Virus record (IMG/VR): IMGVR_UViG_3300037608_000250
Span: 2,590-34,589 of that record
Strand: one strand, 5' to 3'
Length of the DNA: 32,000 nt
DNA from: a virus
Shown: piece after piece, positions 1 through 32,000 of the stretch
How positions within the stretch are numbered: position 1 is the stretch's first letter
Layout: the number at the start of each line of letters is the position of its first letter
The notes under the pieces: model-generated
The model's database searches: none
What the model saw: the letters and a program-made list of their open reading frames with translations, nothing else
Told to the model about the DNA's origin: nothing
Made by a program: the position numbers and the translations under genes

Positions 1-385
1 CTTTCTTTGTATGGTATCCGCCGGGCACCTGGTCGACAGCACGCTGCAGATCTGCAGCACGTGTATCCGCAACGCGCATCGAATGAAGCACCGTGAGACG
101 ACGCCAAGCTCTGTCGTACTCACCTATCTTGTTGCCGGAGAGTGAGTCTATCTGCGTTCGGATCTCATCCCAGACTTGTTTGAATGTCAGACTGCCATAC
201 TCCTTCTGTTGCTTAAGCTTTGGGATTGCAGTGATCGCCTCTTTCTTGGTCCGGAACACCGAAACAGTCCGGACAAGGCGCTTCCCTTCCGCAGAATATC
301 CCAAGGTCACAGCAGCACGCCATTTACCGTTCGGCAGCTGATAAACACTTCCCTGTCCGTTTCCTCTTGCCTTGTGCTTTCCCAT
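1..385 (-). CDS. int: Phage integrase (tyrosine recombinase), N-terminal ~128 codons; the gene continues beyond the left edge
   Basis: Absent from the ORF track because it has no stop inside the window. Reverse-strand ATG at 385-383 is preceded by a GAGGTGAG SD. Translation MGKHKARGNGQGSVYQLPNGKWRAAVTLGYSAEGKRLVRTVSVFRTKKEAITAIPKLKQQ... is the typical arm-binding N-terminal domain of Gram-positive phage integrases. Confidence 0.8.
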   Translation of the reverse strand, partial: MGKHKARGNGQGSVYQLPNGKWRAAVTLGYSAEGKRLVRTVSVFRTKKEAITAIPKLKQQKEYGSLTFKQVWDEIRTQIDSLSGNKIGEYDRAWRRLTVLHSMRVADTRAADLQRAVDQVPGGYHTKK

Positions 386-406
386 TTCTCTCACCTCAGT
401 ATCATG

Positions 407-646
407 CTAGCGATCGACCGCATTGCGGTCGACGGCACAATCTGGAGAGTGGTGTTGGGAATTGTTCATTTCCTCAAGTTCCCTTTTGACTGTGCTAAAG
501 GCTTTGTTCCTTTCTTCTGCTGACAGGTTCTGATCCACATACAATCTGACCGAGGATTCATTGTACTGGCAATACGCCTTCAATGACAATGGGAGGGCAA
601 CTTCAACCATTTCAATCGTTGCATCTTTCGTCACCGCACGCTTCAT
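407..646 (-). CDS. Hypothetical 79-aa protein immediately upstream of int
   Basis: ORF track. GGGAGG SD (reverse complement of 656-661) lies 9 nt before the ATG. The stop is 22 nt before the int ATG, so the two are probably co-transcribed. No family recognised. Confidence 0.55.
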   Translation of the reverse strand: MKRAVTKDATIEMVEVALPLSLKAYCQYNESSVRLYVDQNLSAEERNKAFSTVKRELEEMNNSQHHSPDCAVDRNAVDR

Positions 647-751
647 TACCCATTACCTCCCTGCTTATATGGGGAACTTATGTTCCCATACTAATACAAG
701 ATTAAGGCAAATGGAAGTGGGCTCAACCGGCATGCGCTGAAAACGGTGCAC

Positions 752-778
752 AAAAAAGCACCATGTTAAACATGGCGC
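752..778 (-). terminator. Rho-independent terminator downstream of the 787..1017 gene
   Basis: On the minus strand: GCGCCATG-TTTAA-CATGGTGC (8-bp stem with one G-U pair) followed by TTTTTT. Confidence 0.6.
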
Positions 779-786
779 TTGAGGAG

Positions 787-1017
787 TCAGAGGGTCGCTA
801 GGACCTCGGCCAAATCAAAATCCATTTTCAATTGCGAGTAGATGCCCGAGGAGAGTCGCTTCCTGAAGCCCAGAAGGACGTATCCGGAGATCTCATCGGT
901 CTCACGGTCGTGCATGACGAAGATGTCTTTCAATGTTTCTTTTGCAATTGTGTTTTTCATGTTCCCTATGTAGAGGATATCGAACCGTCTGTCGTAGTGC
1001 CAATCCCGGAATCCCAT
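787..1017 (-). CDS. Small DUF2283-like protein (hypothetical)
   Basis: GGAG SD 7 nt upstream of the ATG. The pattern WHYDRRFDILYIG...ISGYVLLGF resembles the YD..D.LYI ... G.E.L layout of DUF2283. The overlapping plus-strand ORF 832..1080 has no SD and is Cys/Val-rich. Confidence 0.5.
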   Translation of the reverse strand: MGFRDWHYDRRFDILYIGNMKNTIAKETLKDIFVMHDRETDEISGYVLLGFRKRLSSGIYSQLKMDFDLAEVLATL

Positions 1018-1205
1018 GTTCTTTTCTCCGTGATTTCATTTTTGAATCTCTGTCAGGTGAGTACAAATATACCACTTTAAACTTTGATATGTAATACAAA
1101 CATTTTCATAGCTATATTTATATGGTTCCCATGCACTAATGGTTGTCAATCCTGTGCCTTTGTCGAGAGCGCCCAGACTAACGACGATATCATGTTTTTT
1201 TTGCA

Positions 1206-1235
1206 TTGAGTTACAGTGAATTTTCGCGGTATAAT
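1206..1235 (+). promoter_or_regulatory. Possible sigma-70-type promoter for the mod-res operon
   Basis: TTGAGT (1206-1211), an 18-nt spacer, then TATAAT (1230-1235), about 95 nt upstream of the mod start. Confidence 0.3.
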
Positions 1236-1328
1236 GGGACAGTACATCTGTGCAAATGCTGAATGTGGTTGGCAAGTTACTTGAAATGTTAAATGTCAAT
1301 AATGGGGACATTGCTGACAATTTAGCCG

Positions 1329-2795
1329 ATGAAGATGGGAGATACTTATATGATTAAAGAGATTATTGCCGCCAACGAAAACGTCACGCCCAACAGTCGT
1401 GAGATAGCGGTTTTGAAAGAAAACTTCCCATCCTGCTTTCACATGGACGGTACATTTGATATTGAACGTTTCAAAGAATTTCTGTGTGATAAGGTTTCGG
1501 TCACGGGCGAAGGATACGAATTGAATTTTCTCGGTAAAAATTATGCCCGTCTGCTTGCCTCCGTGGATACAACTACAGTAATTTTACCGGACGAGGAACA
1601 TAACGCCAAGCCGGAGAACGCCGCCAGCGAAAACATCTATATTAGTGGCGATAATTTGGACGGGTTGAAGCATCTTCTTAAATCATACTCAGGAAATGTT
1701 AAATGTATTTACATAGATCCACCGTATAATACTGGTACTGACGGTTTCGTATATAATGACAGCTTCAATTTCACCGTTGAGGAACTGTCCAAAAAACTGA
1801 GCATTGATGAAGAACAGGCAAAGCGCATACTGGATTTGACAAAGCGTGGCTCTGCATCCCATTCTGCATGGTTGATGTTCATGTACTCACGTCTTCAATT
1901 GGCAAGGGATCTATTGAAAAAGGATGGCGTGATTGTTATTGCAATTGATGATAATGAATTCCACTCATTAAAAATGATATGTGATGAAATTTTTGGTGAG
2001 GAAAATTTCATTTCATCTATGGTTTGGTCTGCTGGTCGTAAAAATGATTCTACCTTTATTTCGAATTCTCATGAATATATGCTTTGCTATTTTAGAGATA
2101 AAGCAAAAATGCTGAGCGACAAAGCGGAGTGGAGAACGCGAAAGGAGGGCTTAGATGACATCTATGCTTATTACGACAAGATAAAAAAAGCACACAGCAA
2201 CGATTATGATACTATGCAAGTTAAGTTAAGAGATTGGTATACAAGTCTAGACGATAACATGGCTGCCAAGCGGCATAGTCACTACAAATGTATAAATTCT
2301 GTCGGCATATACTTCTCATCAGATATTTCGTGGCCGGGTGGCGGTGGCCCCAAATATGAAGTTCTGCACCCTGTAACAAAAAGACCTTGCAAAATACCTG
2401 AACGTGGCTGGGTATATCCGACAAAAGAACGAATGCTGGAAGTAATTGAGCAAAATCTTGTCCATTTTGGACCGGATGAAACTACTGTCCCATGTAGCAT
2501 AACTTACCTTAAAGATAATGAATATGAAGTACCATATAGTGTATTTTATAAAGATGGTCGTGCCGCTACTAAAAGACTAAAAAATTTACTTGGTGAGGGC
2601 GTTTTTACTAATCCTAAAGACGAAGAAATCTTGTCAAAACTTATTAGATTTATGACAGATAACAATAGTATTGTTGTTGACTTTTTTTCTGGCTCAGCGT
2701 CAACGGCACACGCAGTATTCTTAGAGAATATTACCCAAAAAGACAGTCACAGAAAATTTATAGTTATTCAGTTACCGGAGAATCTTGATGAATAA
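1329..2795 (+). CDS. mod: Type III restriction-modification Mod subunit (beta-class N6-adenine methyltransferase), first 488 codons, ending at an in-frame TAA
   Basis: Motif IV IYIDPPYNTG lies near the N-terminus and motif I VVDFFSGSASTAHA near the C-terminus, the order typical of Type III Mod. The gene is followed by res. The real start is probably ATG 1350 (GGGAG SD 8 nt upstream). Confidence 0.85.
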   Translation: MKMGDTYMIKEIIAANENVTPNSREIAVLKENFPSCFHMDGTFDIERFKEFLCDKVSVTGEGYELNFLGKNYARLLASVDTTTVILPDEEHNAKPENAASENIYISGDNLDGLKHLLKSYSGNVKCIYIDPPYNTGTDGFVYNDSFNFTVEELSKKLSIDEEQAKRILDLTKRGSASHSAWLMFMYSRLQLARDLLKKDGVIVIAIDDNEFHSLKMICDEIFGEENFISSMVWSAGRKNDSTFISNSHEYMLCYFRDKAKMLSDKAEWRTRKEGLDDIYAYYDKIKKAHSNDYDTMQVKLRDWYTSLDDNMAAKRHSHYKCINSVGIYFSSDISWPGGGGPKYEVLHPVTKRPCKIPERGWVYPTKERMLEVIEQNLVHFGPDETTVPCSITYLKDNEYEVPYSVFYKDGRAATKRLKNLLGEGVFTNPKDEEILSKLIRFMTDNNSIVVDFFSGSASTAHAVFLENITQKDSHRKFIVIQLPENLDE

Positions 2796-2840
2796 TTTAA
2801 TAATTCCACACAAACAGAGCGTACAAATCTTAAAAAGGTA

Positions 2841-3389
2841 TTGGACTTTCTTGACAGAACATCACATCCACACACTTTGGATTGGATTGGAATTGAACGC
2901 TTAGGAAGAGTTCGTAATAACCTCATAATCAATTATCCCAACACCACTGTTGATCTCGGTTTCAAACATTATACACTTGTCGAGCCGTCCGAAAACGCGT
3001 TGGACAAGCTGGAAAAATTCACACCCGATGAAAGTGGTATGTTGATCAAGAATACTGTTCTGGACGATTTCGGCACACCAACCGTCCTTGCTACATGGCT
3101 TGTGCGTGATGGCTACGGATTCACTTCTTCTGTCGAGGAGCTCGACCTCGTGGGATACAAGGGATATTTCATCGGCAAGCACCTGTACCTCATCGACCCA
3201 AATTTGTCACAAGCGGCAATTGAGGCGATCGTCGTGAAATATGAAACTGACGGCAACTTTAACCCGGAGAATGTGGTCCTCTTTGGCTACAGCTTCACAT
3301 GGACGGAAACCGAGCAGCTGCAAACAAACCTGAAACGGCTGAAAGATACGGAGAAGAATCTACGTGTTAATTTCGACATTCGTTATTAA
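2841..3389 (+). CDS. mod: C-terminal ~180 codons of the same Type III Mod, in the same reading frame as 1329..2795
   Basis: 1329 and 2841 are in the same frame, and the only stop between them is TAA 2793-2795. The sequence ...TLDWIGIERLGRV...DLGFKHYTL...VLATWLVRDGYGF... matches the usual Mod C-terminal region that follows the QLPE box. The annotated TTG start has no SD. Confidence 0.7.
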   Translation: MDFLDRTSHPHTLDWIGIERLGRVRNNLIINYPNTTVDLGFKHYTLVEPSENALDKLEKFTPDESGMLIKNTVLDDFGTPTVLATWLVRDGYGFTSSVEELDLVGYKGYFIGKHLYLIDPNLSQAAIEAIVVKYETDGNFNPENVVLFGYSFTWTETEQLQTNLKRLKDTEKNLRVNFDIRY

Positions 3390-3401
3390 GGGGGGGCAAT
3401 T

Positions 3402-6365
3402 ATGGACTTAATTCTTCAGAAAGATTTGCCCCACCAGCAAAAAGCTATTGATGCGGTATGTGCCGCTTTTATCGATGTACCGATTACAGCACCGACTCAA
3501 TTCTATGAAAATCCGCATATCTCACTTACTGACCAACGCCTTACTGCGAATATCAGTGCCCAACAGGAGAGTATTCCCGCTGATTATCGCGGAGGTGCAC
3601 CTATCGGTGACTGTCTCAATCTAGATATTAAAATGGAAACTGGTACGGGCAAGACCTACGTTTACACAAAAGTGATGTTTGAATTGCAAAAGCGTTACGG
3701 CATCAATAAATTCATTATTGCTGTTCCATCACTTGCCATTAAAGCAGGAACAGCGCAGTTTTTACAGGATGAATATGCCAGACGCCATTTTACGGATGGT
3801 TGCGGTTACGGTACTGAAATAGAAGTCGGTTTGCTTGAAGCGCCGAAAAACAAAAGAAAAGGACGTTCCTATTTCCCGAGTGTTGTCAGCGATTTCATCA
3901 AGGGCTCATGCCAGAACTCAAAGAAAATATATGTCATGTTGGTCAATATGCACCTGCTTGTTGTCAGGAAAGACGGAATGCTCAGCCGCGACGATTACGA
4001 TTACGGTGCGGAGGGTTTTTACCGTCCGCTGGACGCGCTGAAAGCTACACGCCCGTTTGTCATAATCGACGAACCTCATCGCTTTTCACGTGACCAGAAG
4101 GCTTTTTCGGTCATCACTGATGAAATAAAACCCCAGTGCATTATACGCTTCGGTGCAACCTTCCCGGAAACGAGCAGCGGGCGTGGCAAGAATAAAATTA
4201 CTGTCAAGGACTACCATAATCTGTTATATGACCTAAACGCCTGTGAAGCATTTAATCAGAACCTTATCAAGGGTGTTGCAAAAGAGCATTTTGAGCCTGT
4301 TTCTAAGAGGGACGAAAAGGTAAAAATCACCTCGATAGCCAGCCGAGATTCCGTTTCGTTTCAATACAAGCGGCGCGATGAAACCACAAAATCCTATACG
4401 CTCAAGACTGATGATTCGCTTTCCATTATCAGCGATGCCTTTGAGGGTATCACCGTCTCCGCTATTGGCACCTCTACCGTGGAGTTTTCCAACGGGATAG
4501 TAAAGACCTCGGGTGAAGAACTGGATGTGGATATCTATATGACGTCCTATCAAGAGCAGATGATACGACTCGCTCTTGAGCGACATTTTGAAACAGAGCG
4601 GGAGAATTTCTGCAATCGAACATTTAAAATAAAAACTCTTGCTTTGTTTTTCATCGATGATATCACCTCCTACCGTCCCGACGCAGAGGGAAAACAACCG
4701 TATCTTCTGTTGGCATTTGAGCGTCTACTCAAAGAGCGAATAGAGGCTGTGATAGCCACATTGGATGAGCATGACAGTGAATACCGAACCTATCTCGAAA
4801 CAAGCATTGCAAACCCATCCGCTTGTCATGCGGGTTATTTTTCGCAAGACAACAACGACTCAGACGAAGAGGTAGCAAAAGAAGTCGATGTGATTCTTCA
4901 CGGCAAAAAGCAGCTTCTTTCATTCAAGTATGCAGATGGCAGCTATAATACGCTCCGTTTTCTGATTTCTAAATGGACACTCAAGGAGGGATGGGACAAT
5001 CCGAATGTATTCACCATCGCAAAACTGCGCTCCAGCGGTAGCGATATCAGCAAGCTTCAGGAGGTCGGACGCGGTCTGCGTCTGCCAGTAGATGAGAACG
5101 GAAACCGCATTTCCAACGAGGAATTCCAACTGAACTACATCGTAGATTTCACCGAAGCGGACTTTGCCATTCGCCTTGTCGAGCAGATAAACGGTGAAAT
5201 TCCGCAATCTTCCTCCATCAGTGAGGAGCGTCTCATACAGGTAGCAAAGAAGCTGGGCATAACCTCAGACGAGTTGTTTGACATACTGTATTCAGAAAAT
5301 CATTATATCGACAGACACTACAATATCAAACTGGAAACAAGAGATGCTTTCTTTGCGGAGTATCCAGACTTTTCTGCTGGACTGTCCACCGGCAAGGTCA
5401 AAGACCGCAATGTTACAAAGCCACAACCCATCAAAATCCGGAAGGCAGTATACAGCGAGATTCGAGAGCTGTGGGAAAAAATCAATCAACGCTATTTGCT
5501 GTTTTACGACGCAGATTTGGATGCTGATATGGACGCTATCGTCTTGTCGCTGCTTGAGCAAAAGGGCGTTTTCAGCGATGTGGTCATGACCAGCACAAGA
5601 GATATCGTCGAAAGCGACGGTTCGCAGATGACCACAGCCACAGGCACTGGTGTTTCATATACGGTAACACGTCCCATCGCCTACAGCGTATTTCTAAAAC
5701 GAATAATGAAAGCAACAAATGTTCCGATAACTGTCCTACATCAAGCCTTGTGCGCATATGCCGAGAAACATGGTACCGTTGAAGCGAAATATATCAACGA
5801 AAGCACCGTCGCAGCATTCTGCTCCGAATTCCAGGCATGGCGAATAAAAAATCTACAAGGACGCTTTCACTATAAAAAGAGCAACGTTCCGATTGGCTCA
5901 ACCGCTTTGACCTATGAGGATGGCAAACCGCGCAAGGATATTGCCCAAGGGCGTATCGGCAAGACATTAGTTCCGGGCGCGCCAAGCAAAAAATATCTGT
6001 ATGATTCCTTTGCCTACGATTCGCCGCTTGAGCAAGAAAACATCCAATCTGATATTTCAACGGTCGTTGTTTATGGTAAAATTCCTCGCTGCAGCATTGC
6101 GATACCGACGATCACAGGTGGGATGTATAGTCCAGATTTCATGTATGTCGTACAGCGAGCGTCTGGCGAAAAGGTGCTCAATATTGTGGTCGAAACAAAA
6201 GATGTGGAAAACAAAGCCGTTTTGCGTGAAGAAGAAATTGCAAAAATTGGCTGTGCCGAGGTATTCTTTGATATGCTCTCAAAAGACGGATATACCGTTT
6301 ATTTCCACAAACAATTGAACAATAAAAAGATGGAACAGATTATCAATGATGTGTTGAGGATCTAA
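3402..6365 (+). CDS. res: Type III restriction enzyme Res subunit (SF2 helicase-like ATPase + PD-(D/E)xK nuclease)
   Basis: Walker A / motif I KMETGTGKTYVY, motif II VIIDEPHRF, C-terminal nuclease SPDFMYVV...NIVVETKD. GGGGGG SD lies upstream, 12 nt after the mod stop. Confidence 0.9.
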   Translation: MDLILQKDLPHQQKAIDAVCAAFIDVPITAPTQFYENPHISLTDQRLTANISAQQESIPADYRGGAPIGDCLNLDIKMETGTGKTYVYTKVMFELQKRYGINKFIIAVPSLAIKAGTAQFLQDEYARRHFTDGCGYGTEIEVGLLEAPKNKRKGRSYFPSVVSDFIKGSCQNSKKIYVMLVNMHLLVVRKDGMLSRDDYDYGAEGFYRPLDALKATRPFVIIDEPHRFSRDQKAFSVITDEIKPQCIIRFGATFPETSSGRGKNKITVKDYHNLLYDLNACEAFNQNLIKGVAKEHFEPVSKRDEKVKITSIASRDSVSFQYKRRDETTKSYTLKTDDSLSIISDAFEGITVSAIGTSTVEFSNGIVKTSGEELDVDIYMTSYQEQMIRLALERHFETERENFCNRTFKIKTLALFFIDDITSYRPDAEGKQPYLLLAFERLLKERIEAVIATLDEHDSEYRTYLETSIANPSACHAGYFSQDNNDSDEEVAKEVDVILHGKKQLLSFKYADGSYNTLRFLISKWTLKEGWDNPNVFTIAKLRSSGSDISKLQEVGRGLRLPVDENGNRISNEEFQLNYIVDFTEADFAIRLVEQINGEIPQSSSISEERLIQVAKKLGITSDELFDILYSENHYIDRHYNIKLETRDAFFAEYPDFSAGLSTGKVKDRNVTKPQPIKIRKAVYSEIRELWEKINQRYLLFYDADLDADMDAIVLSLLEQKGVFSDVVMTSTRDIVESDGSQMTTATGTGVSYTVTRPIAYSVFLKRIMKATNVPITVLHQALCAYAEKHGTVEAKYINESTVAAFCSEFQAWRIKNLQGRFHYKKSNVPIGSTALTYEDGKPRKDIAQGRIGKTLVPGAPSKKYLYDSFAYDSPLEQENIQSDISTVVVYGKIPRCSIAIPTITGGMYSPDFMYVVQRASGEKVLNIVVETKDVENKAVLREEEIAKIGCAEVFFDMLSKDGYTVYFHKQLNNKKMEQIINDVLRI

Positions 6366-6563
6366 ATATCCCGTATTATACGTGTAATGTTAATTATCAA
6401 TAGTGCTAAATATAGACCAACGGCTTTTCGACAGTGCAGAATAATCCGTAGTATAGGGCTTACTGCTGTATCAAAGTCTTTTAACAACTGAAGTACCATG
6501 CATTGTCTAGACAATAATAATGACAGCCCTGGTTTAAACGCGATTTCCCGAGTTAACTAAACT

Positions 6564-7226
6564 CTATCCGATTTCTTTTCGTATTTGTTTTAGAAGTTCA
6601 GTGGCATTCTTGAACACATGCTCAGGAGGGATGTTTGCTGGTGAAGTACTTAAAAGGTCAAGAAAGAAAGTGGTCGCTTTGTCTATAACAAGCTGGCTTG
6701 AGAAGATAGAAAACTCCCCCCACTTTTTTTTAAACATCGACTCAATCTTATCGCGAAGTTCTTTAAATGTTTCTGCATTTTCTATGATAATTCCATGTTC
6801 CGATTTCATATAACCTTGCATAGACCCAACACTATCTAACTTGGATTTAAGATCATTATACTCATCATCACTTAGGTTATCGGTCCGTCTCGCTACTATT
6901 TGATCTAATATTGATTTCACATCATCTACCTTAACTGTAAAACTTGAAAGATCGTGTTTCTTTATTGTTTCATAATACAATAGCGCCTGCGACGCCATTT
7001 CGGCTAATTCTACATAATAAGGCAAGCGCTTATTACGCCTATAATCCTCCTCTCTCTGCTGATATTGTTGTTTAGACAAATACCGATTTGCGAAGTAGGA
7101 AATTGTTCCACCGATGATTGCCCCAAGTAATCCTGCCCCGCCAGTGATCAATGAAGGCCAAAGATATACTGGTTGAGTTGAAGCCTCTTGAATTAATTCT
7201 CTTAGAATTGAAATGACCCCTTTCAA
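6564..7226 (-). CDS. Hypothetical membrane-anchored protein (one N-terminal TM helix plus a helical/coiled cytoplasmic part)
   Basis: 220-aa ORF. Hydrophobic, Gly-rich segment WPSLITGGAGLLGAIIGGTISYF, then a charged helical region. Low GC. The start is uncertain: TTG 7226 has no SD, and an internal AAAGGGG precedes in-frame ATT codons. Confidence 0.55.
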   Translation of the reverse strand: MKGVISILRELIQEASTQPVYLWPSLITGGAGLLGAIIGGTISYFANRYLSKQQYQQREEDYRRNKRLPYYVELAEMASQALLYYETIKKHDLSSFTVKVDDVKSILDQIVARRTDNLSDDEYNDLKSKLDSVGSMQGYMKSEHGIIIENAETFKELRDKIESMFKKKWGEFSIFSSQLVIDKATTFFLDLLSTSPANIPPEHVFKNATELLKQIRKEIG

Positions 7227-7320
7227 TTATGATTTAGCAATCTGAGTGTTTGATGCATCTGAAGGAGTACCTCATTTTTGACGCTTCCGTCAAAAGCATT
7301 TGGAATAGAATCGGAGTATT

Positions 7321-7346
7321 AAAAAAGGACAATTCGTAATTGTCCT
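7321..7346 (-). terminator. Rho-independent terminator of the repressor gene
   Basis: Minus strand: AGGACAATT-ACG-AATTGTCCT followed by TTTTTT. The hairpin begins at the repressor stop codon. Confidence 0.65.
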
Positions 7347-7671
7347 ATTTCTTTTCTTTATCCTTTGTTGCCCGATACACGGCGAGAAACGCCTCGACGG
7401 CTATGCGCTCTTCCTCAGTTGCTGGACCAATCGACCAGTCCTCCCGGATGACAAGTGTGCCTTGTCTCGGGTCTTCTGTTCTTCCAAGTAGATAATCGAC
7501 GGAGACATCAAAGTAATCGGCTAAGAGAGATAGTTTGTCAGCGGATGGCTTGGAACGGCCCATTTTCCATTCGGTGAAGTTGCTGGCAGGAATACCAGCT
7601 CCGTTTGCAACTTCTCTTGCTGTTTTTTTTGATCTCTTTATTAAATCAAAAATCCGCTGAACAACATCCAT
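7345..7671 (-). CDS. XRE-family HTH repressor (CI-like lysogeny repressor)
   Basis: HTH_3 pattern KKTAREVANGAGIPASNFTEWKMGRSKPSADKLSLLADYFDVSVDYLLGR. I prefer ATG 7671 (GGAG SD 8 nt upstream) over the TTG 7677 of the ORF track. It is divergent from a Cro-like gene. Confidence 0.8.
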   Translation of the reverse strand: MDVVQRIFDLIKRSKKTAREVANGAGIPASNFTEWKMGRSKPSADKLSLLADYFDVSVDYLLGRTEDPRQGTLVIREDWSIGPATEEERIAVEAFLAVYRATKDKEKK

Positions 7672-7703
7672 CAACAATACTCCAAATATAATACTTCAGT
7701 ATA

Positions 7704-7738
7704 CAGTTTTCTGTATTTACAAATCCAGAATCCTGTAT
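7704..7738. promoter_or_regulatory. Putative operator pair in the immunity region
   Basis: CAG-N4-CTGTAT occurs twice, 22 nt apart (7704-7716 CAGTTTTCTGTAT and 7726-7738 CAGAATCCTGTAT). The first copy is part of the perfect palindrome ATACAGTTTTCTGTAT (7701-7716). The pair lies about 30 nt upstream of the repressor start. Confidence 0.4.
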
Positions 7739-7808
7739 TATTCTCTTCTTGCACGGCTTTACAAAACACAACCATAAAGTGCCATCACTGCCGTGCAGCA
7801 GGTGGGAA

Positions 7809-7850
7809 GGCGTAAACTGCGACAAATATACCCAATTCGTAGTTTACGCC
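7809..7850. repeat. Perfect 10-bp inverted repeat GGCGTAAACT / AGTTTACGCC with a 22-nt spacer, upstream of the Cro-like gene
   Basis: Read directly from the sequence. It lies 48 nt upstream of ATG 7898. Function (operator or RNA hairpin) is unknown. Confidence 0.6.
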
Positions 7851-7897
7851 AAACGCCTGTGCAGGTCAACAACAACCGTACAGAAGGGAGGAAAGGC

Positions 7898-8098
7898 ATG
7901 TTCGGAGAGAACGTACGCAGGCTCCGCGAAGCCCGCGGCTGGAGCCTGGAGCAGTTTAGCGAGAAATGTGGTGTCAGCTTCAGCATGATTGCACAGGTCG
8001 AGCGCGGCCTCCGTGCACCCAGCCTGAGCCTTGCGGCAATGATTGCCGATGTGCTGGGCGTAACGCTGGATTACCTGCTCAAACACCGCGCGGCCTGA
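7898..8098 (+). CDS. Cro-like XRE-family HTH protein (66 aa)
   Basis: AGGGAGGAAAGG SD directly upstream of ATG 7898. Sequence: MFGENVRRLREARGWSLEQFSEKCGVSFSMIAQVERGLRAPSLSLAAMIADVLGVTLDYLL. The longer ORF-track start at 7793 lacks an SD. Confidence 0.8.
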   Translation: MFGENVRRLREARGWSLEQFSEKCGVSFSMIAQVERGLRAPSLSLAAMIADVLGVTLDYLLKHRAA

Positions 8099-8185
8099 CG
8101 GCTATTACACATTTTATTTAACCGGGAGGCGGTTGCTACGGCACGCACAGGTCATTTACTCAAGGAATCGCGCCAAAGAGTTCAG

Positions 8186-8581
8186 TTGACTCAGGAAGCG
8201 GCGGCGCAGCGGCTGCCGATCGATGTCCGCACGCTGCAAAGGTACGAGCAGAACGAGCTGGAATGCCCGGCTTCGATGTACCCGATCATCGCCAAGGAGT
8301 ACGGCGACAGGAAGCTTCTTTTCAGGGCGTTGCAGAGCTTCGTGGTCTGGAAGGAATTGCTGCCGGAAGCCAACAGTATTCCGCTGACACAGGCGGCGTG
8401 CGCGTTGCTGGACTCGGTCATCGAGATCGGCAAGTACCAGCAGGAGATTCTCAAGATCGTGTCGGACGGAAGAGTGCTCACCCCTGAGCTCTATGCATGG
8501 GCAAAGGTAACGGAAACAGTCAAGAAGCTTATATGCTCCGGCGTTCAGCTGCTGGAGGCAACGGAAGGAGGAGAAAGATGA
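8186..8581 (+). CDS. XRE-type HTH domain protein with unresolved N-terminus
   Basis: TQEAAAQRLPIDVRTLQRYEQNE forms helices 2-3 of an HTH_3 domain. Helix 1 (GHLLKESRQRVQL) is encoded upstream of the first canonical start codon, in the frame that continues from the Cro-like stop (see findings). Confidence 0.6.
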   Translation: MTQEAAAQRLPIDVRTLQRYEQNELECPASMYPIIAKEYGDRKLLFRALQSFVVWKELLPEANSIPLTQAACALLDSVIEIGKYQQEILKIVSDGRVLTPELYAWAKVTETVKKLICSGVQLLEATEGGER

Positions 8582-8784
8582 CCATTGAAGAACTGCGGCA
8601 GTCGGACAAGCAGTATCTCACACCGAACGAGGTTGCGCCGCTGCTCAAATCGTCACCGCAAGCGATCCGCTGTCAGGCGCACGCCGATCCGGCGAAGCTG
8701 GGATTCCCTGTTATCGTCATCGGCACGCGGGTAAGGATCCCGCTCAAGGCGTTCTTGGCGCTGATGGAAGGGGTGACGGCATGA
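8578..8784 (+). CDS. Small excisionase/MerR-type (HTH_17-like) DNA-binding protein
   Basis: GGAAGGAGGAG SD, and an ATGA overlap with the upstream stop. YLTPNEVAPLLKSSPQAIRCQA...GFPVIVIGTRVRIP fits the HTH_17 pattern. Confidence 0.6.
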   Translation: MTIEELRQSDKQYLTPNEVAPLLKSSPQAIRCQAHADPAKLGFPVIVIGTRVRIPLKAFLALMEGVTA

Positions 8785-8921
8785 CGCCCTGGGCTGCATT
8801 TGTGATGGGCTGTCTCTCCGGCGTCGGCATGGTTTGGCTCACGATGGCCGTAACAGGCGCATATTGCGACGACTATGACGAGATGCTCAAAAGGAGGCGG
8901 CAGCGTGCCAAACGGTATTAG
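8781..8921 (+). CDS. 46-aa single-TM peptide (below the ORF-track size cut-off)
   Basis: ATGA overlap with the upstream gene. Sequence MTPWAAFVMGCLSGVGMVWLTMAVTGAYCDDYDEMLKRRRQRAKRY is a hydrophobic helix followed by a basic tail. Confidence 0.4.
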   Translation: MTPWAAFVMGCLSGVGMVWLTMAVTGAYCDDYDEMLKRRRQRAKRY

Positions 8922-9195
8922 TCAAATCAACATTGCAGGGTTGTCGGTTCAAGAGCTGCGAGACGCCTACGCAAACCAGGAGATCAAATATCTTCGGGAA
9001 TGCAAACAGGGCTTGGAAACCCTGGTGGTGATGCTCAGCGCGGAAAACCGCAGCCTGTGGAAGGAACTGGACAAGTACAAGGAAAAGGAAAACGCCCGTA
9101 AGGCTGGAACCCTTACGAGCGAAGCGAGGAATTGTATCGACCTCATCATAACCGAACCTGCCAAGAAATGCAAGACCGGAGGTGATTCGGCTTGA
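8905..9195 (+). CDS. Hypothetical coiled-coil protein
   Basis: AGGAGG SD 7 nt upstream of GTG 8905. Charged, heptad-like sequence (LWKELDKYKEKENARK). Confidence 0.5.
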   Translation: MPNGISQINIAGLSVQELRDAYANQEIKYLRECKQGLETLVVMLSAENRSLWKELDKYKEKENARKAGTLTSEARNCIDLIITEPAKKCKTGGDSA

Positions 9196-9644
9196 AACTC
9201 AAACAGCTCCGGGAAGCGAGCGGCTACTATCAGCGCGAGATCGTCAAGGCGACGAAGGCAATCGATTGCCGGGTGGACTCCGGTTTGTATTCAAAAATCG
9301 AGAACGGTGTTACCCTCCCGACGCCTCAGATGCTCCGTCAGTTCTGCCGCATGTTTGACTGCGAGCCACTGGACATCTACGAGAAGTTTGAAATTGACCT
9401 CACCGGCTGTATGAGCCTCCCTGAGGCTCCCAGGCCGAAAAAGCGGGACAGGCATAGGATTACTCGGAAAGCGACGTTTCGTTTGTCTGAGTGGGCTTGC
9501 AAGTCGTTAGAAATGCACAGGCTGCGTGCGCTTGGATATTTGACCAAATCGGACTGGTTCTACGACCAGATTCGAAAGACCAACCGGGCGTATGCGGAGA
9601 TCGTGAAGCGGCAGCATCAGGCGGCGCAGAAAAGACCGGGGTAA
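9192..9644 (+). CDS. HTH (XRE-like) domain protein
   Basis: MKLKQLREASGYYQREIVKATKAIDCRVDSGLYSKIENGVTLPTPQMLRQFCRMFDCEPLDIY. The start overlaps the upstream stop. Confidence 0.6.
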   Translation: MKLKQLREASGYYQREIVKATKAIDCRVDSGLYSKIENGVTLPTPQMLRQFCRMFDCEPLDIYEKFEIDLTGCMSLPEAPRPKKRDRHRITRKATFRLSEWACKSLEMHRLRALGYLTKSDWFYDQIRKTNRAYAEIVKRQHQAAQKRPG

Positions 9645-9667
9645 GCTAACCGCCATTGGAGAAAGAA

Positions 9668-10342
9668 ATGATCATTGCGGGCAGAATCAGAGACTATGAT
9701 CCCGATCAGCGTGTGCTTCGTATCGACGCGCCGTTTGAGAACGTTGCTGATTTTGCCCGCAAAAAGTATGAAGAGGTCGAGGTACACCTTCACGACGGCC
9801 GCAATATCAGCCCGAGGCAAAGAGCCAAGGCGTGGGCAATCGTCGCGGATATCTGCCGCTGGTCCGGATACGGAATCCGGGACGAGGCCGAGGACGTCAA
9901 CGAGACCCTCAAAGCGTACTTCTGCGCAGAAAGAGGGATTGACCCGTTTTCTCTGGCCAACACGGACATGACAACAGCAAGGGGGTATATCAACTATCTG
10001 ATCGACTTTGTGTTGGCCTATGATGTTCCCTGCCTCGACAGGCTGCTTAACCGGACGGACGACATCGACGCGACGCTCTATGCTCACCTGTACCACAGCA
10101 AATGCGTCATCTGCGGCAAGAAGGCCGTGGTCCATCATTGCGACACCGTTGGCATGGGCAGGGACCGTGAAGAGATTGTGCACGTCGGCATGCGTGCCAT
10201 GGCACTGTGCTCGGGAGAGAAAGGACATCATGGAGAAGTACATCGAATTGGCCAAAAGACTTTTGAAGAGAAGTATCACGTTTACGGCATTGCGCTGGAT
10301 GAGATTTTGGTAAAGAGACTATCGCTCGGGAAGAGCGCGTAG
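9668..10342 (+). CDS. Phage HNH/zinc-binding protein (DUF968-like)
   Basis: GGAG SD 7 nt before ATG 9668. C-terminal CVICGKKAVVHHCDTVGMGRDR...ALCSGEKGHHGEVHRIG is a CxxC...HH...H...H signature. The family name is from memory only. Confidence 0.55.
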   Translation: MIIAGRIRDYDPDQRVLRIDAPFENVADFARKKYEEVEVHLHDGRNISPRQRAKAWAIVADICRWSGYGIRDEAEDVNETLKAYFCAERGIDPFSLANTDMTTARGYINYLIDFVLAYDVPCLDRLLNRTDDIDATLYAHLYHSKCVICGKKAVVHHCDTVGMGRDREEIVHVGMRAMALCSGEKGHHGEVHRIGQKTFEEKYHVYGIALDEILVKRLSLGKSA

Positions 10343-10962
10343 CGGATCCACGACCGATTATGAAAGGGATGAAGATGCAAAGAGATTCAATTGGTCAGCA
10401 GCATAGACGTTCGCCGAATTTACGGAGTGCACACCTCACGTTGCCGCGAGGCAGGGCGATGAGTCACCTCTCTCTGGACTGCGCTCATTCGTGGCGCGTT
10501 TTCTTTGGCGTACTGCACAGCAGTGTTCAACACCTGAGCACTGGGGCTATTCAGGACGCGGACGACTTCGCAACTTATCTTTGGTTTGGTGGACATTTGG
10601 GCGCTGTACATCCGATTTTGTTACTCCGCCAAACTGCGGCGTGGCAAGGTCGTTTCCGCCTTGCTCTCACGATTGCCCGTGAGGTCAGACTGTGCCTTCA
10701 ACCCGGTGGGTTGCTCCGTGTCCAGTCGTTACACCTTCCATCATGGGCTTGGCTCGGCGTTATCTATGCTGCTGATTAATTGATAATATCACATATGGAA
10801 GAACTAAGTGCAGCAAGCTTTAGAGGTTTGCAGATATATGCGAACAGGCAGCTCGGAATCAAATGTGAAGCAGACAAGGAACGCCGGCGTAATCAGTGAC
10901 CTTCTTGGGTCGTACTTTCATGCCGGTACCGTTACCAGTCCAAGTATTTCGGGGGAACGCCA

Positions 10963-11607
10963 ATGCCAACAGGGATCTATGTTCCATGTTATAGCACGAT
11001 GCGTACGCATCGAAAAACATATATGCTTGCCGAGATACTCGGCATTGAAAACTACGCCGCGGTGGGTCTTGTGATGTGCCTTTCAACCTGGGCTGCTGAT
11101 TACGCACAGGATGGCATACTAAGTGCTTTTCCTCCGCGCGCGATCGCTGAAGCGGTTGGTTGGCGTAAGAGTCCGCAGAAGTTGATTGATGCGCTGATCG
11201 ACAGCGGGTATGTCGATCGAAACGACGAGGAACTCTCATTGCACGATTTCCAAGATTATGCCGGCAAGTTGCATGAAAAACGCGAATCTGAAAAGACACG
11301 TTTAAAAAACTACCGCGTACAAGTCAAGAACGGAGACCGTACAGATAACGTACATGTACGGAACGAATACGATACGCCCCCCGTACAAAAAACGTCGGAC
11401 GTAATAGAAGAGAAGAGAATAGAAACATTAACAGATAGGGATACGCTCTTACGTGCGCGCGAGGAAGCGTCCAAAATTATTGGGGTTTTCCCTGCTTTTC
11501 CCACAGGTATTGCACAGGATATTCACAATGACGCTTTGGCCTATGTAAAACAGGTCAAGGAAAACCTTCGCAAACAGCTTGATGAAAAGGTGGATGCAGC
11601 CAGATGA
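10963..11607 (+). CDS. Putative replisome-organiser/DnaD-like replication protein
   Basis: GGGGGAA SD. The N-terminal layout (LAEILGIENYAAVGLVMCLSTWAADYAQDGIL...AIAEAVGW...LIDALIDSGYVD) resembles phage replisome-organiser N-terminal domains. Weak, pattern-level call. Confidence 0.4.
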   Translation: MPTGIYVPCYSTMRTHRKTYMLAEILGIENYAAVGLVMCLSTWAADYAQDGILSAFPPRAIAEAVGWRKSPQKLIDALIDSGYVDRNDEELSLHDFQDYAGKLHEKRESEKTRLKNYRVQVKNGDRTDNVHVRNEYDTPPVQKTSDVIEEKRIETLTDRDTLLRAREEASKIIGVFPAFPTGIAQDIHNDALAYVKQVKENLRKQLDEKVDAAR

Positions 11608-12113
11608 AAAGCATCCTCCTGTTCCTATGCCTTGCAATATCAATCAATCCAACAGACACGCATTTGTCATCAAACGCCAATGTTGATCTCGAGAAAGCAT
11701 CGGCAGAGATCCGCAATGAGTATCAAGATCGGATCGAGATCGATATGCTTGCTAAGCTGCTCTACACCGAAGCGCGGGGCGTCAAGAGTGACACCGAGAA
11801 GGCGGCTGTCGTGTGGTGTGTGCTCAACCGGGTAGATGATCCGCGATGGCCGAACACGATTGCCGGCGTGATCCGGCAGAAGCACCAGTTTGCCTGGCGT
11901 ATACGAGCCCCGGTCATTGCTGAATTGCGTGAACTGGCGCTTGATGTCGTGGTCAGATGGGAACTCGAACGGCGAGGTTGGGAAGATATCGGGCGGGTAC
12001 TGCCGAAGGACTATGTGTTCTTCTCCGGCTGCCGTGGAAGGAATTGGTTTAGGACGAGCTACCGAGGACGCAGATCGTGGGACTGGTCGCTGCCGTCTCC
12101 GTATGCGGACTGA
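11604..12113 (+). CDS. Secreted cell-wall hydrolase domain protein (SleB/CwlJ, Hydrolase_2-like)
   Basis: Signal-peptide-like N-terminus MKSILLFLCLAISI. Core LLAKLLYTEARGV...EKAAVVWCVLNRVDDPRWPNTIAGVIRQKHQFAW matches the SleB-type domain. Confidence 0.7.
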   Translation: MKSILLFLCLAISINPTDTHLSSNANVDLEKASAEIRNEYQDRIEIDMLAKLLYTEARGVKSDTEKAAVVWCVLNRVDDPRWPNTIAGVIRQKHQFAWRIRAPVIAELRELALDVVVRWELERRGWEDIGRVLPKDYVFFSGCRGRNWFRTSYRGRRSWDWSLPSPYAD

Positions 12114-12131
12114 ATGGAGTAGGAGGGCATT

Positions 12132-13229
12132 GTGAACGGAAACATGATCTTAACCTGCGACGTGATGGATGGGCTTTCACAGTTGACGGCAAAATCCGTC
12201 CATTGTTGCGTTACCTCTCCTCCCTACTACGGTCTCCGGGACTATGGCGTTGACGGACAAATCGGACTGGAGGCGACGCTGCAAGAGTATATAAACAAGC
12301 TTGTCACGGTGTTTCGTGAAGTGAGGCGGGTGCTTCGAGACGAGGGAGTATTGTTTCTGAACCTCGGTGATTCGTATGCCGGTTCGGGAATGGGCGCCGC
12401 GAACTATCTTGACAGCGCGACTGATAAACAGAAATCAAACATCGGAAGCATGGCGGTAAAGGGACGCGGTGGCAATACATATGGGTTGAAGCCAAAGGAT
12501 TTAATGGGAATCCCGTGGCGTGTCGCTTTTGCATTGCAAGCCGATGGATGGTATTTACGACAGGATATCATTTGGCACAAACCTAATCCCATGCCCGAGA
12601 GTGTCCATGATCGCTGTACAAAGGCGCATGAGTATCTTTTTCTTTTGTCAAAAAATGCGAGGTACTACTTCGATGCGCAAGCTATTAAAGAGCATGCAGT
12701 CGGGTTTAACAACGATCCAATCGCGGGTAGTAAGGGAGCATTTGGACCACCTCAAAACAGACGGAGAATGCATGTCCCATCAGGCTGGGATATCGATAAG
12801 GGATCTCATGGAGCATTTCATAAAGAAGGTCGTCGAAAGGGCAATGCAAAAACGTTTCGCGGAGGCGGCGCGTACATTGTGAGACGGTCATTTGATAACG
12901 ATGGCGTAGTGGCGCGGGAGAGTCATGGCAATGAACGGAACGAAACAGGCTTGCGGAACAAGCGCAGTGTCTGGACCGTCGCTTCCCATCCATACGCAGA
13001 GGCGCACTTCGCAACCTTTCCAACAAAGCTGATCGAACCGTGCATCTTGGCTGGTAGTCCAAAGAGTGGCATAGTACTCGATCCCTTTTTTGGAAGCGGA
13101 ACGACCGGCGAGGTCGCAATAAAGTACGGACGCGAATGCATTGGCATTGAACTAAATCCGACGTATGTCGAACTGGCGCGAAAGAGAATATCTGCGGTTC
13201 AGATTTCGTTGATGCAAGGAGGCAATTGA
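12132..13229 (+). CDS. Orphan beta-class DNA methyltransferase (N6_N4_Mtase family; the SPPY motif suggests N4-cytosine or N6-adenine)
   Basis: Motif IV CVTSPPYYGLRDYG is N-terminal and motif I VLDPFFGSGTTGEVA is C-terminal. GGAGGG SD. No cognate nuclease lies adjacent. Confidence 0.85.
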   Translation: MNGNMILTCDVMDGLSQLTAKSVHCCVTSPPYYGLRDYGVDGQIGLEATLQEYINKLVTVFREVRRVLRDEGVLFLNLGDSYAGSGMGAANYLDSATDKQKSNIGSMAVKGRGGNTYGLKPKDLMGIPWRVAFALQADGWYLRQDIIWHKPNPMPESVHDRCTKAHEYLFLLSKNARYYFDAQAIKEHAVGFNNDPIAGSKGAFGPPQNRRRMHVPSGWDIDKGSHGAFHKEGRRKGNAKTFRGGGAYIVRRSFDNDGVVARESHGNERNETGLRNKRSVWTVASHPYAEAHFATFPTKLIEPCILAGSPKSGIVLDPFFGSGTTGEVAIKYGRECIGIELNPTYVELARKRISAVQISLMQGGN

Positions 13230-13490
13230 ATGAATCTCTACAAAGTTCAAAACGGGGATGAGGAATGTTGTGTATTCGTGTTCGCGAAATCGAGGGGCAG
13301 AGCGAAAGTGCTGTTTTCAGAGTATTTTGAGGGTTGGGGCTGGGGCGCTCACAAGAATGATCTCTTTCTGGCTGCAAGAACGAAGCTGATGAGCAAGGAC
13401 GTTGGAGGCAGCGAGGAAGTATGCGACGAAGACTGCAGAAGATTGGCTGCGCTGGGGATCTGCTTCCTGCCCGACATGGAGTGCGACTAG
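13230..13490 (+). CDS. Hypothetical protein (86 aa)
   Basis: Starts 1 nt after the methyltransferase stop. No family recognised. Confidence 0.45.
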   Translation: MNLYKVQNGDEECCVFVFAKSRGRAKVLFSEYFEGWGWGAHKNDLFLAARTKLMSKDVGGSEEVCDEDCRRLAALGICFLPDMECD

Positions 13491-13491
13491 C

Positions 13492-14541
13492 ATGAACAAA
13501 ACGAAAATCGATTGGGCAGATATGACATGGAATCCCGTAACCGGATGCCTGCACGGTTGCGAATACTGCTATGCACGGAGAATCGCTCAGAGGTTTGGCA
13601 ATAGCATCATTACGCCTGAAGAAGCAAAAAGCATGATGGAAATTGTCCTCGGTTATGAAGAAGGCGTCGAATTCGAGATAAGCAGAAGCGGTGTGGCTCT
13701 TAGTAAGCCTGTTCATTCGTTTGAAACAAAAGTGGCGTATCCCTTTGGGTTTGCGCCTACGTTTCATCGATACCGCCTGAAGGAACCGCAGCACATAAAA
13801 AAGCCGCAGAGGATCTTCGTTTGTTCAATGGCGGATCTGTTCGGCGACTGGGTTTCTGATCAATGGGTTCATGAGGTGTTTACCGCGTGCGAGAAGGCGC
13901 CATGGCACCAGTATCTGTTTTTAACAAAGAACGGAGAGAGATATGAGCAATTAGGGCTCCTTCCGGACAAAGACAATTTCTGGTATGGAACAACGCGCAC
14001 AGGCGCTTCATCGAGACTTGAGCACGGAGCATCAGACCATGGAAATACGTTCTTGTCGATTGAGCCTATTCTTGCGCCGCTGGATGAAGTAACTCTTGGA
14101 GCTATTGAGTTCTGGGACTGGGTCATCATTGGCGCGGAAACCGGCAGCCGCAAAGGCAAGGTGAATCCGAAGCGGGAGTGGGTCGAGCGCATTGCAAACA
14201 CCTGCCTTGCTGCGGAAGTACCGGTATTCATGAAATCAACGTTTCGGGAACTCATGGGCAAGGACTTCATTCAGCAGACACCGTGGGATAGGTTATCGAA
14301 AGAATCGGCGAGGGAGGAAAAAGGTAGAGCGTCATCAGTCCATGACCGCATAGCACCTGAATGCGCCGGCATCGTGAGCGTCGCGGTCAAGCGCGATATC
14401 CCCGGCAAGTTCCATATCCTGCAGCAGCTTGAACACGTAAAGGACATCCAGCCGGGAGTGCTTTGCGACATCGACGACATTGATGCCCGGCCGGTCCATG
14501 ACGATATTGTAGAGGCGAAGTTCGAAAGTGTTCATGGATGA
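13492..14541 (+). CDS. Phage Gp37/Gp68 family protein (DUF5131) with a CX3CX2C cluster and an unusually long C-terminal tail
   Basis: MNKTKIDWADMTWNPVTGCLHGCEYCYARR is the family's signature N-terminus. The domain appears to end near ...VPVFMKS...TPWD (~14290), yet the frame stays open to 14541. I prefer ATG 13492 over the ORF-track start at 13402. Confidence 0.7.
   Translation: MNKTKIDWADMTWNPVTGCLHGCEYCYARRIAQRFGNSIITPEEAKSMMEIVLGYEEGVEFEISRSGVALSKPVHSFETKVAYPFGFAPTFHRYRLKEPQHIKKPQRIFVCSMADLFGDWVSDQWVHEVFTACEKAPWHQYLFLTKNGERYEQLGLLPDKDNFWYGTTRTGASSRLEHGASDHGNTFLSIEPILAPLDEVTLGAIEFWDWVIIGAETGSRKGKVNPKREWVERIANTCLAAEVPVFMKSTFRELMGKDFIQQTPWDRLSKESAREEKGRASSVHDRIAPECAGIVSVAVKRDIPGKFHILQQLEHVKDIQPGVLCDIDDIDARPVHDDIVEAKFESVHG
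14335..14535 (-). CDS. Possible 66-aa winged-helix protein, antisense to the tail of the Gp37/Gp68 ORF
   Basis: MNTFELRLYNIVMDRPGINVVDVAKHSRLDVLYVFKLLQDMELAGDIAL reads like a wHTH, but no SD lies upstream. It is mutually exclusive with, or overlaps, the plus-strand reading. Confidence 0.3.
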   Translation of the reverse strand: MNTFELRLYNIVMDRPGINVVDVAKHSRLDVLYVFKLLQDMELAGDIALDRDAHDAGAFRCYAVMD

Positions 14542-14661
14542 AGTATAGCCAGATCAATGCATCAAAATCGGGTCAACAGTGAACAGGGAGGCAGAGGATT
14601 GATTTTGCAGGATATCAGAAACAAAAGGCTCAAGATAGAATACATAAAGTAACGCATCGCT

Positions 14662-14991
14662 TTGCTTCGTTCAGCCATGGAGGTCGGCGAGCGCAGGTTG
14701 AGGGTGGCACCATCAAAGACGGCAGCGAGAACTAAGCTCGAGGATGATATGGCCAAATTGGATGAATTGGAGAGAGCGCTAATCAGCGAGGTTATTTTAT
14801 ATGAAGACATGATTAGAGATGTTGATGACCATATTGGAGAGATGCCCAAACTCGCTAGCCAAATTCTTTCTCTCCGTGTGATTAAAGCATTAAACTGGGC
14901 AAAAATAGCAAAAGCAACGGACTATAGTGTAAGACAGTGCCAAAGAATATATTCGACATATTCAGAAAAAGTGTTTGTTAAAGGAGAATAA
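14662..14991 (+). CDS. Sigma-70 region-4-like phage transcription regulator (DUF1492-like); the ancestral ORF probably starts at TTG 14599
   Basis: C-terminus PKLASQILSLRVIKALNWAKIAKATDYSVRQCQRIY is a region-4-type HTH. An in-frame upstream segment with a GGGAGG SD (14585-14590) is separated from it only by TAA 14650-14652. Confidence 0.6.
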   Translation: MLRSAMEVGERRLRVAPSKTAARTKLEDDMAKLDELERALISEVILYEDMIRDVDDHIGEMPKLASQILSLRVIKALNWAKIAKATDYSVRQCQRIYSTYSEKVFVKGE

Positions 14992-15044
14992 CTATTGGGA
15001 TTCAAACGTTCCCAGGAAGATATCCCTTACATGATAAAAAATAC

Positions 15045-15081
15045 TTGAAAAAAATCTCCCTATAAATTATAATAAATTATA
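15045..15081 (+). promoter_or_regulatory. Consensus sigma-70/SigA promoter with an overlapping tandem repeat (possible operator)
   Basis: TTGAAA (15045-15050), a 17-nt spacer, then TATAAT (15068-15073). ATAAATTATA occurs twice in tandem (15062-15081). It lies about 45 nt upstream of the DUF4258 gene. Confidence 0.55.
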
Positions 15082-15117
15082 GTATTTTATAATATTTATA
15101 AAAAGGGGGAAGATAGC

Positions 15118-15435
15118 TTGTGCCAAATTGCCATAGAATGGATAAGAAAACAAGTTCAAAAATATGATTATATGCCCTCGCAACATGCTATTGGACGAAT
15201 GGGAGAAAGACAGATTACGTTTGAGCAGATAGAAGATTGCATACTCAATGGTGATGTCGTTGAATGTAATGACTTCCCCGATCAGGACGTTTGTATTGTC
15301 TTCAAACCAAGAGGACGAAATGATTACTATGTAGTTGTTGCGGCTACACTTCCCTGCACAATAGTTACAGTATGCAATCCGAGACCAGACTGCTGGATTC
15401 TTGAACATCAGACTATGATGAGGAGAAAAAAATGA
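15118..15435 (+). CDS. DUF4258-family protein (putative toxin component)
   Basis: AAAGGGGGA SD. MPSQHAIGRMGERQITFEQIEDCILNGDVVE fits the DUF4258 H-A..R..ER.I core. It overlaps the next gene by 4 nt. Confidence 0.7.
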   Translation: MCQIAIEWIRKQVQKYDYMPSQHAIGRMGERQITFEQIEDCILNGDVVECNDFPDQDVCIVFKPRGRNDYYVVVAATLPCTIVTVCNPRPDCWILEHQTMMRRKK

Positions 15436-15887
15436 ATAACATCAAATGCCATATCTGCAATACCGAAATGGAAGCAAAGGAGACTTCAATTTCTGCGGGT
15501 TGGGGGAAATACAAGGTAGATATAAGTGGCGTTACCGGATACGTATGTCCAAATTGCGGAGAGGTCATCTATTCTTCTGAGGAAGCTAAAATGATCCTAA
15601 AACTTGGTCAGGAAATGTCAGCTTTAAACAATCCGCCTGACTTATTAAATATTTCTGAAGTTGCGGATCTTTTACGGGTCAGTCAGCAAACAATTTACAA
15701 TAAAATTCGGGATGGAAGTCTAAAAGCAAGGAAGATAGGTCGTGAATGGCGATTCTTTAGAAAGGATATTCAAGCTTATCTTGATGAACCGAGCTTCGGC
15801 AATGCTCTGCTTGCAGCAAGAAACAGTGGGGATGCAATAACCCAAAAGGATCAAGAAGTCATCAAGCGCGAGATGGAGGATATGTAG
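15432..15887 (+). CDS. Zinc-ribbon (YgiT/MqsA-type) + HTH_17 DNA-binding protein (putative antitoxin/regulator)
   Basis: CHICNTEM...YVCPNCGEVIYSSEEA is a CxxC...CxxC ribbon. The C-terminus LLNISEVADLLRVSQQTIYNKIRDGSLKARKIGREWRF is an excisionase-type HTH. Confidence 0.75.
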   Translation: MNNIKCHICNTEMEAKETSISAGWGKYKVDISGVTGYVCPNCGEVIYSSEEAKMILKLGQEMSALNNPPDLLNISEVADLLRVSQQTIYNKIRDGSLKARKIGREWRFFRKDIQAYLDEPSFGNALLAARNSGDAITQKDQEVIKREMEDM

Positions 15888-16658
15888 ATGGTACGGCCGC
15901 TTCCGAAGAGTATTGCCCAGCATCTTGTTGAAGATGCTGGGCTCAATAATCCGGTAGACCTTTTCGCTTTCTGTGAATCCATCGAGATAAATACTGTTTT
16001 TTGTGATATTGATGCGGAAGCGCTTCTGGTATGTAAGGATGGGAAACGCAAAATCGTGTTAAAGAGAAATATTATTCCACCAAGAACGAGATTCTCGATT
16101 GCTCATGAATTGGGACATTTCTTTATTCCTTGGCATGTTCGCCTACTCTATCTCTGTAACGAAAAAGACATAATGCGCAACGGGGGCAAAATTGAAGAGA
16201 ACGAAGCGAATGCCTTTGCAGCAGAACTTCTAATGCCCGAAAGAATCTTAAAAGACAATAGGCTCACACAGTGTAATCTGGAAACGATCGGTTATTTATC
16301 GTCTATATGTAAAGTATCCATGACCGCAGCCGCAATTAGGTTAAATGATTGTGTTGATCAAGAAGTCGCGATCGTATTCTGTAAAGGCAAGGATGTACTG
16401 TGGACGAACGTTGGGAAGCTTTTTCCTGGACGGATAAGAAGAGAAAGGCCATATAGTGAAACAATAAAAGACTTGAAAACAGATTGCTTGCACTCACACT
16501 CACGCTCAAGAAAAATCCGTGGTCAATCCTGGCTTTTAAACTATCCGGACGCAACTCTAACTGAGCAAATGATTCTTATGCCCGGTTTTGATGGTATACT
16601 GACAATCCTACGATTCGAAGATGCTGATGATTTTGAAGAAAAAGATCTTGATTGGTAA
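15888..16658 (+). CDS. ImmA/IrrE-family zinc metallopeptidase (Peptidase_M78-like)
   Basis: HEXXH box FSIAHELGHFFIPWH, followed by EANAFAAELLMP, typical of ImmA/IrrE. The start abuts the upstream stop (TAGATG). Confidence 0.8.
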   Translation: MVRPLPKSIAQHLVEDAGLNNPVDLFAFCESIEINTVFCDIDAEALLVCKDGKRKIVLKRNIIPPRTRFSIAHELGHFFIPWHVRLLYLCNEKDIMRNGGKIEENEANAFAAELLMPERILKDNRLTQCNLETIGYLSSICKVSMTAAAIRLNDCVDQEVAIVFCKGKDVLWTNVGKLFPGRIRRERPYSETIKDLKTDCLHSHSRSRKIRGQSWLLNYPDATLTEQMILMPGFDGILTILRFEDADDFEEKDLDW

Positions 16659-16752
16659 TTGCTGTTGGGTTTCGCAAAACGTCGCAGAATGTCGCACCCA
16701 AAAGTAGTAATATGATACCATCGGACCAACTGGGACGATGATTTAGAATCAT

Positions 16753-16781
16753 AGAGACCGAGCAGAAAACGCTCGGTCTCT
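16753..16781. terminator. Perfect 11-bp hairpin between convergent genes (probable bidirectional terminator)
   Basis: AGAGACCGAGC-agaaaac-GCTCGGTCTCT. The T-tracts are weak on both sides. Confidence 0.6.
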
Positions 16782-16826
16782 TCATGTTTCTATAAATATA
16801 GTGATATGCCAATAAGAAAGATGTGT

Positions 16827-17057
16827 TCATTCGACTTGCTTTCCTTGATCGTCATGCCAGTACACCCTGAAGCAACCGCTTTGGAATACACTATTATCCG
16901 GATAGGCTTTTTCAAGTTTTTTGATTGCCTCAAAGTCACTGCAACGTTCCATTTGATGTGACTTAGTGCTGAAGCAATTATCCAATGGGCCAGAGTCAAA
17001 TTGCGCATTTACTGCGTCTATAAAGGCGGGGACATTGGATGCAAACACGTAAAGCAT
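16827..17057 (-). CDS. Hypothetical 76-aa protein
   Basis: Strong GAGGAGG SD 7 nt upstream of the ATG. Low GC. The palindrome TTGCTTtAAGCAA (17081-17093) lies upstream. No family recognised. Confidence 0.6.
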   Translation of the reverse strand: MLYVFASNVPAFIDAVNAQFDSGPLDNCFSTKSHQMERCSDFEAIKKLEKAYPDNSVFQSGCFRVYWHDDQGKQVE

Positions 17058-17203
17058 AGCATTAGCCTCCTCTCATAATTGCTTTAAGCAAATCTTATCA
17101 CAAGAGGGTAAAGGATTTCTCCCCACATTCGGATGATAATCAGAAGCTATAATGCAAATCTATTTCATTATTGACATAACAGTACACAATTAAGGAGACA
17201 GAA

Positions 17204-17728
17204 ATGAGCAGAGTTGATGAAATGAAGAGATATATTGATCAAGCTGTACAAACCGCCTTTGAGGCAGGGCGGCTATCATACGCCCAAACTCAAAAGGATG
17301 CATACAAGGCGACAGAGCGAAGACTCTACGCTATCCCAATTCTGAAAGCCAGGCTGATAGAAGAGCAAGACCACCTTGCCGAACTAATCTCTTCACAGGC
17401 ACCAGAGAAGATCAGTCGTAGTCTGGATGTTGTGCGCCTTCGGCGAGGGGGGAGAAGACTTTCGGATGAGGATCTCTTGAAAGCACAGATCCAATACTCC
17501 GAATCCATGATCGCGAGCATGGAACACGAAATCGGCGAGGTAGAAAATGGGCTGGAGCGGATTCGGCCGGATTTCTATTATCGTACAGTGCCGATGAAGT
17601 ATTTCGATGGTTTGACGGATGATATAGCTGCAGAAATTCTAAAGTGCGATCCCAGTACAATTCGGCGCAATAGATCAAGATTGGTAAAGTATATTGCTAT
17701 ATGGTTTTATGGGGTAACGGCTTTATGA
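17204..17728 (+). CDS. Putative phage late-gene regulator (sigma-70 region-4-like HTH; ArpU/RinA-like)
   Basis: AAGGAGA SD. C-terminus YYRTVPMKYFDGLTDDIAAEILKCDPSTIRRNRSRLVKYI is a region-4-type HTH. Its position ahead of the packaging genes fits this role. Confidence 0.55.
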   Translation: MSRVDEMKRYIDQAVQTAFEAGRLSYAQTQKDAYKATERRLYAIPILKARLIEEQDHLAELISSQAPEKISRSLDVVRLRRGGRRLSDEDLLKAQIQYSESMIASMEHEIGEVENGLERIRPDFYYRTVPMKYFDGLTDDIAAEILKCDPSTIRRNRSRLVKYIAIWFYGVTAL

Positions 17729-17781
17729 TTGAATTTGGTTTTTGAAAGGATCTAGTATCGATATGCACCATAAAAAAAATA

Positions 17782-17790
17782 TGCTATTAT
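17782..17790 (+). promoter_or_regulatory. Extended -10-like element TGCTATTAT upstream of the four-gene island
   Basis: TGnTATTAT at 17782-17790 with no good -35. An alternative is TTGACT (17812-17817) with a weak -10. Low-confidence call. Confidence 0.25.
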
Positions 17791-17868
17791 GTTCTCGTTA
17801 GGATGATTATCTTGACTGTGTGGTCAGATTTCTCTGATTTATTTCAATTAAAATAGGAGGCAATTCAT

Positions 17869-18261
17869 ATGGGATCAACAGGTACGGGGAGATTTGGAAA
17901 TTATAGAATTGGATTAGCTTCAGGAGATGGTAAAAATTCAAAGGAAGATTCTATGAGTACTAAAGAGTTTATTTGTCCTGACAATATTGAGTTCATTCAA
18001 ATCGAGGATGTGGCGATTTCCGAATATTTTACAAAGCATAACAGCCTACCGGCGCAACACACTTCAGTAAGATTGAAAAGAGCTCTTGAATTCGGCAGAC
18101 TTGTTATCGAAACATCAGAAAGCTCAGAAACAATTGGTAATTTGCCAACGCAGTATAATTATCTCCTTGAGTGTATCTATAGAGGGAAGACATATTCGGG
18201 TCAGGTTTTAGCATCTGGAGTTGATCCCATCCCATATGTGGTGGTGAATTTGAGTGCATAA
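17869..18261 (+). CDS. Hypothetical 130-aa protein with a Gly-rich N-terminal tail; first gene of the island operon
   Basis: AGGAGG SD 8 nt upstream. MGSTGTGRFGNYRIGLASGDGKNSKE is followed by a compact domain. No family recognised. Confidence 0.65.
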   Translation: MGSTGTGRFGNYRIGLASGDGKNSKEDSMSTKEFICPDNIEFIQIEDVAISEYFTKHNSLPAQHTSVRLKRALEFGRLVIETSESSETIGNLPTQYNYLLECIYRGKTYSGQVLASGVDPIPYVVVNLSA

Positions 18262-19576
18262 TCGACGGATCCTAGTTGTTGGCGAAGTTTTTGTTGATCT
18301 CCATCTCGATTTGTTAAGTGGACATAGTCCACTGGCAAGACTGGGTGGTATTTTTCATACCGCAAGAGCCTTGTCGACTTATAAACTTGAATTCGCGCTG
18401 GCCCACATTTCACCCGATTACCTTGACGAAGACATTAATCTTTACAGTTGTAAGCTAAATAGCATTGGATGCTATAGAATCGGAATAATTAGAAAAGCCA
18501 CAAACATACTACTTGTTTCTGATTCAAAGGAGGTTGGCTTTCAAGGGTACTATAATGTTCTTAAGGATCAAGCAGAGTATATAAACGACATGGATTTCCG
18601 ACAAGTTCTTTGTCGAGTCAAACCCACTGACGTTATTCTTTTTCCTGGACGGTACGACACAATTAGGGTGCTGAATGAATTAAAAAATTTTGATGCCAGT
18701 TTGCATATTGACTGCCACTATGATAGTGATAATCTTTTAACAGAGTTTAACGGAAATATCTCTACTTTATTTCTGTCAACATCAGCAGATATTTTCCGTA
18801 ATACATGCAACGGAAATCTCGAAAAAATACTGGATTTCTATTCTCGAAATAACATAGAAAGAATAGTTGTAAAAGAGAGTCGAGGGGGATCATTCTGTTA
18901 TGATTATGCAACAAAAGACATCCATGAAGCACCCGCTTTTCACGTCCACACAATGCACTCTGTTGGAGTTGGAGATGTATTTGATGCTTGTTTCGTTGGA
19001 TATTTAGACAATTATGACATTCAGAACAGAATGAAGCTTGCATCTTATTGTGCTGCCCAATATGCTGCGACATTATCATTCGAATGCTTTCAGGAATCTG
19101 TGCAATCAATTTGTGGACATGAAAAAGAGATCTTATCTCTTCAAGGTATCAGACTATCGTGGGATGATAGGGGCAAAAAAAATATCTATATTGCCGCGCC
19201 AGATTTTCCGGATGTTGATACAAGTTTATTGGACAAACTAGTCGAATGCTTAGAGTATCATAACTTCAGACCCCGACTTCCAATAAGAGAAAATGGCTTG
19301 GCAGATAAATCAATCAGCATTGAAGATGAATTTAAACTCTATAAAAAAGATATCGCTTTGCTTCAAGAATGTGATCTTCTAATAGCCGTTTTGCTTTTTA
19401 ATGATCCTGGAACACTAGTTGAACTAGGGATGTTTAAACAAATGGGTAAACCAACAATAGTATTTGATCCATTTGGGATCTGCACCAATATGTTTGTTAA
19501 ACATACACCTGACTATTTGTGTGTATCGATTGAAGATGTGCTCGTTTCCTCATATATCTCTCTTCAAAGGAGATAA
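18254..19576 (+). CDS. Fusion protein: PfkB-family kinase domain + nucleoside 2-deoxyribosyltransferase/DNPH1-like domain
   Basis: N-terminal half: RILVVGEVFVD, LARLGGIFHTARAL and SVGVGDVFDACFVGY (PfkB GAGD box). C-terminal half (~19166-19573): KNIYIAAPDF and CDLLIAVLLFNDPGTLVELGMFKQMGKPTIVF (the NDT-type DxGTxxExG box). The GTG start overlaps the upstream ORF by 8 nt. Confidence 0.85.
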   Translation: MHNRRILVVGEVFVDLHLDLLSGHSPLARLGGIFHTARALSTYKLEFALAHISPDYLDEDINLYSCKLNSIGCYRIGIIRKATNILLVSDSKEVGFQGYYNVLKDQAEYINDMDFRQVLCRVKPTDVILFPGRYDTIRVLNELKNFDASLHIDCHYDSDNLLTEFNGNISTLFLSTSADIFRNTCNGNLEKILDFYSRNNIERIVVKESRGGSFCYDYATKDIHEAPAFHVHTMHSVGVGDVFDACFVGYLDNYDIQNRMKLASYCAAQYAATLSFECFQESVQSICGHEKEILSLQGIRLSWDDRGKKNIYIAAPDFPDVDTSLLDKLVECLEYHNFRPRLPIRENGLADKSISIEDEFKLYKKDIALLQECDLLIAVLLFNDPGTLVELGMFKQMGKPTIVFDPFGICTNMFVKHTPDYLCVSIEDVLVSSYISLQRR

Positions 19577-19583
19577 CTAATTA

Positions 19584-20219
19584 ATGGATAATTACGATGG
19601 CCTCTTATTAGCTTCTGGTGGCATGGATTCAACCGTTTTGTCTTATGATTTAAACGAGAAGGGGGAGAATATCCTACTATTATTCCTTGATTATGGTCAA
19701 CACTGCATGAAACAAGAGTATGATACATTACTTCAAGTTGTACCGGAAACCTATAGAGAACATATAAAGGTTTTGAATATTAGTGATATATATTTTGGGT
19801 CAAACTCCAGAATGATAAAAGAAGCTGATCTATGGAAGGAACAAGTTGTAGCAGATGACTTATACTTACCGTATCGGAATTTGCTCTTTATCTCCATTGC
19901 ATCTGCCTTTGCACAATCGAAAGGCATAAAGAAAGTATACTCTGCCTTTATAAACAGTAACCATGCGAAAGAAATTGATTGTTCAATGCAGTTTTTTACT
20001 GAGCTGGAAATGATATTAAGAAGTTATGGGTCGATTAAGCTTTGTATGCCCTATCGCGAAATGTCAAAAACTCAAGTTGCTAAACTTGGCTTAAAACTAG
20101 GTGCCCCGATTTGTTTGACATATTCGTGTCAAGTTAACTCACATAGACCATGCGGAGCATGCCCAAATTGTGTTGATAGAATCGAAGCCTTGAATAATGT
20201 AGTTCTTGGTAGAGAGTAA
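19584..20219 (+). CDS. QueC-like PP-loop ATP-pyrophosphatase family protein
   Basis: LLASGGMDSTVLSYDL (SGGxDS), LFLDYGQH, YLPYRNLLFISIA, and C-terminal SCQVNSHRPCGACPNCVDR (a C-x7-C-x2-C-x2-C zinc site). AAGGAG SD. Confidence 0.85.
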   Translation: MDNYDGLLLASGGMDSTVLSYDLNEKGENILLLFLDYGQHCMKQEYDTLLQVVPETYREHIKVLNISDIYFGSNSRMIKEADLWKEQVVADDLYLPYRNLLFISIASAFAQSKGIKKVYSAFINSNHAKEIDCSMQFFTELEMILRSYGSIKLCMPYREMSKTQVAKLGLKLGAPICLTYSCQVNSHRPCGACPNCVDRIEALNNVVLGRE

Positions 20220-20869
20220 TGGATAATACTTGTTTAAATAAATATGTTATTCTATTAAGTGACTTTATATTAAGTATTGAGACTGATTTTATTCCGTTTG
20301 ATGATCAATCTCCGTATTATCATATGGGAGCAACTCTTACTGATTCCATTTTGCAAGCAGGCATCAATTATAAACATGTTGTTTTGCCACGAGTTAATAA
20401 GTTGCTTACTCAATACTCAAGTTTTAATACAACATGTGATTTTATTATACTCATGGATATGATACCACTTGAAGAGCTGATTAATTGGAAGAATAAAGAG
20501 AAGCTTGTTCGAATCGAAGAATTGACATGGTTAATGTATAGAAATGGTATTAACAATGAGAATGAGCTTGCTGAATGGTTGTCCATATCAGATAATTTGG
20601 AGGAATTAATCAGAATAAAAGGTGTCGGGCCTAAAACTGTTGACTATATATGTATGCTGGCAGGCATACAGTCTTTTGCCATAGATAGACATCTATATAG
20701 CTTTCTTGAAATGTCAGGAATTTATATAAAGACGTATCAGGAAGCCATCAGAATATATACTGCAACATCTGAATACTTAAACATTAACAAGTACCAGCTT
20801 GACAAAAATATTTGGACATATATGTCAACAAAAAATCCGCAAGTAGCAAATAACATCGATAGTTTTTAA
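20219..20869 (+). CDS. HhH-GPD superfamily DNA glycosylase-like protein (EndoIII/OGG-like, no Fe-S Cys cluster)
   Basis: LTDSILQAGINY... then LIRIKGVGPKTVDYICMLAGIQSFAIDRHLYSF. The hairpin-helix GVGxKT retains the Lys and the downstream Asp is retained. The ATG overlaps the upstream TAA (TAATG). Confidence 0.75.
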   Translation: MDNTCLNKYVILLSDFILSIETDFIPFDDQSPYYHMGATLTDSILQAGINYKHVVLPRVNKLLTQYSSFNTTCDFIILMDMIPLEELINWKNKEKLVRIEELTWLMYRNGINNENELAEWLSISDNLEELIRIKGVGPKTVDYICMLAGIQSFAIDRHLYSFLEMSGIYIKTYQEAIRIYTATSEYLNINKYQLDKNIWTYMSTKNPQVANNIDSF

Positions 20870-20938
20870 ATGCGGGTCCTTCCAAGGGTGGAGGGGCATG
20901 CGGGGCTGGCGACTCCCGGAATATCTCTCGCTCTGATA

Positions 20939-20968
20939 AAAAAAGCGGAAGCACTTCCTTCCGCTTTT
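20939..20968 (+). terminator. Rho-independent terminator closing the island operon (A-run/T-run flanks, so possibly bidirectional)
   Basis: AAAAAA-GCGGAAG-cacttc-CTTCCGC-TTTT. Confidence 0.7.
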
Positions 20969-21239
20969 ACTACGCGCAAACTCCCTGCTATAGGCAAATT
21001 CAGAATTGAAAAGCGGAAATGACTAAGCAAACTCTCATACAATTTGGGATGATCTATCTCACAGATCAGCCGGCGCAGATATCCCAAAGTAGAAATCGTT
21101 CTCTGCGTGTATCAGTTGGCCATAGTTCTTTGTTTCTGGTATTTCGTTCTATACTGTGCTAGAATTGGGCAATTGAGCAAAACGGTAGTCTTTATTTAAA
21201 AAACAAAGCCAAGATCATAGATATTATGCTTAAAAGTTA

Positions 21240-21268
21240 TTGCGCATTAGTGCAAATTGGAATATAAT
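21240..21268 (+). promoter_or_regulatory. Sigma-70-type promoter with an overlapping imperfect palindrome (TA operator candidate)
   Basis: TTGCGC (21240-21245), a 17-nt spacer, then TATAAT (21263-21268). TTGCGCattaGTGCAA spans the -35. It lies 28 nt upstream of the toxin ATG. Confidence 0.55.
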
Positions 21269-21295
21269 ATAGACGATTCGGAGGGGTAATTCGGG

Positions 21296-21667
21296 ATGTT
21301 TCGCATAAACTTTTATGCAGATGCGAATGGAAGGCAGCCTGTAAAAGAATATCTGGATGATTTACGAAGCTCTTCCGAGACGAACAAAGATGACAGAATC
21401 AGATTGAAAAAGATAACTGAGTACATGGATGTACTCGCCGCAAACGGAACCAGAGCTGGAAAACCCTATGTTGAGCATATTGACGGGGATATCTGGGAAC
21501 TGCGTCCGCTTAGCACAAGGATCTTCTTCTTTTGCTGGTTAGGCGATAAGTTCATAATGCTGCATCATTTCGAAAAGAAGACAAGAAAAACACCTGAGCG
21601 AGAGAAAGAAAAGGCAAAACGCGAAATGAAGGACTTCATCCAAAGGAGTGAGAAACGTGAGAAATAA
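21296..21667 (+). CDS. Phage Gp49-like (DUF891) RelE/HigB-family toxin
   Basis: GRQPVKEYLDDL...GKPYVEHIDGDIWELRP...RIFFFCWLGDKFIMLHHFEKKTRKTPEREKEKA is the classic Gp49-family pattern. GGAGGGG SD. Confidence 0.85.
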   Translation: MFRINFYADANGRQPVKEYLDDLRSSSETNKDDRIRLKKITEYMDVLAANGTRAGKPYVEHIDGDIWELRPLSTRIFFFCWLGDKFIMLHHFEKKTRKTPEREKEKAKREMKDFIQRSEKREK

Positions 21668-21956
21668 AGTCGTGTCCCCTATTGGAGACGATTGGAGCGA
21701 ATACAGAGAGACTCTCTTGACACCTGAGGAGCGGGCAGAAATTGATGTCAAGGTCGCTATTATAAGCATGCTCATCCAAGCACGACAAGATAAGGGCATT
21801 ACCCAAAAACAACTGGAGCAGATTAGCGGCGTCAAGCAACCTGTGATTGCCCGACTTGAAAAAGGCAAAACAGACCCGCAACTCTCGACACTGATCAAAG
21901 TATTGGCTCCTTTGGGCAAAACGGTAGCCATTGTGCCACTTCCGGTAGAGCATTAA
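21657..21956 (+). CDS. XRE-family HTH antitoxin (HigA-like)
   Basis: ARQDKGITQKQLEQISGVKQPVIARLEKGKTDPQLSTLIKVLAPLG. I prefer GTG 21657 (GGAG SD 9 nt upstream). It overlaps the toxin's 3' end. Confidence 0.8.
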   Translation: MRNKVVSPIGDDWSEYRETLLTPEERAEIDVKVAIISMLIQARQDKGITQKQLEQISGVKQPVIARLEKGKTDPQLSTLIKVLAPLGKTVAIVPLPVEH

Positions 21957-21961
21957 ACGCC

Positions 21962-22004
21962 GCGCAAAGTGAACGCACAAAAACTGCACAAGACAATCGC
22001 ACAA
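21962..22004. repeat. Four phased GC(A/G)CAA repeats between the TA pair and terS
   Basis: GCGCAA 21962, GCACAA 21975, GCACAA 21986 and GCACAA 21999, spaced 13, 11 and 13 nt apart. Candidate protein-binding array (cosB-like or activator site). Confidence 0.35.
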
Positions 22005-22041
22005 ACCTAAGATATACTGCCAATAGAATAGAAAAACTATC

Positions 22042-22070
22042 AAAAAGCCGGGCGAAAGCCCGGTTTTGTT
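22042..22070 (+). terminator. Rho-independent terminator 14 nt upstream of the terS start
   Basis: AAAAA-GCCGGGC-gaaa-GCCCGGT-TTTGTT. Confidence 0.65.
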
Positions 22071-22084
22071 GTTGAGGTTGGGCA

Positions 22085-22612
22085 ATGATCGAATGCAATC
22101 AGAAAGAATTGTCGAGGATCCTTGGCCTTTCGGACCGGCGGGTACGCCAGATGGCGGAGGACGGTCTTTTCGAGCGCGATCCGGTGACGAAGAAATACAA
22201 CCTGCCGAAATGCGTACAGGAATTCATCCGATACAAAGTGGAGCTGGAATCGACGGCGCCAATCGCTGTGAACTTCGAAACTGAACGGGCTGAGCACGAG
22301 CGGGTAAAGAAGGATATCGCCAAGCTCAAGCTCCGGCGATACCGCGGCGAGCTCCATGAAGCTTCTGAGATCGAGGCTGAGCTCAGCGACATGCTGATCC
22401 GGTTCCGTGGCAAGATTTTGGCCATTCCAACCAAGCTCGCTCCGCAGCTGCTGGGAATGACTGATCCGAACACTATTGTCCGGATACTGAAGAACGAACT
22501 TCGGGAAACCTTGACGGAACTCTCCGGATATAATCCGGTCGTCAAAGAGCCCCTCAGGGAAGAGATTGATGATGAAGGAGAAGACAGCGAATCTGATTCG
22601 GCGGATCTGTAG
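22085..22612 (+). CDS. Terminase small subunit (Nu1-like, N-terminal HTH)
   Basis: CNQKELSRILGLSDRRVRQMAEDGLF...KYNLPKCVQEFIRYK resembles the Nu1 N-terminal wHTH. Acidic C-terminus. Lies directly upstream of a GpA-type TerL. Confidence 0.7.
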   Translation: MIECNQKELSRILGLSDRRVRQMAEDGLFERDPVTKKYNLPKCVQEFIRYKVELESTAPIAVNFETERAEHERVKKDIAKLKLRRYRGELHEASEIEAELSDMLIRFRGKILAIPTKLAPQLLGMTDPNTIVRILKNELRETLTELSGYNPVVKEPLREEIDDEGEDSESDSADL

Positions 22613-24371
22613 GGACTGCCTGATCCCGCCTCCGGAGCTGACGGTTTCGAAGTGGGCGGAGAAGTACAGAATCCTCGACAACGCAAGCGCATACCCGGGA
22701 CGATGGAGCAACAGCGTGACGCCGTACCTTACCGGCATCATGGACGAATACTGCAACCCGTATACACGGGAGATCATCTTCTGCAAACCGACTCAGGTCG
22801 GCGGTACCGAGGCCATGCTCAATATGCTCGGATACTCGATCATGATGGACACCGCGCCCACCATGGTGGTCGAGCCTACCGACGCGCTCGCGATTTCTGT
22901 TGCGGAACACCGGTTCCAAACGATGGTCGAGAAATGCCCAGAGCTGAGGGCCTTAAAGAATGTCCGCAGGTCGCGGCGGCTCGAACAGCGGTTCTCCGGA
23001 ATGACTCTGTATTTTAACGGTGCGAACAGCCCGAGCAAACTGGCATCCAGAGCAATTAAAAACTTGTTCCTGGATGAATCGGATAAGTTCCCGGGCGCGT
23101 CCAGAAAAGAAGCGTCGCCTTACAAACTGGCGAGGGAGAGGACGAAGACATATCCTCTCAACAGAAAGATCTTCGACAACTGCACCCCGACACTGAAAAC
23201 GGGACATATATGGGACGCGAAAGAAAATGCCGACGTAGAGCGGCATTTTTTTGTGCCTTGTCCGCACTGTAAAGAAATGATCGAGCTCTTCTTCAAGCAG
23301 ATCATCTTCCCTGCCGGCGAGGGTTTGACCAACGCCGAACGCGCTGAGCAGGCACTTTACTTTTGCCAGAGCTGCGGAACCGCGATCGAGGACGCACACA
23401 AGCCGGGGATGCTCCGTTTGGGTGAATGGAGAGAGATCAGGCGCCGGATTGGAGGCAGGCTCCAGCCGAAAACGGTCGCGTTCTGGATGAACACGCTGTA
23501 TTCGCCGTTCGTGACCTGGACGGATATTGCAAGAGAGTTTCTCGATTCGAAAGACGATCCCGAAACGCTTCAGAACTTCGTCAATGCCTGGCTTGCCGAA
23601 CCCTGGGAGAATACCAAGTCCAGCACCGACGCCGATCTGGTCATGGAGAGGCAAACGGAGTACCCCGAGAATGAGGTGCCGGACTGGGCTGAGATCCTTG
23701 TCGGAGCTGCCGACGTTCAGGAAACGTCTATCTTCTGGACAATCAGGGCATGGGGCAAGCATATGACCAGCCAGAATATTGCGCACGGGCAGGCGCTGGG
23801 ACTCCACGATCTCGATGAGATTATGAACCTGTTCTACAAGAAGCGCGACGGTACCCAGATGCAGGTTGCGCTGTGCGCAATCGACTCAGGCGATCAGACC
23901 GGCGAGGTATACGAATTCTGTGCAGCGAGGGCCGAGTGGGCGATCCCGGTCAAGGGGTCGGCGAGGGCACTTCTGGGCAACTACACGATTTCAACGATTG
24001 ACAAACCGGACAGCAAAGCGCACGGCCAGCGGCTTGTGCTTATCGACACGGCAAAATACAAGAGCGCCATCGCATGGCGCCTGCGCAAGGACCCGGGACA
24101 AGGATCATGGATGGTTTTCAAGGGCTGCGATCAGGCATACGCCGAGCAGGTCACTGCGGAGCAGCTCGTTACCGGCAAGACCGGCGATACATGGGTACCG
24201 AAAACAACGCATGCAGCTAACCACTATCTCGACGCGGAAGTATATAACTTCGTGGCGGCAGACTTGTGCGGCGTGCGTTACCTCTATCTGCGGGATGCGC
24301 CTGTGGTTAAAGCGGAGCGCAACGATGAGATTCCGCAGCAGGACTGGATTCCAAACAAAAGCGACTGGTAG
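22566..24371 (+). CDS. Terminase large subunit, lambda GpA family
   Basis: 601 aa. The N-terminus LIRRICRDCLIPPPELTVSKWAEKYRIL aligns by eye with the lambda gpA N-terminus. Walker-like CKPTQVGGTEAML. The start overlaps the terS 3' end by 47 nt. Confidence 0.9.
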   Translation: MMMKEKTANLIRRICRDCLIPPPELTVSKWAEKYRILDNASAYPGRWSNSVTPYLTGIMDEYCNPYTREIIFCKPTQVGGTEAMLNMLGYSIMMDTAPTMVVEPTDALAISVAEHRFQTMVEKCPELRALKNVRRSRRLEQRFSGMTLYFNGANSPSKLASRAIKNLFLDESDKFPGASRKEASPYKLARERTKTYPLNRKIFDNCTPTLKTGHIWDAKENADVERHFFVPCPHCKEMIELFFKQIIFPAGEGLTNAERAEQALYFCQSCGTAIEDAHKPGMLRLGEWREIRRRIGGRLQPKTVAFWMNTLYSPFVTWTDIAREFLDSKDDPETLQNFVNAWLAEPWENTKSSTDADLVMERQTEYPENEVPDWAEILVGAADVQETSIFWTIRAWGKHMTSQNIAHGQALGLHDLDEIMNLFYKKRDGTQMQVALCAIDSGDQTGEVYEFCAARAEWAIPVKGSARALLGNYTISTIDKPDSKAHGQRLVLIDTAKYKSAIAWRLRKDPGQGSWMVFKGCDQAYAEQVTAEQLVTGKTGDTWVPKTTHAANHYLDAEVYNFVAADLCGVRYLYLRDAPVVKAERNDEIPQQDWIPNKSDW

Positions 24372-24383
24372 GAGTGAAGAACA

Positions 24384-24605
24384 ATGCCCGAACTGACACC
24401 GGCGCAGATGCTTGCCGAGGTGAACATCGCAATCCAGAAGATCCTCGTTGGGGGACAATCGTACCGCATCGGGTCCCGGCAGCTCAACCGTGCCGATCTT
24501 GGCATGCTTCGGCAGATGCAGCGTGAACTGGAAAACCAGGTTGTCGGCGGCGACAACGCAAACACGCTTGGTAACTTCTCAGTCGCCGAGTTCGACCGGA
24601 GGTGA
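24384..24605 (+). CDS. gpW-like head-tail joining protein
   Basis: 73 aa. AEVNIAIQKILVGGQSYRIGSRQLNRADLGMLRQMQRELE fits the gpW pattern. Its position between TerL and the portal matches lambda. Confidence 0.7.
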   Translation: MPELTPAQMLAEVNIAIQKILVGGQSYRIGSRQLNRADLGMLRQMQRELENQVVGGDNANTLGNFSVAEFDRR

Positions 24606-24611
24606 GGTTGC

Positions 24612-26105
24612 TTGAAATGGTTTGAGGACCTCATCCTCCAAATATCGCCTGAAGCGGCGTACCGAAGAGAAGCCTGGCGCAAGGGACTGGGCCTGTTACG
24701 CAACTACGACGCGGCAAAAACTGACCGTCTCAACGCCTGGCATGCCCGCAACGATTCAGCAGAATTCACTGACGCGCCTTCCCGCGATACGATTCGGGCG
24801 AGAGCAAGGGATCTGGAACGAAACAGCGACGTCGCACTCGGAATCCTGGCAGCGTTCGAACGCAACATCATCGGCGCCGGTCTCCAACTTCAGGCGAAAA
24901 CGGAAGATGAAGGCGTAAACACATCGATCGAGGATCTTTGGAAGGAATGGAGCAAGGCGCGCAATTGCGACGTCACCGGTCAGCAGAATCTAAGCGATAT
25001 TCTTCGCATGGCGGAGCGCCGCAAGCGGGTCGATGGCGGGGTGCTGATTCTTAAGCGGTACACGGACCAGGGAATCCTGCCGTTCCAATTGCAGATGATC
25101 GAGGTCGATGAGCTCGACAACATCGTCGTCACCCCAAAGGTGAGAACCAACAAGGTCCGCGGCGGTATTGAGTACAACGAATGGAACAAGCCGGTAGGCT
25201 ACTACATCCGCCAGTACGGCATCGACGGCTTCTCGATGATGCCGCCGGTATACGTCGAGGCCAAGGATGTCATTTTCTACTGGACCAAACGACGGCCGAG
25301 CCAAATCAGGGAGATCTCGGACATGTCAGCCACGGTGACCAGGGTTCGCGACATGAACCAGTTCATGGAAGCAGTCGGAGTCAAAGAACGTATTGCGGCG
25401 TGCTTTGCGCTTATGATCCGTAAGCAGGTGCCCACAGGCGGATCACTCGGCAGATCAAGCTCGCCGGTCACGGCCGACAACGGCAATGCCGGCTATCCGC
25501 CAAAAAAGATAACGCCGGGCATGATCGCAGAACTGCAACCGGGGGACGCGGTCGACACGATCTCGCCGCCGAACAGCGGCACGTCTGCTGCGGACTTCCT
25601 TCGAACACAGCAACGACTTGCGGCCGCGGGGCAAGGCCTGTCCTACGAAACTGTCAGCCGGGACATGAGCCAGGTCAACTACTCGAGTGCACGGCAGGGC
25701 TTGATCGAAGATGAAAGAACTTATGCAATCGAACGCGGCAACCTGATCGAGTCCGTCCTCGACGAAATCTATGAGACGTTCGTTATATCCCTCGTTCTTG
25801 CCGGCAAGCTGGAGATCCCGAAATTCTGGAACAACAAGCGCGCCTGGTTCAACCATGTCTGGGTCGCGCCGGCGAGGCGCTGGATCGATCCGCAGAAGGA
25901 AGCGAACGCGAACCAGATTGCATTGAAGACCGGGCAGCGGACAATCCAACAGATCGCAGCCGAGAACGGATACGACTGGCGCGAACAAATCGACGAAATG
26001 GCTGCTGCCGTCGCTTATGCGAGAACACAAGGCATTGATTTGGGAGGTGTACTGTATGGCAATCCGGAATACGCCCAGGCCGGGGCCACAATCTATCCGG
26101 ACTGA
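24612..26105 (+). CDS. Portal protein, lambda family
   Basis: 497 aa. ARARDLERNSDVALGILAAFERNIIGAGLQLQ is typical of lambda-type portals. GGAGGTGAGG SD, TTG start. Confidence 0.85.
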   Translation: MKWFEDLILQISPEAAYRREAWRKGLGLLRNYDAAKTDRLNAWHARNDSAEFTDAPSRDTIRARARDLERNSDVALGILAAFERNIIGAGLQLQAKTEDEGVNTSIEDLWKEWSKARNCDVTGQQNLSDILRMAERRKRVDGGVLILKRYTDQGILPFQLQMIEVDELDNIVVTPKVRTNKVRGGIEYNEWNKPVGYYIRQYGIDGFSMMPPVYVEAKDVIFYWTKRRPSQIREISDMSATVTRVRDMNQFMEAVGVKERIAACFALMIRKQVPTGGSLGRSSSPVTADNGNAGYPPKKITPGMIAELQPGDAVDTISPPNSGTSAADFLRTQQRLAAAGQGLSYETVSRDMSQVNYSSARQGLIEDERTYAIERGNLIESVLDEIYETFVISLVLAGKLEIPKFWNNKRAWFNHVWVAPARRWIDPQKEANANQIALKTGQRTIQQIAAENGYDWREQIDEMAAAVAYARTQGIDLGGVLYGNPEYAQAGATIYPD

Positions 26106-26118
26106 CAAAGGCGTAAAG

Positions 26119-28008
26119 ATGTTTGAAAGGCAGATCACCGGACTTCGGGCCGTTCCGGGAGAGGGAAACGAGCGATCGTTTCGCCTCTCTTTTTCGTCCG
26201 AGGACCCGTATATGCGCTGGTTTGGGCTTGAGATCCTCGACCATGGTGAGGGTGCCGTCGACCTTAGCCGGCTCAATGAGATCGGCGTTCTGCTTTTTAA
26301 TCACAACCCCGACCGAGTTGTCGGCGCCGTTGCAAAAGCCTGGTTGGATGACCGCCGCGGCGAAGCTCAGGTCACATTCGATGAAGACAGCGACGCAGAA
26401 CTGAACTTTCAGAAAGTGCAGAAAGGCACGCTCAAAGGCGCTTCTGTCCGATACGTCGTGGATATCTGGGAAGAGGTTGCGGCTGGCAAGCAAAGTACTG
26501 ACGGCCGGTATACAGGCCCTTGTTGGATTGCGCGCAAGTGGACCGTATACGAAATATCAATCGTGTCCATCCCGGCTGACGCCACAGTAGGCGTCGGCCG
26601 CCAAATGGAAATACAGAAGGAGGAAAACAGAAACATGGATCCTGAAACCACAATCGAACAGCTGCCCAAAGCCGCCGAACCTGCCTCCGAGCGGGCGGCG
26701 GTGCAGCCTGCAGTGCCCACCGTTGACGCGGAACAGGTAAGGGTTGCCGAACGCGCCCGCGTGACGGAGATCACCGACATCTGCCGTTCGTTCGACCTTA
26801 GTCCGGATGAACACATCAGAAGCGGCCGGTCCGTCGACGAAGTGCGCAAACAGGTGGTCGAACACCTGAAGGAAAACAAGAAACCCGTGTCCGGATCCGT
26901 CGAGGGCGGCGTTGATGAGACGGAGAAGATCCGTGCGGCGGCGCGAGACGGCCTTCTGCTTCGCGGCGGTCTGCCGGTCGAAAAGCCTGCGCCCGGTGCG
27001 AACGAATTCCGCAGCATGCGCCTGCGTGACCTCGGCATCTTCACGCTGCAGCGTGACGGCAGGCGCGTTGATCAGACGATCAGCGACGACGACCTCATGA
27101 GGCAGTTCTTCACACCCGGCGCGTCGTTCCCGGCGATCCTTGACCAGACAGTCAACCTGGCGTACATGCTCGGGTACGCGCATGCGCCGGCGACGTTCGA
27201 TGTCTGGACCCAGAAAGGTACGCTCTCAGACTTCAAGCCGACCAAAGGGTATTACCAGGGCGGGGCAGGCGATTTCATCAAGGTCCCGGAGAACGGCGAG
27301 CTCAAACACGACATCCCCGTGGACAACTTGGCGCCTTCACGGCAGCTGGAGACCTACGGCCGGCAATTCACGCTCTCGAGGCAGACGTTCATCAACGATG
27401 ACATCGGCTTCATCACCAGCGTGCCCGCCCGCTATGCAGCCGCCGCCAAACGCACGATCAACAAGCAGGTGTATACCATCCTTGCCGGCAACGCCGCTCA
27501 TACCGACGGCGTGAACGTGTTCGACGCTACGCGGTACAACTACGTCGCAAGCGGCACGGCGCCTGCCCTGACGTCTCTGCAGGAGATGATCAAGCTTCTC
27601 GCTTTGCAGAAAGATCCTGCCGGCGAACCGCTGGCTTTCATACCGCGGTACGTCTTGGTGCCCGTCGGCCTTGGGGATCCGGTACGCCAGATCATCGCAT
27701 CGACGACTATTGCCGTCAACGTCGGCGGCGTCATCACGGCGCAGAACAACCCGCTCGTCAACCGCGGCCTCGAGGTCGTGGAGGAAGCATACCTGAACAT
27801 CCTCGGCGACGCGATCGAGTGGTACCTTGTCGCCGACAAATCGTCCGCAACGTTCGTTCAGGTAGATTATCTCAACGGACAGGAGATTCCGACGATTCGC
27901 CGCATGGAAACACCCGGGGTGCTCGGGTTCATCTGGGACATCATTCTCGACTGGAGCGTTACGGTTCTCGAGCCGAAAGCCGCCGTCAAGAATGAAGGTC
28001 ATGCCTGA
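26119..28008 (+). CDS. Prohead serine protease (S78, HK97-type) fused to an HK97-fold major capsid protein
   Basis: N-terminus FSSEDPYMRWFGLEILDHGEGAVDLSRLNEIGVLLFNHNPDRVVG is S78-like. An acidic/Ala-Pro linker is followed by a ~330-aa capsid-like domain. ATG 26119 lies just after the portal stop, and I prefer it over the ORF-track start at 26017. Confidence 0.75.
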   Translation: MFERQITGLRAVPGEGNERSFRLSFSSEDPYMRWFGLEILDHGEGAVDLSRLNEIGVLLFNHNPDRVVGAVAKAWLDDRRGEAQVTFDEDSDAELNFQKVQKGTLKGASVRYVVDIWEEVAAGKQSTDGRYTGPCWIARKWTVYEISIVSIPADATVGVGRQMEIQKEENRNMDPETTIEQLPKAAEPASERAAVQPAVPTVDAEQVRVAERARVTEITDICRSFDLSPDEHIRSGRSVDEVRKQVVEHLKENKKPVSGSVEGGVDETEKIRAAARDGLLLRGGLPVEKPAPGANEFRSMRLRDLGIFTLQRDGRRVDQTISDDDLMRQFFTPGASFPAILDQTVNLAYMLGYAHAPATFDVWTQKGTLSDFKPTKGYYQGGAGDFIKVPENGELKHDIPVDNLAPSRQLETYGRQFTLSRQTFINDDIGFITSVPARYAAAAKRTINKQVYTILAGNAAHTDGVNVFDATRYNYVASGTAPALTSLQEMIKLLALQKDPAGEPLAFIPRYVLVPVGLGDPVRQIIASTTIAVNVGGVITAQNNPLVNRGLEVVEEAYLNILGDAIEWYLVADKSSATFVQVDYLNGQEIPTIRRMETPGVLGFIWDIILDWSVTVLEPKAAVKNEGHA

Positions 28009-28026
28009 TAAGGAGGAAATAAGATC

Positions 28027-28503
28027 ATGGCCAAAGCAACGTATTACCAGAGAGGTGAAAACCTCGATTACCGCAACACCGGCGTGACAAAGATCGATGC
28101 CGGTACCATCGTAGTGGTAGGCGGCCGCGTCGGTGTCATCAGCGGCGACATCCCTGCGGGTGGTGTCGGCGTACTCCACACCGAAGGCTGTTTCTTCTTC
28201 GATCTCGCTTCAACCGCTGTCGGCGTGTCGCCGTTGGGCACCGCCATCTACGTCGACGGATCCCAGAAAGCGACGACGGCAGCCGGAAGCAACACGCTGG
28301 CGGGCTTCGCGGCGGCTCCGATCGCCATCGGCGACACGCGGGTACTGGTCAAGCTCAACGCAACCGGTCCAGTTGGTCCGGCGGCACAGGAAGCGGCAAA
28401 CCAGGCTGCGAGCACGGCGTCGACCGTTGAGGGTCTCAAGACGGACTTCAACGCTCTCCTGGCAAAACTCAAGGCAGCCGCTCTGATGGCAGCCGATGTT
28501 TAG
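28027..28503 (+). CDS. DUF2190-family head decoration protein
   Basis: AAGGAGG SD. YYQRGENLDYRNTG...IDAGTIVVVGGRVGVISGDIPAGGVGVLHTEGCF...VLVKLN fits DUF2190. Ala/Gln-rich C-terminal extension. Confidence 0.7.
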   Translation: MAKATYYQRGENLDYRNTGVTKIDAGTIVVVGGRVGVISGDIPAGGVGVLHTEGCFFFDLASTAVGVSPLGTAIYVDGSQKATTAAGSNTLAGFAAAPIAIGDTRVLVKLNATGPVGPAAQEAANQAASTASTVEGLKTDFNALLAKLKAAALMAADV

Positions 28504-28732
28504 CGGCAGAGTCATCACCAACCGCGCTATTCTCTACGATGGACGGGTCATTCCATCAAACACCGAGATCCCCGGGTGCCCTGCACATTTGGTCGAGGCA
28601 TTCCTCCGGGCGAATCCACCCTCGGTGCGTGTCGAAGCTGCCGGTGAGATGCCGGCGGCTTCGACCGTCGAACAGACCGAACCGGATGAACAGAAGCGAC
28701 CAACCGGTAGAAGGAAGAAGGGTTCCGGATGA
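28496..28732 (+). CDS. Hypothetical head-module protein (78 aa)
   Basis: The start overlaps the upstream stop. No family recognised. Confidence 0.4.
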   Translation: MFSGRVITNRAILYDGRVIPSNTEIPGCPAHLVEAFLRANPPSVRVEAAGEMPAASTVEQTEPDEQKRPTGRRKKGSG

Positions 28733-29058
28733 ATTTCAAGGATGTCCTCAAAGAAGATGTCACGACCGCATTTTTCTGCGAGGGCGAGTTTGCCGGCCGC
28801 AACGACGGGCATCCACATACGTGGGACGGTCTGCCGGTCAATGCCATCGTGGACCAAAACGAACTCGAGCTCCGGTTTGGAGCGGAATACCAGTCGTTCC
28901 CGGCCGGCACCATCCTTGTGTTCATACCAGCGTCTGAAATTGCCACACCGGTTTACGGATCCGCACACCGTTTCGACGGCGCTGCAATGACGGTGTGGAA
29001 TGTTTCCGAAGAGATGGGCTTGTACGCCGTGGTGCTCATGACGGGGAGCATCAGATGA
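28729..29058 (+). CDS. Hypothetical head-completion/connector protein (by position only)
   Basis: ATGA overlaps with both neighbouring genes. No family recognised. Confidence 0.45.
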   Translation: MNFKDVLKEDVTTAFFCEGEFAGRNDGHPHTWDGLPVNAIVDQNELELRFGAEYQSFPAGTILVFIPASEIATPVYGSAHRFDGAAMTVWNVSEEMGLYAVVLMTGSIR

Positions 29059-29555
29059 TCAGCATCAAACTCGAACTGGATACCAAATTCACTAAATCGA
29101 TGAAGAAGCTGCTCTCCGAGAAACAGTACGACGCGGCATCAAAGCGGTCGATGGTCAGGGCTATCACCGAAGGGTACACGGCGGGTAACCGCGCAATCTC
29201 TTCCGAATACACCATCAAGTTGGGCGACGTTCGGAGCCTGTCGGTGGCGAGGCCGGCGAAGGGCATGATCTCGTACGGCGAGGGTAAACGGGGCAGGATG
29301 CTAACCACGGCGCATTTTCGGGTAACCCCTGCGGAAAGCCAGGCAGCGAAGCCACGACCTGCCAAGCGCAGGCACAAGCTGACGATCAAGAGAAGAGCCA
29401 TCACGAGATGGTTCATCATTCCGGGCAAGGCAAGCAAAGTGCTGTGGAAGCGCACGGGACCGGGACGTAAAGACGTGCTGCCCGTCAAAGCCGTATCGAT
29501 TGCCGAGATGGCAAACGTACGGGTGCAGAAGACGGTCCAAGACAAAATGCAATAA
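29055..29555 (+). CDS. Lambda gpZ-like minor tail/tail-completion protein, apparently truncated by a TAA
   Basis: Its layout and basic central stretch (AAKPRPAKRRHKLTIKRR...VLWKRTGPGRKDVLPVKAVSI) parallel lambda gpZ as I remember it. ATG 29055 forms an ATGA overlap with the upstream stop. Confidence 0.55.
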   Translation: MISIKLELDTKFTKSMKKLLSEKQYDAASKRSMVRAITEGYTAGNRAISSEYTIKLGDVRSLSVARPAKGMISYGEGKRGRMLTTAHFRVTPAESQAAKPRPAKRRHKLTIKRRAITRWFIIPGKASKVLWKRTGPGRKDVLPVKAVSIAEMANVRVQKTVQDKMQ

Positions 29556-29627
29556 AGTTATGAAAAGCGGTTTGAGCACGAGGTGAAACGAATCCTCGAG
29601 CGTGCCGGTGCAAAGTGAGGCGATTCA

Positions 29628-30206
29628 ATGACGCCGTTTATGGTGCTCGAGGCGTTTAAGCGTCTGCTGTCGGAACAACTGACTGCGCACGAATACAAGC
29701 TTCGCGTTTCGACCGATGCCGACATACGCAATCAGAGTGGACCGGCACCGGGGACAAATGAGGAACGTTTGGCGGTGCCCGGTGTTTACCCTGGGAACCT
29801 GCCGCACACCAATTTCGTCGCGGAGTTCCCTGACGCTTTTTATATGAGCGCGCCATACGTCCTCATTGGCCTTGTCAACGCCGAGGACGACTACAGCGAA
29901 GGACGGATGAGCTTGCTCTTCCAAGTCTGCACGTACTCGCAGGACGATTATCCTGCGGTACAGGGGAAACCCTCAACGCCGGACCATATGGCTTATCTAG
30001 ATGCGCTCAACCTGCTGCAGTTCATCAAAAGCGCGATCATGAGCAATCGGGTAGCTGGGTTTATCTTCATCGACAAACCGATCCGGACGGGCATGTACGC
30101 AACGCAAGCCATGACCTGGCCGTATGCGTTTGGATACCTTTCCATAGACGTGGAAGTACCCGGCGAATCGCCGGCCGATTTATTTGAAGGGGTGAAAATC
30201 GATTGA
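29628..30206 (+). CDS. Hypothetical protein; tail terminator/completion candidate by position upstream of the sheath gene
   Basis: 192 aa, GTGAGG SD, and the stop overlaps the sheath start. Confidence 0.45.
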   Translation: MTPFMVLEAFKRLLSEQLTAHEYKLRVSTDADIRNQSGPAPGTNEERLAVPGVYPGNLPHTNFVAEFPDAFYMSAPYVLIGLVNAEDDYSEGRMSLLFQVCTYSQDDYPAVQGKPSTPDHMAYLDALNLLQFIKSAIMSNRVAGFIFIDKPIRTGMYATQAMTWPYAFGYLSIDVEVPGESPADLFEGVKID

Positions 30207-31639
30207 TCAGAGGAGTCAGAGCGGTAAAGGTACTCAGTTCGCCCCTGCCGGCGGCAACCTCAAGCCTGGTCCCGTGCTATATCGGCATGGCGCCGTACTG
30301 GCACACGGGCACCGGCTGGGCGGCCAAAGCAGGTCAGGCCTTTATCTGCAACAGTTTCGAGGAATTCAAGGCACAGATCGGATACTATGAACCGGCATCG
30401 GGCAGATGGCCGCAGCATGTGTCGCTTTGCGAGGCTGCGGCAGCTCACTTCAAACGCGCTGCGAGCCCGGTCGGCCCGATCATCTGCGTCGTCAATGCGC
30501 TTACGCTTTCGACGGCAGCGGCAACACCGGCGACGATCGCGTTCGTGGGCGGTATCGCAAATCTGGACGTCTCCGGCCTTGCGATCCTAAGCACCGCAGC
30601 CATCACCGGCAAAACGCTCGGGACTGACTACACCGTGGCGTATGACGAAGCCGGCCGGAAGCTCGTGTTCACGGATCTCACCGGCGAACTGGTTTCCGAA
30701 ACTGCCACTTACAACGTTGTGGTCATTCCACAAACGCTCACCATGTCCGAAACAACGATGGACGTTCTGGATACGATGGACCAGGACATCAGCAGGCATC
30801 CGGCAGTGGTTGCCGCGCCCGGCTGGGAGAGCGGGGCGATCGGCACCGGAACGGTCGGTGCCGCAATACAGGCGCTGGCCAACAACAAGATCGGCGGGCA
30901 CTGGTACGTGCAGGCTTATGTTCAGCTTTCTTCAGACGCTTATGCGAGTGTCGCCGGCGAGAAAATGTCGGCAGCGTACTCAAGCCCTCAGTTGCGCGCC
31001 TGCTGGCCGTATACCTGCAGGGACGGGTTGGTGTATTCGCTCGTCACAAGACTGCTCGTGGCCAAAATGCTTACCGATATCGCGCGCGGCGGCGTTCCCT
31101 GCGAAAGCGCTTCGAACAAGATAGCCGACATCGACTTCCCTTGCGAGGATGACGGGACGAAGATTAAGCTGACGGAGAGCCAGGCTGATGCGCTCAACGG
31201 CATTGGCATCACGACGATCAAATGGATCGCCGGCAGCTGGCGCACATGGGGCAACAAGATGTCCAACTACCTGTCCGCCTCTGCTGAGAGCATCCTGCCA
31301 GAACATCTCAACGACGTCGCCGTGCAGATGCTGGACTACATCTGCAACGACTTTCAGGAACGCAACCTTGCGCTCATCGACGCGCCGATGTCGCGTCGCG
31401 TGGCCAGAGCGGTCGTTGACGACTACCAGGTCGTCCTCAACATGCTCAATGCCATTGAAGGCATCATGTACGGAAGGATCTACCTTGATCCGACCAAGAA
31501 CACAACCCGGGAGTTGGTAGCCGGTGACCTGACGTACGGCTTGGTCGTGACGCCCACGCCGCCGATCAACAGCCTGACCGGCGAGGTTCAGTATACCGCG
31601 CAAGGCCTGGGCGCGATCACAGAGGGGGGTGTCGTCTGA
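30203..31639 (+). CDS. Contractile tail sheath protein
   Basis: 478 aa. The N-terminus GVRAVKVLSSPLPAATSSLVPCYIGMAP and the C-terminus ...GITTIKWIAGSWRTWGNKMSNY...VVDDYQVVLNMLNAIEGIMYGRIYLDP fit the sheath pattern. A tube gene follows. Confidence 0.75.
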   Translation: MIRGVRAVKVLSSPLPAATSSLVPCYIGMAPYWHTGTGWAAKAGQAFICNSFEEFKAQIGYYEPASGRWPQHVSLCEAAAAHFKRAASPVGPIICVVNALTLSTAAATPATIAFVGGIANLDVSGLAILSTAAITGKTLGTDYTVAYDEAGRKLVFTDLTGELVSETATYNVVVIPQTLTMSETTMDVLDTMDQDISRHPAVVAAPGWESGAIGTGTVGAAIQALANNKIGGHWYVQAYVQLSSDAYASVAGEKMSAAYSSPQLRACWPYTCRDGLVYSLVTRLLVAKMLTDIARGGVPCESASNKIADIDFPCEDDGTKIKLTESQADALNGIGITTIKWIAGSWRTWGNKMSNYLSASAESILPEHLNDVAVQMLDYICNDFQERNLALIDAPMSRRVARAVVDDYQVVLNMLNAIEGIMYGRIYLDPTKNTTRELVAGDLTYGLVVTPTPPINSLTGEVQYTAQGLGAITEGGVV

Positions 31640-32000
31640 TGCCTATTATCCATGCAAGCAAAGTCAACGATATTTACCCCGAGGTCAAGGTCGGGGGTAA
31701 GTATGAGCTCATCGAGGACGTCACAAAGTTCAAGCTGCCGGGCGTTGAGTACGGTGACGGCGAGATCTCCGGCGCCGGCCTGATTGGTATCCTGAACCGG
31801 CCGGACATCTATAATCCCGCTGCAATGGAGCTTACATTGGCAACGCGGAGCCTCCGGGATAAGGCTACCGCGGCGCTGAGCCCCGACGGCGCGGAGTTCC
31901 GCTTCGCCTGGGCGATCCAGAACCTCTCTGCCTCGGATGCCGGCGCGGATTTCGACTCGTACATGGCCACCGTCAAAGGTTGGCCGAAAACCGTGCCCGG
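31639..32000 (+). CDS. Tail tube protein (partial; runs off the right edge)
   Basis: ATG 31639 overlaps the sheath TGA. MPIIHASKVNDIYPEVKVGGKYELIEDVTKFKLPGVEYGDGEISGAGLIGILNRP resembles P2 FII/Mu gpM-type tube N-termini. Absent from the ORF track because it has no stop in the window. Confidence 0.65.
   Translation, partial: MPIIHASKVNDIYPEVKVGGKYELIEDVTKFKLPGVEYGDGEISGAGLIGILNRPDIYNPAAMELTLATRSLRDKATAALSPDGAEFRFAWAIQNLSASDAGADFDSYMATVKGWPKTVP

Follow-up and report, generated by a model that had tools for sequence, protein, structure and literature searches.

The window analysed here is a stretch of 32,000 nucleotides from IMG/VR virus record IMGVR_UViG_3300037608_000250 (positions 2,590 to 34,589), and it carries a cassette of four plus-strand genes: ORF1 (17869..18261, 130 aa), ORF2 (18254..19576, 440 aa, GTG start), ORF3 (19584..20219, 211 aa), and ORF4 (20219..20869, 216 aa). 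A direct reading of the sequence confirmed the coordinates and coupled junctions given in the initial annotation, with an 8-nt overlap between ORF1 and ORF2, a 7-nt gap between ORF2 and ORF3, and a TAATG overlap between ORF3 and ORF4. It also placed a Shine-Dalgarno AGGAGG (17855..17860, plus strand) 8 nt before the ATG of ORF1 at 17869 and an AAGGAG ribosome-binding site for ORF3 (19567..19572, plus strand) within the 3' end of ORF2. The extended -10-like promoter reported earlier was not supported, as sigma-70-like matches were at or below chance (13 found versus 15.2 expected) and the promoter scan gave none upstream of ORF1. The downstream hairpin AAAAAGCGGAAG / CTTCCGCTTTT (20939..20968, plus strand, 70 nt past the ORF4 stop codon) was stable when folded as RNA (-16.1 kcal/mol, z = -3.97), but the T-run claimed with it is only TTTT and the terminator scan made no call; the hairpin may be an intrinsic terminator whose T-run is short. 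The cassette is low in G+C as described (0.361, and 0.315 in ORF4, versus 0.577 in the packaging and head genes), but GC-rich DNA does not flank it on both sides: low G+C already sets in near position 14500 (0.409 across 14501-17868), and 20870-21956 has a G+C content of 0.43-0.45. The prophage context was also as described, with a regulator upstream and a Gp49/HTH_3 pair, TerS, TerL, portal, and protease-capsid genes downstream, and the cassette occupies the prophage accessory slot adjoining the Gp49/HTH pair.

All of the motifs quoted earlier for ORF2, ORF3, and ORF4 were present, and the catalytic residues that had been named (D241 and E390 in ORF2, SGGxDS in ORF3, K139 and D156 in ORF4) were invariant in the family alignments. 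ORF2 joins a PfkB/ribokinase-fold kinase domain (residues ~1-300), with a GG box and a GVGD anion hole containing D241, to a nucleoside 2-deoxyribosyltransferase (NDT) domain (residues ~310-434) with the motif D384-x-G-T-x-x-E390; it had 786 homologues, and nearly all of the 120 matches listed were about 440 aa long. The NDT half of this fusion was borne out by Pfam PF05014 (4.6e-14, 53 bits versus a cut-off of 28.8), and in the PDB the family profile matched the NDT 6evs at 2e-11 and also the CMP N-glycosidase 4jen. The PfkB half of the window protein fell below the Pfam threshold and was recovered by fold only, the AF2 model (pLDDT 93.3, pTM 0.91) matching ribokinase-family kinases in Foldseek with E about 1e-13 and TM 0.6-0.69. 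For ORF4, an Ogg2/Cap11-like HhH DNA glycosylase/AP-lyase-type protein, the HhH-GPD assignment stood at the level of the family profile but not at the Pfam threshold for the window protein, which by itself gave weak matches (HhH 5.6e-3, PRK01229 0.027). The family profile matched Ogg2-type 8-oxoG glycosylase/AP lyases in the PDB (9o00, 3.2e-7; 3fhf, 1.3e-6), then 3fhg and 3knt, and then MagIII and EndoIII, and the PADLOC CBASS 'OGG' (OGG/Cap11) model was matched by 20 of 39 family members (best 4.1e-8). The GVGPKT hairpin of ORF4 carries K139, and this residue and D156, R157, and H158 of the D156-R-H motif did not vary across the family alignment.

The assignment of ORF3 to the QueC family of PP-loop ATP pyrophosphatases was upheld by a full-length match to Pfam QueC (1.6e-33) and by the PDB matches of its family profile, of which Cap9 was the best (9nto_B, 1.2e-16) and QueC the next (2pg3, 2.7e-15). 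Like canonical QueC (7-cyano-7-deazaguanine synthase), ORF3 has SGGxDS (here SGGMDS), PxRN (PYRN), D-C, and a four-Cys zinc site, the four Cys of which were invariant in the family alignment. Unlike canonical QueC, it lies under both the TIGR00364 and PRK11106 equivalog cut-offs (92.9 bits on TIGR00364, with a cut-off of 150.3), has EIDC for YPDC within a family-specific NSNHAKEIDC loop and YGQHC for YxQxH, has a zinc loop one residue shorter, and is not linked to queD/queE/queF. Its zinc motif, TYSC-Q-x6-CxxCxxC-V-D, follows the spacing of Cap9 (TYSC-x-x6-CxxCxxCxD) and not the C(x)8C of QueC, and D132 and R98 are the equivalents of the base-binding D117 and R86 of Cap9. The base-stacking Tyr of QueC and Cap9 is Glu in ORF3, and the carboxylate substrate may therefore not be CDG. 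SCQ and YGQHC were invariant in 34 aligned genome-derived ORF3 sequences.

The initial annotation had assembled these enzymes into a small-molecule pathway in which a free 7-deazapurine is made or activated by the QueC-like enzyme, joined to deoxyribose by the NDT domain, and phosphorylated by the PfkB domain to yield an antiviral nucleotide analogue or a DNA modification precursor; ORF4 would act on DNA, and ORF1 would have an accessory or regulatory role. This domain logic is chemically coherent, and it accords with the conserved NDT and kinase catalytic residues and with the ATP-binding, zinc, and Asp/Arg base-binding residues that ORF3 retains from QueC. The equivalog scores of ORF3 and its lack of the YPDC Tyr argue against it, as does the gene content: in agreement with the earlier survey, no CD-NTase, TGT/DpdA, QatA, TatD, or QueD/E/FolE was found within the window, so that no DpdA/TGT is there for insertion of a modified base. 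The PfkB-NDT pair would serve a free-nucleoside pathway as readily as protein tagging.

ORF1, which the earlier reading had treated as a bystander, is the most telling part of the cassette. The window protein begins M-G-S-T-G-T-G-R-F-G-N-Y, and its family begins M-G-S/T-x-G-x-G-x-F-x-D-Y; a disordered linker comes next, and then a compact beta domain. The Gly/Ser-rich linker covers residues ~1-30 and the domain residues ~36-130, and pLDDT in the AF2 model was <50 at residues 1-3 and 10-30 and >90 across the domain. No sequence match to ORF1 was found in Pfam, PADLOC, NCBIfam, or the PDB. The top Foldseek matches of the model were lp_0118 and the HIRAN domains of HLTF/Rad5 (E 4e-3 to 6e-2), and viral HIRAN-domain proteins were matched at E 7e-4 to 3e-3; on these modest scores (E about 1e-3 to 1e-2), the domain is likely HIRAN-like. 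M1, G2, S3, G5, G7, and Y12 were invariant in an alignment of 42 genome-derived sequences. When 150 representatives at 50% identity were surveyed, Gly2 was present in about 131 (about 87%), with G5, G7, F9, and Y12 strongly conserved; about 11% of the relatives began MGT and about 9% began M-E-S/T instead of M-G, and in relatives miscalled as longer ORFs the motif was found at an internal Met. This N-terminus matches the N-terminal-glycine substrate signature of the protein-deazaguanylating enzymes Cap9 (type IV CBASS) and QatC (QatABCD). Cap9 modifies the CD-NTase tail MGGSGGSFGSGF at G2 with 7-amido-7-deazaguanine (Wassarman et al. 2025). QatB depends on its MGTS N-terminus, and defence is lost in a G2D mutant.

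The N-terminus of ORF1 and the active-site loop of ORF3 were found to change in concert when sequences were compared across cassettes. The loop NSNHA-x-E-[ILV]-DC (x usually Lys) was present in all MG-type cassettes examined, comprising 34 genome-derived and 80 of 80 metagenome loci, whereas in each of the three complete cassettes of the ME[ST] type the corresponding ORF3 sequences were A[TPL]G(-/N/A)D[AC] and SCL. Glu130 of ORF3, at the Tyr position of the YPDC of QueC, becomes Gly where Gly2 of ORF1 becomes Glu. The ME-type lineage may represent a single clade, in which case the covariation could have arisen in one evolutionary event. In the approximately 9% of proteins with M-E-S/T starts the Met would not be removed, and the acceptor may thus not strictly be a glycine amine; the real acceptor site could be another conserved residue of ORF1 (Ser/Thr3 or Tyr12). 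The small-molecule pathway accounts neither for this joint change nor for ORF1 itself, a near-obligate and translationally coupled partner that has a Gly motif and a disordered tail. We therefore consider it distinctly unlikely: the idea of a co-conserved, nucleobase-centred system is sustained, but free 7-deazapurine nucleotide synthesis is not well supported.

The four genes do not stand together by chance, as they recur in the same order and tightly packed across genomes, viral contigs, plasmids, and metagenomes. The order ORF1>ORF2>ORF3>ORF4 was found in 56 species-level genomes (after tblastn, ORF1 in 53/56, ORF3 in 55/56, and ORF4 in 53/56, with the missing genes mostly at contig ends), from Bacillota, Bacteroidota, Pseudomonadota, TM6, Melioribacteraceae, Balneolaceae, and others. 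The cassette was also present in 10 IMG/VR contigs, in plasmids, and, wherever the contig allowed, in 80 of 80 metagenome loci. The fusion gene was absent from all isolate phages in the collection searched. On B. cereus pC1L1, a single 658-aa PfkB-NDT-QueC polypeptide lies directly 3' of a MGSTGTGQFGDY protein and reads as a Rosetta-stone fusion that would support linkage of the cassette, although such fusions are also typical of the metabolic channelling that a small-molecule pathway would use. Elsewhere the cassette is often surrounded by defence genes. Its neighbours include AbiH, PRTase-CE, and zeta toxin, and 144 flanking genes included AriA/AbiEii-like ATPases (7), dGTPase (4), AbiLi, HEC-01A, type I and IV REases, and a KAP NTPase; TIR and Dam adjoin a sister cassette. 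This tally is qualitative, and it makes the defence role suggested earlier plausible. Another reading is a housekeeping purine/nucleoside salvage operon, the role that Libby et al. 2026 suggest for a sister lineage in their published survey; here it would have come to lie on a prophage by chance. Both NDT and PfkB kinases belong to the classical repertoire of salvage, some loci do have housekeeping-looking flanks of ordinary metabolic genes (L079; Selenomonas polysaccharide genes), and EF-Tu/EF-G genes are frequent neighbours too. We nevertheless regard salvage as very improbable, given the defence genes nearby, the very patchy distribution (56 hits among 185,579 species genomes in a pattern search), the location on prophages, plasmids, and viral contigs with G+C low relative to the host element, and the presence of an OGG-like DNA glycosylase and a HIRAN-like protein, neither of which has a salvage role.

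PADLOC assigned the cassette to no named system, and to this extent its earlier description as undescribed stands. The sister QueC lineage and its PfkB-NDT adjacency, however, were already published: in Libby, Hutinet, de Crecy-Lagard et al. 2026, PF06508 'Cluster 4' QueC paralogues adjoin PfkB-NDT fusions, and the small protein and any logic of the fourth gene went unnoticed. As in 'Cluster 4', the QueC paralogue here lies directly 3' of a PfkB-Nuc_deoxyrib_tr fusion, and in P. aeruginosa pPUV-6, an example from that cluster, a small protein with a Gly/Ser-rich start (MSGSGGSY) is likewise encoded upstream. Identity between the fusion proteins is only about 24-27%. 'Cluster 4' has the motif CH(x)5CxxCxGCxK and a nitroreductase as the product of its fourth gene; in the window family these are C-Q-x6-CxxCxxC-V-D and an OGG-like protein. 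Because it has no CD-NTase, TGT, QatA, or TatD, the cassette falls outside both type IV CBASS and QatABCD. It shares with QatABCD a four-gene operon on mobile elements and a QueC-family enzyme with a small partner whose disordered N-terminus bears a Met-Gly-Thr/Ser motif (essential in QatB). It differs in having no KAP/QatA ATPase or TatD nuclease, in an ORF3 that has neither the N-terminal nor the C-terminal extension of QatC and scores only 1e-3 to 2e-4 on QatC models, far under the cut-off, and in an ORF1 with no PADLOC match and a fold unlike anything QatB-like among PDB matches; PADLOC, PDB sequence, and Foldseek comparisons showed no similarity of ORF1 to QatB or CD-NTases. In type IV CBASS, the CD-NTase has a Gly2 tail on which an accessory module of Cap9 (QueC-like), Cap10 (TGT-like), and Cap11 (OGG-like) acts (Wassarman et al. 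2025). Cap10 has the TGT fold; its binding to the tagged tail has been shown, and transfer of the tail to a target has been proposed for it. The cassette has a minimal QueC-family enzyme whose nearest solved relative is Cap9 and which matched the PADLOC CBASS 'QueC' model at 1.2e-25 (QatC only 1e-3), an OGG-like gene homologous to Cap11 at the family level, a partner protein with a flexible Met-Gly-(Gly/Ser)-(Ser/Thr)-Gly... N-terminal tail, and a base-exchanging or glycosyl-transferring enzyme as its third component. Unlike type IV CBASS, it has no cyclic-nucleotide effector, Cap10 is replaced by the unrelated PfkB kinase-NDT fusion, of a (deoxy)nucleoside-acting type, and the candidate for the tagged protein is the 130-aa HIRAN-like ORF1. 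An obvious toxic effector is absent from the cassette, a counterpoint to a tagging-based defence.

Taken together, we give an even chance to the reading that this is a mobile, prophage-borne cassette built on nucleobase tagging of a protein N terminus ("deazaguanylation"-type), most likely for anti-phage defence; if so, it would be a third architecture of these recently discovered anti-phage systems. ORF1, the predicted substrate, would be made with a flexible Gly/Ser-rich N-terminal tail, and removal of Met1 would expose Gly2. ORF3 would adenylate the carboxylate of host-supplied 7-carboxy-7-deazaguanine (or a close analogue), and attack by the N-terminal amine of ORF1 on the adenylate would leave the base amide-linked to ORF1 with its N9 free. 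By analogy, we infer this ligation fairly strongly. A variant that we consider unlikely keeps the tagging of ORF1 by ORF3 but makes PfkB-NDT the effector, an N-glycosidase that destroys (deoxy)nucleotides/nucleosides in abortive infection or depletion; the base-tagged tail would hold it off or switch it on, as Cap10 clamps the tagged CD-NTase, and ORF4 would remove the tag. The NDT superfamily includes hydrolases (4jen being such a PDB match), Glu390 and the catalytic Asp residues of ORF2 are invariant, the cassette otherwise has no effector, the tagged tail in type IV CBASS occupies the Cap10 base pocket and keeps its partner inactive, and the B. cereus fusion shows tight physical coupling. 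The best sequence matches of ORF2, however, are true transferases and not hydrolases (6evs), and the kinase looks active, with an intact GxGD/Asp241, and a pure depletion effector would have no evident use for it.

In the protein-tagging reading that we favor, PfkB-NDT would instead hold the place of the TGT-like Cap10 and act on the tethered base. The NDT domain would work at N9, most simply by (deoxy)ribosyl transfer through the conserved Glu390 covalent mechanism, and the kinase domain would phosphorylate the sugar, so that a nucleoside or nucleotide is built on the protein terminus. The Cap9 authors noted that 'subsequent addition of ribose' could take place at the N9 left free on the tethered base, and the NDT and kinase domains are the enzyme pair that would do so. 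The HIRAN-like domain of ORF1 may then direct the conjugate to DNA 3' ends, and ORF4 might excise or reset the base-linked adduct, in parallel with Cap11.

By ORF calling and by direct reading of the junction sequences in the window DNA, the four genes of the cassette were found to exist exactly as the initial annotation had described them. All lie on the plus strand: ORF1 (17869-18261, 130 aa), which encodes a small protein with a Gly-rich tail; ORF2 (18254-19576, 440 aa), a PfkB-NDT fusion whose GTG start lies 8 nt inside ORF1; the QueC-family ORF3 (19584-20219, 211 aa), which follows ORF2 after a 7-nt gap and is preceded by AAGGAG at 19567-19572; and the OGG-like ORF4 (20219-20869, 216 aa), whose start shares the A of TAATG with the end of ORF3. 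The cassette had also been described as a low-GC island between GC-rich flanks. Its own G+C content is indeed low at 36.1% (31.5% for ORF4) versus 57.7% for the packaging and head genes, but the upstream flank is not GC rich, and the low-GC stretch starts already near 14500 (14501-17868, 40.9%). The promoter proposed upstream of ORF1 did not hold up, since sigma-70-like matches were no commoner than expected by chance and none lay upstream of ORF1. The proposed terminator held up in part: the hairpin at 20939-20968 was stable upon RNA folding (-16.1 kcal/mol, z = -3.97), but it is followed by just TTTT and was not called by the terminator scan.

A pattern scan with the ORF2 family led to 56 species-level genomes, which include Bacillota, many Bacteroidota, Alpha- and Gammaproteobacteria, TM6, Melioribacteraceae, Balneolaceae, Peloplasma, and Anaerolineales. 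The order and orientation of the four genes are constant in these genomes, and the genes mostly overlap or lie a few bases apart. ORF1 was present in 53 of the 56 genomes, ORF3 in 55, and ORF4, once tblastn was used, in 53, with a real absence at one locus (L047); the remaining missing genes fall at contig ends or in fragments. The cassette was also found in 10 IMG/VR viral contigs and on plasmids of Neotabrizicola and Proteus, and it was intact wherever the contig was long enough among the 80 metagenome loci examined (of 409 found). Chance juxtaposition is therefore rejected, the same gene order being kept across phyla in genomes, viral contigs, plasmids, and metagenomes. The cassette is a real, widespread, and unnamed four-gene system. 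ORF2 lies directly 5' of ORF3 in all loci, and on the Bacillus cereus plasmid pC1L1 (NZ_CP022446.1; locus L063, 6634-8956) PfkB-NDT and the QueC-like enzyme form a single 658-aa fusion protein, which carries the annotation '7-cyano-7-deazaguanine synthase' and lies directly downstream of a MGSTGTGQFGDY small protein. A NUDIX gene also precedes this fusion, and at other loci, too, NUDIX genes adjoin the cassette (3 of the 144 flanking genes); no OGG-like gene was found at the pC1L1 locus.

The C-terminal third of ORF2 is a nucleoside 2-deoxyribosyltransferase (NDT) domain that matched PF05014 at 4.6e-14 (53 bits versus a cut-off of 28.8), and the family profile matched the PDB NDT structure 6evs (2e-11). 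Family alignments revealed D366, D384, G386, T387, E390, and N412 to be invariant in this domain, which appears to carry the catalytic Glu nucleophile in D-x-G-T-x-x-E plus the upstream Asp residues. In the NDT reaction, purine-type bases receive a deoxyribosyl group on N9 by way of a Glu-linked intermediate. The N-terminal two-thirds of ORF2 had no match to Pfam PF00294 and weak matches in NCBIfam. When the AF2 model of ORF2 (pLDDT 93.3) was searched, this part matched dozens of ribokinase-family kinases (E about 1e-13), and the family alignments show no variation in the GG box or in the GxGD/Asp241 anion hole (G31, G32, G238, G240, and D241), which indicates that its predicted fold is that of a PfkB/ribokinase-family kinase. 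For ORF3, a match to Pfam QueC was obtained at 1.6e-33, and the best PDB match of the family profile was 9nto_B (1.2e-16), a structure of the QueC-like type IV CBASS protein Cap9, narrowly before QueC. These matches uphold the NDT, PfkB, and QueC-family assignments made in the initial annotation.

Membership in canonical QueC, the preQ0 synthase, was rejected. ORF3 scored below both NCBIfam QueC equivalog cut-offs (92.9 versus 150.3 for TIGR00364 and 26.6 versus 378 for NF008317), and whereas canonical QueC has the motifs YxQxHxxE, YPDC, and C(x)8CxxCxxC, ORF3 has C(x)7C spacing and an E-I-D-C loop in which an invariant Glu replaces the Tyr of YPDC. When compared to PADLOC models, ORF3 matched CBASS 'QueC' (Cap9) at 1.2e-25 and the QatABCD enzyme QatC at 1e-3, the latter over residues 3-66 only; NF041925 requires 280 bits, of which ORF3 reached 20.2. 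ORF3 and Cap9 have in common the zinc motif TYSC-x-x6-CxxCxxC-x-D, which falls one residue short of the QueC version, and D132 and R98 of ORF3 are the counterparts of D117 and R86, which hold the nucleobase in Cap9. The C-terminal signature C-Q-x6-C-G-A-C-P-N-C-V-D is invariant in the ORF3 family.

ORF4 alone gave weak HhH matches and stayed below threshold. Its family profile matched Ogg2-type 8-oxoguanine glycosylase/AP lyases (3.2e-7 to 1.2e-5), its GxGxK...DRH core aligned with Ogg2 structures, and 20 of 39 family members matched the PADLOC CBASS 'OGG' (Cap11) model, with a best value of 4.1e-8. G135, G137, K139, D156, R157, and H158 are invariant, and the family appears to have the HhH hairpin followed by the catalytic Lys and, about 17 to 20 residues on, the conserved Asp. 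The HhH-GPD glycosylase assignment previously given to ORF4 was thus supported by the family profile as an Ogg2-type core with K139 and D156, but Pfam HhH-GPD itself was unmatched. In three Selenomonas noxia-type contigs (L001 to L003, about 7973-8578), the OGG-like gene was called at 127 to 157 aa and the tblastn alignment was continuous over residues 3 to 202; the short calls are possibly a pseudogene or a wrongly called start. The cassette in these contigs adjoins a transposase (rve) within a polysaccharide-biosynthesis region.

ORF1, alone or as a family, had no sequence matches in PADLOC, Pfam, NCBIfam, or the PDB. All of its genome-derived homologues carry M-G-S-[STA]-G-[STN]-G-x-[FL]-x-[DNT]-Y, and in those for which the longest ORF is longer, this motif begins at an internal Met that is evidently the true start. 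Between the motif and a conserved domain lies a Gly/Ser-rich linker that varies in length. An exhaustive profile search yielded 291 clusters at 50% identity, all of which are small stand-alone proteins, and the profile begins at residue 1 in most. Among the best 150 of the 291 clusters, 111 representatives start with MGS, as does the window ORF1, about 17 with MGT, 3 with VGS (all using GTG starts), and about 14 with M-E-S/T; Gly2 is present in about 87% of these 150, and G5, G7, F9, and Y12 are strongly kept. In the AF2 model, residues 1 to 30 are disordered and residues 36 to 130 form a confident beta-rich domain. The nearest folds to this domain, with modest scores, were lp_0118 and the HIRAN domains of HLTF, Rad5, and viral HIRAN proteins: the top Foldseek matches were consistently HIRAN or HIRAN-like (3k2y, 4e-3; HLTF HIRAN, 9e-3 to 4e-2; TM 0.44 to 0.69), and viral HIRAN proteins matched at 7e-4 to 3e-3. 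The likeness is at the level of the fold, as neither Pfam nor the ORF1 family searches gave a sequence-level HIRAN match. A QatB-like fold was rejected, with no QatB entries among the Foldseek matches, and no publication connecting QatB with HIRAN was found.

At the sequence level, ORF1 therefore has the flexible Met-Gly N-terminal tail that is the acceptor-type feature of its type IV CBASS and QatABCD counterparts. Protein deazaguanylation first came to light in 2025, in type IV CBASS, and QatABCD was added in 2026. In the former, Cap9 modifies the CD-NTase tail MGGSGGSFGSGF by joining 7-amido-7-deazaguanine (NDG) to its Gly2; in the latter, the substrate QatB has an essential MGTS N terminus that enters QatC, and defence is lost in a G2D mutant. 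The architecture of ORF1, a Gly2 motif on a flexible tail, is like that of these literature-described substrates of QueC-family protein ligases. The M-E-S/T minority presents a challenge to Gly2 tagging because Glu2 prevents Met removal.

We compared ORF3 from cassettes with an M-E-S/T-starting ORF1 (ME type) to ORF3 from those with an M-G-S/T start (MG type). Seven ME-type contexts were fetched singly, and of these, three contigs were too short, one held a partial cassette, and three held the complete four-gene cassette (L079, 5001-7998; L161, 1636-4665; L163, 1046-4093). A metagenome scan with a single ME-type ORF2 query found no relatives, and a second metagenome scan returned MG-type loci only; the ME-type ORF1 sequences varied too much for their alignment to serve as a query. 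The ORF3 loop NSNHA-x-E-[ILV]-DC, in which x is usually Lys, is kept in all MG-type sequences, comprising 34 genome-derived and 80 of 80 metagenome loci, two MGT types among the latter. In all three ME-type cassettes, NSNHAKEIDC is replaced, by QSDLATG-DA, ETHRAPGNDC, or DSNVALGADC. SCQ is changed to SCL in all three and YGQHC to YGQHS in two; both motifs are invariant in the 34 genome-derived sequences, the set in which they were examined. The loop comparison demonstrates that Glu130 of the enzyme becomes Gly where Gly2 of the substrate becomes Glu. Glu130 occupies the position of the base-stacking Tyr of QueC and Cap9, next to the base-binding Asp, and the covariation is what direct recognition of the ORF1 N terminus in the ORF3 active site would predict. 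It may be that all three ME-type cassettes come from one clade, in which case the covariation may reflect a single evolutionary event. The initial annotation had proposed a nucleobase-centred logic in which the enzymes synthesize a free 7-deazapurine nucleotide. That pathway is chemically coherent, but it leaves both ORF1 and its covariation with ORF3 unexplained, and we regard it as quite improbable.

The cassette matches none of the named systems. In agreement with the initial annotation, a Pfam and PHROGs scan of the window ORFs detected no CD-NTase, TGT, QatA (KAP-type ATPase), or QatD (TatD nuclease). With type IV CBASS it has in common the minimal QueC-family enzyme and, at the level of the ORF4 family, the OGG-like Cap11 that occurs in about one-third of those systems. 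Membership in type IV CBASS was rejected, as the cassette has no CD-NTase, TGT, or effector: no CD-NTase was seen among the top families of the 144 flanking genes from 41 genomes either, and no Cap10/TGT domain was found in the window or the cassette, where the PfkB-NDT fusion takes its place. Membership in QatABCD was likewise rejected, since QatA and QatD are missing, ORF1 is unrelated to QatB, and ORF3, at 211 aa, lacks the N- and C-terminal extensions of QatC (about 400 to 450 aa). The only earlier mention of cassette-type genes that we found is a 2026 survey of PF06508 (Libby et al. 2026), in which PfkB-NDT fusions lie next to 89% of the QueC paralogues of Cluster 4, whose role was guessed to be purine salvage. 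A sister four-gene cassette on the Pseudomonas aeruginosa plasmid pPUV-6 (NZ_MT732184.1; L065, 3144-5953) encodes a small protein beginning MSGSGGSY (MSGSGGSYLGPD...), a distant PfkB-NDT fusion, a QueC-like protein with CH(x)5CxxCxGCxK (CHKSHLACGNCRGCNK), and a nitroreductase instead of the glycosylase; its motifs place it, as a sister lineage of the window cassette, in the Cluster 4 type. The adjacent PfkB-NDT fusion is common to both lineages, but Cluster 4 has CH(x)5CxxCxGCxK and a nitroreductase as the fourth gene, whereas in the window lineage the zinc motif is of the Cap9 type and the fourth gene is OGG-like. Membership in Cluster 4 was rejected because the window family lacks CH(x)5CxxCxGCxK. 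Pfam-based neighbourhood surveys missed half of the system, ORF1 and ORF4, because neither has a Pfam model. Housekeeping salvage is at odds with both the distribution and the gene content of the cassette and is in our judgment highly implausible; the 'purine salvage' guess is corrected. The most fitting description of the cassette is a third architecture among the N-terminal tagging systems of the QueC family.

Starting from the observed gene set, domains, motif, coupling, and covariation, we favor QueC-family N-terminal tagging of ORF1, with PfkB-NDT and OGG-like partners, a reading that we hold with roughly even confidence. By close analogy, ORF3 would use ATP to activate a 7-carboxy-7-deazaguanine-type carboxylate and ligate it to the N-terminal amine of ORF1. 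By a looser one, the PfkB-NDT fusion would take the place held by TGT-like Cap10 in type IV CBASS, with the NDT domain putting a deoxyribosyl group on N9 of the base and the ribokinase-fold kinase domain then phosphorylating the sugar. ORF4 would parallel Cap11, a proposed reverser, and the HIRAN-like domain of ORF1 suggests targeting to DNA 3' ends. These steps may be extended to a scheme, speculative and unlikely as a whole, in which a nucleotide is built stepwise on the ORF1 N terminus (base to Gly2, N9 deoxyribosylation, and sugar phosphorylation), the HIRAN-like protein is then covalently coupled to or inserted at the DNA 3' ends of invading phage, and excision of the adduct falls to the OGG-like enzyme. 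If true, the protein-anchored nucleotide would be the missing 'next step' of deazaguanylation immunity, and its coupling would be a new class of protein-nucleic-acid conjugation. Tagging might instead be kept with PfkB-NDT acting as a nucleotide-destroying effector gated by the tagged tail, an arrangement that we also find doubtful. Under N-terminal tagging with PfkB-NDT and OGG-like partners, the cassette would resemble deazaguanylation systems in its tagging enzyme, its OGG-like gene, and the logic of a Gly-tailed substrate. A small HIRAN-like domain would stand in for the large CD-NTase, and the enigmatic TGT-like protein would give way to a deoxyribosyl transferase and a kinase of the ribokinase fold, both enzymes whose chemistry is well understood. 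These two enzymes make the downstream tag chemistry predictable: a single short peptide would carry first the base, then a sugar on it, and then a phosphate. The cassette could show what deazaguanylation tags are for.

The evidence on a defence role is contextual and qualitative and would make this compact (3 kb), phylogenetically widespread cassette a candidate addition to phage- and plasmid-borne defence cargo. In the window, it occupies a prophage accessory slot beside a Gp49/HTH pair, and a type III restriction-modification (R-M) system is also present (1329-6365). At an alphaproteobacterial locus, it lies between PRTase-CE, AbiH, and zeta-toxin genes, and the sister cassette on pPUV-6 adjoins Dam and TIR genes; a paper on TIR systems cites deazaguanylation in its reference list only. 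The 144 genes flanking the cassette in 41 genomes include AriA/AbiEii-like ATPases (7), dGTPase (4), AbiLi (3), and HEC-01A (3), all raw counts, as well as type I and IV restriction enzymes, KAP NTPase, NUDIX, integrases, and HTH regulators. Other observations argue against defence: the flanks look like housekeeping regions at some loci (e.g., L079 and Selenomonas), the fusion gene has no homologues in the isolate-phage collection, and EF-Tu/EF-G-type GTPase genes are among the commonest neighbours (5 of 144, in the flanks of L007 to L047). The last may reflect insertion of mobile islands near translation-factor/tRNA loci or may be paralogous defence-associated GTPases.

The cassette is surrounded by prophage DNA, with an HTH_17 excisionase-like gene, an IrrE/ImmA-type peptidase gene, and a phrog_36 regulator on the upstream side; downstream lie the Gp49-like/HTH_3 pair, the small and large terminases, the portal, a protease-capsid fusion, and a cement protein. 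The large terminase is closest to those of Faecalibacterium phage FP_Epona and gut phages (52 to 55% identity). The toxin-antitoxin pair reported next to the cassette was recovered as a toxin-antitoxin-like arrangement, a Gp49-like ORF (PF05973, HigB/RelE type) overlapping an HTH_3/XRE ORF at 21296-21956, between the cassette and the small terminase. At 15432-16658, the HTH_17 gene is followed by the Peptidase_M78 gene, which has a HELGHF motif, and because both share the low-GC stretch of the cassette (about 41%), the acquired or accessory block may exceed the four cassette genes. At its left end, the window carries the type III R-M system, which consists of the Mod methylase (N6_N4_Mtase, 1329-2795), a 182-aa ORF with an EcoP15I Mod C-terminal domain (2841-3389), and Res (ResIII plus endonuclease domain, 3402-6365). 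The separate Mod C-terminal ORF suggests that the mod gene is split or frameshifted. The G+C content of this system, 35 to 47%, is below that of the prophage blocks 8001-14500 (0.526) and 22085-32000 (0.577). The GC-rich early region of the prophage also encodes a second DNA methylase (N6_N4_Mtase, 12132-13229) and a DUF5131 protein (phrog_2045, 13402-14541).

Follow-up and report, generated by a model that had tools for sequence, protein, structure and literature searches.

The 32,000-nucleotide stretch of DNA analyzed here (the window; positions 2,590 to 34,589 of IMG/VR virus record IMGVR_UViG_3300037608_000250) carries four genes, designated A to D, that form an operon at 17869-20869 according to gene calls and conserved gene order. 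The operon lies on the + strand, as do all features described below. The genes are closely packed: the stop codon of A overlaps the start of B by 8 nt, and C and D meet in the junction TAATG. As read from the sequence, a Shine-Dalgarno element, AGGAGG (17855..17860), precedes the ATG of gene A by 8 nt, and a terminator-like hairpin with an 11-bp stem followed by UUUU (20941..20968; RNA fold −16.1 kcal/mol, z −3.9) is located 3′ of D, providing the cassette with a ribosome-binding site and a terminator-like hairpin of its own. A consensus scan did not list this hairpin, a promoter scan gave no excess of matches over shuffled sequence, and searches for tandem repeats and tRNAs returned none of relevance. 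Of the 87 related loci, every one has genes A, B, and C, and 83 also have D; the gene order is constant, and the genes overlap or abut. A-B-C-D is a conserved four-gene cassette with the fusion protein encoded by B as its central, signature enzyme.

The hosts of the 87 loci are Bacillota, Bacteroidota, Alpha-, Beta-, and Gammaproteobacteria, Planctomycetota, Chlorobiota, Actinomycetes, and TM6. Nevertheless the distribution is patchy and rare, amounting to about 100 of 185,579 species representatives in a pattern scan. Related cassettes are found in prophages, on plasmids, and at sites flanked by IS elements or recombinases, and their neighbors include AbiH, PRTase-CE, zeta toxin, AlwI R-M, SRA-McrA, AbiLi, PifA, and AriA as well as PtuAB, CBASS cyclases, KwaB, ThsB, recombinases, and IS elements. 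In the window the cassette stands out from the prophage that carries it as a low-GC moron: its GC content is 36-41%, that of the flanking prophage DNA 55-60%. The window also encodes a terminase and a portal that are distantly like those of Faecalibacterium phage FP_Epona, together with a type III R-M system and a HigB-like toxin. A search of 50,697 phage records and 5,426 E. coli genomes found no near-identical match to the DNA at 17000-21500; tblastn with gene B against the 50,697 phage records also gave no match, a result that is neutral with regard to a defense role. PADLOC 2.0 contains no model matching A, B, or D. We consider the cassette to be mobile, of the biological-conflict type, and probably anti-phage, its location in defense islands being a correlative observation.

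Gene B (18254..19576) starts with GTG and encodes 440 aa in one ORF without internal stop. The first-pass annotation had described it as a single polypeptide joining a PfkB kinase to a nucleoside 2-deoxyribosyltransferase (NDT)- or DNPH1-like domain, and the ORF, the homologs, and the AlphaFold model all confirm that PfkB and NDT parts share one chain. Full-length homologs number in the hundreds and come from many phyla; more than 110 of them are 438-447 aa long and cover 97-100% of the query, and 101 further relatives occur among GTDB species representatives. Because so many homologs of the same length and full coverage exist, with relatives in many phyla, the kinase-deoxyribosyltransferase fusion is not an artifact but a real single protein. 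The caveat that a missed stop or frameshift near 19100-19170 had joined two genes found no supporting evidence, is of practically negligible probability, and is rejected; it is contradicted not only by these homologs but also by 83 distinct sequences from many phyla with invariant connector residues, by a rigid and confident two-domain model (pLDDT 93.2, pTM 0.91), and by a sister family of identical PfkB-NDT architecture that passes both Pfam cutoffs. The statement that no enzyme of this architecture had been characterized still holds. The only published mention that we found is one sentence (Biochem J 2026; PMC13329287), which places PF00294-PF05014 proteins beside a QueC cluster and guesses at purine salvage.

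Judged by profile matches and conservation, the C-terminal half of the protein (residues 308-440 and the stop codon; 19175..19576) is a bona fide NDT domain with a full catalytic set, as the annotation had anticipated. Residues 311-404 match PF05014 (Nuc_deoxyrib_tr) with 53 bits against a cutoff of 28.8, the half also matches PHROG NDT families, and its PDB profile matches are 6evs (E 3.8e-8), 7o62, 8rh3, and 2a0k. The box D384-P-G-T-L-V-E390-L-G392 is present and invariant across the 83 homologs, which bears out the catalytic-type Glu noted earlier at E390 (19421-19423), the predicted nucleophile from alignment with NDTs. Y312, D366, D384, E390, and N412 are invariant in the same 83 sequences and have aligned counterparts in 6evs and 8rh3. 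In NDTs these are the catalytic and sugar-binding residues (the Glu nucleophile and the Tyr, Asp, Asp, and Asn); D384 and N412 match D92 and N123 of Lactobacillus leichmannii NDT, which bind the free 5′-OH. The DNPH1 part of the earlier label is unsupported: the strong matches are all NDTs, no DNPH1 chain appears among the PDB profile matches up to E 1, the CMP N-glycosidase 4jen matches weakly (E 0.058), and the NDT-type D384 and N412 are kept.

The N-terminal half (residues 1-275; 18254..19078) is modeled as a ribokinase/PfkB alpha/beta fold with a lid; it has the GG and the GxGD with its catalytic Asp and is devoid of NXXE. Foldseek aligned the AlphaFold model over about 320 columns to 3q1y, 2qcv, 1rkd, and 2hlz (E ~1e-13; TM (target) 0.60-0.69). 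Its invariant residues are D15, G31-G32, K207-E-N-R-G-G212, and S236-x-G238-x-G240-D241; G31, G32, and G238-V-G240-D241 are invariant in all 83 sequences and aligned with the GAGD of IolC (2qcv). Of the two PfkB signatures reported at first, the GG and GxGD elements stand, but PROSITE-style PfkB patterns match 0 of 83 family members, and the 83-sequence alignment contains no conserved N..E of an NXXE motif. The invariant S175-T176-S177 is found instead, presumably at the strand end where NXXE would lie, a placement based on the alignment and on comparison with ribokinase. The divergence seen earlier in the H-S-V-G-V-G-D box leaves the catalytic Asp and the anion-hole glycines conserved; it is NXXE that is missing. 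PF00294 scores gene B at 21 bits against a cutoff of 25.8 and covers profile positions 194-288 only, the C-terminal third; a few gene B homologs and the sister family pass this cutoff. Lacking NXXE and being under the Pfam cutoff, the PfkB half could be a binding module only. The two halves are joined not by a floppy linker of ~20 residues, as first supposed, but by an ordered connector (residues 276-307; 19079..19174) of confidently modeled helices (AF2 pLDDT >90) with the invariant residues G298, W303, and R306.

Gene C (19584..20219; 211 aa) encodes a predicted QueC-family ATP-dependent ligase of Cap9-like type, as indicated by PF06508 (116 bits), PDB profiles, and motifs. Among solved structures Cap9 (9nto_B, E 1.6e-17) is its best relative and outranks the QueC structures 2pg3 and 3bl5; the PADLOC QueC model gave 88.8 bits, and QatC models matched weakly (E 1e-3 and 2e-4, far under cutoff). 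Using the QueC-family motifs of PMC13329287, we found among the invariant columns the ATP loop S11-G-G-x-D15-S16, the variant Y37-x-Q39-(x)5-E45, R98-N99, D132-C133-xxx-F137, and P156-F-(x)4-K162, together with the Zn cysteines C182, C190, C193, and C196 in a canonical-like C(x)7CxxCxxC arrangement. Where the YxDC motif has its stacking Tyr, C has an invariant Glu, E130 (E130-I-D132-C133, not Y-P-D-C), so that the acid ligated by C may not be CDG. A canonical QueC (preQ0 synthase) was rejected on the absence of the YPDC motif and on a TIGR00364 QueC score of 92.9 bits, under the equivalog cutoff of 150.3. We also rejected a Dpd or phage 7-deazaguanine DNA-modification cluster, as no DpdA/TGT, FolE, QueD, or QueE gene is present in the window or among the annotated or scanned neighbors of the related loci. 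In Bacillus cereus pC1L1, B and C are fused in one 658-aa polypeptide (a Rosetta stone).

Gene A (17869..18261; 130 aa), located directly upstream of B in 87 of 87 related loci, combines a predicted disordered tail with a putative HIRAN-like beta domain. Its N-terminus reads MGS[TSA]G[STN]Gx[FL][STG][DNT]Y (in short, MGSxGxGxFxDY); M1 and G2 are conserved in 83/83 sequences, S3 in 82, G5 in 81, and G7 and Y12 in 80 each. Residues 1-33 form a G/S-rich tail that is predicted to be disordered (AF2 pLDDT <50), and residues 35-130 are modeled as the HIRAN-like domain (pLDDT ~95). The top Foldseek matches in the PDB are lp_0118 and the HIRAN domains of HLTF and Rad5, and all of the top 10 are of HIRAN type, with marginal E values of 4e-3 to 4e-2; matches in BFVD reach 7e-4 and include HIRAN-named viral proteins. 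Pfam HIRAN was matched very weakly by 3 of 35 gene A members, yet it was the sole family matched by more than one, and a sequence-profile search against the PDB returned noise only (CNF toxin, ribosomal protein L6). Among 1.84 billion representatives, A forms 291 stand-alone clusters. Its N-terminus resembles those of CdnD (MGGSGGSFGSGFDPR) and QatB (MGTS motif); Gly2 of CdnD, in the motif M(G/S)G(G/S)GG, carries NDG (Wassarman et al., bioRxiv 10.1101/2025.04.06.647259). From this likeness of N-terminal motifs, A is predicted to be the substrate of ligase C, with Gly2 (17872-17874) as acceptor.

Gene D (20219..20869; 216 aa) encodes a putative HhH-GPD protein of the archaeal OGG2 type (8-oxoguanine glycosylase/AP lyase). 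As a single sequence it is under the family cutoffs; its PDB profile matches are 9o00 (E 2.3e-7), 3fhg, 3fhf, and 3knt, with endonuclease III weaker. G135-x-G137-x-K139 and D156-R-H158 are invariant; K139 and D156, which align to the GxK...DRH segment, are the predicted catalytic Lys and Asp. In the sister family D is replaced by a dGTPase, as seen in Paenibacillus, and small proteins of this family begin with MSGSGGSY or MSGSGGG. A dGTPase-like gene directly adjoins the cassette in 12 of 83 loci and overlaps the QueC-like gene in Moraxella pNP7-2; the family represents 10 of 148 nearest neighbors, far above any other. As dGTPase is also a stand-alone defense gene, this adjacency could reflect co-location in islands. 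NUDIX genes adjoin the cassette in at least six loci. We read these neighbors as hinting at a connection with guanine deoxynucleotides.

The cassette pairs a deazaguanylation-type ligase and a Gly-tailed substrate with an enzyme whose textbook chemistry joins 2′-deoxyribose to purine N9 and which is fused to a sugar/nucleoside kinase fold and, in some lineages, to the ligase too. We propose, with confidence evenly balanced between acceptance and doubt, that it is a third protein-deazaguanylation system beside type IV CBASS and Qat, in which a base linked to protein would receive deoxyribose from the NDT half, followed by phosphorylation by the PfkB half. Following removal of Met, ligase C would acylate Gly2 of A with 7-carboxy-7-deazaguanine or a close analog, thereby linking the base to the protein (NDG); this happens in type IV CBASS too, and the same has been proposed for QatBC. 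The NDT half would form a deoxyribosyl-Glu390 intermediate from a 2′-deoxynucleoside donor, most plausibly deoxyguanosine, and N9 of the tethered 7-deazaguanine would resolve it into protein-tethered 2′-deoxy-7-deazaguanosine, a role thought to be that of the TGT-like Cap10 in CBASS. It is the invariant A-B-C-D operon that suggests an acceptor base tethered to the N-terminal glycine of A rather than free; we know of no precedent for an NDT that uses a protein-tethered base as acceptor. The PfkB-fold half would bind the sugar and phosphorylate its 5′-OH, and since NDTs do not accept 5′-phosphorylated substrates, this step would trap the product. The model predicts mass gains in A of +176 Da (NDG), +116 Da (deoxyribose), and +80 Da, the deoxyribose phosphate amounting to +196 Da. 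The HIRAN-like domain of A may then bring the conjugate to DNA 3′ ends, and the OGG2-like D may serve reset or self-protection by cleaving or reversing the unusual N-glycosidic bond. The role of D appears to fall to a MutT-like NUDIX protein or a dGTPase in other lineages, and the dGTPase could also provide the nucleoside donor. An extension of this proposal, which we regard as distinctly improbable, is that a conjugate of protein N-terminus, 7-amido-7-deazaguanine, 2′-deoxyribose, and phosphate, guided by the HIRAN-like domain, is installed on or near DNA 3′ ends and there, as covalently attached protein, blocks the replication or packaging of phage DNA, with D, NUDIX, and dGTPase serving as host-protecting erasers or sanitizers.

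The first-pass annotation offered base exchange followed by 5′-phosphorylation as one reading of B, which comes close to our preferred model except that the operon context suggests a tethered base where that reading had a free one. We regard a small-molecule route of this kind as unlikely: C would make a free 7-deazaguanine (ADG, preQ0, or an analog), B would put it on deoxyribose and phosphorylate it to a free non-canonical dNMP acting as antimetabolite or used for DNA modification, and A would be a DNA-end sensor or regulator. Most QueC catalytic motifs are kept in C, NDTs naturally use free bases according to established biochemistry, NUDIX and dGTPase neighbors fit the handling of a free modified dNTP, and the fusion of B to C is equally compatible with channeling of small molecules. 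However, such a route leaves unexplained why A has a disordered tail and an absolutely conserved MGS...G..G N-terminus, the hallmark of the known protein substrates of QueC-family enzymes; it also sits poorly with the score of C under the QueC equivalog cutoff and with nearest neighbors that include no DpdA/TGT, FolE, QueD, or QueE.

The second earlier reading, a nucleotide-depleting effector of DNPH1 type, is less favored and in our view highly doubtful. Here the NDT half would be a hydrolase that destroys deoxynucleosides or deoxynucleotides and starves the phage, the PfkB half a ligand sensor, and C-modified A the switch. The absence of NXXE from the kinase half speaks for it, the NDT superfamily does include N-glycosidases (with 4jen as a weak match), and nucleotide depletion, with a dGTPase as neighbor, is a known defense logic. 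Yet the closest solved relatives are the transferases 6evs, 8rh3, and 2a0k, D384 and N412 are invariant, an invariant catalytic Asp with an anion hole would be unexpected in a pure sensor, and the B-C fusion in Bacillus is more suggestive of successive reactions than of a relay between sensor and effector. Housekeeping salvage of purines or 7-deazapurines, as guessed for "Cluster 4" in Biochem J 2026, follows from the domain names alone (kinase, NDT, QueC-like) and is very improbable given the patchy, rare distribution, the clear horizontal transfer of the cassette (low GC; prophages, plasmids, and IS- or recombinase-flanked sites), the defense-gene neighbors, and the obligatory partners A (Gly tail, HIRAN-like) and D (glycosylase-like), which have no role in salvage.

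Among known systems, the class II NDTs (Bacillus psychrosaccharolyticus 6evs, L. leichmannii) belong to the same Pfam family as B and have the same catalytic Glu and accompanying Tyr, Asp, Asp, and Asn. These NDTs are stand-alone salvage enzymes of ~150 aa, whereas the NDT of gene B is fused to a PfkB fold, and in Bacillus also to QueC, within a conflict cassette; under the tethered-base model the NDT fold would have a new function. "Cluster 4" QueC (PMC13329287) belongs to an operon of the same kind with PF00294-PF05014 neighbors. The Pseudomonas aeruginosa pPUV-6 and Moraxella pNP7-2 loci have the Cluster 4 motif CH(x)5CxxCxGCxK and encode a small Gly-tailed protein along with a PfkB-NDT fusion; the window differs from them by the C(x)7CxxCxxC motif of its C protein and by a B protein only 24-27% identical to sister fusions of this type. 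The published account of Cluster 4 proposes purine salvage, and in it the Gly-tailed partner, the OGG-like gene, and the defense context are absent (PMC13329287). Even if our model is wrong, the cassette is a widespread candidate defense system that should be tractable in Proteus mirabilis and on plasmids of P. aeruginosa and B. cereus.

QatABCD, with its QatB-QatC core, is like the present cassette a four-gene set of anti-phage type, and it also combines a QueC-family protein with a small partner that has an essential N-terminal MG(T/S) motif and a long disordered tail (PMC13279940). Our cassette lacks the QatA ATPase and the QatD TatD nuclease, and C lacks the extension domains of QatC. QatB is helical whereas A is modeled with a beta HIRAN-like domain, and in QatC both the Tyr and the Asp are changed to Thr while C keeps the Asp.

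The likeness to type IV CBASS, in which Cap9, Cap10, and Cap11 act on the CD-NTase CdnD, includes Cap9 as the closest solved relative of C, a (here predicted) substrate whose Met-Gly/Ser-Gly-rich N-terminus lies on a flexible tail (MGSxGxG in A), an N-glycosyl enzyme that exchanges bases, an HhH protein resembling OGG (Cap11 versus D), and location in defense islands. In contrast to CBASS, the operon in 83 loci consists solely of A-B-C-D, with neither a CD-NTase nor a cyclic-nucleotide effector, and its predicted substrate is a small HIRAN-like protein. A TGT-like Cap10 is found neither in the cassette nor among its annotated or scanned neighbors, its place being taken by an unrelated NDT fold that would use a Glu-deoxyribosyl intermediate and is fused to a PfkB-fold domain, and C has a Glu for the stacking Tyr. 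Protein deazaguanylation was discovered in 2025 in type IV CBASS, where the molecule receiving the protein-linked base was not identified (Wassarman et al., bioRxiv 10.1101/2025.04.06.647259). If our model is correct, the cassette would be a third deazaguanylation system that makes a new base-linked protein-nucleotide conjugate and links 7-deazaguanine chemistry to DNA 3′-end recognition. The much less probable extension to a protein block at 3′ ends would also make deoxyribose the long-sought acceptor of N9 of the deazaguanylated protein and would, by analogy, hint at the acceptor used by Cap10 in type IV CBASS.

The 440-aa PfkB-NDT (nucleoside 2-deoxyribosyltransferase) fusion, here termed protein B, is part of a compact cassette of four genes, A-B-C-D. 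ORFs were called in 87 related loci and in the window, and were searched with the four window proteins. A Gly-tailed protein, A (~115 to 140 aa), is encoded directly upstream of B in 87/87 loci, a QueC-like protein, C (~210 aa), is likewise present in all 87, and an OGG-like protein, D (~200 to 220 aa), is found in 83; the contig of L011, one of the four loci without D, stops just past C. Gene order and strand are constant across loci, and the genes overlap or abut. ORF calls and locus comparison place A at 17869-18261, B at 18254-19576, C at 19584-20219, and D at 20219-20869 of the window, all on the + strand. A Shine-Dalgarno sequence, AGGAGG, lies 8 nt 5′ of A, the end of A overlaps the GTG start of B by 8 nt, the C/D junction reads TAATG, and D is followed by a strong hairpin and then a U-run (−16.1 kcal/mol, z −3.9).

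The B ORF is uninterrupted over its 440 codons. A protein search with B gave 786 matches, the best 120 of which are almost all 438 to 447 aa long, 43 to 55% identical, and aligned over 97 to 100% of the query; their sources are Pelotomaculum, Selenomonas noxia, Gudongella, Alphaproteobacteria, and numerous metagenomes. When a single genome per GTDB species was scanned by pattern, 101 encoded relatives were recovered in Bacillota, Bacteroidota, Alpha-, Beta-, and Gammaproteobacteria, Planctomycetota, Chlorobiota, Actinomycetes, Cloacimonadota, and TM6. The first-pass annotation had considered an artefactual fusion of two genes; we reject it, given same-length, full-coverage homologues in many phyla with invariant residues in both halves.

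Residues 311-404 of B match Nuc_deoxyrib_tr (PF05014) with 53 bits (cut-off 28.8), and the NDT half also matches two PHROG NDT families. The N-terminal 300 residues alone gave a subthreshold PfkB match (21 bits, cut-off 25.8; profile positions 194-288), and the partial PfkB kinase matches in NCBIfam were far under the cut-offs. The structure of B was predicted with 52 homologues aligned (mean pLDDT 93.2, pTM 0.91), and a Foldseek search of the PDB with the model retrieved ribokinase-family kinases over ~320 columns (E ~1e-13, target TM 0.60 to 0.69), including LacC (3q1y), IolC (2qcv), ribokinase (1rkd), ketohexokinase, and pseudouridine kinase. The B family profile also matched the PfkB kinases 2qcv (1.2e-4) and 6ilr at positions 185-270 and the NDTs 6evs (3.8e-8), 7o62, 8rh3, and 2a0k at positions 307-435. 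Since the model matches the PfkB fold and PF05014 is above its cut-off, both halves are as originally named, with some qualifications. For the C-terminal half, described as NDT/DNPH1-like, the NDT assignment stands, but no DNPH1 chain was among the PDB profile matches of the B family with E values up to 1; the relatives of known structure that were retrieved are transferases. Of the two PfkB signatures that had been reported, the glycines G31-G32 and G238/G240 and the aspartate D241 are invariant, but PROSITE-style PfkB patterns match 0/83 family members, and the NXXE motif is absent from the kinase half in the alignment of 83 sequences. What had been read as a ~20-residue linker is instead predicted to form ordered helices (residues 276-307), with invariant G298, W303, and R306.

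Among 83 distinct sequences, down to ~32% identity, the invariant residues of the kinase half also include G10, D15, R29, H35, R38, E93, Q97, Y99, S175-T-S177, K207-E-N-R-G-G212, and S236, and those of the NDT half are Y312, A314-F318, D366, D384, G386, T387, E390, G392, D405, P406, and N412. Judged from the alignment, these are active-site-type residues in both halves. We take the NDT set to correspond to Tyr7, Asp72, Asp92, Glu98, and Asn123 of Lactobacillus leichmannii NDT, the nucleophile and the ligands of the nucleoside 3′- and 5′-hydroxyls.

C belongs to the QueC family (PF06508, 116 bits), with a score of 92.9 against the NCBI QueC equivalog, below the cut-off of 150.3. With the C family profile, type IV CBASS Cap9 (9nto_B, E 1.6e-17) outranks QueC (2pg3, 3bl5). 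The invariant motifs of C, namely the ATP loop SGGxDS, Y37-x-Q39-(x)5-E45, R98-N99, D132-C133-xxx-F137, P156-F-(x)4-K162, and four Zn cysteines, are those given for Cap9 except for the stacking Tyr (PMC13329287). This Tyr of YxDC is replaced by an invariant Glu (E130) in C, and the ligated acid may thus differ. D as a single sequence displayed weak HhH matches, while the D family profile matched archaeal-type OGG2 8-oxoguanine glycosylase/AP lyases (9o00, 2.3e-7; 3fhg, 3fhf, 3knt), with endonuclease III ranking lower. Its invariant residues G135-x-G137-x-K139 and D156-R-H158 align to the HhH-GPD Lys/Asp segment.

Searches of domain and family libraries with the single window sequence gave no family match for A. 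In 83 distinct homologues its N-terminus is nearly fixed (M1 and G2 in 83/83, S3 in 82, G5 and F/L9 in 81, G7 and Y12 in 80) and is followed by a stretch rich in Gly/Ser that varies among homologues, and then by a conserved ~95-residue domain. A scan of 1.84 billion representatives yielded 291 clusters, all stand-alone, with the match beginning at residue 1. AlphaFold, with 17 homologues, predicted residues 1-33 to be disordered (pLDDT <50) and residues 35-130 to form a confident beta-rich domain (pLDDT ~95). The ten best Foldseek matches of this model in the PDB are all of the HIRAN type (lp_0118, 3k2y; the HLTF HIRAN domain, both DNA-bound and free), followed by Rad5, at probability 1.0 but E values of 4e-3 to 4e-2. 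HIRAN-named proteins are also among the top matches in a viral library (E 7e-4), and Pfam HIRAN, matched weakly by 3 of 35 A members, is the sole family matched by more than one. Because the assignment comes from a predicted structure, and these E values and Pfam matches are weak, we regard the domain as probably, not provenly, HIRAN-like.

In the window, the cassette has a GC content of 36 to 41% within a prophage of 55 to 60% GC, and is flanked by a sigma-like late regulator on one side and by a Gp49/HigB-like toxin, a lambda-type terminase, and a portal on the other. The toxin gene (21296-21667), with a weak PADLOC NsnC match, lies directly 3′ of the cassette and 5′ of the terminase genes. 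An HNH nuclease gene is located upstream, as are three further groups of genes. A low-GC type III R-M system (1329-6365; Res, 3402-6365) has an apparently split Mod, in which 1329-2795 closes with TAA and the EcoP15I C-terminal domain occupies its own ORF (2841-3389). An N6/N4 DNA methylase is followed by a radical-SAM-like DUF5131 protein (phage Gp37/Gp68; 12132-14541) that matches the PADLOC candidate models PDC-M41B and PDC-M30B. An HTH_17/zinc-ribbon protein and an M78 (ImmA/IrrE-like) peptidase (15432-16658) could form a moron or regulatory pair of their own, as their GC is as low as that of the cassette.

Elsewhere the cassette adjoins AbiH, PRTase-CE, zeta toxin, and IS integrases; one copy lies at a prophage end beside an AlwI R-M system, NUDIX, and SRA-McrA, and another beside serine recombinases and an RHS toxin. 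Neighbors across loci also include AbiLi, PifA, AriA, PtuA/B, CBASS cyclases, KwaB, ThsB, HEC-01A, and PDC candidates. The cassette also occurs on plasmids, among them Neotabrizicola plasmid NZ_CP069372. A complete A-B-C-D set is present in a cultured Enterobacterales strain, Proteus mirabilis H63 (L096:6602-9592), at ~3.230 to 3.233 Mb of a sequence labelled as a plasmid (NZ_OL790811) that at 4.08 Mb is evidently a chromosome; the region has no annotation in the PLSDB table. None of 50,697 phage records carries the cassette, and a scan limited to a pattern found it in ~100 of 185,579 species representatives. The cassette is clearly mobile, and this mobility together with its rarity makes a role in defence or another conflict likely.

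Independent support for functional coupling of B and C comes from Bacillus cereus plasmid pC1L1 (NZ_CP022446), in which the PfkB-like, NDT, and QueC-like parts are a single 658-aa ORF (WP_098221041.1; L095:6980-8956); by annotation, two more Bacillus plasmids carry this fusion. Genes for a Gly-tailed homologue of A (6634-6990) and for a NUDIX protein (6101-6556) precede it on pC1L1, and no OGG-like D was found downstream. A sister family of PfkB-NDT fusions, 24 to 27% identical to B, clears both Pfam cut-offs (PfkB, 47 bits; NDT, 67.8 bits). Its 403-aa members in Pseudomonas aeruginosa pPUV-6 (system at L091:5144-7953) and Moraxella osloensis pNP7-2 (L092:5074-8733) adjoin a QueC-like gene whose product ends in SCHKSHLACGNCRGCNKY, the “Cluster 4” motif CH(x)5CxxCxGCxK (PMC13329287). 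The small proteins preceding these fusions start with MSGSGGSY and MSGSGGG, and the A-family HMM picks up the Moraxella one (E 1.6e-5). The product of the fourth gene is either a member of the nitroreductase family or an “anti-phage dGTPase” whose gene overlaps the QueC-like stop.

In type IV CBASS, Cap9 attaches 7-carboxy-7-deazaguanine at Gly2 of the CD-NTase; the N-terminus of this enzyme is MGGSGGSFGSGFDPR and follows the motif M(G/S)G(G/S)GG (Wassarman et al., bioRxiv 10.1101/2025.04.06.647259). In QatABCD, QatC partners QatB, whose N-terminal MGTS is essential and is borne on a long disordered tail (PMC13279940). In type IV CBASS, the TGT-like Cap10 binds the conjugated base so that the catalytic Asp of Cap10 is in position at N9, and the OGG-like Cap11 was suggested to undo a transfer for which no acceptor was identified there. 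A shares the substrate-type N-terminus and disordered tail of the CD-NTase and QatB, C is Cap9-like, D parallels Cap11, and the NDT domain of B, like TGT, is a base-exchanging N-glycosyl enzyme. NDTs form a covalent sugar-carboxylate intermediate that is resolved by N9 of the incoming purine. We therefore propose, with every step conjectural, that C would deazaguanylate A or add a close analogue, that B would deoxyribosylate the base tethered on A, and that the kinase-like half of B would phosphorylate the sugar. We know of no NDT with a macromolecule-tethered base as substrate.

Flank clustering revealed an HD/HD_assoc dGTPase-like gene adjoining the cassette in 12/83 loci of diverse phyla (L015, L021, L033, L037, L040, L042, L048, L066, L067, L073, L079, and L085), usually <300 bp away, on the same strand and on either side. 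It accounts for 10 of 148 nearest neighbors, with every other PADLOC family at ≤3, and replaces D in Paenibacillus agri. In 4 of the 12 loci an unannotated protein of 239 to 267 aa is encoded beside it. MutT-like NUDIX genes also recur next to the cassette. OGG, MutT-type NUDIX, and Dgt enzymes all recognize guanine deoxynucleotides or their N7/C8-edge variants, and dGTPase is the one enzyme that converts a dNTP straight to the nucleoside needed by an NDT. The adjacency could alternatively reflect plain defence-island co-location; we take it, together with these substrate ranges, as circumstantial support for a pathway product containing a 7-deazaguanine deoxynucleoside or deoxynucleotide.

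The sole publication that we found to mention the PfkB-NDT architecture suggests a role in purine salvage and places its cluster under metabolic diversification, with no mention of a Gly-tailed partner, OGG-like gene, HIRAN-like fold, QueC fusion, or defence context (Biochem J 2026, PMC13329287). PADLOC 2.0 includes models for none of A, B, and D. No DpdA/TGT or preQ0-pathway genes accompany the cassette in the window or among the annotated and scanned neighbors of the related loci. We reject membership in type IV CBASS, for which a CD-NTase and a TGT are needed, and in Qat, whose members need QatA, QatD, and the QatC extensions. We regard the cassette as a candidate variant among the QueC-family protein-conjugation systems.

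Follow-up and report, generated by a model that had tools for sequence, protein, structure and literature searches.

What does a QueC-family enzyme do beside an HhH-GPD glycosylase in a stretch of prophage DNA that encodes neither the enzymes that make a 7-deazaguanine base nor a TGT-family enzyme to insert it? A preliminary description of the 32,000 nt of viral DNA analysed here (IMG/VR record IMGVR_UViG_3300037608_000250; hereafter the window) had raised this question for two adjacent genes, and its starting observation holds: TGT/DpdA, FolE, QueD and QueE are absent from the non-overlapping window ORFs scanned with Pfam, and the sole Dpd-related signal in the window is a weak, spurious DpdH match on a sigma-like ORF. 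The linkage of the two genes is likewise real, but the 'pair' overlooks two upstream genes of the same operon, and the premise of a missing transglycosylase proved to be an artefact of the coordinates chosen, as the adjoining gene carries a nucleoside 2-deoxyribosyltransferase (NDT) domain with its catalytic Asp/Asp/Glu intact.

A four-gene operon carried as prophage cargo

The flagged genes, here C and D, lie exactly where first described and are strongly non-random as ORFs; they form the 3' half of an operon of four tightly packed genes, A-B-C-D, on the plus strand at 17869-20869. Gene A (17869..18261, 130 aa) follows a ribosome-binding site, AGGAGG, read from the sequence at 17855..17860, 8 nt 5' of its ATG, and overlaps by 8 nt gene B (18254..19576, 440 aa, GTG start); a gap of 7 nt separates B from gene C (19584..20219, 211 aa), the stop codon of which overlaps by 1 nt the ATG of gene D (20219..20869, 216 aa). 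On the same strand, 75 nt 3' of the D stop, a terminator-like hairpin can be read from the sequence at 20944..20969 (arms AGCGGAAG and CTTCCGCT, 6-nt loop, then TTTA); because its T tract is short it was passed over by a consensus promoter and terminator scan, the results of which for the window did not differ from those for shuffled sequence.

The A-B-C-D operon is foreign, low-G+C cargo of the prophage. In the G+C profile the cassette lies at 33-42% against 53-58% in the phage core, with a sharp rise that starts at the hairpin, and it occupies an accessory region that immediately precedes the terminase genes and measures 7.1 kb in the window but 1.5 kb in a related phage with 77% TerL identity. 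Its company within the window consists of a type III restriction-modification (R-M) system, a HigB/HigA-like pair and prophage genes, and a repeat search around the cassette revealed no att-like or flanking repeats. The sigma-like ORF at 17204-17728 was considered as a further member and rejected, since it has no homologue in any other locus and therefore lies outside the cassette.

Gene C is a QueC-family enzyme but not housekeeping QueC

Gene C encodes a QueC-family ATP-pyrophosphatase/ligase (Pfam QueC PF06508, E 1.6e-33). The ATP-PPase loop and four-cysteine zinc site previously noted in it are indeed kept, as S11-G-G-M-D-S16 and C182, C190, C193 and C196, all invariant in 28 homologues. 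Phylogenetic placement relative to housekeeping QueC had been proposed as a check, and by score C does not belong there, because it falls below the cutoff of the housekeeping equivalog TIGR00364 (92.9 bits against 150.3) and has a substrate-site signature of its own, AFINSNHAKEIDC, invariant in its family, at the place of YPDC in canonical QueC; against PRK11106 it reaches 26.6 bits, compared with 378. The substrate motifs of canonical QueC are YxQxHxxE, VPxRN and YPDC (PMC13329287), and the C family equivalents read YGQHC(x)3E, [LI]PYRN and NSNHAKEIDC, so that RN and DC are all that the family retains of the canonical motifs.

The best PDB match of C is Cap9 (9nto_B, E 4.9e-12 with the single sequence; QueC 3bl5, E 4.6e-5). 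With the family profile Cap9 gave 60 bits and QueC 54 and 45 bits, a slight margin over canonical QueC (60 vs 54 bits), and no QatC structure was matched. Moreover, the family has the Cap9-type spacings [YF]xQ(x)5E, RN, DC, P[FY](x)4K and C(x)7CxxCxxCxD, as compared with those given in PMC13329287. QatC models scored 16-20 bits (NCBIfam QatC 20 bits vs a cutoff of 280), and since C shows neither an amidotransferase domain nor QatC-level scores, its assignment as a Gat-QueC or QatC type was rejected. By sequence comparison, then, the C clade is distinct from housekeeping QueC and from QatC, with a motif spacing that resembles Cap9. Its pocket, NSNHAKEIDC as against YPDC in QueC and YYDC in Cap9, is unlike both, and its carboxylate substrate therefore may not be CDG (7-carboxy-7-deazaguanine).

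Gene A has an invariant Met-Gly-Ser terminus and a HIRAN-like fold

Gene A encodes a disordered N-terminal tail beginning MGSTGTGRFGNY, followed by a HIRAN-like domain. We found M1, G2, S3 and G5 to be invariant in 65/65 unique homologues and G7 to be present in 63/65, which gives an N-terminal consensus of M-G-S-x-G-x-G-x-[FL]-x-x-Y ahead of a hypervariable linker. The family comprises 291 clusters among 1.84 billion representative proteins, its members are ~115-140 aa long, and among the family representatives A is standalone, never fused to another domain. In nearly all of the 150 best representatives the motif stands at residue 1, and about 13 of these 150 start with ME[ST] in place of MG[ST]; Met before Glu is not normally removed, and a free Gly2 is therefore not universal in the A family.

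The predicted model of A (pLDDT 82) shows residues 1-30 as disordered and a compact beta-rich domain at ~35-130, for which the best Foldseek matches in the PDB are HIRAN 3k2y and HLTF 4s0n/4xzg (E 4e-3 to 4e-2, TM 0.5-0.69); Foldseek against BFVD likewise returned 'HIRAN domain protein' entries (E 7e-4). The HIRAN fold binds DNA 3'-OH ends. A has no match in Pfam or PADLOC, and 17 A homologues compared with Pfam at E values as high as 5 gave no HIRAN match either; the domain is called HIRAN-like here by fold alone (Foldseek E ~1e-3, TM 0.5-0.7). The invariance of Met-Gly-Ser at the N-terminus suggests that C modifies a protein and does not synthesize a free base or a DNA base, and we propose A as the protein acceptor of a 7-deazaguanine base.

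Gene B joins a PfkB-like kinase to a deoxyribosyltransferase

Gene B encodes a PfkB-like kinase-NDT fusion. Its NDT domain (19175..19501, plus strand, residues 308-416) matches Pfam PF05014, nucleoside 2-deoxyribosyltransferase, with E 4.6e-14 (53 bits vs a gathering score of 28.8), and PDB 6evs with E 2.6e-4 as a single sequence and 2.4e-8 as a family profile, 8rh3 and 2a0k being matched as well. Within its motif D384-P-G-T-L-V-E390-L-G, E390 aligns with the Glu of DxGTxxELG in 6evs. The PfkB-like domain (18254..19153, same strand, residues ~1-300) gave weak, sub-threshold ribokinase-family matches over residues 163-274 and a weak PDB match to 2qcv only, while PF00294 is recorded for a few B homologues. 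Its GG hinge (G31, G32) and the anion-hole/catalytic Asp motif HSVGVGD (D241) are conserved and the usual NxxE motif is not evident, so by sequence it seems to be a divergent PfkB-like domain without NxxE. Residues invariant in 23 homologues are G31, G32, H235-S-V-G-x-G-D241, D366, D384, G386, T387, E390 and G392, of which D366, D384 and E390 make up the Asp/Asp/Glu catalytic set of the NDT. There are at least 786 B homologues, nearly all of ~440 aa, and B is the most conserved protein of the cassette; neither B nor D has a PADLOC match.

Gene D encodes an Ogg2/MagIII-like glycosylase and probable lyase

That D is an HhH-GPD protein with the catalytic Lys and Asp, as was first proposed, is borne out by its AlphaFold model (pLDDT 89), for which the top 20 Foldseek PDB hits are all HhH-GPD glycosylases (among its matches SsOgg 3fhg, MagIII 1pu6/1pu7, MjOgg 3knt, EndoIII and MutY), and by the invariance of K139 (in GVGPKT) and D156 (in AIDRH) in 22 homologues. 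D aligns to archaeal Ogg2 (PDB 9o00, E 0.011) with these two residues on the catalytic Lys and Asp. It has three cysteines only (C5, C73, C144) and therefore lacks the Fe-S cluster motif, again as described before. Sequence and model together place D as an Ogg2/MagIII-like HhH-GPD glycosylase, probably a lyase as well, sharing with archaeal-type Ogg2 and MagIII the fold, the HhH Gly-x-Gly-x-Lys, an Asp (IDRH) 17 residues on and the absence of an Fe-S cluster. However, unlike these enzymes D has no significant Pfam HhH-GPD match (none to PF00730, and only PF00633 HHH with E 0.0056, below cutoff), carries a family-specific invariant N-terminal motif, HMGATxxDxxLQxG...VVxPRV, and is strictly tied to the cassette rather than being a lone repair gene.

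The cassette recurs in defence islands

A profile of B (23-sequence alignment) gathered 62 genome loci, for which a search of genome contigs with the single B sequence had returned none; matches of the C profile on B proteins were discarded as an artefact, B-C fusions having entered that profile. The order A-B-C-D, on one strand, is found in 48/62 loci from many phyla, with D immediately downstream of C, so that the linkage of the glycosylase to a QueC-like gene does extend to other genomes. A-B-C without D accounts for 12/62, and in 6 Bacillales loci B and C are fused as one protein of 653-665 aa. The same gene order also occurs on plasmids of Cupriavidus, Neotabrizicola and Bacillus cereus and in a Proteus mirabilis record of ~4.08 Mb listed in a plasmid collection, and it is kept in IMG/VR contigs, where B was found at 9 loci only in 2.9 million contigs. 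Searches of 50,697 phage genomes gave no match with B (tblastn) and, with the DNA of 17000-22000, just a 185-nt HTH match; 5,426 complete E. coli genomes contained nothing that matched the DNA of the Proteus cassette, and a small-terminase-like ORF returned nothing from viral contigs. Most cassette copies are chromosomal or plasmid-borne and lie within defence islands. Because B is near-absent from phages and most copies have this location, the modification of phage DNA contemplated in the preliminary description is unlikely.

Defence neighbours at homologous loci are Pycsar, a reverse transcriptase and CRISPR I-C, and type III R-M with ParE/Phd, and on pENH92 the cassette adjoins helicase/ATPase and nuclease genes. 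PADLOC matches in the flanks include HEC-01A, AbiLi, dGTPase, NsnB/AriA/GajA-like ATPases and mad3, counted here without a background control and inflated by one ATPase family. In 7/9 Bacillales loci, which all lack D, the gene immediately 5' of A is a Nudix gene, and a dGTPase-like HD gene is near the cassette in 8/62 loci from several phyla (adjacent in 7, ~2.2 kb off in the eighth). By their families, these recurrent co-oriented neighbours would act on (deoxy)guanine-type nucleotides. A CD-NTase or a cyclic-nucleotide-activated effector is absent from the window and from the cassette in the 62 loci, and the operon holds no gene for a KAP ATPase (QatA) or a TatD nuclease (QatD).

Comparison with type IV CBASS, Qat and Dpd

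Protein deazaguanylation was discovered in 2025 in type IV CBASS (Wassarman et al. 2025, bioRxiv 10.1101/2025.04.06.647259; Science 389:1347), in which Cap9 modifies G2 of MGGSGGSFGSGF... in the CD-NTase (bioRxiv 10.1101/2025.04.06.647259). In Qat, where the evidence is indirect, QatB requires its MGTS N-terminus and its G2 (PMC13279940). The N-terminus of A mirrors both acceptor motifs, MGGS of the type IV CBASS CD-NTase (the Cap9 substrate) and MGTS of QatB (the QatC substrate). In fact the cassette can be matched to type IV CBASS part for part, with C corresponding to Cap9, the NDT domain of B to the base-exchanging Cap10, D to the OGG-like Cap11 and A to the MG-tailed substrate. Both have a small QueC-family enzyme with Cap9-type spacing (Cap9 being also the best PDB match of C), a partner with a disordered Met-Gly-(Gly/Ser) tail that is Gly/Ser-rich and leads to Phe-Gly, a further enzyme that belongs to a family of base-exchanging N-glycosyl transferases, an OGG-like HhH glycosylase that is frequent yet dispensable, an operon without queD, queE and folE, and a defence-island location. 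In contrast to type IV CBASS, the cassette has no CD-NTase or cyclic-nucleotide effector, its tailed protein is a 115-140-aa HIRAN-like protein, the place of a TGT is taken by an NDT (deoxyribosyl) joined to a PfkB-like kinase, its D lacks detectable sequence similarity to known OGG models, and the pocket motif NSNHAKEIDC of C is peculiar to it.

Similar to QatABCD, the cassette combines a QueC-family enzyme with a small protein that has an extreme N-terminal Met-Gly-(Ser/Thr) on a flexible tail (PMC13279940, PMC13639016, PMC13376578). However, C (~210 aa) is without the extensions that QatC (~400 aa) has at both termini, and there is no QatA (KAP ATPase) or QatD (TatD). Like Dpd and phage DpdA systems, the cassette has a QueC-family enzyme and would use 7-deazaguanines in a setting of conflict, whereas those systems need DpdA/TGT and usually FolE, QueD and QueE, none of which is in the cassette, and the cassette is essentially absent from phage genomes.

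In the literature on this gene combination we found only one paper, in which PF06508 'Cluster 4' places a QueC-like gene beside a PF00294-PF05014 fusion in 89% of neighbourhoods and reads the pair as purine salvage (Libby et al. 2026, PMC13329287). The C family is likely this Cluster 4, which has the same fusion neighbour, is slightly shorter than QueC, keeps the SGGxDS loop and has a variant Cys motif, although the motifs given for it, YGQ(x)6E and CH(x)5CxxCxGCxK, differ from those of the C family, YGQHCxxxE and CQ(x)6CxxCxxCxD. A and D, neither of which has a Pfam model, go unmentioned there, and so do the defence-island context and protein modification (PMC13329287).

A deazaguanylation-type reading of the cassette

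Taken together, these comparisons lead us to a tentative reading, to which we give a probability of about 0.42: that A-B-C-D works in anti-phage defence (conflict) and belongs to the 'deazaguanylation' type, all enzymatic steps of which we infer from homology and context. C would take CDG from the host queuosine pathway and adenylate its carboxylate, and the nucleophile replacing ammonia would be the free alpha-amine of Gly2 of A (after Met removal), so that the product would be A with an N-terminal NDG (7-amido-7-deazaguanine), much as Cap9 does to the CD-NTase. The supply of CDG from host queuosine metabolism, as the preliminary description suggested, is plausible because queD, queE and folE are missing from Cap9 and QatC operons too (PMC13329287; bioRxiv 10.1101/2025.04.06.647259; PMC13279940). 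A would then bear the base on a 25-45-residue flexible tail joined to its HIRAN-like domain. B would fill the place of the TGT-like Cap10 in type IV CBASS, with an NDT domain that binds the tethered purine analogue and attaches 2-deoxyribosyl at its free N9 and a PfkB-like domain that phosphorylates the sugar, so that a deoxynucleoside or deoxynucleotide would end up linked to the protein, or a connection to DNA would form. D, as an Ogg2-like glycosylase/lyase, may cut the N-glycosidic bond and so reset or restrain the system, as proposed for Cap11. By analogy with Cap11, such a reversing or regulatory role fits better than the removal half of a base swap that had been suggested for D.

The combination of a deoxyribosyl transferase, a sugar/nucleoside-type kinase and an 8-oxoG-type glycosylase, in some lineages with a MutT-like Nudix and a dGTPase, points to glycosylation at the free N9 of the base on its tether and to chemistry of deoxynucleotides or DNA; the parts are chemically explicit, and the fate of the base-tagged N-terminus is therefore directly testable. 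The cassette seems to follow the logic of deazaguanylation as a third system, simpler than type IV CBASS and Qat, and is a candidate defence system outside the coverage of PADLOC (2023). The window also shows a prophage carrying it as cargo beside its terminase genes.

Alternative explanations

A small-molecule route is rather unlikely in our judgement but has a clear logic. In it the substrate of C, to be amidated or nitrilated, would be a 7-deazapurine carboxylate in free form or a different heterocyclic acid, the NDT would add 2-deoxyribose and the kinase would produce a 5'-monophosphate, for purine/7-deazapurine salvage or as a phage-poisoning antimetabolite, with D, Nudix and dGTPase supplying or clearing bases and nucleotides and A as an accessory DNA-binding factor. 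Antimetabolite nucleotides that poison phage replication are made by viperins. An NDT and a nucleoside-kinase-like domain, acting in turn, would logically convert a base to a dNMP in two steps, most core QueC motifs are retained in C, the Nudix and dGTPase neighbours are nucleotide-pool enzymes, and the Cluster 4 and PfkB-NDT pair has been assigned to purine salvage (PMC13329287). What this route leaves unexplained are the invariant MGSxGxG at the extreme N-terminus and the disordered tail of A, which is always the first gene, and the Cap9-like features of C; salvage also sits poorly with a cassette that is patchily spread on mobile elements, foreign in G+C and surrounded by defence-island genes. 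The invariant A terminus also counts against a version of the base-swap or DNA-modification idea of the preliminary description, in which 7-deaza-dG nucleotides are made in the nucleotide pool for the DNA of the element or its host, so as to evade restriction or mark DNA for it, with D discriminating modified DNA and with dGTPase and Nudix acting like DatZ and MazZ of Z-genome phages. We consider this very unlikely: B homologues number 0 in 50,697 phage genomes and 9 in IMG/VR, defence islands on chromosomes or plasmids account for most copies, the window has no DpdA/TGT or base-synthesis gene, and dGTPase is found in 8/62 loci only. Its appeal lies in the position of the window's cassette in a prophage, in a dGTPase and a Nudix neighbour suited to the replacement of a canonical dNTP, and in the known occurrence of 7-deazaguanines in DNA (PMC13329287).

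The cassette encodes no obvious toxic effector, unless B or A is itself the effector, and one can imagine that C modifies Gly2 of A while an NDT-like N-glycosidase activity of B depletes NAD+ or dNMPs, modified A, as switch or sensor, keeping B silent as long as the HIRAN-like domain has not encountered phage DNA ends. An NDT-like enzyme that hydrolyses NAD+ serves as the effector of Retron-Eco1. NDT-like proteins are found among retron-associated effectors in published papers, B is the most conserved protein of the set, and no other effector is obvious in the cassette, but simple depletion would not account for the fused PfkB-like kinase with its conserved catalytic Asp, nor for D, Nudix and dGTPase; the catalytic triad of B also matches true transferases, though it does not separate hydrolase from transferase. 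On balance we regard B as a toxic effector as distinctly doubtful. Finally, the conservation data effectively refute a chance adjacency of a housekeeping queC and an ordinary base-excision-repair glycosylase with no functional link: the gene order is strictly conserved across phyla with B-C fusion in some lineages, C falls below the equivalog cutoff, D has no Pfam HhH-GPD match and its close homologues adjoin C, and the G+C is foreign. All that speaks for it is the RefSeq label of the C homologues, '7-cyano-7-deazaguanine synthase', and under the deazaguanylation reading this label, like the filing of the QueC subfamily under 'purine salvage', would be reinterpreted.

A possible protein-nucleotide hybrid

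Within the deazaguanylation reading, a more specific proposal, which we hold to be a long shot, is that the cassette makes a protein-nucleotide hybrid. B would either deoxyribosylate and phosphorylate the base tethered to A, or swap that base onto the deoxyribose of a DNA 3'-end found by A, and A might in this way become crosslinked to replicating phage DNA through a C7-linked 7-deaza-dG, blocking replication or packaging. C7 of 7-deaza-dG is a position that polymerases tolerate. D, or Nudix and dGTPase in other lineages, would then erase or limit A-DNA adducts on host DNA. If true, the hybrid would also identify the long-sought 'next substrate' for proteins that carry NDG in type IV CBASS and Qat.

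Organization and setting of the cassette

The preliminary description had singled out a QueC-like gene and an adjoining HhH-GPD glycosylase gene, and we find that this pair is part of a larger unit that also includes the two genes directly upstream on the same strand. Gene A (17869-18261, + strand, 130 aa) has no family match, and gene B (18254-19576, +, 440 aa) joins a part weakly resembling ribokinase/PfkB to a C-terminal nucleoside 2-deoxyribosyltransferase (NDT) domain (PF05014, E 4.6e-14). Gene C (19584-20219, +, 211 aa) is the QueC-like gene (Pfam QueC, E 1.6e-33), and gene D (20219-20869, +, 216 aa) has an HhH-GPD fold without a Pfam HhH-GPD match. Their spacing is operon-like, with overlaps of 8 nt between A and B and of 1 nt between C and D and a gap of 7 nt between B and C; an AGGAGG lies 8 nt 5' of the gene A ATG, and a hairpin lies 75 nt 3' of gene D.

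The window is a prophage, with a CI/Cro-like switch (7345-8098) and a gpA-type large terminase gene (22566-24371) followed downstream by portal and capsid genes. The phage genes around the cassette have 53-58% G+C and the cassette itself 33-42%, and a related phage (terminase 77% identical) has 1.5 kb where the window prophage has 7.1 kb; the cassette is thus foreign cargo. The low-G+C accessory stretch (14900-22100) also holds an HTH_17/MqsA-like ORF followed by an M78 (ImmA/IrrE-like) peptidase gene (15432-16658), and a sigma-70/ECF-like ORF (17204-17728) that has no homologue adjoining the cassette in any other locus. Between the cassette and a small-terminase-like ORF lie a Gp49 (HigB-like, PF05973) gene and an HTH_3 antitoxin-like gene (21296-21956, 20-nt overlap), probably a toxin-antitoxin cargo module. 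A type III R-M system (1329-6365) lies a short way upstream of the prophage switch and consists of a Mod methylase (1329-2795), an EcoP15I-type Mod C-terminal domain (2841-3389) and a 987-aa Res (3402-6365); the two Mod pieces share one reading frame interrupted by an in-frame TAA (2793-2795), so that mod is a split gene or a pseudogene. The DUF5131 (phage Gp37/Gp68) protein at 13402-14541, which has a weak radical-SAM match, is not QueE.

Conservation of the four-gene unit

A scan with a B profile over one genome per species gave 62 loci from Bacillota, Bacteroidota, Pseudomonadota, Planctomycetota, Verrucomicrobiota, Chloroflexota, Cloacimonadota, TM6 and others. By profile searches of their ORFs, the full set A-B-C-D, with order and strand unchanged, is present in 48 of the 62 and A-B-C without D in 12, with two loci on truncated contigs. 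Plasmids keep the order as well, namely a Cupriavidus megaplasmid, B. cereus megaplasmids and a Neotabrizicola plasmid, as do a Proteus mirabilis record of ~4.08 Mb from a plasmid collection and the small number of cassette-bearing IMG/VR contigs. Taken together, these data make it almost certain that A-B-C-D is a conserved four-gene unit, and they effectively refute a chance adjacency of the genes.

Gene fusion is a classic sign of functional coupling, and B and C are fused as one 653-665-aa protein in six Bacillales loci (L023, L024, L025, L028, L029 and L030; e.g. L024:5968-7965) and on a plasmid (L073:5980-7956), which argues that the two are functionally coupled. RefSeq names the Bacillaceae fusion 7-cyano-7-deazaguanine synthase, and the separate proteins, from A to D, hypothetical, nucleoside 2-deoxyribosyltransferase, 7-cyano-7-deazaguanine synthase and hypothetical.

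Features of the encoded proteins

Gene C was described at the outset as QueC-like with an intact loop and zinc site, and it does keep the PP-loop SGGMDS and the cysteines C182, C190, C193 and C196. Its closest solved relative is the type IV CBASS protein Cap9 (9nto_B, E 4.9e-12, versus 4.6e-5 for B. subtilis QueC), and the family profile likewise scores Cap9 at 60 bits and canonical QueC at 54 and 45 bits, with no QatC among its solved-structure matches. C falls below the NCBIfam cutoffs for both QueC and QatC, and shows the spacings [YF]xQ(x)5E, RN, DC, P[FY](x)4K and C(x)7CxxCxxCxD, described as Cap9-type (PMC13329287). Its substrate pocket is unlike that of Cap9 and unlike that of QueC, and AFINSNHAKEIDC is an invariant segment peculiar to it. 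The family is probably the QueC 'Cluster 4' of Libby et al. 2026 (PMC13329287), only probably because the motifs printed there differ slightly from those of the C family.

Across 65 unique homologues A begins M-G-S-[TSA]-G-x-G-x-[FL]-[GST]-[DTN]-Y, with M1, G2, S3 and G5 invariant, followed by a hypervariable Gly/Ser-rich linker and a conserved ~90-aa domain. The family comprises 291 clusters among 1.84 billion representative proteins, all small and standalone, with the motif at residue 1; however, ~13 of 150 representatives begin ME[ST] rather than MG[ST] (among them P0220, P0229, P0235, P0241, P0245, P0256, P0263, P0274, P0292, P0295, P0301 and P0306). Met is normally kept before Glu, and such proteins therefore cannot expose a Gly2 amine. 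In the structural model of A (pLDDT 82) the stretch 1-30 is disordered, and residues 35-130 fold into a compact beta-rich domain whose top structural matches are HIRAN domains (lp_0118 3k2y, HLTF 4s0n/4xzg and viral 'HIRAN domain' proteins). A Pfam search of A gave no HIRAN match, the likeness being at the level of the fold, and we tentatively regard the modelled C-terminal domain as HIRAN-like. The HIRAN fold binds DNA 3'-OH ends.

In B a GG hinge, an HSVGVGD segment and the NDT residues D366, D384 and E390 are invariant across 23 homologues. HSVGVGD corresponds to the anion hole of PfkB with its catalytic Asp, and the N-terminal region may be PfkB-like. When solved NDTs are aligned to B, E390 falls on the Glu of their DxGTxxELG motif. 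The preliminary description was right that TGT/DpdA, FolE, QueD and QueE are not found among the scanned window ORFs. Its view that a transglycosylase is absent does not hold, as NDTs and TGTs alike swap the base on a sugar by way of a covalent glycosyl-enzyme intermediate, and the 'missing' enzyme is thus present in B, from a different family.

D aligns weakly to archaeal Ogg2, with K139 (GVGPKT) and D156 (AIDRH), both invariant in 22 homologues, at the catalytic Lys and Asp; its three cysteines are scattered with no Fe-S motif, which bears out the earlier account of a glycosylase lacking the cluster. The top 20 PDB matches of its AlphaFold model (pLDDT 89) are all HhH-GPD glycosylases, SsOgg, MagIII and MjOgg first, and homologues at 37-58% identity directly follow A, B and C homologues.

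A proposed deazaguanylation-type system

In type IV CBASS, Cap9 ligates 7-carboxy-7-deazaguanine (CDG) onto Gly2 of the CD-NTase (N-terminus MGGSGGSFGSGF...), yielding N-terminal 7-amido-7-deazaguanine (NDG), whose base is then bound by the TGT-like Cap10; the OGG-like Cap11, present in about a third of operons, is a proposed negative regulator (10.1101/2025.04.06.647259). In Qat, QatC requires the MGTS N-terminus and G2 of QatB (PMC13279940). We read the cassette as a proposed deazaguanylation-type defence or conflict system, and put the probability of a defence or conflict role at roughly 0.7. C would ligate host-made CDG to Gly2 of A, which we somewhat favour as its putative protein substrate. 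More doubtfully, the NDT domain of B, in place of Cap10, might deoxyribosylate the free N9 of the tethered base and the PfkB-like domain phosphorylate the sugar. An equally tentative role for D would be reversal of the glycosidic bond, in parallel to that proposed for Cap11.

One rival explanation is a small-molecule deoxynucleoside route, as salvage or antimetabolite. The only report of this gene combination that we found, Libby et al. 2026 (PMC13329287), notes that Cluster 4 adjoins a PfkB-NDT fusion and suggests purine salvage, with no mention of A, D or a defence context. B could instead be an NADase or dNMP-glycosidase effector under control of modified A; the cassette encodes no obvious effector. 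Pool-level DNA modification is a further rival. All 14 papers found to use the word 'deazaguanylation' tie it to type IV CBASS or Qat, and none of A, B and D is represented in PADLOC 2023.

Genomic neighbours

On oral and gut metagenome contigs the cassette lies in one setting beside Pycsar, a reverse transcriptase, transposases and a type I-C CRISPR-Cas locus, and in another beside a ParE/Phd pair and a type III R-M system. At the 62 loci, proteins encoded in the flanks match Pfam families often seen in R-M and Abi systems and, in PADLOC, HEC-01A, AbiLi, dGTPase, NsnB/AriA/GajA-like ATPases, mad3 and Old, these counts being raw, without background control, and one ATPase family matching many PADLOC models.

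Clustering of flanking ORFs gave three recurrent, co-oriented neighbours. In 7/9 Bacillales loci, including three with the B-C fusion (L024, L025 and L028), A is preceded at a distance of 36-102 nt by a Nudix gene similar to the PADLOC candidate PDC-S07; D is absent from all nine. A dGTPase-like HD/HD_assoc gene lies on the cassette strand, at either end, in eight loci of several phyla (L017:7465-8709, L027:8134-9558, L041:4370-5503, L043:8675-10258, L046:4096-5334, L048:886-2049, L054:1979-3403 and L064:8602-10059), adjacent in seven and ~2.2 kb off in L054, and could be a facultative fifth component or merely a co-located single-gene defence. OGG-like, MutT-like and dGTPase-like enzymes act on guanine-type deoxynucleotides, which fits a tethered 7-deazaguanine becoming a deoxynucleoside or deoxynucleotide. 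In five Bacteroidota loci (L037:3807-5622; also L038, L044, L045 and L068) A is directly preceded by an NsnB/AriA-like AAA ATPase gene (~430 aa) and a PIN-domain gene (~170 aa), probably a separate two-gene defence module travelling with the cassette.

Distant D homologues (39% identity, P0037) also occur at three loci (L007:6665-9645, L008 and L009) with no QueC-like neighbour, downstream of an N_BRCA1_IG-like protein and a histidine phosphatase (His_Phos_1), upstream of an opposite-strand APH-type kinase and beside a type I R-M system, and may represent a different cassette with the same glycosylase family.
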